DNA from: Peptococcaceae bacterium
GTDB lineage: Bacteria; Bacillota; Peptococcia; DRI-13; UBA5745
Direction of reading: 5' to 3'
NCBI GenBank assembly: GCA_034927285.1
Contig: JAYFQF010000010.1
Location: 23,032-87,031, forward strand
DNA: 64,000 nucleotides
Each line of letters opens with the position of its first letter. Position 1 is the stretch's first letter. The notes under the pieces are model-generated. The model saw nothing but the letters and a program-made list of their open reading frames with translations, had not been told where the DNA came from and did not search any database. Shown one piece after another: positions 1 to 64,000 of this stretch. The position numbers were made by a program, and so were the translations under genes.

Positions 1-767
1 AAGGGACAGCTCAGCAGCCCCGCCCCCGAAGGCAGGCCGGGAAAGAGGGAAGCCGCGGAGCCCAGAAGAAATCCCAGGATAATCAGATAGGTAGCCTGGG
101 GAAACCGGGTCATGGCTTTCTCCAGGAGCCGGGTGGTGAGCACCACCCCCAGAAATACCCCCAAACCCAAAGGGCAAAGCAAAGAAAAATCCGGTCGGCC
201 CACGGCCGTCATCACCTGATCATAAAGTCCCATCACCAAAAGCATATAGGAGACGCTGATCCCCGGCAGGACCAACGCTACGGCGGCGATGACGCCGGCC
301 AGCAAAAGCCTGATCTGCCCAGCCCAGGACGCACCGGTAAAAACCGGCGGGACTGCCGCCCCCTCTGGCGTCACCGGTAAAAGTCCCAGCAGTCCGACAA
401 CGGCCAGCCCCAGTAAAGGGTAAATCACGGCGCCCCAACTGAAGCGGCACACCCGGGCCTGCCGGAAAACCAAGGGAACGCTGCCGGCGGCGGCGCCGAT
501 AAAAAAGTACCGCATCGGCAGAGGGTGGATTTCGATTAATTTCAATAAAGGCCGGGCAAACAGCCCCAGCCCCACAAGGGCCCCCAGGGCGAACAGCCCC
601 AGAAAGGCCGCGTTTCCCCGGACATCCCGGAAAAAAGTACTGACGGCGCTGATCAGCCGGTTGTAAATGCCTAAAATCATGGCCATGGAACCGCCGCTGA
701 CCCCGGGAACCAGCATGGAGCCGCCTACGCACAGGCCTTTCAATAGCGTTTTTCCCCGTTCGTTCAT
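1..767 (-). CDS. DUF368-family integral membrane protein (C-terminus runs off the window)
   Basis: Reverse-strand frame from ATG at 767 reads MNERGKTLLKGLCVGGSMLVPGVSGGSMAMILGIYNRLI...LPGISVSYMLLVMGLYDQV, with the duplicated PG(V/I)SG/S motif of DUF368. It is absent from the ORF track because it has no stop inside the window. A G-rich SD lies just upstream. Confidence 0.7.
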   Translation of the reverse strand, partial: MNERGKTLLKGLCVGGSMLVPGVSGGSMAMILGIYNRLISAVSTFFRDVRGNAAFLGLFALGALVGLGLFARPLLKLIEIHPLPMRYFFIGAAAGSVPLVFRQARVCRFSWGAVIYPLLGLAVVGLLGLLPVTPEGAAVPPVFTGASWAGQIRLLLAGVIAAVALVLPGISVSYMLLVMGLYDQVMTAVGRPDFSLLCPLGLGVFLGVVLTTRLLEKAMTRFPQATYLIILGFLLGSAASLFPGLPSGAGLLSCP

Positions 768-1056
768 CTTTTCCCCCCGCACAGAGTCTTACTTACCGGT
801 CCGCCAGCCCGCTTCAGGCTTTCCCGCAAAGAAGCACGGCCGGCGCCGTTCTATTGCCTATTCTATGCCGGCCCTTCGTAAGATAACCTTCCCTCTGCGG
901 GAGTCAGCCTTCCATCCCGGAGTTATATTTCACCTGCCGAGGAATCTCCCAGCTGCCGAGTATATTCCCGCTGCCGGAAGTATATTTCCGTCCGGCGCCG
1001 GCCAATTTTTGCCCCGGGACAGTGGGGCAAGGACCGGTTTCCGCCGGCGATGCAGG

Positions 1057-1767
1057 CTACAGTTCCTCCTCCGTCATCCGGTAGCCTACGCCCATCTCAG
1101 TCTGAATATAGCGGGGCTCCGCGGGGTTTTCTTCCAGCTTCCTGCGGATATTGGCCATATTTACCCGCAGGATCTTATTGTCCTCAGCGGCGGCATAGGG
1201 CCCCCAAACCTCCCGCATCAGCTGGTCATAAGTCAATACGCGGCCGGGCTGGCGGGCCAAAAGCTCCACGATGCGATATTCGTTTTGCGTCAGATGGACA
1301 TTCTTAGCTCCCAGGCTCACCTGATGGCCGATAAAATCAATGAAAAGCTCCCCGACACGATAACCCCCGGCCACGGTATCCGCCGTTTCACCGGTACGCC
1401 GGCTGTTGCGCAGAGCGGCACGGATCCTGGCCAAAAGCTCCGAGGTGCCAAAGGGCTTAGTAATATAATCATCGGCCCCCAGGTCCAGGGCTTCCACCTT
1501 CTCCTTTTCCCGGCCCCGGGCGGATACGATCAGTACCGGCCGGCTGCACCACTCCCTGAGCTTTTTCAGGACTTCCATTCCGTCCATATCGGGCAGCCCC
1601 AGATCCAGCAATATGGCATCGGGCTGATGAGAAGCGGCCATCAAAAGCGCCTGCTGACCGGTCCTGGCCAAAAGAGGCGCGTAATCGTTGGCGGCCAGAA
1701 TTGTGGACAGCACACGGGCGATGGCTTCCTCATCTTCAATGATCAGGATTTTTTCATTTACGGCCAT
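1057..1767 (-). CDS. OmpR-family response regulator, KdpE-like
   Basis: 236 aa. Receiver domain (ILIIEDEE...LLDLGLPDMDG...VSARGREKEKVEALDLGADDYITKPF) plus winged-helix output (GYRMTEE). GGAGGAA SD upstream. No cognate kinase gene is adjacent. Confidence 0.85.
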   Translation of the reverse strand: MAVNEKILIIEDEEAIARVLSTILAANDYAPLLARTGQQALLMAASHQPDAILLDLGLPDMDGMEVLKKLREWCSRPVLIVSARGREKEKVEALDLGADDYITKPFGTSELLARIRAALRNSRRTGETADTVAGGYRVGELFIDFIGHQVSLGAKNVHLTQNEYRIVELLARQPGRVLTYDQLMREVWGPYAAAEDNKILRVNMANIRRKLEENPAEPRYIQTEMGVGYRMTEEEL

Positions 1768-2428
1768 TATCTATTCCTCCATTGAAAGACAAATTTAAAG
1801 CACGCACCGTCGCCAGCCTGAATTTTCTCCGTTCAGGACCGCTTTTGGCTCCCAGGGTCCGCCGCAGATATCCAAAAGCCGGCCCCGGCGTCCAAGGAAG
1901 CCGGAGTTAATCCCCTTTGCCGGGTTCCCGGCACCGGGATTGACAGGAAAAAAACAGTCGGCTCCGATGACGGCGGTCACCGAAGCCAAAAGCCCCAGAG
2001 CAACCATTATTAAGGAAATCAGCGGAAGTTTCCTTTGGGATCAGGGGGAGCCCCTTGTCTTGAACAGTCGGACGGCAGGTCCAGACATCCGGCTGCCGCC
2101 TCAGGTAAATCCAGGCCGCTAAAACAAGGGGATTCCTAAAAGCCGGCTGCCCCGGCAATCAAAGGAAAAAGGCCGCGGGCCGGCAAGACGGTGCCCAACA
2201 GCCTTCGCAGCCTTCGTCGCGATTTCAGCAGCCAGTATTTATGGCCTTCTTCCGGCGGCTTCGCCCTCTTTTCCACCAGTATAAGCGAAAAGGCTCCTCT
2301 CGCCTACTTTTTTAGAGTTAAGAAAGCGCTAAGAAACTTTCCGAGGCCAGACGGCAGGTATCTGTGCGATTTATTAGTCAAATCAATTAAATATAACAGG
2401 TTTTTGTCATATCTTCTTAAAATTTTCA

Positions 2429-2457
2429 TTGACAGCAGCGCAAAAATCGCTTACACT
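2429..2457 (+). promoter_or_regulatory. Sigma-A type promoter of the feo operon
   Basis: TTGACA (2429-2434), 17-nt spacer, TACACT (2452-2457). Confidence 0.5.
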
Positions 2458-2468
2458 TCAATCAGAGG

Positions 2469-2519
2469 GGTTAGCAAATGCTAACCATCTTTTTCAGCGC
2501 GTGGTTAGGATGGCCTAAC
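2469..2519. promoter_or_regulatory. Two palindromic operator candidates (GTTAGS-N4-SCTAAC) downstream of the feo promoter
   Basis: GGTTAGCAAATGCTAACC at 2469-2486 and GTTAGGATGGCCTAAC at 2504-2519. Both lie between the -10 box and feoA. Confidence 0.5.
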
Positions 2520-2587
2520 TATCATGAGTGCCGGAGCCGGGATATCGACGGCCGCCAATCCAAGGAAAAACAAAGGAGATGTTCGTT

Positions 2588-2800
2588 ATGCCCCTTAGCA
2601 TGTTACGGCCTGGGGAAACCTATCGAATCCGGAAAATCCGGGGTGAAGGTCCCGTAAAAAAACATTTGTCGGATTTGGGCTTTGTCGAAGGAGAAGCCGT
2701 TACTTTATTGTCGGATCTGGCCGGCAACCTGATTGTGACGATCAAGGACAGCCGCATCGCCTTGGACAAGGACCTGGCTAAGCTGATTTCCGTAGCCTGA
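2588..2800 (+). CDS. feoA: FeoA-domain protein (ferrous iron transport protein A)
   Basis: MPLSMLRPGETYRIRKIRGEGPVKKHLSDLGFVEGEAVTLL... is a typical FeoA SH3-like domain. AAGGAG SD at 2573-2578 favours ATG 2588; ATG 2579 is the alternative. Confidence 0.85.
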   Translation: MPLSMLRPGETYRIRKIRGEGPVKKHLSDLGFVEGEAVTLLSDLAGNLIVTIKDSRIALDKDLAKLISVA

Positions 2801-2899
2801 GGGCAAACTCCTGAAAAGGATGTTCCGCAGACCGGAAAGCGCTTTCCGCCTTTGTGCTTTGAAGGCTGCGATTCATATAGCAGAAAGGAAGATGATATT

Positions 2900-3121
2900 A
2901 TGCGTACATTAAAAGAGTTGCCTGTAGGCGAAGAAGCCACCGTTTTACGTCTGCATGGCCAGGGTCCGGTACGTCGCCGCATCATGGATATGGGGCTGAC
3001 TAAAGGAACAAAGGTTCTGATGCAGAAAGTGGCGCCCTTGGGCGATCCTCTGGAAATCAAGGTCAGAGGTTATGAATTGTCTCTGCGCAAAGCCGACGCC
3101 GAAGCAATCGAGATTCAATAA
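2900..3121 (+). CDS. feoA: Second FeoA-domain protein
   Basis: MRTLKELPVGEEATVLRLHGQGPVRRRIMDMGLTKGTKV... Start ATG 2900 follows AAAGGAAG. The track ORF start at 2852 has no RBS. Confidence 0.85.
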   Translation: MRTLKELPVGEEATVLRLHGQGPVRRRIMDMGLTKGTKVLMQKVAPLGDPLEIKVRGYELSLRKADAEAIEIQ

Positions 3122-3139
3122 GAGCTATTTTTATATGAG

Positions 3140-3196
3140 CTATTTCCCGGGAAATAGTCAAATAAACAGGCAGACTGCAGGGTCTGCATTTATTTG
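3140..3196 (+). promoter_or_regulatory. Intergenic palindrome plus long stem-loop between feoA2 and feoB (possible attenuator)
   Basis: Perfect 18-bp palindrome CTATTTCCCGGGAAATAG (3140-3157). Hairpin with CAAATAAA (3159-3166) and GCAGAC (3170-3175) pairing to GTCTGC (3182-3187) and TTTATTTG (3189-3196). Confidence 0.4.
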
Positions 3197-3204
3197 AAGC
3201 CCAT

Positions 3205-3220
3205 GTTAGCTACAGCTAAC
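3205..3220. promoter_or_regulatory. Third copy of the GTTAGS-N4-SCTAAC palindrome, immediately upstream of feoB
   Basis: GTTAGCTACAGCTAAC at 3205-3220, about 40 nt before the feoB start. Confidence 0.45.
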
Positions 3221-3258
3221 GCCGTAAAATGTCGTGGAAGTATATAAAGGAGGACCTT

Positions 3259-5406
3259 ATGTCAATTACTATTGCCCTTGCCGGCAATCCAAACTGTGGT
3301 AAAACCACCTTGTTTAACGAGCTGACCGGTTCCAGCCAATACGTGGGTAACTGGCCGGGCGTTACGGTGGAGAAAAAAGAAGGACGTCTTAAAGGCCATA
3401 AGGATGTAATTATCCAGGATTTGCCCGGTATTTATTCTCTTTCTCCTTACAGCCTGGAAGAGGTGGTGGCCAGAAATTATCTGGTGGCCGAAAAGCCCGA
3501 CGTCATTTTGAACCTGGTGGACGCCACCAATATCGAACGGAACCTGTATTTGACTACTCAGCTGCTTGAACTGGGAATCCCCATGGTCATCGCTCTGAAC
3601 ATGATGGACGTAGCCGAAAAAAATGGCGACAAAATCGATACAAAAAAACTTTCGCAAGCCCTGGGCTGCCCGGTGATAAAAACTGCCGCCGTTAAAGGCC
3701 AAGGCTGCCTGGAAGTCGCGGCGGAAGCGATAAAGCTGGCCGGCGGCTCCAAGGCCGAAGGCCACGGCGCTTTGGTCCAGGAAGGCTTTGCTCCGGAGAT
3801 CGAAAAGGCTCTGAGCGCTATTGAAGACCTGGCAAAAAACGCAAACGTTAATTACCCCCGCCGCTGGCTGGCTTTAAAACTCTTCGAGCGGGATGAAAAA
3901 ATCCGGGAAACAGTAAATTTGGCCCCTGAAGTGAAAGGCGAGATCGAACAAGTGATCGTTTCCTGTGAAAAAGCTCTGGAAGACGACAGCGAAAGCCTGA
4001 TCACCAACGAGCGTTACAATTATATTGCCAATATTGTTCATGACTCTGTAAAGAAAGGCCACAAAGGTCTGTCGACTTCCGACAAAATTGACCGGATCGT
4101 CACAAACCGTATCCTGGCCCTGCCCATTTTCGCCGTGGTTATGTTCCTGGTCTACTATATTTCTATCTCCACCATCGGCACAGCGATGACCGACTGGGTC
4201 AACGACGTCCTTTTCACCGAAATTATTCCGCCTACGGTAGAAAACTGGCTGGTGGCCGCGAATACCGCCGACTGGCTCCAGTCCTTGATTCTTGACGGTA
4301 TCATCGCCGGCGTCGGCGCGGTTTTAGGCTTCCTGCCCCAGATGCTGACCCTGTTTTTATTGCTGGCCATCCTGGAAGACTGCGGCTATATGGCCCGTAT
4401 CGCCTTCATTATGGACAGGATATTCCGTAAATTCGGCCTTTCCGGCAAATCCTTCATTCCTATGCTGATCTCAACGGGCTGCGGGGTGCCGGGCGTCATG
4501 GCTTCCCGGACCATCGAAAATGACCGGGATCGCAAAATGACCATCATGACTACTACTTTCATGCCCTGCGGCGCAAAACTGCCCATCATTGCCCTGATTG
4601 CCGGCGCCCTCTTCGACGGCGTCTGGTGGGTAGCTCCTTCCGCCTATTTTGTGGGCATCGCCGCCATCATCTGCTCCGGCATCATCCTGAAGAAAACCAA
4701 GCTCTTTGCCGGCGACCCCGCTCCCTTCGTTATGGAACTTCCTCCTTACCATCTGCCTAAGGTCAAGGGCGTACTGATTCATATGTGGGACCGGGGCAAA
4801 GCCTTCGTCAAAAAGGCCGGTACGATTATCTTTCTGGCCTGCGGCGTCATTTGGTTCCTGAGTTCCTTCAACTGGTCGCTGACAATGGTGGAAACCCCCG
4901 AATCCATGCTGGCCTCCATCGGCCAGGTAATCGCCCCCATCTTCAGTCCTCTGGGCTGGGGAGAATGGCGGGCGGCGGTAGCGGCCATCAGCGGCCTTGT
5001 GGCCAAGGAAAACGTGGTAGGAACCTTCGGTATCCTCTTCGGTTACGCGGAAGTTGCCGAGGACGGCGTGGAAATCTGGGGCAACCTGCAAGCGGCCTTC
5101 ACGACGCTCTCCGCTTATTCCTTCCTGGTCTTTAACCTGCTCTGCGCTCCCTGCTTCGCCGCTATCGGCGCTATCCGCCGGGAGATGGGCAGCGCCAAAT
5201 GGACCTGGGTCGCCATCGGTTATCAGACCGTTCTGGCCTATGCCGTTTCCCTGGTTGTCTACCAGCTGGGCGCCTTCTTCACCGGCGGCAGCTTCGGTGC
5301 CGGAACGGCGGTGGCTGTGATCCTGACCATCCTCTTCTTCTATCTCCTGCTTCGTCCGGCCAAAAGTCCGGCCGGCCATAAAGCGTCAAAGGCGGTGACC
5401 GCGTAA
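3259..5406 (+). CDS. feoB: Ferrous iron transporter FeoB (GTPase plus permease)
   Basis: MSITIALAGNPNCGKTTLFNELTG (G1 motif), DLPGIYSL, and a long polytopic C-terminal domain. AAGGAGG SD precedes ATG 3259. Confidence 0.95.
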   Translation: MSITIALAGNPNCGKTTLFNELTGSSQYVGNWPGVTVEKKEGRLKGHKDVIIQDLPGIYSLSPYSLEEVVARNYLVAEKPDVILNLVDATNIERNLYLTTQLLELGIPMVIALNMMDVAEKNGDKIDTKKLSQALGCPVIKTAAVKGQGCLEVAAEAIKLAGGSKAEGHGALVQEGFAPEIEKALSAIEDLAKNANVNYPRRWLALKLFERDEKIRETVNLAPEVKGEIEQVIVSCEKALEDDSESLITNERYNYIANIVHDSVKKGHKGLSTSDKIDRIVTNRILALPIFAVVMFLVYYISISTIGTAMTDWVNDVLFTEIIPPTVENWLVAANTADWLQSLILDGIIAGVGAVLGFLPQMLTLFLLLAILEDCGYMARIAFIMDRIFRKFGLSGKSFIPMLISTGCGVPGVMASRTIENDRDRKMTIMTTTFMPCGAKLPIIALIAGALFDGVWWVAPSAYFVGIAAIICSGIILKKTKLFAGDPAPFVMELPPYHLPKVKGVLIHMWDRGKAFVKKAGTIIFLACGVIWFLSSFNWSLTMVETPESMLASIGQVIAPIFSPLGWGEWRAAVAAISGLVAKENVVGTFGILFGYAEVAEDGVEIWGNLQAAFTTLSAYSFLVFNLLCAPCFAAIGAIRREMGSAKWTWVAIGYQTVLAYAVSLVVYQLGAFFTGGSFGAGTAVAVILTILFFYLLLRPAKSPAGHKASKAVTA

Positions 5407-5672
5407 TGCCCAGCTTCTCTACCATTGGATTAAGCCTGCTTCTGGCCGCATTGTTTTTTGCCGCTATCCGCTATATCTACCGGCAGCACAAAGCCGGGAA
5501 GTGCGTGGGCTGCGATTCCATGCCCTCCAGCGGCGGCTGCGCTTCCTGCCCCTGCCACCTCAGCTGCCAAAGCAGCCAGGACGGCGCCGGTAACGATTCT
5601 GGCGCCCTGGACAGGAAAACTCCCGGCGGCAGCCATTTTTCGCCCCGGACAAAGCCTGCGGCCCATCGTTAG
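5406..5672 (+). CDS. FeoB-associated Cys-rich small membrane protein (longer than usual)
   Basis: One N-terminal TM helix (IGLSLLLAALFFAAI) followed by GKCVGCDS...GGCASCPC. Its ATG overlaps the feoB stop (TAATG). Confidence 0.55.
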   Translation: MPSFSTIGLSLLLAALFFAAIRYIYRQHKAGKCVGCDSMPSSGGCASCPCHLSCQSSQDGAGNDSGALDRKTPGGSHFSPRTKPAAHR

Positions 5673-5744
5673 ATTACCAAAATCATTTCACCCCCCCTTC
5701 TATTATCAATACACCAACAACACAACTTACCCGATACCCCTCTG

Positions 5745-5789
5745 AAACAGAAACGGGCCGGCTGACGCCGGTCCGTTTCTGTTTTTCTT
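5745..5789 (+). terminator. Rho-independent terminator of the feo operon
   Basis: AAACAGAAACGGGCCGG-CTGACG-CCGGTCCGTTTCTGTTT followed by a T-run. Confidence 0.7.
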
Positions 5790-6701
5790 TCAAAGCGATT
5801 CAACTCCCTTTTCTCTTAAATGACTACCGGGCGGGGCGATTCATCGGGCCATTACCGGCCAGACTGCCCAGGTTCTCCCGGAGAACTCCGGGCTCTAGAG
5901 GAGAATCCGGCTCCCCGGGAACGCCATTACTTAAGAATTCCGTTTCTTGCCTGAACTAAGCCGGAAAAACGTCTCTGTTCAGCTTGTCGAAAAAACCCTT
6001 TAATCGGCCTGTCGAATAAGGGGTGATAAAAATTCTTTCGACAGTAAGATTCTTTTGCAATAGACAAAATACACTATCGACAATTCGATCAATTCTTCAC
6101 TTCTTCTCTATTCCTGAACCTATAAAATTCCGGATTGACCTCCCGGAATTTCGTACTTGGTTCCTTTTGGGCAGATGACCCACAGGTTTTTCTCAGCCCA
6201 GGGATTGTCGGCCAACCGCTGAAATGCGGGCTCAGGCCGGCAATTTTAATGAAAGCGTGCCAATCCGTCCGGTCTCCGATCCGCAGCCGGCCCCACCCGG
6301 AGCGCCAAAAAGAGAAGAGGACGGTTAGCCGGCGATAATTTCCGGATTTGTCGAATCCATGCTGAAAACCCCGGAAATTTCAGGAGAGTTCAACAGAAAT
6401 CCGACAGCCAAGCTTTGCAAAAATAATGTTCTTTTCCCAAGGCTTCCCGAAAATCCGCCGGCCCCCGGTTTCTGACGAAAAATGCGGGAGATTATTTTAT
6501 AAGGACGACTTTTTGTTTTGCCCTGGCGGACCAAAACAGACAGCGGCAAAAGCCGACGGATATTTTTGAAAGGACCTTTTTCTTTTTTTGTCAGCATCCT
6601 TTCCCGGTGCCGGTACTCTTCTCCGCAGTTTATAACCATCAGCAACGTCGATAAAACCGAAAAGCTGTCGGTCCCGGCCGTATTTCCGGCCTTTTCATCG
6701 A

Positions 6702-6749
6702 AAGGGCGTGCCGCATCGTGTTTTCAGCAACACTTTACGGCACGCCCTT
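6702..6749. terminator. Hairpin downstream of hsp20 (bidirectional terminator candidate)
   Basis: AGGGCGTGCCG...CGGCACGCCCT stem. GGGGTTTTGTTGGGTTTT follows on the + strand and TTTCGATG on the - strand. Confidence 0.45.
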
Positions 6750-6779
6750 GGGGTTTTGTTGGGTTTTCACCTTCGACGA

Positions 6780-7220
6780 TTATTCGATGGCGATGCGATT
6801 CTGAGCAGGCAATTCTTTCTGCTCCTTTTTCGGCAGGGTGAGCTTCAAAATGCCGTCCTCATATCTGGCCCCCACTTCGCCGGGCTTTACCTCGCCGACA
6901 TAGAAGGTCCGGGAACACTGGCCGCAGTAACGTTCCTGACGAATGTACCTGCCCTCCTGGTCCTTTTCATCTTTATTCATGTTCTTGGCGGCTTTGATGG
7001 TCAGGTAACCGTCGTTCAGCTCCAGATCGATCTCGTCTTTCTTGAAGCCGGGAAGATCAACAGCCACCTCGTAATTCTCCCCGTTTTCTCTGACGTCGGT
7101 CTTCATCAGGTTCTTGGCGTGTTTGCCGTAAAGGGGGCTGCGGTTTCCAAAAAAGCTCTTATCAAAGGCATCGTCAAAGAAACCGTCAAACAGATTTTCA
7201 CCAAAAATGCTAGGCAACAT
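6780..7220 (-). CDS. Hsp20/alpha-crystallin small heat-shock protein
   Basis: 146 aa. Alpha-crystallin core (MKTDVRENGENYEVAVDLPGFKKDEIDLELNDGYLTIKA...YEDGILKLTLPK). Confidence 0.9.
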   Translation of the reverse strand: MLPSIFGENLFDGFFDDAFDKSFFGNRSPLYGKHAKNLMKTDVRENGENYEVAVDLPGFKKDEIDLELNDGYLTIKAAKNMNKDEKDQEGRYIRQERYCGQCSRTFYVGEVKPGEVGARYEDGILKLTLPKKEQKELPAQNRIAIE

Positions 7221-7312
7221 AAGTCATTCCTCCAATCAATATCCTTATCTTGTGCCTTGCCTGGAAGCCTCTCCGGCTCCTTCTTGGTACAACTATAAGA
7301 TACACCGATTTG

Positions 7313-7339
7313 TTAGCACTGTCAAGAGGCGAGTGCTAA
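7313..7339. promoter_or_regulatory. CIRCE element (HrcA operator) upstream of hsp20
   Basis: TTAGCACTG-TCAAGAGGC-GAGTGCTAA matches TTAGCACTC-N9-GAGTGCTAA with one central mismatch. It lies 93 nt upstream of the hsp20 start. Confidence 0.85.
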
Positions 7340-7549
7340 TTTCCCCTGGTATTTACATTTTGAGGAGAGGCTTCCGGGAAAGAACACCTGCAAATCAGAC
7401 TTTAGTATTACCCGGAAAAGGCGGCAACATAACCCTTTTTCCAGTAGCTTTATTAAAAAAATCGTCTCCCGGGAATTCTCTTGGGAATATCTCCGGGAAA
7501 CGATCCGTGGCCTTTTCTCTGCCCTGCCGGTCTTGTTTTTATTCTTTCG

Positions 7550-8104
7550 TCACTTCACCTCGTACTGCCTGCGCCCCTCCTCGTACATGTTCACGCCTTT
7601 TGCGTCAATGGCCACGATAGCCGGGAAGTCTTCCACGGTCATTTTCCGCAGTGCCTCGGCTCCCAGATCCTCATAGCAGATTACCTGGGAGAACTTGATG
7701 CTGCGGGCAATCAGGGCCGCCGCTCCGCCGGTGGCAGCCAGATAAACCGCTCCGGTTTCCTTCATGGCCTCGATAACGGCGTCGTTTCGTTTGCCTTTGC
7801 CGATCATGCCGGCCAGGCCCGCCCGCAAAAGGGCCGGCGTATACTTATCCATACGGTAGCTGGTGGTGGGGCCGGCGGACCCGATGACCCGCCCCGGCGG
7901 GGTGGGGGTTGGGCCGGCATAGTAAATGATCTGGCCCCGGATATCAAAGGGCAGCTCCTTGCCCTGGTCCAGCAAAGCCTGAAAACGCTTATGGGCCGCA
8001 TCCCGGCAGCTATATATTACGCCGCTGATCAGCACGGTGTCGCCGGCCTTCAGGGCGGCCGCCGTTTCCCGGGTCAGCGGGGTCTGAATTCTGATTTCCG
8101 CCAT
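7550..8104 (-). CDS. Class-I fumarate hydratase/tartrate dehydratase beta-type subunit; contextually the mesaconase small subunit
   Basis: 184 aa. GVIYSCRDAAHKR...IIYYAGPTP...GPTTSYRMD...GKGKR motifs of Fe-S hydro-lyase beta subunits. Confidence 0.85.
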   Translation of the reverse strand: MAEIRIQTPLTRETAAALKAGDTVLISGVIYSCRDAAHKRFQALLDQGKELPFDIRGQIIYYAGPTPTPPGRVIGSAGPTTSYRMDKYTPALLRAGLAGMIGKGKRNDAVIEAMKETGAVYLAATGGAAALIARSIKFSQVICYEDLGAEALRKMTVEDFPAIVAIDAKGVNMYEEGRRQYEVK

Positions 8105-8171
8105 GGTATCTTTTCCTCCTGCTTTCCCTTTTCTGCAATACGCGCCGTTCCTGCCGTCATAACGCCCGGCC

Positions 8172-9023
8172 TTAAATCACCGCTTTGCCATGACGGGCGG
8201 CATGACAGCAGACGTTCACCGCCACCGGCAGTCCGGCGATATGGGTAGGGAACCATTCGATATTTACCGCCAGGCAGCTGATGCGTCCCCCCAGGCCTCC
8301 GGGTCCCACGCCGGAGGCGTTGATCCGGGACAGAGCCTTTTGCTCCAAAGCGGCGTAGCGCGGATCGGAATTAGCGCTGCCTACCTGCCGGATGGTGGCC
8401 CTTTTAGCTAACTGGGCGGCCTTATCCATGGTACCGCCCACGCAGACGCCCACGATGGTGGGCGGGCAGGGGTTAGGGCCGGCCCCCACTACGGCGTCCA
8501 CAATAAAGTCCAGGACCCCTTCTTCCCCGTCGGCCGGCACCAGCATTTTCAGACGGCTCATGTTTTCGCTGCCGAAGCCTTTGCAAGTAACGGTCAGGCT
8601 GATCTTATCCCCCGGCGTCAGTTCGGTGTAGATTATGGCGGGACAGTTATCTCTGGTGTTTATCCGATCAAATAAAGGATCGCTGACCACGGACTTCCGC
8701 AGGTAGCCCTCTTCATAAGCTTCCCGGACGCCCTGATTCACGGCGTCGTTGAAGCCGCCGCCGGTAATATGCACCTCCTGCCCTACCTCGGCAAATACCA
8801 CCACCATGCCGGTATCCTGACACATGGGCACCCTCTCGGCGGCGGCAATTTTATCGTTTTCGACAATCTGGTTTAAGATGGACCGTCCCGTGGGCGAAGA
8901 CTCCGCTCCGGCAGCTTTGGTCAAAGCCGCCATGACATCGTCGCCGATCCGGTAATTCGCCTCCAGAAGCAGTCCTTTAAGGGTATCTTTTATTAATGCC
9001 GCAGAAACCTCCCGCATGTTCAC
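8172..9023 (-). CDS. Class-I fumarate hydratase/tartrate dehydratase alpha-type subunit; contextually the mesaconase large subunit
   Basis: 283 aa. PMCQDTGMVVVF... and CPPTIVGVCVGGT motifs of Fe-S hydro-lyase alpha subunits. Confidence 0.85.
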   Translation of the reverse strand: MNMREVSAALIKDTLKGLLLEANYRIGDDVMAALTKAAGAESSPTGRSILNQIVENDKIAAAERVPMCQDTGMVVVFAEVGQEVHITGGGFNDAVNQGVREAYEEGYLRKSVVSDPLFDRINTRDNCPAIIYTELTPGDKISLTVTCKGFGSENMSRLKMLVPADGEEGVLDFIVDAVVGAGPNPCPPTIVGVCVGGTMDKAAQLAKRATIRQVGSANSDPRYAALEQKALSRINASGVGPGGLGGRISCLAVNIEWFPTHIAGLPVAVNVCCHAARHGKAVI

Positions 9024-9075
9024 CTCTCCTTAGCGTCGCTTTCCCAAAACCCCGGGCGTAAAAAACCGGCCGCCG

Positions 9076-10329
9076 CTATTTTCCTGCTTTGGCCTGCCGC
9101 AGCGCCAGAATCCTCTGCATCTCATTGTAAACGATCATAAAGCCTTCGTCAAAACCCATTCCCGGCTTGGCCAGGATCTGGTCCGGCCCGGCTGCCATGG
9201 CGCAATGAACGCAAACCTGAGCGCTGCGGTCGGTTTCGTTGCAGGTGCCGCCCTGGTAAGCGCCGATCCCCTTTGCCTTGCAGTACAGCACCGCCTCGAT
9301 GGTATTATGGATGCTGCCCAGGTCCGGAGTCTTGATCTGGACCATATGGCCGGCTTTGCGGTCCGCAAAGATTTTGATATCCTCCAGGGTGTTGCACCAT
9401 TCGTCGGCCACCAGCTCCACCTTGATGCCCCGCCGGTCCACCAGACTGGTTAACGCGCTCAGTGCTTCCACCTGGCTCTCCCGGTCTGAGTCGCAATCCA
9501 TGGGCCCTTCGATGCGCAGATGGAAGGGGGCCGCCTCCTGCTCCAGCTCCGCCAGATAATCCGCCATTTTTTCATAATTATTATTGCCGAAGGCGGCGCC
9601 GATGGTCCCGTAGCAGTCGATATGCAGCACCGGATGATAGTCCTGGGACTGGCGCCGGGTCAAAATCCGCTGCCGCAGCCAGACCACATATTCCTTCAGC
9701 TTCTCTCCCTGGCGGCCCAGCTTGGCCTCCACGTTATTAATCAGGGCGTGGGGCAAAACATCGGCCTCCTTGATGATCATTTTATCGGCATTGGCGTAGC
9801 GGTCGTCGCCGGTTTGGGCGAAGATCGGGATAGGCCTGTCGGCGATTTCACAGCCGTATTCTTCCGCCACCACTTCGCACATCAGCCGCCGGGAGGCTTT
9901 GGCCACCGCGTCCAAAAGAGCCTGGGATACGCCGTAGCTGATAGCGTGATGCAAAGGCCTTCCCTCGATGCGGATCTCTTCCAGCTGCCGGCAAAGGCTC
10001 CGGAAATCCGCCGCCTCCCGGTCCAAAAACACCGGCTTTATATGCTTTTCGATCAAAGGGATAAAGTCTTTTGCCAAAAAGAGCGGATCCCGGCCGCCGC
10101 AGCCGCTGTACTGCACGGCGGCGCAGTCGCCGTAGGCCACCTGCCCGTCCTCCAGGACAAACATCACGGAAATCGCTTCTCCGGCCTGCCGTACATAGGA
10201 AAAGCCCCCGGTCACCGGATCTCCGTTATAAAAAATCCCGTCCTGGACAGCGCCCCGTTTAATGGCCCGCTGGTCGTCGAAATAAAAACCGGTTTTTGCC
10301 GGAGCACAAAGAATGTCCACAATCTTCAT
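9076..10329 (-). CDS. mal: Methylaspartate ammonia-lyase
   Basis: MKIVDILCAPAKTGFYFDDQRAIKRGA... closely resembles the clostridial beta-methylaspartase N-terminus; enolase-superfamily size. AGGAGG SD; ATG 10329 is preferred over GTG 10332. Confidence 0.9.
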   Translation of the reverse strand: MKIVDILCAPAKTGFYFDDQRAIKRGAVQDGIFYNGDPVTGGFSYVRQAGEAISVMFVLEDGQVAYGDCAAVQYSGCGGRDPLFLAKDFIPLIEKHIKPVFLDREAADFRSLCRQLEEIRIEGRPLHHAISYGVSQALLDAVAKASRRLMCEVVAEEYGCEIADRPIPIFAQTGDDRYANADKMIIKEADVLPHALINNVEAKLGRQGEKLKEYVVWLRQRILTRRQSQDYHPVLHIDCYGTIGAAFGNNNYEKMADYLAELEQEAAPFHLRIEGPMDCDSDRESQVEALSALTSLVDRRGIKVELVADEWCNTLEDIKIFADRKAGHMVQIKTPDLGSIHNTIEAVLYCKAKGIGAYQGGTCNETDRSAQVCVHCAMAAGPDQILAKPGMGFDEGFMIVYNEMQRILALRQAKAGK

Positions 10330-10566
10330 CACTGTCCGCCTCCTGTTTTCCTCTTGGTGATAGAATTTTTTTCGTAAAACCTCCGGGGTCCCGCTTCTTG
10401 ACGCTTTTTAGACCGCTCACTGAATTGCTTACTGCGCCGCTCAGCGAATTACTCATTTTCAATCGCAACTATGATTGCAACTTTAAGTTGCAACTACGAA
10501 TCGCAACCATGGATCGCAGCTTTGAATTGCTTGCTTTGAATTGCCTCCTGCCGGAAGCCGGCCCTC

Positions 10567-12018
10567 TCAATACTTGGGCCGTCCCACCAGCCGGCCTTTG
10601 CCGATGGCGTACACGTCGTCGATGACCATCTGGAAAGAAGCCTTGCGGTTTTCCGCCCTGGCCCGCTCTTCGATCTTTTCCCGGTGAAAATCCTTCAGTT
10701 CCTGGGTAAAGGGCAGATTGCCCATGTTCAGGATCCGGACGGCTCCGTCGTTATCCCTGGCCGGCAGCATCAGGTTGGCGTTGGCCCGGCAGGGGGCAAA
10801 GGGAACGTCCACCACGCCGGCTTTGACGGCCCGGACGGCGCCAAGGGCGATATCTCCTTCCCCCAGCTGGAAGCATTTTTCCACCAGGCAGCGGGTTTCC
10901 TGCCGGATAATTTCTTTTTCTTCCTCTAAATGAGAGTTTTCAAAAGTTTGATCCGCCAGCATATTTACCACCTGCCGGGTGCAGCGGAGCCCCTGGGCAT
11001 TGGCTTCCATGGTGGGGATTCCCGCCGCCTCGTGGGGGCTCTTAACGATGACCTTAGTGGCCTTGGAAAGGCCGGCCACGGTACTGCCCAGGGCAATGAC
11101 GCCAAAGGCCTTGGCTTCATCGGCAGGGAAACCGCCCATCCACTGATGGAGCACCGTGGTGACTTCTACGCCGCTGTAGCCCGCCTTGGCCAGATATTCG
11201 TCGGCCAGTTCCTCTAAGGTGCGGATAGCCGCCACATCCTGGATCAGATTGCCGCACTGGCCATATCCTACGGTAATATTTTTTACCCCCTGCTCCGCCG
11301 CCAAGAGGGCCTCGATCACCGCTACGGCATGGGAGATGCAGGGAGGCACTAAAGTGCCGGTCAGGGGACCGTAGGGTTCCCGATTAATGGATACGCCGTA
11401 TTCTTCATAAAGGCCGGCCAGACGGTCCACGTACTGCCAGTCCTGAATGGTTTTTTCCATGGGCACATTTTTACAATAGGGCAAATTATAGGAAATGCCG
11501 CCCCCTTCAAAGCTGGTAAAGCCGGCGGCCAGGGATACCTCGGCTAAAAGCCGGGCGTCCGGCGTGCCGTGACGGATCTGCACGGGCACCTTGGTGCTTT
11601 CGATGACCCGGCGGCTGTTTTTTACGCCGTGGTTTACCACCGGCAGACCGTTCAGCATGGCCCGGGAAAGGCGGATGGATTCGGCGACGCCGTTTTCCGC
11701 TTCTTCATAGCGGTTCTGCCGGGTATAACTGTCGATTGTGGTGGGCAGAAGATCCGCCTCCCCCTCATCCTGCAAATACTGCATCAGTTTGATATGCTCT
11801 TCGATGACGGGAACGCCGGCCCGGGGCTGGATCAGGGTCCTGCCGCTTTTTTTGGCCCCAAGGAGCTTATCCGCAAAAATCTTTTCCCTGGGCAGGGACT
11901 TATGATAGTCCACCGCCTCCTGCAGTACCACTTCCTTACCGGTAGGCCACTGCAAAAGCACTTCCTGGCGCAGTTCAGCGAATTCTTCTTCGGAAATCTT
12001 CTTGTTTTTAATCTCCAT
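10567..12018 (-). CDS. glmE: Glutamate mutase (methylaspartate mutase) large subunit E
   Basis: 483 aa. [30 protein letters not shown]... is the characteristic GlmE/MutE N-terminus. Confidence 0.9.
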
Positions 12019-13393
12019 CGTCTGCCAGCTCCTTTTTCATTATCCTCAACGCAGTTTCCGGGTAATGGGGAGTCAAAAGTCCCATAGCCGCCAGAATATA
12101 GCGGCGGTCCACCAGGATCCGGGCCTTCTGGGGCCGCAGGGAAAATGGGTCCGTGCCCTTGAATAGGCCGTGGGCCGCGATCTCCCGGACCCGGGGGCTG
12201 TGGATCAGGCTGCCGCCGGTGACCACGATATGCTCTACCCCGGTCAGGTCTTTGCCGGTCTGCACATAGGCAGGCCCGGCGGCGGTATAGACCTCCTCCA
12301 GTTTGCCGGCATGTCGGGACATAGCGGTTTCCACCGCCAGACAGGCTAAGGCATAGTCCAGGGACGCCAGCTCCCGGTCAGCTCCGGGCAAGGCCTCCGT
12401 ATGCCGACCCAGGTATTCCACCAGCTCCAGGACCCGCTCTTCGGGCAAGCCGGAAAGCTCCGCCAGCCGCTGGGGCCCCGCCGCTTCCAGGATGCCGCGG
12501 ATGCTGTAGCGCATGCCGATATCCCCTTCCACGGTACGCTTTACGTAAGGCTCCGGCAGGCCCCGGTAAAGGATGGTATCCCTGGCCGGCCCGCCTTCCG
12601 CCACAGAATACACATCCGTAGTGGCTCCGCCCACGTCCACAGCCATCAGCTGGCCCAGACCCGGTTCGCCGGGACAGCCTTCCGCCAAAAGCTCCATGGC
12701 CTGCATCACCGCCGCCGGAGTAGGGATAAGGGGACCGTCCATCAGGGCGGCCGCCTGGGAAAGGCCTTTAGCCTGGATGATCCGGTTCAGGAAGATCTCC
12801 CGGATCTGTTTTTGGCTGGGAACGGTATTCAAGACGCCGAATTTCGGCATGACATTTTCACAAAGGTAAACCTGATGTCCTGACAGAAGACGGCCGCATT
12901 CCTGCAGAGCGCTGCGGTTTCCCGCCACGACCACAGGCCACTCCGGCGGCAAAGCCGCCAGCATCCCGGCGTTGTGCAGGATACAATCCGAATTTCCCCC
13001 GTCGGTTCCGCCCACCAAAAGCAGGATATCCGGCCGGGCCGCCAGGATTTCTTCCACATCCTCCCGGGTCAGCTGGAAAGAGTAGAACTTCAGGATCTTG
13101 GCGCCGGCTCCTAAGGTGGCCTGCCGGGCCGCCGCCACCGTCAGCTCCGGCATCAGGCCGCTGACGATCATCTTTAAGCCTCCGGCGGCGGATGAACAGG
13201 CAAAACGCCGGTCAAAAGCCACGGGGCCGATCCGTTCCGTCAAGTCCGCCAGGGCTTTGGCAAAACCCCGGTTAATATCCGTTTCTACCGTGGTATAAGC
13301 CTCGGCGGTACCCAGTACGGTTTCCTGCTCCAGGTCCACCGCCGTGACCTTGGTATAGGTGCTGCCAAAGTCCGCCAGCAGAACCGGTTTCAT
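12008..13393 (-). CDS. glmL: Glutamate mutase accessory/reactivating protein GlmL (MutL of the glutamate mutase system)
   Basis: 461 aa. [20 protein letters not shown]... actin/hsp70-like ATPase fold motifs. Overlaps glmS and glmE, indicating translational coupling. Confidence 0.85.
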
Positions 13394-13938
13394 CGGATCC
13401 TCGCCTCCGCCTTTTCTGCGCCGCCGAAGTTTTCCCGGCGCGCAGTCTCAGCCGCCGGACCTTCTTCCAGCCCTTCCTCCGGTCCTTCCCCCGGCGCCTC
13501 TAAAGAAATCTCTCCCGCCTTTTCTTCCGGTACGCCCAAAAGCTCTTTTAAGGCCCGGATTACCGCCTCCGGCGCCGTATTGGGAGGAAAAGCCATGGTA
13601 AACCCCATATCCTTAAAACGTTTTTCTACCTCGGCAAAATTCTGCTTGCCGATAACGATATTTCCGCCGATCAGCAAGGGGATCTCTCCAAGGCCGGCTT
13701 CCACGCATTTTTCCCGCATCCCCCGGCAGTCCAGCTCTCCCTGGCCGTACAGGGATCCGATGACGATGGCGTCGGCGCCGGTCTCGATGGCGGCGGCGAT
13801 AAACTCCTCCTGGGATACCATCACGCCCAGGTTTGCCACTTCAAAACCTGCCTCGGTAAAGGCGTGGTACAAAATTTTGTTTCCCACGGCATGAACGTCG
13901 GAACCGATGACGCCCAGAACCAATGTCTTTTTTTCCAC
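13390..13938 (-). CDS. glmS: Glutamate mutase B12-binding small subunit S with about 45-aa acidic C-terminal extension
   Basis: [23 protein letters not shown] (DxHxxG cobalamin-binding motif)...GGNIVIGKQ. 182 aa versus about 137 aa as I recall for characterised GlmS/MutS. Confidence 0.9.
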
Positions 13939-13995
13939 AGAAGCGCCCCCTTATGCTTGTTTCCTTCAGGGATTTACCACTTGTTCTATGTTTAT

Positions 13996-14024
13996 AATTT
14001 ATATTAGACTATAACAATTGTCAA
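13996..14024 (-). promoter_or_regulatory. Candidate promoter of the glmS-led operon
   Basis: Minus strand: TTGACA (14024-14019), 17 nt, TAAATT (14001-13996). An ACAATTGT palindrome overlaps the -35. Confidence 0.45.
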
Positions 14025-14247
14025 TATCGGAAAGAGTAAAATTAAGGAAACAATATTTTTGCTCTTTTGGCAGGCGCACATCCCGGTTTCTCATATAAGC
14101 CGGCAGCCCGGCCTCCCATACGGGAACATATCCCGGCTTTTCATCAGGGCAGCTTTTGCTCCCGGGAAATCCTTTTCGGAAAGAGGCCGCCGGATGAGGA
14201 TAGTATCCCGCCTCTCCCCGGATTTATCACAAAAAAGGCCTTTCCGT

Positions 14248-15378
14248 TCAAAACTCCGCTCCCCGGGCCAAAAGGGGTTTATTGGCGGCGGTATAACTGT
14301 TTTTGGCCTTCAGCTCCCCGATCCGCTCCTGCAAATACAAAAGGGACCCTTCATCTGCCCGATAGGCGCAAAGAACCCTGCGCCGGGCCCGGGTATTCAA
14401 AAGCTCCAGCGTATCCCTGCGGCAAAAGACATCATAATCCCGGGGCAAAAGCACCGCTTCTTTACCTTCAAGCCAGCCCGCCAGGCTCTCCCGGTCTTCC
14501 AGAAGGCAGGAAGGCGAAAGCTTTAAGCCGGGAGCATAGGACCGGCAGCTATTACGCAGCCTTGCCTCAAATTGAGGGCTGGCGCTGAGAATGCCCACAC
14601 CGCCCCGGCGCGCCTCCGCCGCCGTATCCCGGTCTGCCCCCGCCAGGCCTTCCCCCAGGGAGCCCGCCGGGTCTGCCCCCGCCGGACCGGCCAAAGCCGC
14701 CCTTCCGGCGTGAGCCTCCTCCAGGGCCAAAGCCGCCAGCTCCCCGGCGCAAGCCTCTTCCAGAGCCAAAGCCACCCTCATCAGCTTCTCCTTTTCCGGA
14801 ATCACTTCCTCCAGGGCGGCAAAGCAGGCCGGGGTGGTCAAAATCAAGTCCATTTCCTCCCCCAGCTTATAAGGATTGACCAGGGCCTCCCGCAGGGAGC
14901 AGGGAAAGATCCGTACCCCTTCCAGGCTTTTCAGCTGATCCGCCGCCTGGCGCAGTATCTCCGGCTCATTTTCCACCATGGCAATTTTGATTTCCGTTTC
15001 TTCCTGAGAGCGTTCCCTAAGCTTCAGCTCAAAAAAAATGCCGACTTCCGCCAAAGTGAACTCCAGATCCGCCAATTGGTCCAGCAGCCCGTCGATGGCT
15101 TTCATGGCCCGGTCTTTACGGCTTTGCTGGCTTTCCCTCAGTTCCCGGACAAAAGTTCCCCGGCCCCGGGTCATCTCGAGGGCTCCCAGGGCTTCCAGCT
15201 CATCGTAAGCGTGCTTGATGGTGCCCCGGGCCAGCCCCATGCCGTCGGCCAGCTGCCGTACCGTAGGCAGCTGGGTCCCTGCCGGCAGGTTTCCGCTTTT
15301 GATATCCCCGTGGATCAGCTGGACCAGCTGTTGATAAGCCGGCAGCCTGCTGTCGGGATTAATCGTATATTTGCGCAA
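14248..15378 (-). CDS. GntR-family transcriptional regulator with a large C-terminal domain carrying an Ala-rich repeat insertion
   Basis: Winged HTH: [66 protein letters not shown]. Proposed start is TTG 15378 after AAGGCGGAG. The 486-aa track ORF overlaps citF and is rejected. Confidence 0.75.
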
Positions 15379-15443
15379 TGTTCTCCGCCTTCTTTGCTGA
15401 TCTATTTTTTGCGAACAGGGCACGACCGGCGGCCCTGTCTTTT

Positions 15444-16859
15444 TTATGGCCGTTCCGGCCGGGGCATATAAACGGTGTCCTGCAGCCCTCCGTCCCGGCC
15501 GATCACCTTTGCCAGCGGCTTTTGGGTCATGGCGGGCCGCTTCGGCACCCCGGTGATTTTTTCCGCTTTTGCCTTCAGCTCCTCTGCCGGAAGCACCGGC
15601 AGGCCCGCCTCCTTCAACCGCAGAGCCAGCTCCTGCCGCCGGGGGTTTACGGCGATGCCCCGCTGCGTCACCAGCACGTCCACATCCCGGCCGGGAGTGG
15701 AAACGCACAGCACCCGGTCGGTAAGGATGGGCAGACGCCCCCGAAACAGCGGGGCAATGATGATGGCCAGCCCGGCGCCCGCCGCGGTATCGCTGTGGCC
15801 CCCGGAGCCGCCCATCAGGACGCCGTTGGAATCCGTATGCACATTGACGTTGAAATCGATGTCGATCTCCGTGGCCCCCAGGATCACCACGTCCAGGCTG
15901 TCCACCACGGCGCTTTTTGCGCCGGGAGAAGCATATTGCAGGGCGGAAATCTCCCGGTGCCGGGGGTTGTTCCGGATGGACTCCACCGCCTCCAAGTCAA
16001 AGCACTGGACATCCAGCAGCGATTCAAAACAGCCCTCGTTCAGCATATCCACCATATAGCCGGTGATGCCGCCCAGACCGAAGCTGCCCACGATCTTTTC
16101 CTCCTTCATCCGGTCCTTCAGGAATTTGGCCGCGGCTAAAGAAGCTCCGCCGGCCCCGGTCTGAAAGGAAAACCCGTCTTTGAGAAGCCCCGAGGCCCGG
16201 ATCACTTCGGCGGCCTTTTCCGCCATCACCAGCCCCACCGGATCTCGGGTGATTTTCGTGGTGCCGGACACGATGCCGGCGGCGTCGCCGATTTCTTCCG
16301 CGACTACCACGTAATCCACATAAATCTCGGGGATAGACCAGTCCCGCAAAGGATAAGGCACCAGATGGTCGGTGACGGCAATCACTTTTTTGGCCGCCAT
16401 GGCGTCGGCAAAGGCATAGCCCAGGCTGCCGCAGGCGGACTTGCCGTATTTACCGCTGAGGTTTCCCCTGGGGTCGCTGGCGGGAGCGGCGATAAAGGCC
16501 AGGTCCACCGGTGTTTTGCCGGATTGGATATCCCCGGCGCGGCCGCCGTGGGTACGGAATTCCACAGGCTTTTCCAGCACGCCCTGGGAAAAACGGCGGC
16601 CGATGCCGGCAGACATATAGTCGGTCTGTACCCCGGTGACCACGCCGCTGCGGATATGATCCAGCAAGGGCAGATGGATGTCGAAAAGAGAGCTGGCATT
16701 GACGGTGAGATCCTTCAGCCCCAGGGCGGCGATTTCCGCCAGGGCCATATTCAATACATAGTCGCCGTTGCGGAGGTGATGATGAAAGGAAATGGTCATG
16801 CCGCTTTCCAGGCCGGCCAGCCGGATGGCTTCCCTCAGGGTTTTTACGACTTTATTCAT
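15444..16859 (-). CDS. citF: Citrate-lyase-type alpha subunit (acyl-ACP:substrate CoA-transferase); contextually citramalate lyase alpha
   Basis: 471 aa. [33 protein letters not shown]... is a typical CitF N-terminus. Confidence 0.9.
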
Positions 16860-17736
16860 GCCCTTCGCTCCTTCCCAGCCCCAGTTTTTCCGCCGCCGCC
16901 ATGGTTTGGCGGGCCCGGGCCACGATGGGGGCGTCGATCATTTTGCCGTGCAGCGACACGGCGCCTTTGCCCTGGGCCCGGGCCTTCCGGATAGTCTCCA
17001 GAACCTCCCAGGCATAGTCGATCTCCGGCAAAGTTGGGCTGAACACTTGGTTTATAACGCTCACATGCCGGGGAGAAATGGCGGCTTTGCCGGAAAAGCC
17101 CAGGCTTCTGGCCTGCCGGGCGTCGTCCTCCAGCCCCCGGTCGTCGTTCACGTCGGTAAAAGGCGTATCGTACACTTCCAGCCCGGCGGCCCGGGCGGCC
17201 ATCACCAGACGGCTGCGGGCATACAGGATCTCCCCGCCTTCTTTGGTCCGTTTGCAGCGCAGATCCGCCGTCAGATCCTCCGCCCCCAAGAAAAGGGCTT
17301 CTACCCGGGGACTGGCGCCGGCGATGGCAAAAGCGTTTTCCACCCCCAGGGCAGTTTCGATCAGAGGCAAAAGCCGGATCGTTTCCGAAACCAGCCCCGC
17401 CTCCTTTTCAAGACCGGCAAGAAAATCCTCCAGCCGGCAGATGTCCTGAGGGCCGCTGATTTTTGCCGGCATAATCAGGTCCGGCTTTAAAGGCGCGATT
17501 TCCCGCAGATCCGCCTGCCAGTAAGGCGTGTCCAAAGAATTGATCCGCACCACCCGCCGGCAGCCTCCCGGGTCCAGAGTCTGCAAAGCGTTGCGCACCA
17601 GGATGCGGGCCGCGTCCTTTTCCTCGGGGGAAACGGCGTCTTCCAGGTCAAAAATTACGGCGTCGGCTCCCAGGGCGGCGGCGTTGATGATGATATTCGG
17701 CGTATTGCCGGGTAAAAACAGCAGAGAACGGATCAT
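16852..17736 (-). CDS. citE: Citrate-lyase-type beta subunit (citryl/citramalyl-ACP lyase)
   Basis: 294 aa. RSLLFLPGNTPNII...ADAVIFDLEDAV... HpcH/CitE motifs. Confidence 0.9.
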   Translation of the reverse strand: MIRSLLFLPGNTPNIIINAAALGADAVIFDLEDAVSPEEKDAARILVRNALQTLDPGGCRRVVRINSLDTPYWQADLREIAPLKPDLIMPAKISGPQDICRLEDFLAGLEKEAGLVSETIRLLPLIETALGVENAFAIAGASPRVEALFLGAEDLTADLRCKRTKEGGEILYARSRLVMAARAAGLEVYDTPFTDVNDDRGLEDDARQARSLGFSGKAAISPRHVSVINQVFSPTLPEIDYAWEVLETIRKARAQGKGAVSLHGKMIDAPIVARARQTMAAAEKLGLGRSEGHE

Positions 17737-18008
17737 TCTTCCGCCTCCTTCCCCCGCAGGACGGCGGTTTCGATCCTGGCCCGGATAACGCAGTCCAGGG
17801 CCCCCCGGTCATTGAGCCGCAGCCTGGCCTTCTCTACCTGCAGCTTTTCCAGGGTCTGCCGGGCCACCGCCAGAATCTGCGGGCCAAACTGCCGGTAGAC
17901 CACGGACTCCAATTGGATTTCCAACCCTTCCCCGCAGGGCTCCAGCTCCACATAGACGTCGCTGGACTCCAGGGTGCCGGCGGAAGCCCGTCTTACAATC
18001 TCAGTCAA
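17733..18008 (-). CDS. citD: Citrate-lyase-type gamma subunit (acyl carrier protein)
   Basis: 91 aa. AGTLESSDVYVELEP contains the prosthetic-group serine motif of CitD. Confidence 0.85.
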   Translation of the reverse strand: MTEIVRRASAGTLESSDVYVELEPCGEGLEIQLESVVYRQFGPQILAVARQTLEKLQVEKARLRLNDRGALDCVIRARIETAVLRGKEAEE

Positions 18009-18182
18009 TTTGGGCCAGCCTCCTTTCAGCCTGAAAATTGTACTAGATCAATCTGCCTTTATTATATGATATAATCCTCTTCATTTTCAACAGCTGTTTG
18101 AAAAAAATACTATTCAAGAAACAACCGGTAGGGTATACTGAAAGGAACAGAAAACCTCCCCCCTTGCCGCCGCTATCGTGAG

Positions 18183-19190
18183 GTGATGATGATGGAGCTT
18201 GAATTCGGTTATCCTTTTACCGGCCCACAGCAAAAAAGCCTGGCCGCTTTTCTGGCGGCCCAGGGGCTGGGCTATGATGAAGACATTGAATTCACCGTAA
18301 ATCTGGTGGAAAACCGGCAGCTTATCGCCACCGGCTCCCTGGCGGGCTACGTTTTAAAATGTCTGGCGGTGGAAACCGGGCGGCAGGGCCAGGGACTGAT
18401 GGCCTTGCTGGTCACCGAGCTGCGCAAGGAAGCCTTTGCCCGGGGCCAGGATCAGCTCCTGGCCTTCACCAAGCCCGCAAACAGCCTGCTCTTTGAGTCC
18501 CTGGGCTTTTTCCCCGTGGCCGCCACCGCCGACGCCTGCCTGTTGGAGAGCCGCCGAAACGGCGTGACGGACTTCGTCCGCTCCTTGCAAGGCCCTCTCC
18601 GGGGGGGACGGATCGGCTGTATCGTAGCTAACTGCGACCCCTTCACCAGAGGCCACCGCTATCTGACAGAAACCGCCGCCGCCGCCTGCGACTGGCTGTA
18701 TCTGCTGATCCTCTCCGAGGACCGGGGGCTTTTTTCCGCCGGAGACCGGCTGGCTTTGGCCCGGGAAAATACGGCGGACCTGCCCAACGTTTCCGTCCAC
18801 CCCACCGGCGTTTACCAGGTTTCCCGGGCAACCTTTCCCGAGTACTTCCTCCGGGACAAAACCCGGGCCGCCGAGATCAGCTGCCGGCTGGACCTGACGA
18901 TCTTTGCCCGGCATTTTGCCCCGGCCCTGGGAATCAGCCGCCGCTTCGTGGGTACGGAACCTTTGTCTTTGGTGACCCGGGAATATAACGAACAGATGAA
19001 AGCCTTTTTGCCCGGCCTGGGCATTGCCGTGGAGGAGATTCCCCGCCTGGAGGTAAAGGGCGGGCCCGTCAGCGCCAGCCGGGTACGGGCTTTGTGGCGC
19101 CAGGGCGATCTGGCGGAACTGGCCCCTTTGGTGCCGGAAGCCACCCGGCGCTTTTTACGGCAGACGGCGGCAAAACAGCTTTCGGATTGA
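18183..19190 (+). CDS. citC: [Citrate (pro-3S)-lyase] ligase type acetate:SH-ACP ligase
   Basis: 335 aa. N-terminal GNAT-like part plus IVANCDPFTRGHRYL nucleotidyltransferase motif. The start lies among GTG 18183 and ATG 18186-18192. Confidence 0.85.
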   Translation: MMMMELEFGYPFTGPQQKSLAAFLAAQGLGYDEDIEFTVNLVENRQLIATGSLAGYVLKCLAVETGRQGQGLMALLVTELRKEAFARGQDQLLAFTKPANSLLFESLGFFPVAATADACLLESRRNGVTDFVRSLQGPLRGGRIGCIVANCDPFTRGHRYLTETAAAACDWLYLLILSEDRGLFSAGDRLALARENTADLPNVSVHPTGVYQVSRATFPEYFLRDKTRAAEISCRLDLTIFARHFAPALGISRRFVGTEPLSLVTREYNEQMKAFLPGLGIAVEEIPRLEVKGGPVSASRVRALWRQGDLAELAPLVPEATRRFLRQTAAKQLSD

Positions 19191-19227
19191 GCCGGCGAAA
19201 CGGCTTTCGCCCGGAAAGGAGGCTCCT

Positions 19228-20148
19228 ATGCCTTATTCCCATAAAATGCAGAAAAGTCACCTCTACAGCGTCTTTTACGCTCCCCGGGGCCGGCAGCGCA
19301 TCTACGAGCTGGGCATCCAGCTTTCCCAGCTGTACTTAAGCCCTTTCGACCATATTATCGGCATTGTGGGTGAGCCCGGCTCCGGAAAAAGCATGCTGAT
19401 CAAAGGCATGTTTCCCGGCCTGGAACTGACCAACGACGACAACGGCGTCAATATCCGTCCCCTGCCCCTTTTAGAGCAGGATCAGGAGAATCTCTTTTTT
19501 GTCCCGCATACTTATCATGTGGACATCCGTTTCGAAACCGGCTTCACCCAAATGCAGACTCTGGCCGACGCCATCATGGAGGCGGTGCGGCGGGATAAGC
19601 GGGTGATTGTGGAGCATTTTGACCTGGTCTATCCCTTTTTGCCCCGAAACGCCGACTTATTGCTGGGCATCGGGGAGGAAGTGATCATCACCCGTCCCGG
19701 CCTCTTCGGCCCCGACCCCCGGGATCTCTATGAAAAGGTCAGTAAATCCCTGGCCATGCGCCTGATGGCCCACACCGCCGAAGACCTTTGCGAGAAATTT
19801 ATGCCTCCGGAGGAACTGGCCCGCTGCAAGCACGACGACGTCAAGCACGGCTTCATCCTGGCCTTTGAGGATAAAGAACCGGAGATCGACTTGGCGGAAC
19901 TGGAAGCCAAAGTAAAGGAAAGCATCGCCCAGGACCTGCCCATCTGCTATCTGGATGAGGAACACATCACCATCGACGGCGAACCCCACCTGTGCACCGG
20001 GCCCCGCACCCACGTGCCCCGGACCGGCATGATCAAAGGCTTCCGGCTTTTGCAGCATTTTATTCACGATGAACGCAACGACCGTTACCTGATGGTGGGG
20101 CTGGTGGGGGAGGATTCCCAAAGCCGGCTGGACATCATCAGTATGTAA
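19228..20148 (+). CDS. Uncharacterised P-loop protein (Walker A GEPGSGKS)
   Basis: 306 aa. Strong SD (AAAGGAGG) 5 nt before ATG 19228. VGEPGSGKSMLIKGMFPGLELTNDDNG gives a P-loop followed by a DD motif. I recognised no family. Confidence 0.6.
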   Translation: MPYSHKMQKSHLYSVFYAPRGRQRIYELGIQLSQLYLSPFDHIIGIVGEPGSGKSMLIKGMFPGLELTNDDNGVNIRPLPLLEQDQENLFFVPHTYHVDIRFETGFTQMQTLADAIMEAVRRDKRVIVEHFDLVYPFLPRNADLLLGIGEEVIITRPGLFGPDPRDLYEKVSKSLAMRLMAHTAEDLCEKFMPPEELARCKHDDVKHGFILAFEDKEPEIDLAELEAKVKESIAQDLPICYLDEEHITIDGEPHLCTGPRTHVPRTGMIKGFRLLQHFIHDERNDRYLMVGLVGEDSQSRLDIISM

Positions 20149-20750
20149 AACGTACGGGGACGGACCGGCCCTCCGGCAGGGCACGCAGCCCGGCCTGTGT
20201 TCATTCGGCAGGCAACGCAGCGGGACTGTGTTTACCGGGATTTAGTTATGTTTTTATTGCAAATCCCGGTAAATTTTCCCGGCCGTCTGTCGGGAAAAGA
20301 CATCCTATTATTTTATTCTTGCCCAGAGGACGAATTGCCGATATCCGCCCTCGATATCCTGTTTCTGTCTCCTCCGCAAGGGAAAACCAGATGTTCAGAG
20401 AGGCTTTACCGGGATTCGCTTTAAAAACATCGCATTTTTCCGGTAAACAAAGGTCATCAGCGGTGAGGAGTCCTTTCCTTGTCCTTATCCCCCTCATCCA
20501 GGTCCTGATCCCTGCCTTTTTAATCTTTGGCCTTTTCCAACCCTTATCCAGAGGAACGCAGCTTCTGCTTAACGCTAAAGCTCCGGCCCATCTCAACCAC
20601 GCCCTTATCCACAGAGCAGCAGCTACTGCCGGTCTTAATCAATCCTTTTGGTCACCCCGGCGGCGGCCGCCCGTTGATTCTTTGAGCATGATACGACGTA
20701 CAAATCATTCATCCCAGATAAAAAACCGCTATGACAAAGAGGATCGCCAA

Positions 20751-22430
20751 ATGAAAAGGACAGGCAGAAGAAAAAGGATATCTCCTGTAAACCGGACACA
20801 CCGGATCAGGCGAAACCGCCCGGCAAAGGAGGCTCGCCCGGCAAAGGAGGCTCGCCCGGCAAGGGGGGATCGCCCGGCAAAGGCAGCCTGCCGGCCCGGC
20901 AAGGCTTTCCCCCCAAACTGCCCCGCCGGCGAAAATCCCGGGGAGGAGTGCCCCAGCACTTTTTCCTTCTGGCCCCCGGTGGAACTGGACCAGCTCCTGG
21001 CCTTCCGGGACCGGCGGCAAGCCCTGCAGCGGAAGCTTCTGGCGGACTTTGGTTATCCCTTGATCGCCTTTACCATGAACATCCCGGGCCCGGTAAAGAA
21101 CTCGCCCCTGATCGAGCTGGCTTTTTCCCAGGGAATGGTCCGGCTGACGGAAGAGCTGGGCCGGCCGTTAGCCTGCCGCCGCCTGCGGGAAGCGGCGGGC
21201 TGCGCCGCCTTCCTGGTTTATGACCGGCCGGCGGCAGAATTGAAAGCCCTTTGCCTCAGGCTGGAGGATGAGATTCCGGCCGGACGGCTTTGGGATATGG
21301 ACGTATTGGACAGCCAGGGTGAAAAGCTGAACCGCCCCCAGCCCCGCCGCTGTCTGCTCTGTGGTGAGCCGGCCTTCGTCTGTTCCCGGAGCCGCCGTCA
21401 TCCCTTGCCGCAGCTTCAGGAGCGGACCCAAAGCCTGCTGACGGACCTGGCGGCATCGGTTTTATCCGCCGCCGCTGTAAACGCCTTGCTCTGGGAGGCC
21501 CGTCTGACGCCTAAGCCGGGCCTTGTTGACCGGCGGAATAACGGCGCTCACCGGGATATGAACCTGGCCCTGTTTGAAGTCAGCGCCCGGTCTTTGCATG
21601 ATTATTTTGCCCTGGCCTGCCGTCTGGGAGCAGCCCGTCGGGACTGTCTGCCCCAGTTGCGGCGGGCGGGCCTTGAGGCGGAAAAACGCATGCTGGAAGC
21701 TACCGGCGGGGTAAATACCCACAAGGGCGCCATCTATTCCTTCGGCATATTCTTGGCCGCCCTGGGCAGCCGGCTGCTGCGGGGGAGCCAGGTCTTCGGC
21801 CTGGCGGCCCGGCTGGCGGCGGAACAGGCAAGAACGGCGGAGGATGAGGAATCGCCGCCAGCCGAAGCCGCCTCAGGAATAACCGCGGCAAAGCCAGCGG
21901 CGGAATCACCGGAGGCCGAAACTGCCCCGGTCATAACCGCGGCAAAGCCGGCGGCGGAATCGCCGGCAGCCGAAGCCGCACTGGTACCCGGCCCGGCCTC
22001 CGCCGGAGGAAAGGCCCCTTCCCCTGCCAGTCACGGCCGCCAGGTTTATCTGCGCTACGGCCTGGGCGGCGCGCGGCAAGAGGCCATGGCCGGCTTCCCT
22101 TTGGCCCGCAGGGCCTGGAAGTTTCTCCGGAAAGCCGGCCCCCGGGACTGCGGGACGACGCTTCCGAAGGATAGTGCCGGTTTGAGGGCTTTTTTAGAAA
22201 TCCTTGCGGTCTGCAATGATACCAACCTGCTTTACCGGGGAGGCGAAGCAGGTCTGGCCTTTGCCCGGGAAGAAGCCAGGCGGCTCCTGAGGGTTCCGTC
22301 CCGCCGGCGGCTTGCCCTGCTGGAAGCCCTGGACAAGGAGTTTATCCGGCGGAATTTAAGCCCCGGCGGCTGCGCCGACATTCTGGGCCTGGGTTGTTTT
22401 TTGTTTCTGACGGAAAGGATCTGGAATTGA
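20751..22430 (+). CDS. citXG: CitX-CitG fusion: holo-ACP synthase (apo-citrate lyase phosphoribosyl-dephospho-CoA transferase) fused to triphosphoribosyl-dephospho-CoA synthase
   Basis: CitX part: LLAFRDRRQALQ...IAFTMNIPGPVKNSP...GRLWDMDVL...RRCLLCGEPA. CitG part: PKPGLVDRRNNGAHRDM...GGVNTHKGAIYS...NLLYRGG...SPGGCADIL. The start is uncertain: ATG 20751 gives a basic repeat-containing leader, and GTG 20978 is the alternative. Confidence 0.8.
   Translation: MKRTGRRKRISPVNRTHRIRRNRPAKEARPAKEARPARGDRPAKAACRPGKAFPPNCPAGENPGEECPSTFSFWPPVELDQLLAFRDRRQALQRKLLADFGYPLIAFTMNIPGPVKNSPLIELAFSQGMVRLTEELGRPLACRRLREAAGCAAFLVYDRPAAELKALCLRLEDEIPAGRLWDMDVLDSQGEKLNRPQPRRCLLCGEPAFVCSRSRRHPLPQLQERTQSLLTDLAASVLSAAAVNALLWEARLTPKPGLVDRRNNGAHRDMNLALFEVSARSLHDYFALACRLGAARRDCLPQLRRAGLEAEKRMLEATGGVNTHKGAIYSFGIFLAALGSRLLRGSQVFGLAARLAAEQARTAEDEESPPAEAASGITAAKPAAESPEAETAPVITAAKPAAESPAAEAALVPGPASAGGKAPSPASHGRQVYLRYGLGGARQEAMAGFPLARRAWKFLRKAGPRDCGTTLPKDSAGLRAFLEILAVCNDTNLLYRGGEAGLAFAREEARRLLRVPSRRRLALLEALDKEFIRRNLSPGGCADILGLGCFLFLTERIWN
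20819..20890 (+). repeat. 18-bp tandem repeat, 4 copies (CCCGGCAAAGGAGGCTCG)
   Basis: Copies at 20819, 20837, 20855 (diverged) and 20873 (diverged). In frame with the citXG ORF (RPAKEA units). Confidence 0.85.
21879..21974 (+). repeat. 54-bp tandem duplication inside the CitG domain
   Basis: ATAACCGCGGCAAAGCC(A/G)GCGGCGGAATC(A/G)CCGG...GCCGAA occurs at 21879 and 21933. It encodes ITAAKPAAESPxAE twice. Confidence 0.85.
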
Positions 22431-22546
22431 TTCCATAAAAAAACGCTTTATCGGAAAGCCTTTCCGGTAAAGCGTTTTCCCTTGTCTTCCGATGTCGGAC
22501 CGGCAGCGTGGCGGCCGCCGGTCCCGGCTCTCCCTGCCTCAAGGAA

Positions 22547-23902
22547 TTAAACAGGCTGCCGGCCTTTCCCCTCCGGATCTTCGGGCAGCTTCAGTCCGTA
22601 CAGGGCGATGGCGTTTTCCCGCAGAATACCGGCGGCGATCTCCTTGCACAGTTCCAGGTCGTAATGGCCGGAAGCGGCTTTCTCCGCCAATACTTCCGTC
22701 AGAATCTGCCGCATCATCCGGCAATGGGCGTAAGCCTCCTCCACATAGAAGCAGTCCCCGCCCCAGGTGATCTTGCTGTAAGGCACCGCGTCCAGGCTCT
22801 CCGAAAGATAGTTTTTCGTCAATGTCTCACAGATGACGGAAAGCCAGTTCAAGCTCAGATAAGCGTTAGGAATACTCTTGGCCATGGCGGAGGCCTGCCA
22901 GACCCAGGGGTAGCCGGAATGGAACAGGTCAAACCGGGTGTCCGGGTTGGCGTTGATCAGCTCCACCAGTTCATGGGGACCGTTCCCTTTTGTATAAAGA
23001 GAGCCAAAGCAGCGCATACCGGTATGAATCTCGTAGACAATATCATGTTCCCCCGCCTTTTTTGCCAGCAGGTAAACGATATAGTCCTGGAAGCTCCGGG
23101 CGTCCGCCGCCGACGCATCCTTGCCTGCCGCCCAGGCCCGGGCGGCTTTTTCCCGTCCCTGAGGCAGAAAGTTCAGATCCCGGTAATAGCCCAGGGTGGA
23201 TTTGATCCCATAGAAGCCCCGGGATTTTAAGGTGCTCATCAGTTCCGCCAGAAAGGCCTCATACTCTTCAAAGGTCTCGATTTTTATGCCGAACTTCTCA
23301 AAGACGGCGGTCCGGGCCCCCGCAAGATAGCCGAAGGACAAGAAGTCGGTGCGGAAAACCGGCTTGAACCGGTGATAGCCGGCCTTTTCCGGAGCAAAGG
23401 TTTTTCCGCCGCCCTGGCAGTCTCCACCCTTATTTTTTTCCAACAGCCACAGCTCGAAGTTGGTGGTCTGGCCTTTATCCAACAGGGAAACCTGGATGTT
23501 GGCCCGATCGCCCAGAACATAGTCGTACCACTCTTCTCCCTTGGCGGCGCTTTCCTGGGTGTACCGGGATAAAACGGCGTAATCAAGGGTAAGAATGTCA
23601 TCCTCCACTTGGTAAAGCTCCCGGAAGATCAGCTTCAGCACTTTGTAATATGTAGTATTCCGGGTCTTCCTTAGTCCGGCTCTGACTGCCCGCCACTTTT
23701 CCTCCGGGGAACCGGCTTTCGCCCAGTCCCCGCTGCCAAAGCCGGCGGACCTCAGGTCGTCCGTTATATACATGCCTTGAATCATTGACAAAATATTCCG
23801 TTTGTCCGTCTTCAGACAATGCGGGAAGCAAAAATGCTCGTGGGTATCCACCACCGGGATCCGCCCGATAAATTCCGCCAGTTCTTCATCATACCGCCCC
23901 AT
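22547..23902 (-). CDS. Metal-dependent amidohydrolase-superfamily protein (TIM-barrel hydrolase)
   Basis: 451 aa. IPVVDTHEHF N-terminal metal-binding motif. Substrate unknown. Confidence 0.6.
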   Translation of the reverse strand: MGRYDEELAEFIGRIPVVDTHEHFCFPHCLKTDKRNILSMIQGMYITDDLRSAGFGSGDWAKAGSPEEKWRAVRAGLRKTRNTTYYKVLKLIFRELYQVEDDILTLDYAVLSRYTQESAAKGEEWYDYVLGDRANIQVSLLDKGQTTNFELWLLEKNKGGDCQGGGKTFAPEKAGYHRFKPVFRTDFLSFGYLAGARTAVFEKFGIKIETFEEYEAFLAELMSTLKSRGFYGIKSTLGYYRDLNFLPQGREKAARAWAAGKDASAADARSFQDYIVYLLAKKAGEHDIVYEIHTGMRCFGSLYTKGNGPHELVELINANPDTRFDLFHSGYPWVWQASAMAKSIPNAYLSLNWLSVICETLTKNYLSESLDAVPYSKITWGGDCFYVEEAYAHCRMMRQILTEVLAEKAASGHYDLELCKEIAAGILRENAIALYGLKLPEDPEGKGRQPV

Positions 23903-24304
23903 AGGTCACGTCCTTTCCTTTGCCGATATCAACTGTTTTTCAAATATTCTCTTATCTTTGCGGCATTATAGCATCGGTGTGTCCTTTTGTAAATATTTTT
24001 TGACTTTGGAACAATTTAAGTTGAAATCGTTGTATAAAATTTTGAGGGATCAAAAATCCCGCTTGCCAAAATTCAGGAGATTTACCCTTAATCCTTCTTT
24101 GGATCCAGGAAATTCTCCGGATCTTTTTCCTGCTTTAACCAGTTTTCTTCAAAAAATATTCTGAATTATACAAAAAGGTTCCCGGCAGATGGGGGCGAAA
24201 AGGCGGCGCTTTCCTGTTATATTGTGAGCAAAGGAAAGAACAGCGAAGTTACAATTTAACGAAGTCACCATTTGAACCATCATTTTAAGAAAGGAGGAAA
24301 TTCT

Positions 24305-24415
24305 ATGTCCGCTTGGCTGTCGGCTTGGCCCCTCACCACCTTTATTCTGATTTACGCCCTGGCCGCGGTTGAAGTCCTGGTGGCCTACCTCATGGAGAAG
24401 AAAGGGAAGCTCTAA
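24305..24415 (+). CDS. Small single-TM protein preceding a solute:sodium symporter gene
   Basis: MSAWLSAWPLTTFILIYALAAVEVLVAYLMEKKGKL. AAAGGAGG SD 7 nt upstream. Below the track size cut-off. Confidence 0.55.
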   Translation: MSAWLSAWPLTTFILIYALAAVEVLVAYLMEKKGKL

Positions 24416-24484
24416 ACCGAACCCGCGAGAATGACTTTTGCATTCTCCCAAAAGCCAAAATTTTATATAGGGGGGTACGTAATC

Positions 24485-24970
24485 ATGATACTTAATTGGG
24501 TTCTGATCATCGGCACGACCCTGGCCACCGTCGGTTTTGCCGTTTTTTTGTCCAGGAGAAGCACGGCCGGCAGTCAGGGCGGAGTCACCACCGACAAAGA
24601 TTTCTTGCTGGCCGGCAAAACCCTCAGCGCCTTTACCGCCGCCGGTACTCTCTGCGCCACCTACTGGAGCGGTCACGCCTTCGTCGGCTCCGTGGGCACC
24701 GCTTACGCCTACGGCTACACCCAGATCATGGCCGGAGCTTCCTATGTCCCTCCCCTGGTTTTTGCCTGTATCTTCCTGGCCAAATTCTTAAAACGCAAAG
24801 CGGACAAAATGGGCTCCTTAAGCATTGCCGAGTACGCTTCGCAAATTCATGGCAGCGCCACCGTCCACACCATGTGTGCCTTGACCAACGCCTGTCTGAT
24901 GTTCGTTATGCTCATCACCCAGTTTAAAGCCCTGGGAACCCTGCTGAGCCCCATCCTGGGCATCGGCGGA
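24485..24970 (+). pseudogene. Truncated solute:sodium symporter (N-terminal ~160 codons only)
   Basis: MILNWVLIIG...ATYWSGHAFVGSVG...KMGSLSIAEYASQIHG...LGI. Symporter-like sequence then stops where the antisense arcA fragment begins. Confidence 0.7.
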
Positions 24971-24979
24971 GATTCCCCG

Positions 24980-25261
24980 ATAGTCCGGATGCTGCTGAAA
25001 AACATAGCGGCCGTAGATGGTCTCGCGTCCCCGGGCCCCGGTGCGCATTCTGTTTACGCATATCCCTTTGCCAATCGCACTTAAGGGGTCCCGGGTAAAG
25101 TACAGGTTGGGCATTGGCTCAAGGGCAAATTGGCGCCGGCCGGCCCTGAGCTCAAAAAGATGATTCCTGGGGTTTTGCTCCAGCTCCTGAACGCCGACTC
25201 CTGACATCGTCTTTAAAATCAGTTCTTTTTCATCCCGTATCCCACTAAAAAATTCCTTCAA
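24980..25261 (-). pseudogene. arcA: Internal fragment of arginine deiminase (arcA)
   Basis: ...FALEPMPNLYFTRDPLSAIGKGICVNRMRTGARGRETIYGRYVFQQHPDY matches the conserved central block of ArcA. N- and C-terminal parts are absent. Confidence 0.75.
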
Positions 25262-25268
25262 CTGTTTT

Positions 25269-25694
25269 TTATAATGCCTTGACCGTCATCAATAAAACGT
25301 TCAGAACGGCGATCACAGCATGGACTCCTGCGCTGTTATGGATTTGCCCCGCATACTCCGGAATGGACAGCGAGCCCATCTTATAGGCTTTTTTCTTCAG
25401 ATAATTCGCCAGGAAAATAACGGCAAACACTAAAGGAGGGACATATGCGGCGCCGGCCACCAGGCTGTTATATCCGAACTCCCAAGCCACGCCCACAGAA
25501 CCAATAAATGCGTACCCGCTCCAATAGGTAGCCACCAGGGTACAGGCAGCGGCAAATGAACCAAGGTCACGTCCCGCCACCAGGAAGTCTTCATCGGAAG
25601 TAATCCCGCTTCCCTGTTTGCCTCTGGCCGCGTACATCGCGATCACTACGCTGATTACGGTAACTACAATAACGATTCCCCAGGATAAACTCAT
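25269..25694 (-). pseudogene. Second truncated solute:sodium symporter paralog (N-terminal 141 codons, then stop)
   Basis: MSLSWGIVIVV...ATYWSGYAFIGSVG...KMGSLSIPEYAGQIHN...VKAL-stop. Paralogous to 24485-24970 but on the opposite strand. Confidence 0.7.
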
Positions 25695-25723
25695 GTGAAT
25701 TTCCCCTTCCGCTTATTTCTCCT

Positions 25724-25822
25724 TTACGTTCGCTTCTTCTTCCCATAGACAAAATAGCCAATAAAACACAGGATAAAGCTGATTCCAAACAAAACGATCA
25801 TTGCGGTTACCGGCCATGGCAT
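25724..25822 (-). CDS. Small single-TM protein preceding the second symporter fragment
   Basis: MPWPVTAMIVLFGISFILCFIGYFVYGKKKRT. AAAGGAGGG SD 8 nt upstream. Confidence 0.5.
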   Translation of the reverse strand: MPWPVTAMIVLFGISFILCFIGYFVYGKKKRT

Positions 25823-26136
25823 ACATTCCACCCTCCTTTCCGTACGAAATCTGATTTTCTCAAATCATCATAATTTTCTCGGTTTTCATGCTTCTATATT
25901 ACCGTATTCAAAAAAGTTTATCCGGTCTTTGGAAACCAAAGCCGTTGTATTTAACAGTATTTTTCTTTCGCCTTCCCCTTGTTTTTTTCCTTATTTTGAT
26001 TTCGCTGTGCCCGGTTTTTTCTTTTTGTCTTTAAACTAAATCCAAGTATCCCGGTTTTTTTTATCCGTTTTGCTCTCCTGTTTTTACAAAAATTTTGGGC
26101 GTTCTTGGGAGGTACGCCTTTCCGCCGGCATCCGCG

Positions 26137-26186
26137 ACAAAAACAAAAAGGCCGCCTTAGCTGTCTTTGAACAGCCCCGGCGGCCT
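26137..26186 (-). terminator. Rho-independent terminator after the AraC paralog pair
   Basis: Minus strand: AGGCCGCC...GGCGGCCT stem followed by TTTTTGTTTTT. Confidence 0.65.
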
Positions 26187-26216
26187 ATTACAACCTGTCT
26201 GCGGCAGGGGGAAGAA

Positions 26217-27470
26217 TCAAAATTTCTCCTGCAGGGTTACATTTTTTCGGAAGTCATTCGGTGTCATCACCATTATTTTCAGGAAGTTACGGGTAAATGT
26301 TTTATTGGAGTTATATCCCACCTCTTCTCCGATCTCCAAAACGCTTTTCGTCGAATCCAATAATAAAACACACGCTTTGGTTATGCGGATATAGTTCAGA
26401 AAGTCTTCAAAATTTCTTTCCACCTGATATAACAAAACTTTCTGAAGCTCCCTGACGCCTGTCCCGAAATGATTCGCAACGCTTTTTGCCGTAAGCGGCT
26501 CCGGGTAGTTCCGATAGATGTATTCCACTATGGTATATACCTTCTGGCTTTCCTTCACTTTGCAGATCTCGCCGATCCGTTGATAGGTCTTGCGGTATTC
26601 ATTTAACTTCATTCCCATGCGGGCTGAAAACACCTTCGAGATATGGGCGGCATCCACATACCCCATGATCTCAGCCAATTCATTTAAGGTCAAATCCGTA
26701 TACAGCAGAAAATTGATGGTTTTCCCCAGGCGCATTTCATTGAGCAGATCAAAAAAAGACAGGCCAGTAACTTGCGTGATATATTGCCGGATCACGCTTT
26801 CACTCAGGTAAAAAACCTTCGACAGCATCTTCAGGGTCAGTTTCTCACCGAGATGGCTATACATATATTGAAAAATTTCACTTCGATCCAAGGCGGCTTC
26901 CGCTTTTCCGGGAATAGCCCCGCTTTTTGAGCATGTCCGCATATACAGAACAATTAATTCGATGAGCTTTGCGGTAATATAAATACTTGCCATGCTGTTT
27001 TTGTTTGGTTCCGGCAGGGCTGCCTCAATCCCCACTTCATCCCGAAGACAAAGCAGCACCTCATGTACTTTTTTCTGCTGAATTTTATCACAGTACACAA
27101 CAGGATGTTTTCGCATTTCCTGAATAACATCCACCGGCTGGTTGTCAATATTAAAAAAGGTTTTCAGGATATGATTGATCGTATCAAAGCGATAGATCAG
27201 CAAATAATATTGTAAAGAATTCTCTACTTTAATGACCTCGCTGATTTCCCAGGGCAAAATAGAAACGATGGATCCCGGCTTCAGGCTATAGTCTTTATTT
27301 TGAATGCGGATAATTCCCTCTCCCCCGTTGATCAGCAAAAAGCGCGCGCTTTGATGAATCAACGGAGCAGTCGGAGCATTAATTACTTCAACGTTTAAAC
27401 CGCAAAGCATGCTTTGATCCAAACTGGAAGTATTGACGGTCTGCATCTGGATCACTTCGGTCACTTTCAT
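26217..27470 (-). CDS. AraC-family regulator with cupin-like N-domain and two tandem AraC-type DNA-binding domains
   Basis: 417 aa. First DBD approx residues 195-295 (LTLKMLSKVFYLSESVIRQYI...LTLNELAEIMGYVDAAHISKVFSARMG). Second approx 300-410 (LTAKSVANHFGTGVRELQKVL...VLEIGEEVGYNSNKTFTRNFLKIMVMTPNDFRK). Confidence 0.85.
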   Translation of the reverse strand: MKVTEVIQMQTVNTSSLDQSMLCGLNVEVINAPTAPLIHQSARFLLINGGEGIIRIQNKDYSLKPGSIVSILPWEISEVIKVENSLQYYLLIYRFDTINHILKTFFNIDNQPVDVIQEMRKHPVVYCDKIQQKKVHEVLLCLRDEVGIEAALPEPNKNSMASIYITAKLIELIVLYMRTCSKSGAIPGKAEAALDRSEIFQYMYSHLGEKLTLKMLSKVFYLSESVIRQYITQVTGLSFFDLLNEMRLGKTINFLLYTDLTLNELAEIMGYVDAAHISKVFSARMGMKLNEYRKTYQRIGEICKVKESQKVYTIVEYIYRNYPEPLTAKSVANHFGTGVRELQKVLLYQVERNFEDFLNYIRITKACVLLLDSTKSVLEIGEEVGYNSNKTFTRNFLKIMVMTPNDFRKNVTLQEKF

Positions 27471-27531
27471 TTCCCCCCTCCCGCTATTTATCCCCCTGTT
27501 TTATTTCCCGTTACTTACAAAGCCAATACGG

Positions 27532-28803
27532 CTATCTGAATTCAGCCCGATCGTTCAACTCATCCGGGGCTAAACGGTTCGCTTTGCGGAAGGATCTGGG
27601 GCTGGTTCCCATGATCCGTAAAAATTGCCGATTAAAGGCCTTAATCGTGTGATAGCCTACAGTCAACGCGATCTTGTTTACGCTCTCCTCAGTGGCTAAA
27701 AGCAGCGCGCAGGCCTTTTTTACCCGAAGGCTGTTTAAAAAGGCGGCGAAATTCGTTTCCACATGGTACATGAGGATCTGATTCATTTCATTTACCGTTA
27801 CGCCAAATTTGCCGGCCACGCTTCTGGCGTTTATCGGCTTGTTGTAATTTTGATAAATCTCGTTTACCAATTCCGCACCTATCCGGCTGTTGCGAACTTT
27901 ACAGATTTCATTGACCAGACCGTATGTTTTCCGATATTGGTTCACCTTATCTCCCATTCGGGCGGCAAAAACCTTGGAAAGGTGGGAGGAATCCACAAAG
28001 CCCAGAACCTCCGCGATTTGCTCCAGAGTAAGATCGGTATACAGCAAGTAGTTAATGGTAGTGACCACCCGCATTTCATTCAGCAAATCGCTGAGAGAAA
28101 GACCTACTGTCCGGCGAATATAATTACTGATGGCCGTCTCCGTACTGCCAAATAAAGAAGACAGCTTTTTCAGCGTGATTTTTTCACTTAAATGAGTAGC
28201 GATATATTGAAAAATTTCTGCTTCTGAGTGGCTTTCTTTCTCTGCAAGCGTGATCCGGTCGTTCCACAGCGACTGGACAAACGTCACCTGGAGCTCTATC
28301 ATCCTGGCCGCCACGCCGACGGCGCTCAACGGCCTGCTTTGCGTATTGACCAAAGTAGAATCAAGGCCGATCTCTTCCTCAATATCACGAAAAATCCTCT
28401 TAATCGTATCGATGGCTTTGCCTGTGCAATGAACTACCGGATGATCGCTCAGGACATGGTACATGTCCACAGGCTCATTTCTGATATTCATCTCCAGTTT
28501 TAAAATATCATTGATCGTACGGAAGCAATATCGGATCACCTGATATTGCAGCGTGCTTCGAACATCGAAAATCTCTACTATATCCCATGGCAGTATAGAA
28601 ACCAGAGCGTCCGGCCGCAGCTCGAATTCTTTCCCCCTTATGCGAATCAGGCCCTGGCCTTTCGTAATCAGCAGAAATCGCGCCCCCTGATAAAGAACCG
28701 GCTCTGTAGCGGTCGCTACGGACTCCCGGTCAAAGGCGAAAAGCTGCGCCTGATCTTGTTTGGAACAAGCGGATGATTGCATTTTAATTATGCTCTTGTC
28801 CAA
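27532..28803 (-). CDS. Paralogous AraC-family regulator with the same double DNA-binding-domain architecture
   Basis: 423 aa, collinear with 26217-27470. TTG start after GGAGG. Confidence 0.85.
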   Translation of the reverse strand: MDKSIIKMQSSACSKQDQAQLFAFDRESVATATEPVLYQGARFLLITKGQGLIRIRGKEFELRPDALVSILPWDIVEIFDVRSTLQYQVIRYCFRTINDILKLEMNIRNEPVDMYHVLSDHPVVHCTGKAIDTIKRIFRDIEEEIGLDSTLVNTQSRPLSAVGVAARMIELQVTFVQSLWNDRITLAEKESHSEAEIFQYIATHLSEKITLKKLSSLFGSTETAISNYIRRTVGLSLSDLLNEMRVVTTINYLLYTDLTLEQIAEVLGFVDSSHLSKVFAARMGDKVNQYRKTYGLVNEICKVRNSRIGAELVNEIYQNYNKPINARSVAGKFGVTVNEMNQILMYHVETNFAAFLNSLRVKKACALLLATEESVNKIALTVGYHTIKAFNRQFLRIMGTSPRSFRKANRLAPDELNDRAEFR

Positions 28804-29002
28804 TCGCTGCCTCCTTCTTAACGACCCATGATCTGCAAAACCCGGCCGTTTTCCAAACTTTTCTTTCTCTTTACCCCTCTGGATATTCCTGAAAATTCAA
28901 GTTATTTCTTCATAGTATATCTTAAATTTCTCCGTTTTTCTATACCCGTCTGCCCCGGCAAAAATAAGTAAATCTATCCAACGGGCCGGAAAACCCGGGC
29001 CG

Positions 29003-29049
29003 CAAAAAAACAGCGGTCACGGATGGTTCATCCGAAGCCGCTGTTTTCC
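29003..29049 (-). terminator. Terminator downstream of bceB
   Basis: AACAGCGG...CCGCTGTT stem with an inner CGGATG/CATCCG stem. T-runs follow on both strands. Confidence 0.6.
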
Positions 29050-29132
29050 TAATTCCTTATCTTACAAGGATATGCCTGATTCACTTCCCTTGCCCACCCA
29101 TTTATCCAGATTCTTTCCCCGGCGGGCCTTCC

Positions 29133-30929
29133 TCACCAGCGGACGATCCGGTAATACACCCGGGCCGTCATCCGGTAAACCAATAGATAGATCAGGGCAA
29201 ATACCCCGCAGACCCCGGCTGAGCAGGCATAGACCACAGGCGCGTTGTAAAGGCGGAAGGCCGCCAGCATCACCGGCAGCATCTTGCCGGCAAAGGCCAT
29301 ATGCAGGAAGGCCGCCCCCAAGGGCAGGAAGAAAACCCAGCGCACCTGGCAATTGATGGCGGCTTTCACCTGCTTTTCATCCATCCCTACCTTTTGCAGG
29401 ATGGCAAAGCGCTCCTTGTCCTCGTAGCCCTCGGCGATCTGCTTGAAGTAGATGATCAGCACGGTCACCACCAGAAAAAGGATGCCGAAGAAGGCGCCCA
29501 GGAAAAGCAGACCGCCATAAAGGCCGTAGCTTTGCTGCCTGGCGCTGAAAATTTCGTAGGAGGAAAAGCCCAGGGGCTCCCCCTCTCCCTTGGGGCTGTC
29601 CCTCCACTGCTTTGTCACCGCCGGAACAAACTCCAGGCAGGCTTCTTCCGGCCCGTCTAAATCCAGATATAAGCTGCCGTCAAGCATCAGGCTGTTGGCC
29701 AGCCGTTCCTTCTCATGGTACAGCACTTTATCCGTCAGGTCTTTGCCAAAACTCTCTCCTTTTTCATCCAGCTGCCGGATCAGGGCCTCCTGTTGTTTTC
29801 CCAGCTCCGAGTCCCGGGAAAGGGCTTTGCTTTCATCCACTTCAATGTCAAGTCCCAGATCACCGGCCACCTCTCCCAGATGGGCGTCCAGCCGCCGCAG
29901 CAGCTCCTCATCGGCGTCGCCGGAAAAGGCAATCCGCACATCATAGGGGTGGCCGCTGCGTAAGGTCTCCTCCTGACATAAATACAGGGAAAGGGTGCCG
30001 GAAACGGTGACGATCAGCATGGTGGACAGGATACAGATGGTGGCCAACCCCGCGGCGTTTTGCTTCATGCGGTGAAACATGCCGGAGATAGCCACAAAAT
30101 TGCTCTGCTTATAGTAAATCCGCTTATTTTTCCGCAGAAGCCGCAGCACCGCGATGCTGCCGGCGGTAAAAAGAGCATAAGTGGCCAGGATCACCAAAAT
30201 AACCAGGGGAAAGAAGATCCCTACCGCCAGACCGGGATGGTCGATGACTGCGGCCATGTAGTAGGAAAAGCCCAGGGCCGCCGTACCGAAAAGGGTCAGG
30301 GGAATCACCAGACGGCTCTCTTTTTCACCCCGTTTCTCGCTTTGCAAAAGGACGATGGGGTTGGCCAGCCGGACCTGGGCCAGATTGTACAGGGAAGTGG
30401 CCGCAAAAATCAGCGCAAACAAAATTCCGGTGCTCACATAGGCCAGGGGAGAAATGATAAAGCAGGAGTCCGGAGCGCCGTGGATAAAGTTCATCAGCAG
30501 CATAAACAGCAGCTTGCCAAAGACCAGCATCACCAAAATCCCGGCGGCCAGACCCAGGCCTAAAAGCAGCAGGTTTTCCCAGAGCAAAACCCGGCTGACA
30601 TGGCCCTTGGACAACCCCAGCACGCCGTACAGGCCAAACTCCCGACGGCGGCGCTTGATCAGAAAATTATTGATGTAGATCATGAACCCGAAAGAAAAAA
30701 TCGAATACATGACCAGGCCCAGGGCAAAAACCGCCCGGGCGGTCTCTCCCGAAGGAACATTGGTCAGCCCTTGGGAAAAGACCAGGCCCGTGACCAGAAA
30801 ATACACGCCGCCGATAATGGCCGTGGCCGTCAGATAAGGCAGGTAGATTTCCTTTGCCCGCCGGATATTGTTCCAGGCCAGCTTGAAATAAAAGCCCCGG
30901 GCAAAACCCCGGAAGGACCCCTTAGCCAA
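29133..30929 (-). CDS. BceB-type FtsX-domain ABC transporter permease
   Basis: About 598 aa. Ten predicted TM segments with a large extracellular loop between TM7 and TM8. Starts FKLAWNNIRRAKEIYLPYLTA. TTG 30929 overlaps the bceA stop; the N-terminal extension in the track ORF overlaps bceA and is rejected. Confidence 0.85.
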   Translation of the reverse strand: MAKGSFRGFARGFYFKLAWNNIRRAKEIYLPYLTATAIIGGVYFLVTGLVFSQGLTNVPSGETARAVFALGLVMYSIFSFGFMIYINNFLIKRRRREFGLYGVLGLSKGHVSRVLLWENLLLLGLGLAAGILVMLVFGKLLFMLLMNFIHGAPDSCFIISPLAYVSTGILFALIFAATSLYNLAQVRLANPIVLLQSEKRGEKESRLVIPLTLFGTAALGFSYYMAAVIDHPGLAVGIFFPLVILVILATYALFTAGSIAVLRLLRKNKRIYYKQSNFVAISGMFHRMKQNAAGLATICILSTMLIVTVSGTLSLYLCQEETLRSGHPYDVRIAFSGDADEELLRRLDAHLGEVAGDLGLDIEVDESKALSRDSELGKQQEALIRQLDEKGESFGKDLTDKVLYHEKERLANSLMLDGSLYLDLDGPEEACLEFVPAVTKQWRDSPKGEGEPLGFSSYEIFSARQQSYGLYGGLLFLGAFFGILFLVVTVLIIYFKQIAEGYEDKERFAILQKVGMDEKQVKAAINCQVRWVFFLPLGAAFLHMAFAGKMLPVMLAAFRLYNAPVVYACSAGVCGVFALIYLLVYRMTARVYYRIVRW

Positions 30930-31689
30930 GATCCGCACCCCCGTCCGACAGCACAGACAAGTTGGCCACGATCCGGTCGAAAAATCCCCGGTTATCCTCC
31001 TGCCCGCGGTAAAGCTGCGCAAAAATGGAGCCGTCCCGGATAAACAGTACCCGGCCGGCGTGGCTGGCGGCCATAGCGCTGTGGGTCACCATCAGGATGG
31101 TGCGGCCCTGGCGGTTCAGCTCATTGAAGGTCCCCAAGAGCTGGGCCGAGGCCCGGGAATCCAGGGAACCGGTGGGTTCGTCCGCTAAAATCAGCTTGGG
31201 CTGGGTGATCACGGCCCGGGCCACCGCCGCCCGCTGCTTTTCGCCGCCGGAGACCTCATAGGGATACTTGTTCAGCAAGCTCTCGATGCTCAGCATCTTC
31301 GCCACCGGCAAAAGGCGGCTTTCCATCTCCTTTACCGGCGTTTGCGACAGCACCAGCGGCAAAAGGATGTTATCCTTCAGGGAGAAGGTGTCCAAAAGAT
31401 TGAAGTCCTGAAAAACAAAGCCCAGGTTATCCCGGCGGAAAGCCGATAGCTCCCGGTCGTTGATGGAGCGGAAGCTTTTGCCCGCCAAAAAGACGTCGCC
31501 GGCCGTGGGCTTGTCCAAAGAGGCCAAAATGTTCAGCAGGGTAGTTTTACCCGAGCCGGAAGCCCCCATGATGGCCACAAATTCCCCTTCTTCCACGGCA
31601 AAGCTGACGTCGTTTAAGGCTACGCATTGCTGGAGTCCCAGCTTGGTATGGTAGACCTTCTTCAAATTTTCGATCCTTAAGAGTTCCAT
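30922..31689 (-). CDS. BceA-type ABC transporter ATP-binding protein
   Basis: MELLRIENLKKVY...GASGSGKTTLLN...LSGGEKQR...LILADEPTGSLD. GGAGGTG SD precedes ATG 31689. Confidence 0.9.
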   Translation of the reverse strand: MELLRIENLKKVYHTKLGLQQCVALNDVSFAVEEGEFVAIMGASGSGKTTLLNILASLDKPTAGDVFLAGKSFRSINDRELSAFRRDNLGFVFQDFNLLDTFSLKDNILLPLVLSQTPVKEMESRLLPVAKMLSIESLLNKYPYEVSGGEKQRAAVARAVITQPKLILADEPTGSLDSRASAQLLGTFNELNRQGRTILMVTHSAMAASHAGRVLFIRDGSIFAQLYRGQEDNRGFFDRIVANLSVLSDGGADLG

Positions 31690-31799
31690 TTCTCTGCACC
31701 TCCAAAAACGCCGGCAATAAAGCCGGCCTCTGACTCTCAGCATACCGGATGCACGGCCCGGGAGCCATCGGGTCAGCTTACAAATCCCCGGCGGGCGCC

Positions 31800-31813
31800 T
31801 TACAATTTTGTCA
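31800..31813 (-). promoter_or_regulatory. BceR-type response-regulator binding site upstream of bceA
   Basis: Minus strand TGACA-AAAT-TGTAA fits the TNACA-N4-TGTAA motif I recall for BceR-like regulators. A further TTTGTAAG half-site lies 21 nt downstream. Confidence 0.5.
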
Positions 31814-31871
31814 TTTTGGCCGGCCCGGGGCGGCGCTGCCCGAAAAGCCCAATCTCATCTTTTCAAACCGC

Positions 31872-31908
31872 AATAAAAAGACCGTTTTCCCGGGAAGGGG
31901 CACGGTCT
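31872..31908 (-). terminator. Terminator candidate after the histidine kinase gene
   Basis: Minus strand AGACCGT...ACGGTCT stem followed by TTTTTATT. Confidence 0.45.
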
Positions 31909-33035
31909 CATTGAAAGATGAATTCATCTCCGGCGGGAAAAACCATCGTCACGGCAGTCCCCCGGCCCAGGCTGGATTCCGCAAACAACCGGATGGATAA
32001 CGCAACCGCCGCCTGACGGGCCAGAAAAAGTCCGATGCCGCTGGCTCTTTGATCGACCCGGCCGTTGAACCCGGTATAGCCCTTTTCAAAAATCCGGGGC
32101 AGATCCTCGGGGCGGATGCCGATGCCGCTGTCGGCGATCACCAAGGCCCGGCCGGACATATAAATGCGCACGCCGCCGGTTTTCGTGTATTTCACCGCGT
32201 TGGACAAGATCTGCTCGATAATGAAGGCCAGCCATTTTTTATCGCTTTTCACATCAGAGGCCAAAGGGCCGATCTCCACCCCCAGCTTCCGATAGACAAA
32301 CAACAGGCCGTATTTCTTTACGCATTGACGGACTACCTGGTTTAAGTCACAGGTTTCGATCACCAAATCGGCGGCAATGTCCTTCATTTTGACATATTGC
32401 AAAGCCAGTTCGGCATAGCGCTGGATCTTGAACAGCTCCTGGCGGATCAGGGCGGCCCGGGCCGGCCGGCCCAAAGCGGCGGAGTCAACAAGCAGCTCCC
32501 CCGCCGCTGCTTCGCCGGCCTCAAGGTCAGTCTGCGCTTCCCGGACGTTGACGGCAGCCTCTGTTTCGCCGGCTTCAAGGTCAGCCTCTGCTTCCCGGGC
32601 CAGCTCCTCCTGTAAAAGCAGGTCGATGGCCGCGATAGGCGTCTTGATCTGATGCACCCAAAGAGTATAATAGCTCAGATTATTTCCCTGGGCCGCCTTA
32701 AGCTCTTCCTTTGTCCCGGCAAATTCGCCGGCCAGGTCCAAAAGCAGGTTCCCGTAGTCCCTTTCCAGGGCGTCCTCCGGCCGGGGCAGGCATTCCGCCG
32801 CTTGCTGCACCTGCTGCCTGAGGCGGTTCAGCAGCCTCCTTTTTCTCAAAAAAGCCAGGCCGTCGAAAATGAGGATAAGCCCCAGCAGAAAGCCGATCAG
32901 AAACACCGCGTACCAGGCAAACTCCATCCTTTGGCGGCTTAAGCTCTGAACCGCCAGAAAAATTCCGGTACTCAAGGCGTAAAACCCCAGCAACAGCCGC
33001 CGGTAATGCAGATAGGCAAGGATTTCTTTAATCAT
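31908..33035 (-). CDS. BceS-type intramembrane-sensing histidine kinase with repeat insertion
   Basis: Two N-terminal TM helices with almost no extracellular loop. H-box WVHQIKTPI; ATPase motifs NAVKYT, DSGIGI, GIGL. Confidence 0.85.
   Translation of the reverse strand: MIKEILAYLHYRRLLLGFYALSTGIFLAVQSLSRQRMEFAWYAVFLIGFLLGLILIFDGLAFLRKRRLLNRLRQQVQQAAECLPRPEDALERDYGNLLLDLAGEFAGTKEELKAAQGNNLSYYTLWVHQIKTPIAAIDLLLQEELAREAEADLEAGETEAAVNVREAQTDLEAGEAAAGELLVDSAALGRPARAALIRQELFKIQRYAELALQYVKMKDIAADLVIETCDLNQVVRQCVKKYGLLFVYRKLGVEIGPLASDVKSDKKWLAFIIEQILSNAVKYTKTGGVRIYMSGRALVIADSGIGIRPEDLPRIFEKGYTGFNGRVDQRASGIGLFLARQAAVALSIRLFAESSLGRGTAVTMVFPAGDEFIFQ
32511..32598 (-). repeat. 54-bp tandem duplication inside the kinase gene
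   Basis: TTCGCCGGC(C/T)TCAAGGTCAG(T/C)CT(G/C)(C/T)GCTTCCCGG occurs at 32511 and 32565. It encodes EA(E/Q)(A/T)DLEAGE(T/A) twice. Confidence 0.8.
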
Positions 33036-33732
33036 GGATGCTGTATCCCTGCCCTTTGTGGGTATTGATCCTGCCGCCCAGACCGGCGCTTTCCAGGGTG
33101 CGGCGCAGACGGTTGATATTGACCGTCAGGGTATTTTCATCCACAAATTCGTCGCTGTCCCAAAGCCGCAGCATCAGTTCCTCCCTGGCCACCACCATGC
33201 CCTTGCGTTCCATAAGCATCTGAAGGATGCCTAATTCATTTTTGGTCAGGGGGACCCTGACGCCGTCTTTACGCAGGCAGGAGGCCGGCGTATCCAACAG
33301 GGCTCCGCCTATCTTCAGGGCATTAGCCGCCCCACCGCCTCCCGGCGCCGGTGTTCCGGCGGCGTCATAGTCATAGCTGCGGCGCAAAAGGGCCTGGATC
33401 TTTGCCGCCAGCACCGACATATCCACCGGCTTGGCCAGATAATCGTCGGCGCCCATGCTTACCGCCGTCACAATATCCATCGCTTCACTGCGGGAAGAAA
33501 GAAAAATCACCGGGGTCTTGCCCCGTTTGCGGATCTCCCCGCACCAATAATAGCCGTTAAAGTAAGGCAGCGAAACATCCAGCAGCACCAGGTGGGGCTG
33601 CCAGGCGTCAAAAAGGGCCAGGGGATTCTGAAAGTCCCCGGCAGCCCTGACCTGGAAGCCCCAGCGGGACAAAGCGTTGGCCACGGCGGCGGCGATGACG
33701 GGATCATCCTCCACAATAAAAATACGGTACAT
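33028..33732 (-). CDS. BceR-type OmpR-family response regulator
   Basis: MYRIFIVEDDPVIA...LLDVSLPYFNG...; winged helix ending GQGYSI. GAAGGAGG SD precedes ATG 33732. Gly/Ala-rich insertion in the linker. Confidence 0.9.
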   Translation of the reverse strand: MYRIFIVEDDPVIAAAVANALSRWGFQVRAAGDFQNPLALFDAWQPHLVLLDVSLPYFNGYYWCGEIRKRGKTPVIFLSSRSEAMDIVTAVSMGADDYLAKPVDMSVLAAKIQALLRRSYDYDAAGTPAPGGGGAANALKIGGALLDTPASCLRKDGVRVPLTKNELGILQMLMERKGMVVAREELMLRLWDSDEFVDENTLTVNINRLRRTLESAGLGGRINTHKGQGYSIHD

Positions 33733-33866
33733 GGGGACCTCCTTCAAAACTGGTTAAGCTTATTTTATCATGCCGGGCCTTTGCAGTTATAACAAAGGGC
33801 GTTCAGCTTTCCTAAAATTTTGTTAAACCCGCCGGAAAAGAGGAAAACCCTGTGGCAGAGGGTTTA

Positions 33867-33895
33867 TTGACAGCGTGCCTTTCATCCATTATACT
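33867..33895 (+). promoter_or_regulatory. Strong sigma-A type promoter with no obvious gene directly downstream
   Basis: TTGACA (33867-33872), 17 nt, TATACT (33890-33895). Confidence 0.55.
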
Positions 33896-34099
33896 GGGTT
33901 TATCTGTTTTGGTAAGGAGGCGTTTTGGTGTCGGCAATCTGTTAGTGTATTTTGGCCAGAAAAAGCGGTAATTACCTGCCGCAGGTGTTTTATGCCCAAA
34001 ATGCCTTATGGATCAGCCGTTTGCCAGACGCAGAGCAAGCCTTCTTCCCGGCAGCCTTTCCGGCCGCCCTGGGAGGACCGGGTATCGCGAAGTTATTTC

Positions 34100-34126
34100 A
34101 GGCACGGTTTGACCGTGCCTTTTTTC
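34100..34126 (+). terminator. Rho-independent terminator about 200 nt after the 33867 promoter and 55 nt before the methyltransferase gene
   Basis: AGGCACGG-TTTGA-CCGTGCCT followed by TTTTTT. Confidence 0.7.
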
Positions 34127-34180
34127 GTTACCTGAAGGGTTTCATAAGGCATCCTTTGCTAATCGCAAGAAAGGATGATC

Positions 34181-34960
34181 ATGATGAACAAGCTGAAAAA
34201 CAACACGATTGACGCTCAAAATAACCCTCTGTTTCCCGAAAGCTTTATCCGGGAAAACCTGATGGGGCCCAGCTGCCTGCGGATTGTGGAGGAGCTTACC
34301 GCCGATCTGGCCCTTACGGCCGGCAGCCGGGTCCTGGACCTGGGCTGCGGCACCGGCCTGACCTCCATGTACCTTGCCCGGCAATTTGACGTGCAGGTTT
34401 TTGCCACGGATCTGTGGATCGCCGCCGGAGACAATTGGCGCCGGTTTCAGGACCGGGGCTTTGAAAAACAAATCGTTCCCATCCACGCCGAGGCCACGCA
34501 GCTGCCTTATGCGGAGAAATATTTTGATGCGGTGATTTCCGTAGACTCTTTTCACTATTTCGGCCCCTGGGAAGGTTATCTGGAAAACTCCCTGGCCCCT
34601 TTAGTGCGCAGCGGCGGCATCATCGCCGTGGCCGTGCCCGGATTGCAGCGGGATTTCCCCGGACTTGCGCCGGGCTATATTACCGACAAGGATTGCGGCG
34701 ATTTAGCCGGCGTGCCGCCGGAGCTCCGGCCCTTTTGGGTGCCGGGAATGAATTTCTTTTCCTGCCGGTGGTGGGAGGAGCTTTGGCGCCGCTGCCCGGC
34801 GGTAAAGCTGGAGCGCTGCTGGTCCCTGGACTGCCACCAGGCGGCCTGGCGGGACTGGCTGGCCTGTGAACATCCCTACGCCGTGTCCGACCGGGAAATG
34901 ATGAAGGCCGAAGCCGGCAAATATTTTAATACCGCAGGCCTGATCGCCCGGGTGAAGTAA
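34181..34960 (+). CDS. Class I SAM-dependent methyltransferase
   Basis: VLDLGCGTGLTSMYLA (motif I) and DAVISVDSFHYF. Start is ATG 34181 or 34184 after AAAGGA. Confidence 0.8.
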   Translation: MMNKLKNNTIDAQNNPLFPESFIRENLMGPSCLRIVEELTADLALTAGSRVLDLGCGTGLTSMYLARQFDVQVFATDLWIAAGDNWRRFQDRGFEKQIVPIHAEATQLPYAEKYFDAVISVDSFHYFGPWEGYLENSLAPLVRSGGIIAVAVPGLQRDFPGLAPGYITDKDCGDLAGVPPELRPFWVPGMNFFSCRWWEELWRRCPAVKLERCWSLDCHQAAWRDWLACEHPYAVSDREMMKAEAGKYFNTAGLIARVK

Positions 34961-35171
34961 CTTAAGGGTTCCCGGAAAAAAACCGGCCTTTGCCGAAGTC
35001 GTGATGAACAAAATCTAAACCGATCCGATTGACGAGTCTTTTGCGGGCGCAAAGCGGACGCAAAGGCAAGGGCCGGGTTTTCCCGGGGACCGGCGGCAAA
35101 AAAGCTCGATGAAAAAACCGGTTTTATGGTTCCGAAAGCTGCCGCGGGATAATCAACAGAAAGGATTTCTC

Positions 35172-36398
35172 ATGAATAATTGTCCAATAAACGAAAACAG
35201 CCGCCAGGATCCCTCCTGGCGGAAAAAAATCGCACTCTTTTTAATCAGTCAGAATATCTCCCTTTTCGGCTCCTCCCTGGTCAGCTTTTCGATCATTTGG
35301 TATATTACCTTGCAAACCTCTTCCGGTAAATGGGTAATGCTGACCACCATCTGCGCCCTTTTGCCCCAGGTCCTGATCTCCCCCTGGGCCGGAGTCTGGG
35401 CCGACCGCCATAACCGAAAGGTGCTGATCATGCTGGCGGACGGTTTCATCGCGCTGGCCACGCTGGGCCTGGCCCTGGCCTTTCGGGCCGGCTTTCAGAA
35501 CCTGGGCCTTTTAATGGTGGTTTCCGCCATCCGCTCTCTGGGCGCCGGGATCCAAACTCCGGCGGTAAACGCTCTTTATCCCCAGATCGTCCCCATGGAA
35601 AAGCTCACCAAGGTTCAAGGGATTAACCAGACCTTAAATTCCGTGCTGCTGCTTTTGTCCCCGGCGGCAGGCGGCGTGATTTTAGGCAGCCTCGGCATTT
35701 TCTGGTCCTTCATGGCGGACGTGATCACCGCCTCCCTGGCCATCTGCATTACCAGCTTCATCCAGGTATCCGGCGTCCCCCAAAAGGGCGAACCTCAGTC
35801 GGTGTTAAAGGAATTGAAGCAGGGGCTGTCTTATACTTTTTCCCATCCTTTACTGCGCCGGGTGCTGACCTGCTTTGCCGTCTCCTTTTTTCTGATCACG
35901 CCGGCGGCGATGCTGTCCCCCCTTTATATCGAAAGAACTTTCGGCAGCGACGTCTGGCGGCTGACGGCAAACGAAATGCTGTGGACTTTGGGCACACTGA
36001 TCGGCGGCGTCTATGTTTCCCTGCGGGGAGAGTTTCAGGATAAGATCCGGGCAAGCGCCCATTGCCTGGTAGCTTTCGGTCTGTGCTTCGGCCTTTTGGG
36101 CGTGGCGCCAAACTTCCCCAGCTTCCTGCTGTTTATCGCCGCCGCCGGCTTTTTTATGCCGATTCTGGCCACCAGCCAGACCGTACTTTTACAGGAAAAT
36201 GTGGATCCGGCCATGATGGGCCGGGTATTTTCCCTGCTCCAGATCGCTACCGGCACGGCTATGCCCGTGGCGATCCTCTTTTTCGGCCCTTTAGCGGACC
36301 TGATCTCCATCGCCACGATCTTGCTGTTTTGCGGCGCGCTGCTGACCGTTGTAGGCCTGGTTTACCGCAATGCCGGCAAAGGGCTGACTTACCGGTGA
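35172..36398 (+). CDS. MFS transporter (drug/siderophore-exporter-like)
   Basis: About 408 aa, 12 predicted TM. WAGVWADRHNRK loop motif typical of MFS exporters. Confidence 0.8.
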   Translation: MNNCPINENSRQDPSWRKKIALFLISQNISLFGSSLVSFSIIWYITLQTSSGKWVMLTTICALLPQVLISPWAGVWADRHNRKVLIMLADGFIALATLGLALAFRAGFQNLGLLMVVSAIRSLGAGIQTPAVNALYPQIVPMEKLTKVQGINQTLNSVLLLLSPAAGGVILGSLGIFWSFMADVITASLAICITSFIQVSGVPQKGEPQSVLKELKQGLSYTFSHPLLRRVLTCFAVSFFLITPAAMLSPLYIERTFGSDVWRLTANEMLWTLGTLIGGVYVSLRGEFQDKIRASAHCLVAFGLCFGLLGVAPNFPSFLLFIAAAGFFMPILATSQTVLLQENVDPAMMGRVFSLLQIATGTAMPVAILFFGPLADLISIATILLFCGALLTVVGLVYRNAGKGLTYR

Positions 36399-36516
36399 GA
36401 ATAACCAAAAAGGGGTTGGCGCTCTTAGGTTTTCTCAACCAATTTGCGGCAGCCCCTTTGATTTGCGTTTCGCCTCTGTACCGCTAAAAATAATTCTGTT
36501 CAGAATAAGCGCCTAT

Positions 36517-37989
36517 TCAATATTCCGTGCAGCCTTTTGACGTATCGATAATAATCTCCTGCCGGGAACCCTCCCAGGCTGTCATAAAATTAAATGTTTT
36601 TGCCAGGTCCCGAAGCTTAACGTAATTGTTACCGTTAATGGTATACGCCGTCAAAGCAGCCGGCTCTCCGTTCAGATGAATAGCAGATGTATTGGCCCGG
36701 GCATTTCTTGAAACTCCATCGCCTTTTTTCATTTCTCCTCCCACCGTTGTGTATGGCTTACCGGAAATCAAGTTGACCACATGGTTTTCGCCGTCCCAGG
36801 CCACTTCAAAGGGCTTTTCAGAATCCCGCAAAGCCTGGGCGATATCCCGGAGTTTAAAATAATTGCTGCCCTCGATGGTGTAAGCGTCAAAGACGGCGGA
36901 AGCGCCGTTTACCAGGACCGCCGAAGACAGAGGAAGCGCTTTCTTTTCCGACGAGGCCTGGCCCATGGATTCCGAAGAATTTACTCTGTGGATTTTTACC
37001 GTTTGTTTCTCGCCGGAACCATCATCTGCAAAATCATAAGTATAGAGATACCCCTGGTGATAGGCAAAGAATTTTCCCGCCCGGGAATCGGTTATCTTCA
37101 CCGAAGAATCGCTGTTACTTAAGTCGGCACGATAAATGTTCCCCTCTTGTCCGTAGTAATAAATCATGTCCTCCACAATGATGTACCGGCTGTAGATAGG
37201 AGACTCACTCCGCAAGTCGCTGCCGTCAGATTTAAAACTGTAGGCGGCGGCACCCCCAAAGGCAGCGGGAGGGGAATAAAAATACAGCCGGCCCCAGGAG
37301 TCTGCCTGTAAAAGCGTATTGAGAGAGCGCCTGACGGTTCCCCAGGAAAAGACCTTGACGCTGTTATCCCCGATATCATAACATACGACGGAATTACCCT
37401 GCAGAATAAAGAGCTGGCGCTCATATGCCGTTATATCATAGCAGTCTATTTCCTGAGCGTTGTATATAACTTGGGGGTTACTGCCGTCAAGGTTAAGGGA
37501 CACCAGCCGGGGAAACTGCTCCTTGCCGGGGTCCCAGCACAGGATATAGAGCTTGTCCTCCACCGCCAGCAGATCGTGGACAGAAACCGAAAAGGCTTTG
37601 CTGCCAGCTTGCCGCGCGGTATATAGGAGGGTGAGCCCGGTGCCGTCAGTGCGTATTCGATATACCTTCCCGTCAAGCCCTTCGCTGAAGTAAAGCCAGC
37701 CGTCCATGAGATTCAGGGTATCGTCCAGACTTCCGGAGGCCGTATACAACGTGGCCTTTGAACTGCCGTCCGCCGATTGTTTAACAATCGTATATGGCAG
37801 ATCATCGGTGTTGGTAATGTTGACGGGGTGCATGATGTAATAGAAATCAGAGCCGTCGGTTACAAATTGACTGCTTATGCTATTGGGATATCGTCCATAT
37901 TTTACTGAGTCCGCGCCTTGGGCCGGGCCGGCGGGCAGGGCGGCCAGCAGACATATCCATACCAAGGAAACAAGCAAAAACTTTTTCAT
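36517..37989 (-). CDS. Secreted beta-propeller (DUF5050-like) protein with two C-terminal copper-amine-oxidase-N-like domains
   Basis: Signal peptide MKKFLLVSLVWICLLAALPAGPAQGA. Repeated DG(S/T)...LY blades. C-terminal NGASAVFDAYTIEGSNYFKLRDIAQAL and NGEPAALTAYTINGNNYVKLRDLAKTF. The track ORF N-terminus is antisense to the tRNA. Confidence 0.75.
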   Translation of the reverse strand: MKKFLLVSLVWICLLAALPAGPAQGADSVKYGRYPNSISSQFVTDGSDFYYIMHPVNITNTDDLPYTIVKQSADGSSKATLYTASGSLDDTLNLMDGWLYFSEGLDGKVYRIRTDGTGLTLLYTARQAGSKAFSVSVHDLLAVEDKLYILCWDPGKEQFPRLVSLNLDGSNPQVIYNAQEIDCYDITAYERQLFILQGNSVVCYDIGDNSVKVFSWGTVRRSLNTLLQADSWGRLYFYSPPAAFGGAAAYSFKSDGSDLRSESPIYSRYIIVEDMIYYYGQEGNIYRADLSNSDSSVKITDSRAGKFFAYHQGYLYTYDFADDGSGEKQTVKIHRVNSSESMGQASSEKKALPLSSAVLVNGASAVFDAYTIEGSNYFKLRDIAQALRDSEKPFEVAWDGENHVVNLISGKPYTTVGGEMKKGDGVSRNARANTSAIHLNGEPAALTAYTINGNNYVKLRDLAKTFNFMTAWEGSRQEIIIDTSKGCTEY

Positions 37990-38054
37990 TTTCATCCTCC
38001 CGGAAATTAACCGCAATCCCACATAATTATAACATGATTGATCCACAAACTTCC

Positions 38055-38091
38055 AGAAAAAAAGAAAGCCTGCTTTTTTCAGCAGACTTTC
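38055..38091 (-). terminator. Terminator after tRNA-Ser
   Basis: Minus strand GAAAGTCTGCTG-AAAAAA-GCAGGCTTTC followed by TTTTTTT. Confidence 0.7.
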
Positions 38092-38099
38092 GCTTTTTT

Positions 38100-38188
38100 T
38101 GGCGGAGAGGGTGGGATTCGAACCCACGGCCCCTTGCGGAGTCACCGGTTTTCAAGACCGGCTCCTTAAACCACTCGGACACCTCTCC
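38100..38188 (-). tRNA. tRNA-Ser (anticodon UGA), CCA encoded
   Basis: GGAGAGG acceptor stem. Anticodon arm CCGGU-CUUGAAA-ACCGG. Long variable arm. T-arm GGGUUCGAAUCCC. Ends in CCUCUCC-G-CCA. Confidence 0.95.
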
Positions 38189-38291
38189 AATCAGGAATAT
38201 CCCCGCCATAGGTTCCGGCTCCCGGAACGGCGGGCAGCAAAGCGGATCCGCCGGCCACGCCAAAAGGCAATCGCCGAAAGAGCCGAATTAG

Positions 38292-38320
38292 ATTATACAA
38301 TACATCAGCTCCGAAGGCAA
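38292..38320 (-). promoter_or_regulatory. Promoter upstream of tRNA-Ser
   Basis: Minus strand TTGCCT (38320-38315), 17 nt, TATAAT (38297-38292), about 100 nt before the tRNA. Confidence 0.5.
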
Positions 38321-38387
38321 CATCCGCTCCGCAGGCAATCAATAACCTTTTGTCGAAGTCTTTATATTCCTGTAATATATTATTATC

Positions 38388-38419
38388 TTATGCACAGTTC
38401 GTGGATAACTTGTGGATAA
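38388..38419. promoter_or_regulatory. Cluster of three DnaA-box-like 9-mers
   Basis: TTATGCACA (38388-38396), CGTGGATAA (38400-38408) and perfect TGTGGATAA (38411-38419), next to an AT-rich tract (38360-38390). Confidence 0.55.
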
Positions 38420-38511
38420 CCTGTGCAGCGGCTGTGCAATCCGCTTGTCATCAAAGGCCTGTCCTGAGCAGCTATGTTTATTTTTTACCGGGCCTTGACA
38501 AAAGAAGGCCC

Positions 38512-39831
<1,320 letters not shown>

Positions 39832-40006
39832 TCATGCGCCTTTTCCCTCACGCACATTAAACCAATATGCGTATAGTATACCATAAATTTCTGATTTGAA
39901 CGCAGGCGGCAGTCAGAAAATCTGCCGGCTATCCGCCAGCGGCAAATTATCCCGGCGTGTCTTCTCAGATCCGGAGACATTTCGCCATGAAGTTCCGATT
40001 TGCTCT

Positions 40007-41596
40007 CTATTCGCCAAAATTCAAATAAGCGGCCTTTTCCACGGCAGGGATCTTCTCCAGCTCTTTCAGCACCTGGGCCGGCACTTCGCTGTCCACGTCC
40101 AAGACCATCAGGGAGATACCGCCGGCTTCCCGGCGGCCCAGCTGCATGCCGGCGATATTGATGCCGTTTTCCCCCAAAATCATGCCGCACATCCCAACAA
40201 CCTTGGGCTGGTCTTTATGGGGGACTAAGATCAGATGGCCCGTGGGGCGCACGTCCAGCAAATAGTCGTCGATTTTCACGATATGGACTTCGCCGTTTTC
40301 AAAGACGCTGCCGGAAACCTCATGGCTGAAGCCGTGGCCTTTTACGGTAGCCACCATTTTGTTTACATAGTCCGTGGGCTCGTCGTTCTGGACGCAGACC
40401 ACATTAATGCCCCGCTCTTTGGCCACCACCGGCGCGTTGACGTAGTTTACGGCATCGTTTAAGATGGGCCGCAGCAGGCCTTTGAGATAGGTGCTGGTCA
40501 TGGGCCGCAGGTTCAGCCCCTTCATATCCCCCAGATAGGTGATGCCGGCTTCCTTGATGGGTCCGTCGGCCAGGTAGGCGGCCAGCTTGCCCAGCTTTTC
40601 CGCCAGATTCATAAAGGGCCGGGCTTTTTCCATGATATCCGGATTAATGAAGGGAATATTTACGGCGTTATGCACCGGCAGATCCGCCAGGACCCGGCGG
40701 ATTTCTTCCACGACGTCCAGGGCCACGTTGATCTGAGCCTCCTCGGTGGAAGCCCCCAGGTGAGGGGTGACCACTACCTGGGGCAGGTCAAAGAGGGGAT
40801 TTTCCGTCATGGGCTCTTTGGTCCAGACGTCGATGGCGGCCCCGGCAATGACGCCGTTTTTCACGGCCTCGTAAAGGTCGGCCTCATTGATGATGCCGCC
40901 CCGGGCCACGTTGATCAGCCGGGCGGCAGGCTTCATCATGGCCAGCTGCTCTTTGGCGATCATGTTTCTGGTGGAATCGTTTAAGGGCATATGCACGGTG
41001 ATGAAATCCGCTTCCCGGAAGATCTTTTCCTTATCGCAAAGCTCCACGTTATACCGGGCCGCTCTTTCCTGGGTAACGTAAGGATCGTAGACCATGACGG
41101 TCATGCCGAAGGCCCTGCAGCGGACGGCGATCTCCGAGCCGATTTTGCCAAAGCCCAGGATGCCGATGGTTTTGCCCCGCAGCTCCACGCCGGTGAATTT
41201 TTTCCGGTCCCATTTATGCTCCCTGAGGGACTGGTCGGCCTGGGGGACGTGGCGGGCCAGGCAAAGGATCATGGCCATGGTGTGTTCGCAGGCGGAAATG
41301 GTGTTCCCGTCGGGGGCGTTGATGACGATGACGCCCTTTTTGGTGGCTTCCGGAACGTCGATATTGTCTACGCCTACGCCGGCCCGGCCGATAACCTTCA
41401 GCTGACGGGCGGCGTCCAGAATTTTCTTGGTGATCTTGGTTTCGCTGCGAACTACCATAGCGTGATAATCGCCGGCGATCTCCGCGATCTGGTCCTCGGT
41501 CTGCTTCAGCCTGATGTCCGCCTGGATGCCCGGTTCATTTTGTAAAATCGCGATGCCTTTTTCGGAAATCGGATCGCAGATCAATACTTTTACCAT
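40007..41596 (-). CDS. serA: D-3-phosphoglycerate dehydrogenase (long form with ASB and ACT domains)
   Basis: MVKVLICDPISEKGIAIL...GFGKIGSEIA...; C-terminal ACT domain. ATG 41596 lies 2 nt after the serC stop. Confidence 0.9.
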   Translation of the reverse strand: MVKVLICDPISEKGIAILQNEPGIQADIRLKQTEDQIAEIAGDYHAMVVRSETKITKKILDAARQLKVIGRAGVGVDNIDVPEATKKGVIVINAPDGNTISACEHTMAMILCLARHVPQADQSLREHKWDRKKFTGVELRGKTIGILGFGKIGSEIAVRCRAFGMTVMVYDPYVTQERAARYNVELCDKEKIFREADFITVHMPLNDSTRNMIAKEQLAMMKPAARLINVARGGIINEADLYEAVKNGVIAGAAIDVWTKEPMTENPLFDLPQVVVTPHLGASTEEAQINVALDVVEEIRRVLADLPVHNAVNIPFINPDIMEKARPFMNLAEKLGKLAAYLADGPIKEAGITYLGDMKGLNLRPMTSTYLKGLLRPILNDAVNYVNAPVVAKERGINVVCVQNDEPTDYVNKMVATVKGHGFSHEVSGSVFENGEVHIVKIDDYLLDVRPTGHLILVPHKDQPKVVGMCGMILGENGINIAGMQLGRREAGGISLMVLDVDSEVPAQVLKELEKIPAVEKAAYLNFGE

Positions 41597-41598
41597 GC

Positions 41599-42759
41599 TT
41601 AGTCTCTCCCTTCCAAAATGATTTTCTGTACGGCGGCCACGCCGGCCCCTAACCGGCAATTCCAGCCCAGCTCCGTCAGGGTCATTTCCAGGCAGGCGAT
41701 GGTAGCCAGGATGTCGGCGTCATTTACATAGCCCAGATGGCCGATCCGGAAAATGCTCTTATCGAATTTACCCTGGCCGGCGGCGATAACGATGTTATAT
41801 TTGTCCCGCATGATCTTGGTCACCTGCTTGACGTCGATTTCACCGGGCTTCTTGATGGCGGTGACGGCGGAAGAGGCGCAGGCGTCGGCGGCCAGGGGCT
41901 CCAGGTTCAGCGCCCTGGCGGCGGCCCGGACCATATCCCGGTTTCTGGCATGGCGCTTGAAGATGTTTTCCAGTCCTTCTTCTTCCATCATCTTCAGGCT
42001 TTCTTCCAGCCCCACGATGAGATTGGCGGCGGGAGTATAGGGTGTGGTGCTTTTTTCGTCAAAGTTCTTTTTGGCGGCCTTCAGGCTCAGGTAAAACACG
42101 GGGTTAGTGCACCGGGCGTTTACTTCCCAGGCCTTGGGGCTGACGCTGATAAAGGCCAGGCCCGGCGGCAGCATGAAGGCCTTCTGGGAACCGCTGACCA
42201 CCACGTCCAGCTTCCATTCATCCACCGGCAGGGGAGAAACGGCCATGCCGCTGATGGAATCCACCACAAAGATGGCGGGATGATCCCCCACGGCTTCCCG
42301 CAGGGCTTTCACATCGTGGACCACGCCGGTGGAGGTTTCATTATGGGTGACGTAAACCGCTTTGATCTCCTGGTTTACGTCGGCGTCGATGGCGGCCTTC
42401 AAGGCGGCGGGGTCCGCCGCTTCGCCCCATTCGCCGCTGATCACCTGAACCTGGGCGCCAAAGGCTTTGTTGATCTTCACCCAGCGCTCGGCAAAATTAC
42501 CGTTTTCCATGACGATGACTTTGTCGCCGGGGTTGATGAAGTTGGACACAGCTGCTTCCATGGCGCCGGAACCGGAGGAGGTGAGGATGAAGAGGTCGTT
42601 TTCCGTGCCGTAGATCTTTTTCACCTTAGCGGTGCATTCCTTGATCTTGGCGGAAAAACCGGGGGTACGGTGGCCCAGTGCCGGATTGGACAGGGCGTGG
42701 AGCACCCTTGTAGGCACCGGAGTAGGGCCGGGGATCATCAGTAACTGTTTGTCATTCAT
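41599..42759 (-). CDS. serC: Class-V aminotransferase (serine-pyruvate/phosphoserine aminotransferase type)
   Basis: LLMIPGPTPVP...SGSQKAFMLPPG (PLP lysine). ATG 42759 after GGAGGAG is preferred over ATG 42774. Confidence 0.8.
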   Translation of the reverse strand: MNDKQLLMIPGPTPVPTRVLHALSNPALGHRTPGFSAKIKECTAKVKKIYGTENDLFILTSSGSGAMEAAVSNFINPGDKVIVMENGNFAERWVKINKAFGAQVQVISGEWGEAADPAALKAAIDADVNQEIKAVYVTHNETSTGVVHDVKALREAVGDHPAIFVVDSISGMAVSPLPVDEWKLDVVVSGSQKAFMLPPGLAFISVSPKAWEVNARCTNPVFYLSLKAAKKNFDEKSTTPYTPAANLIVGLEESLKMMEEEGLENIFKRHARNRDMVRAAARALNLEPLAADACASSAVTAIKKPGEIDVKQVTKIMRDKYNIVIAAGQGKFDKSIFRIGHLGYVNDADILATIACLEMTLTELGWNCRLGAGVAAVQKIILEGRD

Positions 42760-42785
42760 TTTCTTCTCCTCCATTTCCTTTGGGT

Positions 42786-43075
42786 AAAAAAATAAAACGC
42801 CTGCATCCCGGACAGGTAACTGTCCTGGGACGAGACGTCTTCTCGCGGTACCACCCAGATTGCTCTTTAGGCCTTCGTCTTTTCCGTTAACTCCTGAATC
42901 CGCCTTTACCGAATACCGGTAAAAGGGAAACCGGAAAAAGACTCAGCCTTTAGGGCCACCTTCATTTACGCAGATAACGGCTGCTGCCGGAAATACTCGT
43001 CGCATTCTGCTCCAGGGCGGAATCAAGGATAAACTGCCGGGCTCGCACCAGCCGCCGGCTCTCTGAAGGTCTTCT
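42786..43075 (-). promoter_or_regulatory. T-box riboswitch leader controlling serC-serA
   Basis: Minus strand carries the canonical T-box CUGGGUGGUACCGCG (42844-42858) and a stem I AG-bulge/distal loop CAGAGAGCCGGCGGCUGGUGCGAGCCCGG. A long terminator hairpin ends in UUUUAUUUUUUU (42786-42840). Confidence 0.85.
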
Positions 43076-43126
43076 CCTCTACGTTCCCCTTCATTGCATT
43101 TACGTTTTTGTTTTGGGAATGAGGCT

Positions 43127-43155
43127 ATTATAGCCTCTTATTTTCAAAAAAACAA
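43127..43155 (-). promoter_or_regulatory. Promoter of the T-box/serCA transcript
   Basis: Minus strand TTGTTT (43155-43150), 17 nt, TATAAT (43132-43127). The -10 sits inside the palindrome GAGGCTAT-T-ATAGCCTC (43121-43137). Confidence 0.55.
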
Positions 43156-43410
43156 GGTCTGCATATAAGTTTTTACAAAATTCAAGATGTATACATTAGG
43201 AGGACAGCTGTTTTTGTTAAGTGGACAGGCTCTTTTCTCAGAAAAAACCTGGCGCTTTCACCGCGCTGATGCCTCCGGCTGCCGGGGAGACAGAACGATG
43301 ACAATTCTATACAGGATTTTCCTTTTTTCTTAACCTGCTGTTGAAGAATCTACTGCCATGGATTAAACTGGGAATAAGGATGTTGGATAAGGAAAGGGGG
43401 AGGAAGCCTG

Positions 43411-43968
43411 TTGCTATTCCTTGCCTTTGCAGATAATAAAGAACATAAACAAACCCTGGAGCAGCTATACTGCCAGTATGGGAAACCTTTATCCCGGATC
43501 GCCGAGGGCATCCTGAAGGATCCTCACCTGGCGGAGGACGCTTTGCAGATCATGTTCATTAAGTTAGCCCGGTATCTGAAGGGCCACCAGCTTCCTGCCG
43601 CCGAAAAGCTTCGGCCCTTTCTGGTGACCATGATCAAGTATACCGCCATCGACCTTTACCGGAAACGGCAGCGGCGGCCGGAAATGCAAGAGTTGGGGGA
43701 AGAGGTTTGCCCTGCGGCGTCCTGCCCGCCGGTTCCTACCCCGGAAGAAGTCATCGTCAGCCGCGAGACCTGCCGGCGGCTTATATCCTATATCGGAGAG
43801 TTGTCCCCCATTCATCAGGAGGTTCTTTGGCTGCGCTATTTTTACGGCATGACGGAAAAAGAAATCGCCGTTTTATTGGGCGTCACCCGGGGCACCGTTT
43901 GCTCCCGGCTGTTTCGGGCCAGAAACCGGCTGAAGGAAAGGCTGGCAAAGGAGGGGGAGGGGCAGTGA
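43411..43968 (+). CDS. ECF-type RNA polymerase sigma-70 family factor
   Basis: Region 2 (AEDALQIMFIKLARYL...YTAIDLYRKR) and region 4 (EVLWLRYFYGMTEKEIAVLLGVTRGTVCSRLFRARNRLKE). TTG start after GGGGGAGGAAG. Confidence 0.85.
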   Translation: MLFLAFADNKEHKQTLEQLYCQYGKPLSRIAEGILKDPHLAEDALQIMFIKLARYLKGHQLPAAEKLRPFLVTMIKYTAIDLYRKRQRRPEMQELGEEVCPAASCPPVPTPEEVIVSRETCRRLISYIGELSPIHQEVLWLRYFYGMTEKEIAVLLGVTRGTVCSRLFRARNRLKERLAKEGEGQ

Positions 43969-44690
43969 AGGAACCTTTCTATGAAGAAATGCTGGACGTC
44001 CTGCTGAAGCATACCCTCTCGGAAGAAAGCCGCCGGTTGGAGAAAGACCTGGCGGAGGCCGAGACTGCCGAAGCCCGGCAGCCCACCCGGTTTTCCCCGG
44101 AGCATGAAGCCAAAATGAAGGCCATCTTCAAGGAGCTCCGCCGCCAGAAACCCTTTTACCAACGGCGCTGGGTCCAAATCGCCGCCGCCTGCGTGGCTTT
44201 GTTTATCTGCCTGGTGGCCTTAAGCCCGCCGGTCAGCGCCGCCCAAAATCCCATCGTCCGATTCTTCGCGGTCATGCGGGAAAAAAGCACCTCCATCCTG
44301 ACCCCGGAGCAGGAGCGGCAGAGAGAGGAGGGGGCGGGGATCATTCCCCAGGATATCCCCGGTCTGGCCAGATTGGACTATGTGCCGGAAGGGTATACCG
44401 CCAGCGATTTTCAGGAAATGGACGGGATCTATCGGACGATTTATAAAAAAGATGCAGCTTCGCTCTTTATCTTTGGCCAGTTTCCCGAAGATTCTTCTCT
44501 GGATATCGATTCCGAGAACTGTGAAGTAAAAGAAATCCTTTTGGAAAATAACCGGTATCTCTTCTCCCGTAAGGAAGGGCAATGCATTGTCGCCTGGGTT
44601 TCTGAAGGATATAAATATTGCCTGACCTTTTTAGGCGATAATGAGGAAACGGAAATTAAAGAGATTTTAAAAAATATTTCCTATTCTTGA
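43965..44690 (+). CDS. Anti-sigma factor candidate (single TM, DUF4367-like extracytoplasmic domain)
   Basis: GTG 43965 overlaps the sigma stop (GTGA) after GGGGAGGGG. TM helix WVQIAAACVALFICLVALSPPV. C-terminal YVPEGYTASDF... Confidence 0.7.
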   Translation: MKEPFYEEMLDVLLKHTLSEESRRLEKDLAEAETAEARQPTRFSPEHEAKMKAIFKELRRQKPFYQRRWVQIAAACVALFICLVALSPPVSAAQNPIVRFFAVMREKSTSILTPEQERQREEGAGIIPQDIPGLARLDYVPEGYTASDFQEMDGIYRTIYKKDAASLFIFGQFPEDSSLDIDSENCEVKEILLENNRYLFSRKEGQCIVAWVSEGYKYCLTFLGDNEETEIKEILKNISYS

Positions 44691-44784
44691 TCCTTTTCGG
44701 TAATTATCACCTCCTTTATTTCGTTATCTGTTATAGATAGCAAATTAAAGGAGGCTTTTTTATGACGCGTTGGAGGATTGATTA

Positions 44785-45639
44785 ATGAAGAACTCCGTAC
44801 GAATCCTGATCTTTTGCATTTTAGCTTTGGCTGTTGGTTTTATCTTATACCGGCTTCCTTCTCCGGAACTTGTTATTTATGACGATATCACCTTGGCGGA
44901 AGAATTTTCTTATTTTCAAGAGGAGCTGGGACCTGATTGTAACATCTATTCCCAAGTCAGTGATTCCTTTAATCATGCATGTTCGGTTTTTATAACGGAA
45001 TATCCTGATTCTTTTCAAACTCTTGATTTTCAGTTAGTGGTAGGAAATAAAACCAACCAAGACTTAAAAAACTTTAGTCTTTCTTTTTCTTTGGATGATG
45101 AATATGCCCCTTTCATTGTGGGCCCCACTCCACCATTGGAAAATTTAAATACCACGACATTGGTTCCATACAATAAAAAGACCGCTGATCTTTCCTCCAA
45201 TACATACGCTGAGATATCCTATTTACTTAAGCCCAGGATAGATTTGAATTCGCTTCCGGGAACTTTTACGATTACCATATTGGGGAATGGCGAAGAAGAA
45301 GTCCATGAGCTTTCTTTTGACCTGCAAAAGAGAGTCAGTGAAAAGGGATTTCAGCGATTTGATGATCCATACCAGGAGGTATTGGAGGAAATCAACGCAA
45401 AATACGGCACAGACATGCGCTTTGCTACAGAAGAAGAGAAAGCCTCATATGTCAACAAAGCGATAATTGATTGTTATAGTAAGGAGTATGGCGTCGATTT
45501 CCAATCTGTTGAAGAGATCCTTGAATATCCCGAGGCCCAAAAAAATATTCCTTCCTTTGAGGAATGGCGAGCGGATATGTGGCAGGAGGCCAGGGAAATC
45601 AGCTTACGAAAAGAAGCGCAAGGAAAAGCGAATTCTTAA
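44785..45639 (+). CDS. Membrane-anchored hypothetical protein
   Basis: 284 aa. N-terminal TM (ILIFCILALAVGFILY). GGAGGA SD. Visibly AT-richer than flanking genes. No family recognised. Confidence 0.6.
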   Translation: MKNSVRILIFCILALAVGFILYRLPSPELVIYDDITLAEEFSYFQEELGPDCNIYSQVSDSFNHACSVFITEYPDSFQTLDFQLVVGNKTNQDLKNFSLSFSLDDEYAPFIVGPTPPLENLNTTTLVPYNKKTADLSSNTYAEISYLLKPRIDLNSLPGTFTITILGNGEEEVHELSFDLQKRVSEKGFQRFDDPYQEVLEEINAKYGTDMRFATEEEKASYVNKAIIDCYSKEYGVDFQSVEEILEYPEAQKNIPSFEEWRADMWQEAREISLRKEAQGKANS

Positions 45640-45681
45640 AGCAGGAATATTTTCAGGATAGCTAAGAAAGGAGGGGGCGGC

Positions 45682-46443
45682 TTGTTAAGAAGATTCTTCA
45701 TTTTTCCTCTGTATTTGTTCAGTTTTGCCATTACTGCCCTTAGTCTGTATATCTGCAATTTTTACTTGGGGCTTTCCGGTTTCTGCCGCGACGCGGGCTT
45801 GGTTTTGGTGGGCTGGGCCGACGCGGGCCTTTGGCTGGGCGCCCTGGCGGCAATTATCCTTTTGGCCGCTCTGATTTACGGCCTTTTTTCCCTGCACAAA
45901 AAGGGGGTCTTTCTATTGACCCTCCCGTTGATCCTGGTTCTGAGCGCTTTTTCCATGAAAGCGGCAAAAGTTCATGAGGATTTTTATTGGGCTCATGAAA
46001 AATTCCAGCCCCGGGTCGTTTCCCTCTCTTTGGATGAGCTGGCGGAAAAGACGAAAAAAATCCAGATCGCCCAATACATATTCATCGGCGGGGCGTCGAA
46101 CGAAAAGGGAGAGGCGGACACGGAGGTTTATTCCCGACTGGAGCAATTGTCCCGTGTTTATCAACAGGTCCTTCATTCGTATGATCCGGCTGCCGACCGC
46201 CAAAGCCGCCGGGAAAAACTGACGGCCGTTTTTGACGAATCAGGGATTACCGCTGTCCCAAGCCTGATGAAAATCGAAAACGGAGAGATTACTATCGTTT
46301 CCGATCCAGAAAAAATACCGGCTCAGGCGGAAGAATGGTTCAATAAAACCCCTCATTTTGATCTGCAATGTTTTAAGAAGCTGTCGGAACCCCGGCCGGC
46401 TTCTCTCCAATGGGCGCTGACCCTGGGAAATAAGGTGCCGTAA
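45682..46443 (+). CDS. Polytopic membrane protein with a C-terminal thioredoxin-fold-like domain lacking CxxC
   Basis: 253 aa. TTG start after AAAGGAGGGGG. Several N-terminal TM helices, then ...YIFIGGASNEKG...ITAVPSLMKIENGEI... Confidence 0.55.
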   Translation: MLRRFFIFPLYLFSFAITALSLYICNFYLGLSGFCRDAGLVLVGWADAGLWLGALAAIILLAALIYGLFSLHKKGVFLLTLPLILVLSAFSMKAAKVHEDFYWAHEKFQPRVVSLSLDELAEKTKKIQIAQYIFIGGASNEKGEADTEVYSRLEQLSRVYQQVLHSYDPAADRQSRREKLTAVFDESGITAVPSLMKIENGEITIVSDPEKIPAQAEEWFNKTPHFDLQCFKKLSEPRPASLQWALTLGNKVP

Positions 46444-46580
46444 ACATGAACAGCGCGGGGCTGGAAAATTCCCGCCGGGCCGTGCTTGGCACCTTTGGCC
46501 AGGAGCCAAAGTTCGCTGATGAGTATCATCTCTATGTCCGGAAAGGGGATTATGCTGAAGCGATGTTTATTCTTCACGCT

Positions 46581-47690
46581 TCATGAGCCGAGAATCCGCC
46601 CCTGTTTTCCCGCCGAGTAAACCCTGATCTCGGCAACGATCCAAAGGCATAGCGGAAGAATGACTTCAAAGGGAAAAACGTAGTAGGGCCAGGCATCTAT
46701 AGCAAACTCAAAATAGTTCATGATGCTTCCCGGCTCATAAATGGCTAATGTGGCGGCTAAAAGAGTCATGGGCCAAACAATAAACCGGTAATCCGGAAAA
46801 ACGAAGAGCTTGGCAAAGCCCCGGCAGGCCCCCATAAGGAAAATGCTGGTTTGAATAAAGATGCCGGATATATAGACCACCGCCGCCAGGATATCCAGCC
46901 GCTGCAAAAAATTACCGATGCTGATCAGCGATACCTCCACATAGGTAGGGTAATAAATCCTCGACGCGTTATAGGGACCCAGGGTCAGGATGACGCCGAT
47001 ATAAATGAGAAACAAAATTGCGGAGCCGATCAGCAAACCATAAAAGAAAATTTTATAGGCTGAGTTTTTTTCTTTCCGGAGGGAAAGTACCGGCAAAAAG
47101 CCTACGATATAAGTCATGGGAAAAATAAAGGTTAAAAAGGCCCCCTGAAAAACCGGCTTAGGTCCCTCATAAAGCACCGGCGTCAGATAATCCCAATGAA
47201 ATTTGGGCAGCAGCAGAAAAAAGACGGCGATAACCTCGATGACCGTAATGACCACAAACATTTCGCTCCATCGCCCCAATACCTCGATTCCCTGTTTTAC
47301 CCCATAGGCGCAGAGGAGAATCAACAGGCCGATGATCACCCAGTTCGGCGTATCGGGCAGCGTCGCGCTTTTGACAAAGAACACCCAGTCTTCCAAGGTT
47401 ATGGCAACGGCATGAAAACAAAACCAGGTATACACCAGGATAAAGACTTTCCCCAGAATTTTCCCAAGACAAATTTCTACGATATCAAAAAGGCTTTTTT
47501 CCGGAAAAAGCGAGAGCAGCCTGGCAAAGATCAGAACCATCGGCAAAGACATCACCAGGCCCAGAATTAACGCCAGCCAGGTATCGCTTTTGGCGCAGAT
47601 CCCTTCAATAAAAATACTGGCTTCCCCATTAATAAATAAAATGATTAAGGCAATCCCTTGTTTATTGGATATGATTTCTTTCCGGCTCAT
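46581..47690 (-). CDS. Spore germination protein, GerAB/GerKB-type permease subunit
   Basis: 369 aa. MSRKEIISNKQGIALIILFINGEA... with about 10 TM, amino-acid-permease-like. Confidence 0.85.
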   Translation of the reverse strand: MSRKEIISNKQGIALIILFINGEASIFIEGICAKSDTWLALILGLVMSLPMVLIFARLLSLFPEKSLFDIVEICLGKILGKVFILVYTWFCFHAVAITLEDWVFFVKSATLPDTPNWVIIGLLILLCAYGVKQGIEVLGRWSEMFVVITVIEVIAVFFLLLPKFHWDYLTPVLYEGPKPVFQGAFLTFIFPMTYIVGFLPVLSLRKEKNSAYKIFFYGLLIGSAILFLIYIGVILTLGPYNASRIYYPTYVEVSLISIGNFLQRLDILAAVVYISGIFIQTSIFLMGACRGFAKLFVFPDYRFIVWPMTLLAATLAIYEPGSIMNYFEFAIDAWPYYVFPFEVILPLCLWIVAEIRVYSAGKQGRILGS

Positions 47691-47743
47691 CTGACGGTCA
47701 TCACCACTCTTTTCGCTGAACTAAAGCTTTATGTACGGTTTCC

Positions 47744-47965
47744 CTATTTCATTTTTTCAAAGACCCCCAGCACGATTTTTTCGATGATCTCGTTGGGCTT
47801 CGGCAAATCCACTCCCGCTAAAAGCAGAATACTGATCACAAAAGAAATGATCATTAAGGCGGAAAAATAGATCATCTCTTTTTTCTGCTGATTTTTAGCT
47901 AAGGAGGCAAGCTCTGCAAAAGAAACAACGAGATACAGGCCGGTTACCAAAGCATACATGGGCAT
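47744..47965 (-). CDS. Small two-TM membrane protein inside the germinant receptor operon
   Basis: 73 aa. MPMYALVTGLYLVVSFAELASL...ALMIISFVISILLLAGV. Confidence 0.5.
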   Translation of the reverse strand: MPMYALVTGLYLVVSFAELASLAKNQQKKEMIYFSALMIISFVISILLLAGVDLPKPNEIIEKIVLGVFEKMK

Positions 47966-47974
47966 AACTCCTGT

Positions 47975-49168
47975 CTATTGGCCGATGGTGATGGGCTTCG
48001 AGGTGTTGGAGGATAAGGTCAGGTCAACTTTCACTTGGGGAGCGATCCTTAAGTCCCGATAGATGTCGTCCCAGTTTTTTTCCTGGCTTCTCCAGTAATC
48101 CGGCATTTTTCTTTTTACCTTATTGTTAAAGCCGAAAATATCTGAGGAATAGAGGCCTTGGGTTTTTGCCACCAGATCCAGGATCCTGTTTGTCAGGATG
48201 CTTTCTATGTTTTTCTCCAGTTCTTTTCTTTTTTCCTTATCGAGATAGTTCTCACTTCCCGCCAGTTCGCTGACCCCGGCTTCCAGCTGAGCCTCGATCT
48301 CCATGGTCAGTTCTCCGTTGATGAAAGAGGGGTCAATCTTGACGTTGCTCCCGTATATTTCCAGAGAGATCCGCATTTTTTCGGAAGGTTGGGAAGTACT
48401 GTTTTCTTCTAAAGTCAGGACTCCGCCTTTTAATTGATTCATGAGCAATAAGGCGGTTTGGGACTCTTCTTCGTCTAAAAAATATTTCAGCTTATCTTCT
48501 TTGAAGACGGCCGTGCCTTTTATTTCGGGGCTGGGTTCGCCTTCTTCGTTTTTTATATAGACGGCGGGCGCGACTACGGAATTGGTTTTAACGCTTAATT
48601 TCTCGACAAATGGCGTAAGCTCATCTTTCACAAATGTGGACACCGATTCTCCTGCGTCCAGGGTGTTGTCTAAAATCACCGAAACCGGATCGCCGGATTC
48701 GGTCTTGGCCTTCAGGATATCGCCCGCCTCGGCGTTTCCGGCCACCGCGATCCAGATATCCGGGCGGATTTCCGCATCCCGCCAAAACAGGTCCAGGATC
48801 GTGAGAATTCCTTCCCGGGCAATCTCCTGGCTGATGATAATTCCTTTGCAGTGTCCCCAAAACAGCCGCTTGCCGGTCTGACGAACCGCATTTCTCACGG
48901 CATCGAAAACCGTATGTCCTTCAGCCTCGATCAGAAAGGATTTCGGGCTTTTTGGTTCCTCCTGGCCGCCCTCACCGCCGCTCTGACCGCCGCTTTGGGC
49001 TTGGTTAATAATTTCAATGGTTAATTTGTACTCCCCGTTTTCCTGGTTTTTATCGATGGCGGCCCCCATCATGATATTCAAATCCTCAAGGTCCCGGTAA
49101 TTCCAACAGCCGCAAAGCAGAAACACACAGAGGAAAATACAAAGAAAAACAGCGCGTTTTGTTTTCAT
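47975..49168 (-). CDS. Ger(x)C-family spore germination lipoprotein
   Basis: Lipobox FLLCGCWNYRDLEDLNIMMGAAIDK is the typical GerAC N-terminus. Confidence 0.9.
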   Translation of the reverse strand: MKTKRAVFLCIFLCVFLLCGCWNYRDLEDLNIMMGAAIDKNQENGEYKLTIEIINQAQSGGQSGGEGGQEEPKSPKSFLIEAEGHTVFDAVRNAVRQTGKRLFWGHCKGIIISQEIAREGILTILDLFWRDAEIRPDIWIAVAGNAEAGDILKAKTESGDPVSVILDNTLDAGESVSTFVKDELTPFVEKLSVKTNSVVAPAVYIKNEEGEPSPEIKGTAVFKEDKLKYFLDEEESQTALLLMNQLKGGVLTLEENSTSQPSEKMRISLEIYGSNVKIDPSFINGELTMEIEAQLEAGVSELAGSENYLDKEKRKELEKNIESILTNRILDLVAKTQGLYSSDIFGFNNKVKRKMPDYWRSQEKNWDDIYRDLRIAPQVKVDLTLSSNTSKPITIGQ

Positions 49169-50691
49169 CTCGTGCCTCCGCCGGCTCGGGTCCTGTTCCG
49201 CTTCATGGCAAATTTAGGCCGCTTATTCATAAATTTTAAGGGCGCCCTGATCGACGTATCCCGGACGTCATCGATATCGATCAGAGAGATATTCATCATA
49301 TAAGGCACGCCGAAGCTGCGCAGGGAAATCAGATAAACGAATAAGGCGATCAGGGCGATCATGTAGCCGAATAAGCCCAAGGTTGATGACGCCAGCAGCA
49401 GGTATATCCGGGTAACGATTACCGGACCTTTTAAGCGGAACACTAAAAAAGAGCAGATCCCGGTAAAGGCTGTGATAATCACAATCGGAGCACTGATGAT
49501 TTTTGCGCTTACGGCAGCTTCGCCTAAAACCAGAGCGCCGACGATGCTGATGGCCATCCCCACGGTGGAGGGCAATCTGACCCCGGCCTCCCGCATTACT
49601 TCAAAAACCAACAGCATCAGGACCAATTCCACGATGGAAGGAAAGGGCACATTATATCTGGCGGCGGCAATGCTCAGGATCAAAGGGGTAGGCAGCATTT
49701 CCTGATGAAAGGAGATAATCGCCAGATAAACAGCCGGGATGCTGACGGTAAGAAAATAGCACAATACCCGCAAAAAACGGTTAATCGAGGCAAAAATATA
49801 ATTGGTATAATAATCCTCGTTGGTCTGGAAGTATTCAAGAAAAAGGAAGGGCATGGTCAATACGCTGGGGGATCCGTCGCAAATGATGCCGACCCGGCCC
49901 TCCAGCAGTTTTCCGGCTACCACATCGGGCCTTTCGGTATCGCCGATGGTATCAAAGGCGGAATAAGGGGAATCCTTGATCATCTCCTGGATATAGCCGG
50001 AATCCAGGATTCCGTCAATCTGAATTTTCTTCAGCCTGATTTCCACTTCGTTAAGAATCTTTTCACTGGCGATACCCTTGATATAGCAAATACAAATCTT
50101 CGTCTTGGTCACATTGCCCAGTTCCATATATTTAAATTTCAGGTCCGGATTAACGATTTTTCTCTCCAAGAGAGAAATATTGGTCACGATGGATTCCGTG
50201 AAGCCTTCCCTGGGTCCCCTGACCACGGTTTCCGCCTGGGGCTCGGTGACGGCGCGGGTGATCCAGTCTTTAGTGCAGATCACCAGGACTTTGGAAAAGC
50301 CCTCGATGAGCAGAATCGTATCCCCATAGAGGATGGCCTGGACCGCTTTTTCCACGTCGGAGGTTTCTTCAATCCCCCGGACCTGAACGACCTGGTTAAC
50401 GATATAATTGGATAAATCCTTCTGGGGGATATTTTTTCCCAAAAGGTTCTCCATGATGGGCCGGATGATCCTGTCATTGATGGTCTTTTCTCCGGAGATA
50501 GGATGGGAAAAAATCAGGCAGTAGCGGATTTCCTCTGCTTTGGGCTCGCGAAAATATCGATAGACGATCATCTCGTCATCGCTGAGGATGGACTGCAGCA
50601 AAGCGATATTTTCCTGCAAAGAAGCGGAAAAAGAGCGCTGTCCGCTGTTATTTCGATTGCCTCTTCTGATTCTTACCGCTTTTTTAAACAT
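49165..50691 (-). CDS. Spore germination protein, GerAA/GerKA-type subunit
   Basis: 508 aa. ...YGDTILLIEG...RGPREGFTE... and a C-terminal 5-TM region. Confidence 0.9.
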   Translation of the reverse strand: MFKKAVRIRRGNRNNSGQRSFSASLQENIALLQSILSDDEMIVYRYFREPKAEEIRYCLIFSHPISGEKTINDRIIRPIMENLLGKNIPQKDLSNYIVNQVVQVRGIEETSDVEKAVQAILYGDTILLIEGFSKVLVICTKDWITRAVTEPQAETVVRGPREGFTESIVTNISLLERKIVNPDLKFKYMELGNVTKTKICICYIKGIASEKILNEVEIRLKKIQIDGILDSGYIQEMIKDSPYSAFDTIGDTERPDVVAGKLLEGRVGIICDGSPSVLTMPFLFLEYFQTNEDYYTNYIFASINRFLRVLCYFLTVSIPAVYLAIISFHQEMLPTPLILSIAAARYNVPFPSIVELVLMLLVFEVMREAGVRLPSTVGMAISIVGALVLGEAAVSAKIISAPIVIITAFTGICSFLVFRLKGPVIVTRIYLLLASSTLGLFGYMIALIALFVYLISLRSFGVPYMMNISLIDIDDVRDTSIRAPLKFMNKRPKFAMKRNRTRAGGGTR

Positions 50692-50873
50692 AAAGCACCC
50701 GTTCCCCTATTCCTGAAGCAAAATTTTTTATGTATGTTTTTCCCAAAATCGGCTTGGGTTAAACATTCCCCATTTTTCATCAAAAGATTCATTTTCCCGG
50801 TTTTTCTATTCTCTGCCGCAGGTTTCACCCTGAAAGGGAATATTCTGTTCCGGAAAAAACGGCACTTCGCCGG

Positions 50874-50915
50874 TTTAAAATAAAGCCGGCGCCCTCTTAT
50901 CTGAAAGGGCGCCGG
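50874..50915 (-). terminator. Terminator after the GNAT gene
   Basis: Minus strand CCGGCGCCCT-TTCAGATAAG-AGGGCGCCGG followed by CTTTATTTT. Confidence 0.65.
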
Positions 50916-51000
50916 AGCAAAATATTATTCTTCGGGAAAACCGTATCTTTTCGTTCACCGCATAACGCTTTCTTAACAGCGGATAAACTTGGCCGGCCCT

Positions 51001-51528
51001 TTATACCCCGATCTTTTTTTCATAGCATTTCAGGTTTTCCCAGATCACCTGCTGAAAGTGGAAGAGGGTGCTGCCGGCATAACGATAGCCCAACTTTTCA
51101 TACATCGCCGCCGCCGGTATATTTCCTTCATAGGTGTCCAGGCGAATGGCGGTACAGCCCAGCTCCCGGGCCTTGGCTTCGGCAAAGGCGACGAATTCTT
51201 TCCCCTTGCCCCGGCCGGCCCAGGAGGGGGAGATGACCAGGGTATGGATGACCAGTACGTCCTTTCCTTCTCCGGGGATAGTCCAGGAGATATTGCCGTA
51301 TTCCGGAGGCTGGAGATGATTTAAGATCACGCTGCCAAAAATTTGGCCCTTTTCTTCCCCGGTATATAAAGTACCGGCGTCAAAAGCCTTTTGAGCATCC
51401 CGGTCTGTCGGATATTTTCCTCTTTGCCAGTTGGTATAGCTGGTTCCCCGGCGGTCCTCCTGGTCCAGGACTTCTTCATAAATACGTGCCGTTTCCCGGA
51501 TATCGGTTTCGCTTGCTTCACGGATCAT
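51001..51528 (-). CDS. GNAT-family N-acetyltransferase
   Basis: 175 aa. ...LVISPSWAGRGKGKEFVAFAEAKAREL... acetyl-CoA-binding motif. Confidence 0.8.
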   Translation of the reverse strand: MIREASETDIRETARIYEEVLDQEDRRGTSYTNWQRGKYPTDRDAQKAFDAGTLYTGEEKGQIFGSVILNHLQPPEYGNISWTIPGEGKDVLVIHTLVISPSWAGRGKGKEFVAFAEAKARELGCTAIRLDTYEGNIPAAAMYEKLGYRYAGSTLFHFQQVIWENLKCYEKKIGV

Positions 51529-51632
51529 GGGAAAACCTCCTCTTGTTTGATCGTTGGGGATTGTCTGATTGGCGTGAACGCTGTATAATCATGGAAGAAA
51601 ATTCGAGAAAAAGGGGAAAGGGAGTCGGGGTA

Positions 51633-51926
51633 TTGCTGAAAAATATGACGGAGACTTTGTTGGAGCAAAAATTGGATTCCATGATGGATTCTCCAAAATA
51701 CACCGGCTGTAAGTGTCAGCGCTGCCGGGAGGACATTCTGGCTTATGCCTTAAACCGTCTGCCTCCCCAATACGTATCCACCAATACCGGAAAGCTTTAT
51801 ACTAAGCTGCAAAATTATACCGACCGGTTTGAATTTGATATCCTGTGCCAATTGGCCATTGCCATCAAAGTGGTGACGGCAGCTCCCCGCCATCAGGAGC
51901 CCGGGCAGGAAACCAGGGAGCCATAA
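51633..51926 (+). CDS. ComFB-domain protein
   Basis: (M)LKNMTETLLEQKLDSMM...CKCQRCREDILAYALNRLPPQYV... Candidate promoter TTGTCT (51561)/TATAAT (51584) argues for TTG 51633 after GGGAG rather than ATG 51591. Confidence 0.7.
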   Translation: MLKNMTETLLEQKLDSMMDSPKYTGCKCQRCREDILAYALNRLPPQYVSTNTGKLYTKLQNYTDRFEFDILCQLAIAIKVVTAAPRHQEPGQETREP

Positions 51927-51969
51927 ACCGGAAAATCCGGGGATCGCCCCCGCAATCTTTGCGGAATGT

Positions 51970-52013
51970 AAAAATAAGGAGGTAAGCCATGGCTTGCCTC
52001 CTTATTTTTTTTT
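51970..52013. terminator. Bidirectional terminator between convergent comFB and ackA
   Basis: ATAAGGAGGTAAGCC-AT-GGCTTGCCTCCTTAT flanked by A-run and T-run. Confidence 0.75.
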
Positions 52014-52056
52014 GCTTCTGCTGTCACTGGGGTCTATCTCAGGAAAACCCCGGAAA

Positions 52057-53244
52057 TTATTTTTTGGTGATCTCTACGGTATCCCGGGCGATCATCAATT
52101 CTTCGTTGGTGGGAATCACCAGGACCTTGGTCTTGGAATTAGCGTTAGAGATCTGGATCTCTTCACCCCGGACGCCGTTTTTCGCGGGGTCAAGCTCAAT
52201 TCCCAGATAGGTGAGGCCGCCGCAGATTTTTTCCCGCATGGAAGCGGAGTTCTCTCCCAGTCCGGCGGTAAAGACGATGGCGTCCACGCCGTCCATGGCG
52301 GCCACATAGGAACCGATGTACTTTTTCACCACATAAGCAAAACGATCCAGGGCCAGCTGCGCTCTTTTGTTTCCTTCTTCGGCGGCGCCTTCGATGTCGC
52401 GGAAATCGCTGCTGACGCCGGAAATCCCCAGTACGCCGGATTTTTTGTTCAGGACGTTGCTCATCTGACCGATGGTCAGGTTTTCTTTATTCATGATGAA
52501 CTCAATGATGGCAGGGTCGATATCCCCGGAACGGGTACCCATCACCAGCCCTTCCAGGGGAGTCAGGCCCATGGAAGTGTCAATGCATTTCCCGGCCTTC
52601 ACCGCGGCCAGGCTGGCGCCGTTGCCCAGATGGCAGGTAATGATCTTGGCGTCGGGTTTGCCCAGCATCGCCAAAGCCCTTTGCGTGACGAAACGGTGGG
52701 AGGTGCCGTGGAAACCGTAACGGCGGACTTTATATTTCTCGTAATATTCGTAGGGCAGCGCATAGATATACGCTTCCGCCGGCATGGTCTGATGGAAAGC
52801 GGTATCAAACACGCCCACCTGAGGAACTCCGGGCATCAGCTGCGTGCAGGCTTCAATCCCCAGGATATTCGGCGGATTATGTAAAGGCGCCAGCTCGATA
52901 TTGACTTTCAGGGCTTCCATCACCGCAGGGGTAATCGCTACGGAACCGCTGAACGCTTCGCCGCCGTGCACTACCCGGTGCCCTACGCAGTTTATCTCGT
53001 TAAGAGATTTTACTACGCCGTGATTTTTGTCGGTAAGGGCAGCCAGCACCAAAGAGATCGCTTTAGAATGATTTTCGATTTCTTCCTTGATCTCGATTTT
53101 GGCGTCGCCGGGGCGATGAGTCAGGATGGAACCGGGAAGACCGATCCGTTCCACCAGACCCTTCGCCAGCACGCTTTCATCCGTCATATCAAAGAGCTGA
53201 TATTTCAGAGAAGAGCTGCCGCAGTTGATTACCAGTGCTTTCAT
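52057..53244 (-). CDS. ackA: Acetate kinase
   Basis: [20 protein letters not shown]...HRVVHGG...GFHGTSH... Confidence 0.95.
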
Positions 53245-53313
53245 GTTGAAAATTCCCCCTTAAATTTTGGATTCTTTTACAGATAAAGACTTCTATTAAA
53301 CAAAACCGGAAGC

Positions 53314-55755
53314 TTATTCGTCCTCTTCATCCTTGACCACCACCTTGGCTACCGCCTGAACCTGGTCATTTTCTCCCAGGTTCATGACCTTTACCCCTTG
53401 GGTAGCCCGGCCGATGGAGCTGATGTCGTCGGTGAAGATACGGATCATGATCCCTTCTTTGGTGATGATCATAATCTCATCTCCCGCGGAAATCGCCACT
53501 ACACCGGCCACCATACCGTTTTTATTGGTGCAGCGGATGCCGATCAGGCCCTTGCCGCCCCGGCCCTGGGACCGGAACTCCTTCAGCTTGGTCCGTTTGC
53601 CGAAACCTTTTTCCGTAATGCATAATAATTCTTCGCCGGCGGTGATGTTTTCTACCGCCACCACCCGGTCGCCGGCCCCCAGGCTGATTCCTTTGACTCC
53701 TCTGGCCACCCGGCCCATGGGACGGATATCCTGTTCGGAAATCCGGATCACCATGCCGTGATGAGTAGCCATGATCAGCTCATCTTCCCCTTCGGTAAGC
53801 TTAACGCCGATCAGCTCGTCCTCTTCGTCCATATTCAGCGCGATGATGCCGTCCCGGCGGGAAGTATTATATTCCGTCAGGGCGGTTTTCTTTACGATGC
53901 CGTTTTTCGTCACCGTCAGCAGGTACTGGTTCTCATCAAAGCTCTTCACCGGAATCACAGCTGTGATTTTATCATCTCCGCTGATGTAAAGCAAGTTCAC
54001 AATGGCGGTTCCCTTGGCGGTCCTGCCGGCTTCCGGGATATCATAGACCTTGGTCCGGTAAACCTTTCCTTTATTCGTAAAGAAGAGCAGATAATTATGG
54101 TTTGTGGTGGTAAAAAGATGCTCCACAAAATCCGATTCCTTGGTGGTCATGGAGGTGACCCCCCGGCCTCCCCGTTTCTGGTTACGGAAGGCGGTGATGG
54201 GCTGCCTCTTAATATAACCGCTGTGGGTGACGGTAATGCAGACCTCTTCGTCAGGGATCAGGTCCTCAATGGAGATTTCCCCTTCATCGGGACTGATCTT
54301 GGTGCGGCGGGCGTCGCCGTATTTAGCCTTGATCTCGCTAAGCTCATCTTTGATAATCTTCAGCACCAGATACTGATCCTCCAGAATGGACCGAAGATAA
54401 GCGATCTTTTCGATCAGGCCTTCGTATTCCGCCTGGAGGCGTTCTCTTTCCAGTCCGGATAAGCGGCCCAGACGCATGTCCACAATGGCCTTAGCCTGGA
54501 GATCCGTCAACCCGAAACGGGCCATTAACCCTTCCTGGGCTACTTTTTCATCCTTGGAACCCCGGATAATCCGGATGACCTCGTCGATATAATCGATGGC
54601 GATCCGCAGGCCTTCCACAATATGCAGCCGGGCCTCGGCCTTCTTTAAGTCGTATTTGGTCCGGCGGACGATGACTTCTTCCTGATGCTCCAGATAATAG
54701 TGCAGGATCTCTTTCAGATTCAGCACCCGGGGTTCGCCGTTGACCAGCGCCAGCATGATGACGCCAAAGCTTTCCTGAAGCTGGGTATGCTTGTAAAGAT
54801 TATTCAGCACTACCTGGGGATTTACGTCCCGGCGCACGTCGATCATGATTTTCATGCCGTTGCGGTCGGAAGCGTCCACTAAGGAAGTAATGCCGTCGAT
54901 TTTCTTATCCCGTACCATTTCGGCAATTTTCTCGATGAGGCGGGCTTTATTTACCATATAGGGGATTTCCGTCACCAGGATACGGCTTTTGCCGTTATCA
55001 ATGCTCTCGATTTCCGTGGTAGCCCGGGTAATAATGGAGCCCCGTCCGGTTTCATAGGCCTGGCGAATCCCGGAAATGCCGATGATATTTCCGCCGGTGG
55101 GATAATCGGGGCCTTTGATATAGGCCATCAGCTCTTCTATCGTAATCTGGGGATTGTCGATATAAGCGATGACGCCTTCGATGACCTCGTTTAAGTTGTG
55201 GGGAGGGATATTGGTGGCCATACCCACGGCGATACCGGAAGAACCGTTTAATAAAAGGTTCGGGATCCGGGAAGGCAAAACCGAGGGTTCCGTCAGTTCA
55301 CTGTCGTAGTTGGGTACAAAATCCACAGTTTCTTTTTCAATATCCCGCAGCATCTCCGCAGCGATTTTTCCCATCCGGACCTCGGTATAACGCTGAGCGG
55401 CGGCGGAGTCGCCGTCTACGGAACCGAAGTTTCCCTGGCCGTCGGCCAGGAGATAACGGGTGGAAAAATCCTGGGCCATACGCACTAACGCGTCGTAAAT
55501 GGAGGCGTCGCCGTGGGGATGATAACGGCCCATGACGTCGCCCACGATACGGGCGGATTTCCGGTAAGGCTTATCATAAGTCACGCCGGATTCGTTCATG
55601 GAGTATAAAATACGGCGGTGGATCGGCTTTAAACCGTCCCGCACGTCGGGCAGGGCCCGGCCGGCGATTACGCTCATGGAATAGCTGATATAGGACTTTT
55701 TCATTTCCTCTTCCAGCTGTACCGGCTCTACCTTACCTTCAAATAAGCTTTCCAA
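53314..55755 (-). CDS. gyrA: DNA gyrase subunit A
   Basis: 813 aa. ...DGLKPIHRRILY...HPHGD... active-site region and C-terminal beta-pinwheel repeats. Confidence 0.97.
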   Translation of the reverse strand: MESLFEGKVEPVQLEEEMKKSYISYSMSVIAGRALPDVRDGLKPIHRRILYSMNESGVTYDKPYRKSARIVGDVMGRYHPHGDASIYDALVRMAQDFSTRYLLADGQGNFGSVDGDSAAAQRYTEVRMGKIAAEMLRDIEKETVDFVPNYDSELTEPSVLPSRIPNLLLNGSSGIAVGMATNIPPHNLNEVIEGVIAYIDNPQITIEELMAYIKGPDYPTGGNIIGISGIRQAYETGRGSIITRATTEIESIDNGKSRILVTEIPYMVNKARLIEKIAEMVRDKKIDGITSLVDASDRNGMKIMIDVRRDVNPQVVLNNLYKHTQLQESFGVIMLALVNGEPRVLNLKEILHYYLEHQEEVIVRRTKYDLKKAEARLHIVEGLRIAIDYIDEVIRIIRGSKDEKVAQEGLMARFGLTDLQAKAIVDMRLGRLSGLERERLQAEYEGLIEKIAYLRSILEDQYLVLKIIKDELSEIKAKYGDARRTKISPDEGEISIEDLIPDEEVCITVTHSGYIKRQPITAFRNQKRGGRGVTSMTTKESDFVEHLFTTTNHNYLLFFTNKGKVYRTKVYDIPEAGRTAKGTAIVNLLYISGDDKITAVIPVKSFDENQYLLTVTKNGIVKKTALTEYNTSRRDGIIALNMDEEDELIGVKLTEGEDELIMATHHGMVIRISEQDIRPMGRVARGVKGISLGAGDRVVAVENITAGEELLCITEKGFGKRTKLKEFRSQGRGGKGLIGIRCTNKNGMVAGVVAISAGDEIMIITKEGIMIRIFTDDISSIGRATQGVKVMNLGENDQVQAVAKVVVKDEEDE

Positions 55756-55774
55756 TCCTTTTCACCTCGGCTTC

Positions 55775-57784
<2,010 letters not shown>

Positions 57785-57908
57785 TCATATACCCCCATGA
57801 CGCGACCATTGCCTTTTCACTTAGGAATAACTATTTTTATACACTTTTATTTTAGCCTTTTTTCAGATATTTTGCAAGGCCTATCTGTGGGAGTATAAAA
57901 AAATAGCC

Positions 57909-59057
57909 TTAATTCTTTTCAATTTTGCCTCCAATCACCAAAAAGCTTCGACTTTGTCTTTTTTCTCTACCAGAAAAGTTTGCAGGCTCTGTGGAGGTAA
58001 TAAAGCATTGTATGGCTTTTTCCTGAATAAAGGTTAAAAGTTGATTTTGACGGTTCTCATCAAGCTCGGATAAAACGTCATCCAGCAATAAAACCGGATA
58101 TTCTCCCGATTCGCCGCGAAAAAATTCCAATTCCGCTAATTTAAGAGCCAGCACCGCGGTACGCTGCTGCCCCTGGGAACCAAACTGCTTCAGGTTGATT
58201 CCGTTCAGCAAAATTTCCAGATCATCCCGGTGAGGACCCCACTGGGTAATGCCAAAGCGCAGATCCTCCTCCAGGGCCCCTTCCCGGGCCTGCCAGAGAT
58301 ACTCGGCGATTTTTCCGGTTTTCCGGCAATCGCTTTCTTCCAGCCGCCGGCTTTTATTGAAAATATAGTGAAGCTCGATATTTTCCTGGCCGGCGGTGAG
58401 CCTTCTCTGGGTCAGCCTGGTCAAAGGATTCAGTTTTTCCATAACGGAAAGCCTTTTTTCGATCAACCGGGCGCCGCAATCCACCAACTGTCTGTCCCAA
58501 AGCTCCAGCTGAGCGTTTTTTTCCGCCGGCCCGCCGCGGTACCCCGGGAATTTTTTCAGTAAGGCGTTACGCTGGGCTAAAAGACGTTTATATTTATTCA
58601 GGTCCCGGACATAGGAAAGGCTGATCTGAGAAATATCGTAATCCAAAAAACTGCGTCTTTCCTGGGGAGCGCCTTTGATAATGCTGATGCTGTCCGGTGA
58701 AAAAAGTACGGAAGTAAACAAGCCGCTTAATTCTTCGGTCTTGGTCAGGCGGAGGCCGCCGGCAAAAAAGCTTTTGGCAGGCTTTTCATTTTTTTTATAG
58801 GAGGCCTGCAGCCGGGCGCCGCCTCTGCGATTTTCGATCCCGGCGCTGATCCGGAATTCTTCTTTCCCCCAAAGGATCAGCTGCTCGTCCCTGACCGGCC
58901 GGTAAGCCTTGCCGATGGAAAGGTAATAGATCGCCTCGATTAAATTGGTTTTGCCCTGGCCATTGGCTCCGTAAAAGAGATTAATGCCAGGGCAAAATTC
59001 GGCGTTCATGTTTAAATAATTCCGGTAGTCCTTCAACTCCAGAGAGGTGATCTGCAT
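57909..59057 (-). CDS. recF: DNA replication and repair protein RecF
   Basis: MQITSLELKDYRNY...GANGQGKTNLIEAIY...LLLDDVLSELD. Confidence 0.95.
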   Translation of the reverse strand: MQITSLELKDYRNYLNMNAEFCPGINLFYGANGQGKTNLIEAIYYLSIGKAYRPVRDEQLILWGKEEFRISAGIENRRGGARLQASYKKNEKPAKSFFAGGLRLTKTEELSGLFTSVLFSPDSISIIKGAPQERRSFLDYDISQISLSYVRDLNKYKRLLAQRNALLKKFPGYRGGPAEKNAQLELWDRQLVDCGARLIEKRLSVMEKLNPLTRLTQRRLTAGQENIELHYIFNKSRRLEESDCRKTGKIAEYLWQAREGALEEDLRFGITQWGPHRDDLEILLNGINLKQFGSQGQQRTAVLALKLAELEFFRGESGEYPVLLLDDVLSELDENRQNQLLTFIQEKAIQCFITSTEPANFSGREKRQSRSFLVIGGKIEKN

Positions 59058-59086
59058 AGAAATCCGCCGATCTTCGTTTTTTATGC

Positions 59087-64000: not shown

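Follow-up and report, generated by a model that had tools for sequence, protein, structure and literature searches.

Layout of the cluster

Positions 7550-22430 of the 64-kb stretch of Peptococcaceae DNA analysed here (the window) hold an intact gene cluster for glutamate fermentation via 3-methylaspartate, of a kind already described from clostridia. The ORF list, NCBIfam and Pfam place mesB-mesA-mal-glmE-glmL-glmS-gntR-citF-citE-citD on the minus strand and citC, a gene for a 306-aa P-loop protein and a citX-citG fusion on the plus strand, confirming the gene set, coordinates and orientation given in a preliminary description of this DNA. Bit scores below were judged against curated NCBIfam cut-offs, with Pfam used for GntR, CitX and CitG.

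7550-8104, minus strand: mesB, putative mesaconase, beta subunit; a two-subunit hydro-lyase of the class I (Fe-S) fumarase type (PRK06842, 286 bits against 238)
8172-9023, minus strand: mesA, putative mesaconase, alpha subunit (PRK06246, 377 against 276)
9076-10332, minus strand: mal, methylaspartate ammonia-lyase (TIGR01502, 590 against 286)
10333-10566, minus strand: glmE-mal intergenic region with a 13-bp tandem array (Tandem Repeats Finder)
10567-12018, minus strand: glmE, glutamate mutase subunit E (TIGR01503, 758 against 390)
12008-13393, minus strand: glmL, glutamate mutase accessory (reactivating) protein (NF040745, 594 against 475)
13390-13938, minus strand: glmS, B12-binding subunit S of glutamate mutase (NF002612, 207 against 110)
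14248-15378, minus strand: GntR-family regulator, 376 aa (Pfam GntR, 55 bits)
15444-16859, minus strand: citF-like alpha subunit, probable acyl-ACP:citramalate transferase (TIGR01584, 579 against 501)
16852-17736, minus strand: citE-like beta subunit, probable citramalyl-ACP lyase (TIGR01588, 290 bits, under the cut-off of 443)
17733-18008, minus strand: citD-like acyl carrier protein, gamma subunit (NF009726, 107 against 65)
18183-19190, plus strand: citC, acetate:HS-ACP ligase (TIGR00124, 309 against 262)
19228-20148, plus strand: 306-aa Walker-A protein with an N-terminal P-loop domain like TsaE and a C-terminal domain like the editing domains of AlaX/AlaRS (no family)
20149-20750, no strand: non-coding insert specific to this lineage, separating the P-loop gene from citXG and possibly reaching ~20980 if citXG starts later
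20751-22430, plus strand: citX-citG fusion, holo-ACP synthase and triphosphoribosyl-dephospho-CoA synthase (Pfam CitX 150 bits, CitG 232 bits)
22440-22478, plus strand: strong terminator-like hairpin 3' of citXG, an 18-bp stem followed by a T-rich tail

All the cluster genes are full length, their open frames spanning the profiles end to end, and every catalytic gene meets its curated cut-off save CitE and the CitG domain. The E-values, from 1e-15 for the GntR HTH domain and 1e-28 for CitD down to 1e-228, lie far beyond chance. Promoter-like sites at 14024-13996 and 18090-18061 were assigned to glmS and citD, respectively.

For GntR and citXG the mechanical ORFs are too long. A 376-aa gene call on an identical public contig puts the GntR start at 15378, not 15708. 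In ORF 20319-22430 the first ~145-220 codons have no CitX homology in any relative, and the true start of citXG is probably the ATG at 20751 or somewhat further downstream; read from 20751, homology with the orthologue in the closest relative (L094) starts only at residue ~65.

Pathway assignment and the identity of the lyase and hydratase

We propose, with a probability of about 85%, that this 15-kb block provides every step of the methylaspartate route leading from glutamate to pyruvate and acetate, MesAB being the mesaconase and CitDEF/CitC/CitXG the citramalate lyase. GlmS and GlmE would form an adenosylcobalamin-dependent glutamate mutase yielding (2S,3S)-3-methylaspartate, with GlmL keeping the mutase active (GlmS, GlmE and GlmL all pass their equivalog models), and Mal, whose match covers TIGR01502 profile positions 1-407 of 408, would strip ammonia from this product to give mesaconate. 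MesAB, a predicted oxygen-sensitive [4Fe-4S] hydratase of the class I fumarase type, would convert mesaconate and water to (S)-citramalate. The CitF transferase would swap citramalate onto the acetyl-thioester of the CitD carrier protein, and CitE would cleave the bound citramalate, yielding pyruvate and restoring the acetyl form of the carrier. CitG and CitX would make and attach the phosphoribosyl-dephospho-CoA prosthetic group, and CitC would re-acetylate the carrier-protein thiol. Local regulation, perhaps in response to glutamate, is probably the task of the GntR-type protein, whose C-terminal domain is of the YmtS_Ross type (PF27163 in the annotation of the identical public contig). A glutamate transporter and a cobalamin adenosyltransferase were not found within the window.

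The gene set is found again, in synteny, in dozens of genomes. The P-loop gene served as the seed for 87 loci, many of them on truncated contigs; in these, tblastn finds CitE-type genes in 75, CitF in 69, CitD in 67, MesA in 59, CitC in 57 and GlmS in 54, and the GntR gene occupies the same position at 46 of the 87. The four independent loci seeded on CitE all carry citDEF, mesAB, glmSLE and mal. The matching cluster of P. acidaminophilum adjoins histidine-to-glutamate (hut) genes.

Pathway-linked CitE and CitF form a separate, tight group, set apart from their counterparts in the citrate-lyase operons of E. coli and E. faecium; this split is one of identity and score gaps, not of a broad phylogeny, because the citrate-lyase references number two. 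The 70 cluster-linked CitE sequences are at least 52% identical to one another (median 69%) and 36-44% identical to the two reference CitE proteins, from E. coli and E. faecium, which share 52% with each other despite belonging to different phyla. CitF sequences of the cluster-linked group are at least 61% identical among themselves and 46-52% identical to the two references. On the citE model TIGR01588, our CitE scores 290 bits and four other cluster-linked CitE proteins 293-322 bits, all below the cut-off of 443, whereas the E. coli and E. faecium controls reach 452 and 470 bits. CitF of our locus does reach the citF equivalog cut-off, the controls scoring 811-816 bits. All three citrate-lyase-type subunits are recognised by models. 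In CitD, 67 sequences conserve the motif AGTLESSDV with the serine that carries the prosthetic group, and E. coli CitD aligns with them at this site.

The preliminary description had read the fumarase homolog as mesaconase and CitDEF/CitC/CitXG as citramalate lyase. Conserved linkage, the CitE/CitF subgroup and the absence of citrate-uptake and oxaloacetate decarboxylase genes support this reading; the last point, also made there, holds for ORFs of at least 150 aa in the 64-kb window, none of which encodes a transporter for citrate, an oxaloacetate decarboxylase or a citrate sensor (CitAB). The assignment is well supported: drawn from gene context and not from enzymology, it fits every comparative test run. 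The literature searched contains no report of an enzyme from a CitDEF-type cluster being produced and compared on citramalate and citrate, so the specificity that we infer for the lyase rests on context.

For the hydratase, MesAB passes the ‘fumarate hydratase’ models, while MesB scores just 102 bits on the tartrate dehydratase beta model (cut-off 264). Cys68, Cys75, Cys186 and Cys273 of MesA are at least 95% conserved among 58 orthologues, and we infer by analogy which three of them would bind the [4Fe-4S] cluster. Sequence alone cannot tell a mesaconase from a fumarase, as no signature of mesaconate preference is known, and MesAB may act on fumarate too, because class I fumarases are promiscuous: FumA, FumB and FumD each hydrate fumarate and mesaconate (PMC4682846). 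This promiscuity, together with the scores of MesAB on the fumarate hydratase models and of CitF above the citrate-lyase cut-off (579 against 501), is what favours a view of both enzymes as generalists, in which CitDEF cleaves citrate as well as citramalate, MesAB is an ordinary fumarase that also takes mesaconate, and the cluster is dedicated to neither enzyme. We consider this unlikely, given the separate and tightly conserved CitE/CitF group and the lack of citrate uptake genes nearby. Furthermore, E. coli citrate lyase showed no citramalate lyase activity (PMC4682846), so the two cleavages are separable within the family.

Default annotation, in which the citF, citD, citC and citX models are all passed, speaks for another reading: CitDEF/CitC/CitXG would be a genuine citrate lyase (EC 4.1.3.6) that only happens to lie beside glutamate mutase genes. 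This reading is nevertheless very improbable: CitE falls under an equivalog cut-off that both controls exceed, linkage with mesAB, glm and mal is conserved in many genomes, and the transporter, decarboxylase and CitAB sensor are all absent from the 64 kb.

The citramalate lyase and mesaconase assignment has a precedent. Kronen and Berg (2015; PMC4682846) showed the cluster in their Figure 4 for several anaerobes, C. tetani and C. tetanomorphum among them, and named the genes as putative citramalate lyase and mesaconase. Cited in the same paper are an earlier designation of the C. tetani mesaconase genes, Klebsiella citrate lyase as a reference enzyme, and the finding that C. tetanomorphum citramalate lyase is a citrate-lyase-like multi-subunit complex (Buckel & Bobi 1976); citD, citE, citF, citC, citX and citG are all present here. 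Citramalate lyase of the C. tetanomorphum type (EC 4.1.3.22) is defined by cleavage of (S)-citramalate to acetate and pyruvate and by inactivity on citrate. The cluster of Kronen and Berg shares GntR, GlmS, MutL/GlmL, GlmE, Mal, MesAB, CitDEF and CitCXG with ours, and the proposed roles match. The clean genetic assignment that the preliminary description hoped to draw from this locus is therefore not new, having been published in the same form in 2015, and the Peptococcaceae metagenome-assembled genome (MAG) adds another example to a known cluster type. The cluster here differs in its host, an uncultured Peptococcaceae MAG of about 55-60% G+C, in its gene order and in carrying lineage-specific inserts; the P-loop gene is unmentioned in the text or legends of the 2015 paper.

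Compared with the citCDEFXG genes of E. coli and E. faecium, the locus has homologous alpha, beta and gamma subunits, the carrier serine motif and CitC, CitX and CitG in common, but its CitE is 150 bits short of the cut-off, its CitF is ~40 residues shorter N-terminally, transporter and sensor kinase are missing, and citC is separated from citXG by an additional P-loop gene. The E. faecium citrate operon includes a 2-hydroxycarboxylate transporter and that of E. coli CitT and DpiAB, all absent from our window, and neither operon has a P-loop gene. The enterobacterial glm-mal-fumD cluster (E. coli O157:H7 and 042) likewise brings together glutamate mutase, GlmL, Mal and a class I fumarase homologue, but there FumD is a single chain, an AtuA/DUF4387 pair replaces citDEF, and CitC/X/G and a P-loop homologue are lacking. 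Free-standing citramalyl-CoA and CoA-ester lyases of the RipC/Ccl type have the HpcH/HpaI fold in common with CitE (the P. acidaminophilum CitE orthologue is named ‘CoA ester lyase’ by PGAP), but they use CoA esters and a separate CoA transferase, without ACP, CitF or CitC/X/G, and our CitE scores 188 bits on the RipC_Ccl model, far under the cut-off of 375.

Repeats and the insert upstream of citXG

Some 600-830 nt of non-coding, repeat-bearing DNA part the P-loop gene from citXG. This insert is present only in the near-identical contigs L001-L003; in L094 there is merely a 40-nt gap at this position. It contains an 18-bp repeat at about 20799-20906 (3.7 copies by Tandem Repeats Finder, or five overlapping 36-nt copies by repeat search) and an imperfect 61-nt inverted repeat (20213-20273/20405-20465), and a search against Rfam gave no match. 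Repeats occur elsewhere in the cluster: the 13-bp array between glmE and mal has about five copies (10461-10527), the CitG part of citXG holds a low-complexity insert, and glmS, with a 12-bp repeat at 13455-13494, encodes a low-complexity C-terminal extension of ~45 aa that is missing from the 144-aa L094 orthologue, to which residues 1-134 are 86% identical.

The insert, missing from the nearest relative, and the in-frame repeats in several genes could be taken to mean that the cluster is decaying in this lineage, expression or function being harmed by the insert and by the expansions in GlmS, CitG and GntR, but with all frames open across their profiles, expansions confined to linkers or termini, and 96-100% conservation of the locus in three independent public assemblies, this is the least credible explanation considered here.

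The P-loop protein

The 306-aa protein reached no Pfam or NCBIfam family, and a PDB sequence search gave no match. It has more than 3,498 homologues at 60-70% identity, and genes with this identity occur in at least 547 species genomes. The gene accompanies methylaspartate-pathway clusters, including two without citDEF.

An AlphaFold model (pLDDT 74.8) suggests a TsaE-like protein to which an editing domain of the AlaX type is fused. In Foldseek searches the N-terminal half matched TsaE/YjeE (E=3e-6) and the C-terminal half AlaX and the AlaRS editing domain (E=2e-4 to 6e-4). Among 20 members of the family, sub-threshold Pfam matches were to TsaE (PF02367) in 14, with a best E-value of 0.0047, and to tRNA_SAD (PF07973) in 17. 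Where the editing domain has the zinc motifs HxxxH and CxxxH, the protein has HTAED and C-x5-H. Alignment by hhalign with E. coli TsaE gave E=0.0015 over 38 columns, and that with E. coli AlaRS paired CTGPRTHV with CGG--THA; the zinc motifs HSATH and CGGTH of AlaRS line up with HTAED and CTGPRTH, the first having Asp in place of the second His. Apart from lying below both Pfam models, the protein differs from TsaE and AlaX in that its two domains are fused and in that its gene neighbours are the cit, mes and other glutamate-fermentation genes, rather than tsaB, tsaD or tRNA genes.

We give even odds to the view that the anaerobic methylaspartate pathway has in this protein an unrecognised and near-obligatory component, in which a TsaE-like ATPase is joined to a metal-binding domain of the AlaX type. 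It may control or repair the acetyl-thioester state of citramalate lyase, maintain the Fe-S mesaconase, work on the adenosyl cofactor together with GlmL, which has the ASKHA fold, or hydrolyse tRNA mis-acylated with the non-protein amino acid 3-methylaspartate; we do not rank these four candidate roles. The P-loop gene, ATPase-like, very conserved and unstudied, is the sole new element of the cluster.

Gene content and layout of the glutamate fermentation cluster

The genes named in the preliminary description, their order and their orientation were all recovered by a mechanical ORF list and profile searches, including mesAB, encoding a putative mesaconase, and citDEF, citC and citXG, encoding a putative citramalate lyase system.

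Features of the cluster in window coordinates (genes from ORF list and profile searches)
7550-8104, minus: mesB
8172-9023, minus: mesA
9076-10332, minus: mal
10567-12018, minus: glmE
12008-13393, minus: glmL
13390-13938, minus: glmS
14024-13996: promoter-like site upstream of glmS
14248-15378, minus: GntR-family regulator gene
15444-16859, minus: citF
16852-17736, minus: citE
17733-18008, minus: citD
18090-18061: promoter-like site upstream of citD
18183-19190, plus: citC, divergent from citD
19228-20148, plus: P-loop gene, 306 codons, Walker A
Start at ATG 20751 or later, end at 22430, plus: citX-citG fusion
22440-22478: strong hairpin terminator after citXG

All catalytic genes span their profiles end to end, and the cluster is therefore intact. 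The start of the GntR gene at 15378 follows the gene call on an identical public contig. In the ORF at 20319-22430 the first ~145-220 codons are repeat-derived and without counterpart in relatives, which is why citXG is taken to start at ATG 20751 or later; an additional N-terminal CitXG domain in the first 220 codons was considered and rejected, this stretch being low-complexity, repeat-derived and without homology to any relative.

The P-loop gene and citXG are separated by a lineage-specific, non-coding insert of ~600-830 nt (20149-20980), compared with a gap of 40 nt in the nearest relative, L094. Within the insert, an 18-bp unit, CGCCCGGCAAAGGAGGCT, is repeated in tandem about 4-5 times (20799-20906), and the two arms of an imperfect inverted repeat of 61 nt lie at 20213-20273 and 20405-20465. 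Between glmE and mal, at 10461-10527, a 13-bp unit (TTGCRAYnnnnnG, coding strand) is repeated about five times in tandem and could form a regulator binding array. In-frame expansions comprise a low-complexity C-terminal tail of ~45 aa on GlmS (13390-13530; missing in L094), an Ala/Pro/Glu-rich insert of ~70 aa in CitG (about 21810-22035; a region unaligned in L094) and a 39-bp repeat in the GntR gene (14689-14779). The insert, repeats and low-complexity expansions matched no RNA family in Rfam, which gave nothing at gathering score in the window and nothing at E<=1 in 7000-23000, and RNA elements such as a riboswitch were accordingly discarded for both the insert and the intergenic regions.

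Three public assemblies carry identical proteins and DNA of 96-100% identity, among them GCA_040306955.1 (“MAG: Peptococcaceae bacterium”). An Amidohydro_2 protein gene (451 aa; 22547-23902, minus) is convergent with citXG and has the same position in L094, at 77% identity. Two tandem AraC-family paralogues of ~420 aa (26217-27470 and 27532-28803, minus) adjoin an ABC/FtsX exporter and a two-component system. A consecutive run of gyrA, gyrB, recF, dnaN and dnaA (53314-61449, minus) places the window beside the chromosomal replication origin, with about 30-45 kb between dnaA and the glutamate cluster. Elsewhere in the window are feoB, a small heat-shock gene, serS, serine-pathway genes, a gerA spore-germination operon and ackA.

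Citramalate lyase versus citrate lyase

The proposal that the fumarase homologue is mesaconase and the citrate-lyase-type enzyme citramalate lyase is supported by linkage, by the CitE/CitF subgroup, by model scores, by neighbouring genes and by a conserved motif. Among 87 related loci seeded on the P-loop gene, many of them on incomplete contigs, tblastn with the window proteins located CitE in 75, CitF in 69, CitD in 67, MesA in 59, CitC in 57 and GlmS in 54, and all four of the loci found independently through CitE homologues contain citDEF, mesAB, glmSLE and mal. Placed against the E. coli and Enterococcus faecium citrate lyases, the cluster-linked CitE and CitF form a separate subgroup by identity and by model scores. 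The 70 non-redundant cluster-linked CitE proteins are at least 52% identical to one another (median 69%). Against CitE from the citrate operons of these two species their identity falls to 36-44%, and the two reference proteins, from different phyla, share 52% with each other; against free-standing CoA-ester lyases the cluster-linked CitE reach 28-40%. For CitF the values are at least 61% within the group and 46-52% to the same two operons. Against the NCBI citE equivalog model (cut-off 443 bits), five cluster-linked CitE scored 290-322 bits and the two controls 452 and 470; against the citF model the ranges were 579-624 and 811-816 bits.

The neighbouring genes also differ. The citrate operon of Enterococcus faecium includes a 2-hydroxycarboxylate transporter and malic enzyme, and that of E. 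coli includes CitT and DpiAB, whereas profile searches of the window's ORFs of 150 aa or more found neither a citrate transporter nor an oxaloacetate decarboxylase or citrate sensor; the first two absences had already been remarked on from the sequence. In Peptoclostridium acidaminophilum, histidine-to-glutamate genes adjoin the cluster, and the CitE orthologue is already named “CoA ester lyase” by the NCBI pipeline. The carrier-protein serine motif is conserved and, with it, the ACP-based mechanism. These comparisons support the mesaconase/citramalate lyase reading without thereby proving substrate specificity.

The preliminary description held that the block would give a clean genetic assignment; its enzyme reading is supported, but it is not new. 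Kronen and Berg (PLoS One 2015, PMC4682846) described the cluster in C. tetanomorphum, C. tetani, C. carboxidivorans and Alkaliphilus, as well as in Desulfitobacterium, Dictyoglomus and others, with GntR, GlmS, MutL/GlmL, GlmE, Mal, MesAB, CitDEF and CitCXG named in the legend to their Figure 4, and regarded its “citrate lyase” genes as putative citramalate lyase. In the same paper, citramalate lyase activity was absent from E. coli citrate lyase and class I fumarases proved promiscuous; the putative designation of the C. tetani fumarase homologues as mesaconase is credited there to Boiangiu et al. (2005). As judged from sequence, the enzyme reading is thus a correct re-derivation, in a new host, of a published putative assignment, and the cluster itself changes little beyond adding one Peptococcaceae example to a layout published in 2015. 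The CitE gap of ~150 bits, with 36-44% as against at least 52% identity, could serve annotation pipelines against “citrate lyase” miscalls. Full-text literature searches found no paper on expression of a CitDEF-type citramalate lyase, and EC 4.1.3.22 of this type apparently still lacks an expressed, tested sequence; a 2026 preprint used a different, two-subunit citramalate lyase, “CmlAB”, from Raoultella.

A second pathway layout carries genes for AtuA-family and DUF4387 proteins after mal, without citDEF, and was seen in three loci:

L098, 1-6011 and 10001-12385: AtuA/DUF4387 layout
L099, 3-6382: AtuA/DUF4387 layout
L100 (E. coli 042), 6884-16315: AtuA/DUF4387 layout

We regard the AtuA/DUF4387 pair as a candidate for CmlAB.

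A conserved P-loop gene that accompanies the pathway

The P-loop gene is the only part of the cluster without mention in the literature searched. Its product matched no Pfam or NCBIfam family in profile searches, and in databases it appears as “hypothetical” or under a name taken from a weak tRNA_SAD match. Its relatives number more than 3,498, most of them at 60-70% identity, and a profile scan of one genome per species matched at least 547 genomes. Its conservation is similar to that of CitE and CitF and far above that of CitC (41-58%), CitX (36-49%) and CitG (29-41%) at the same loci. Among 1.84 billion cluster representatives the family forms one main cluster with a few divergent full-length lineages, and no distant relatives were found there. 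Common to 20 aligned members are the Walker A motif, nine histidines, and motifs including MFPGLELTNDD, PHTYHVDIRFE, MAHTAEDL and HxCTGPRTHV.

Members occur in the window (19228-20148, plus) and at L004-L087 and L094-L099. Layouts were counted among 88 related loci: citD is divergent from citC-Ploop-citX(G) in 36; citC and the P-loop gene are together with citXG elsewhere in 13; the P-loop gene is directly divergent from citD, without citC or citXG nearby, in another 13; and it stands apart from citC, citX and citD in ~19, a few others being incomplete or mixed. It is also present in all four CitE-seeded loci.

A role as a citrate-lyase-specific maturation factor is weakened by two divergent members (41-45% identical) in clusters without citDEF, citC, citX and citG. 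The gene order is glmSLE-mal-AtuA-DUF4387 ... Ploop-mesAB in the first of these clusters, where the P-loop gene and mesA overlap, and mal-AtuA-DUF4387-Ploop-fused fumarase in the second. A place as a universal part of the pathway is rejected, as a homologue is missing from the E. coli glm-mal-AtuA-DUF4387-fumD cluster. Given these layouts, including the two citDEF-less clusters, the P-loop gene follows the anaerobic methylaspartate pathway, adjoining the mesaconase and citramalate-cleaving genes, of whatever type, that a cluster contains, and is not tied to the citrate-lyase maturation machinery as such.

The AlphaFold model of the protein (pLDDT 74.8) resembles TsaE/YjeE in its N-terminal half (Foldseek, E=3e-6) and AlaX and the AlaRS editing domain in its C-terminal half (E=2e-4 to 6e-4). 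Pfam matches below threshold, to tRNA_SAD in 17 and to TsaE in 14 of 20 members, agree with these folds, and hhalign aligned the helix and P-loop with E. coli TsaE (E=0.0015) and paired CTGPRTHVxxTGxIxxFRLL with CGG--THASRTGDIGLFRI of E. coli AlaRS, whose HSATHL zinc motif resembles HTAEDL when aligned by eye. The C-terminal domain had no meaningful match among PDB sequences. A two-domain TsaE-like and AlaX-like fold is thus predicted, with weak sequence support for both domains. A degenerate ABC ATPase was set aside because the fold search gave TsaE and AlaX instead; a PDB profile search gave Walker-A-level matches only (E>=0.014).

The methylaspartate pathway has been under study since the 1950s. 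The P-loop gene matters more than the cluster itself and is the main source of interest here: since it is conserved across species and stays with the pathway even where an AtuA/DUF4387 pair takes the place of citDEF, the pathway may have a missing part.
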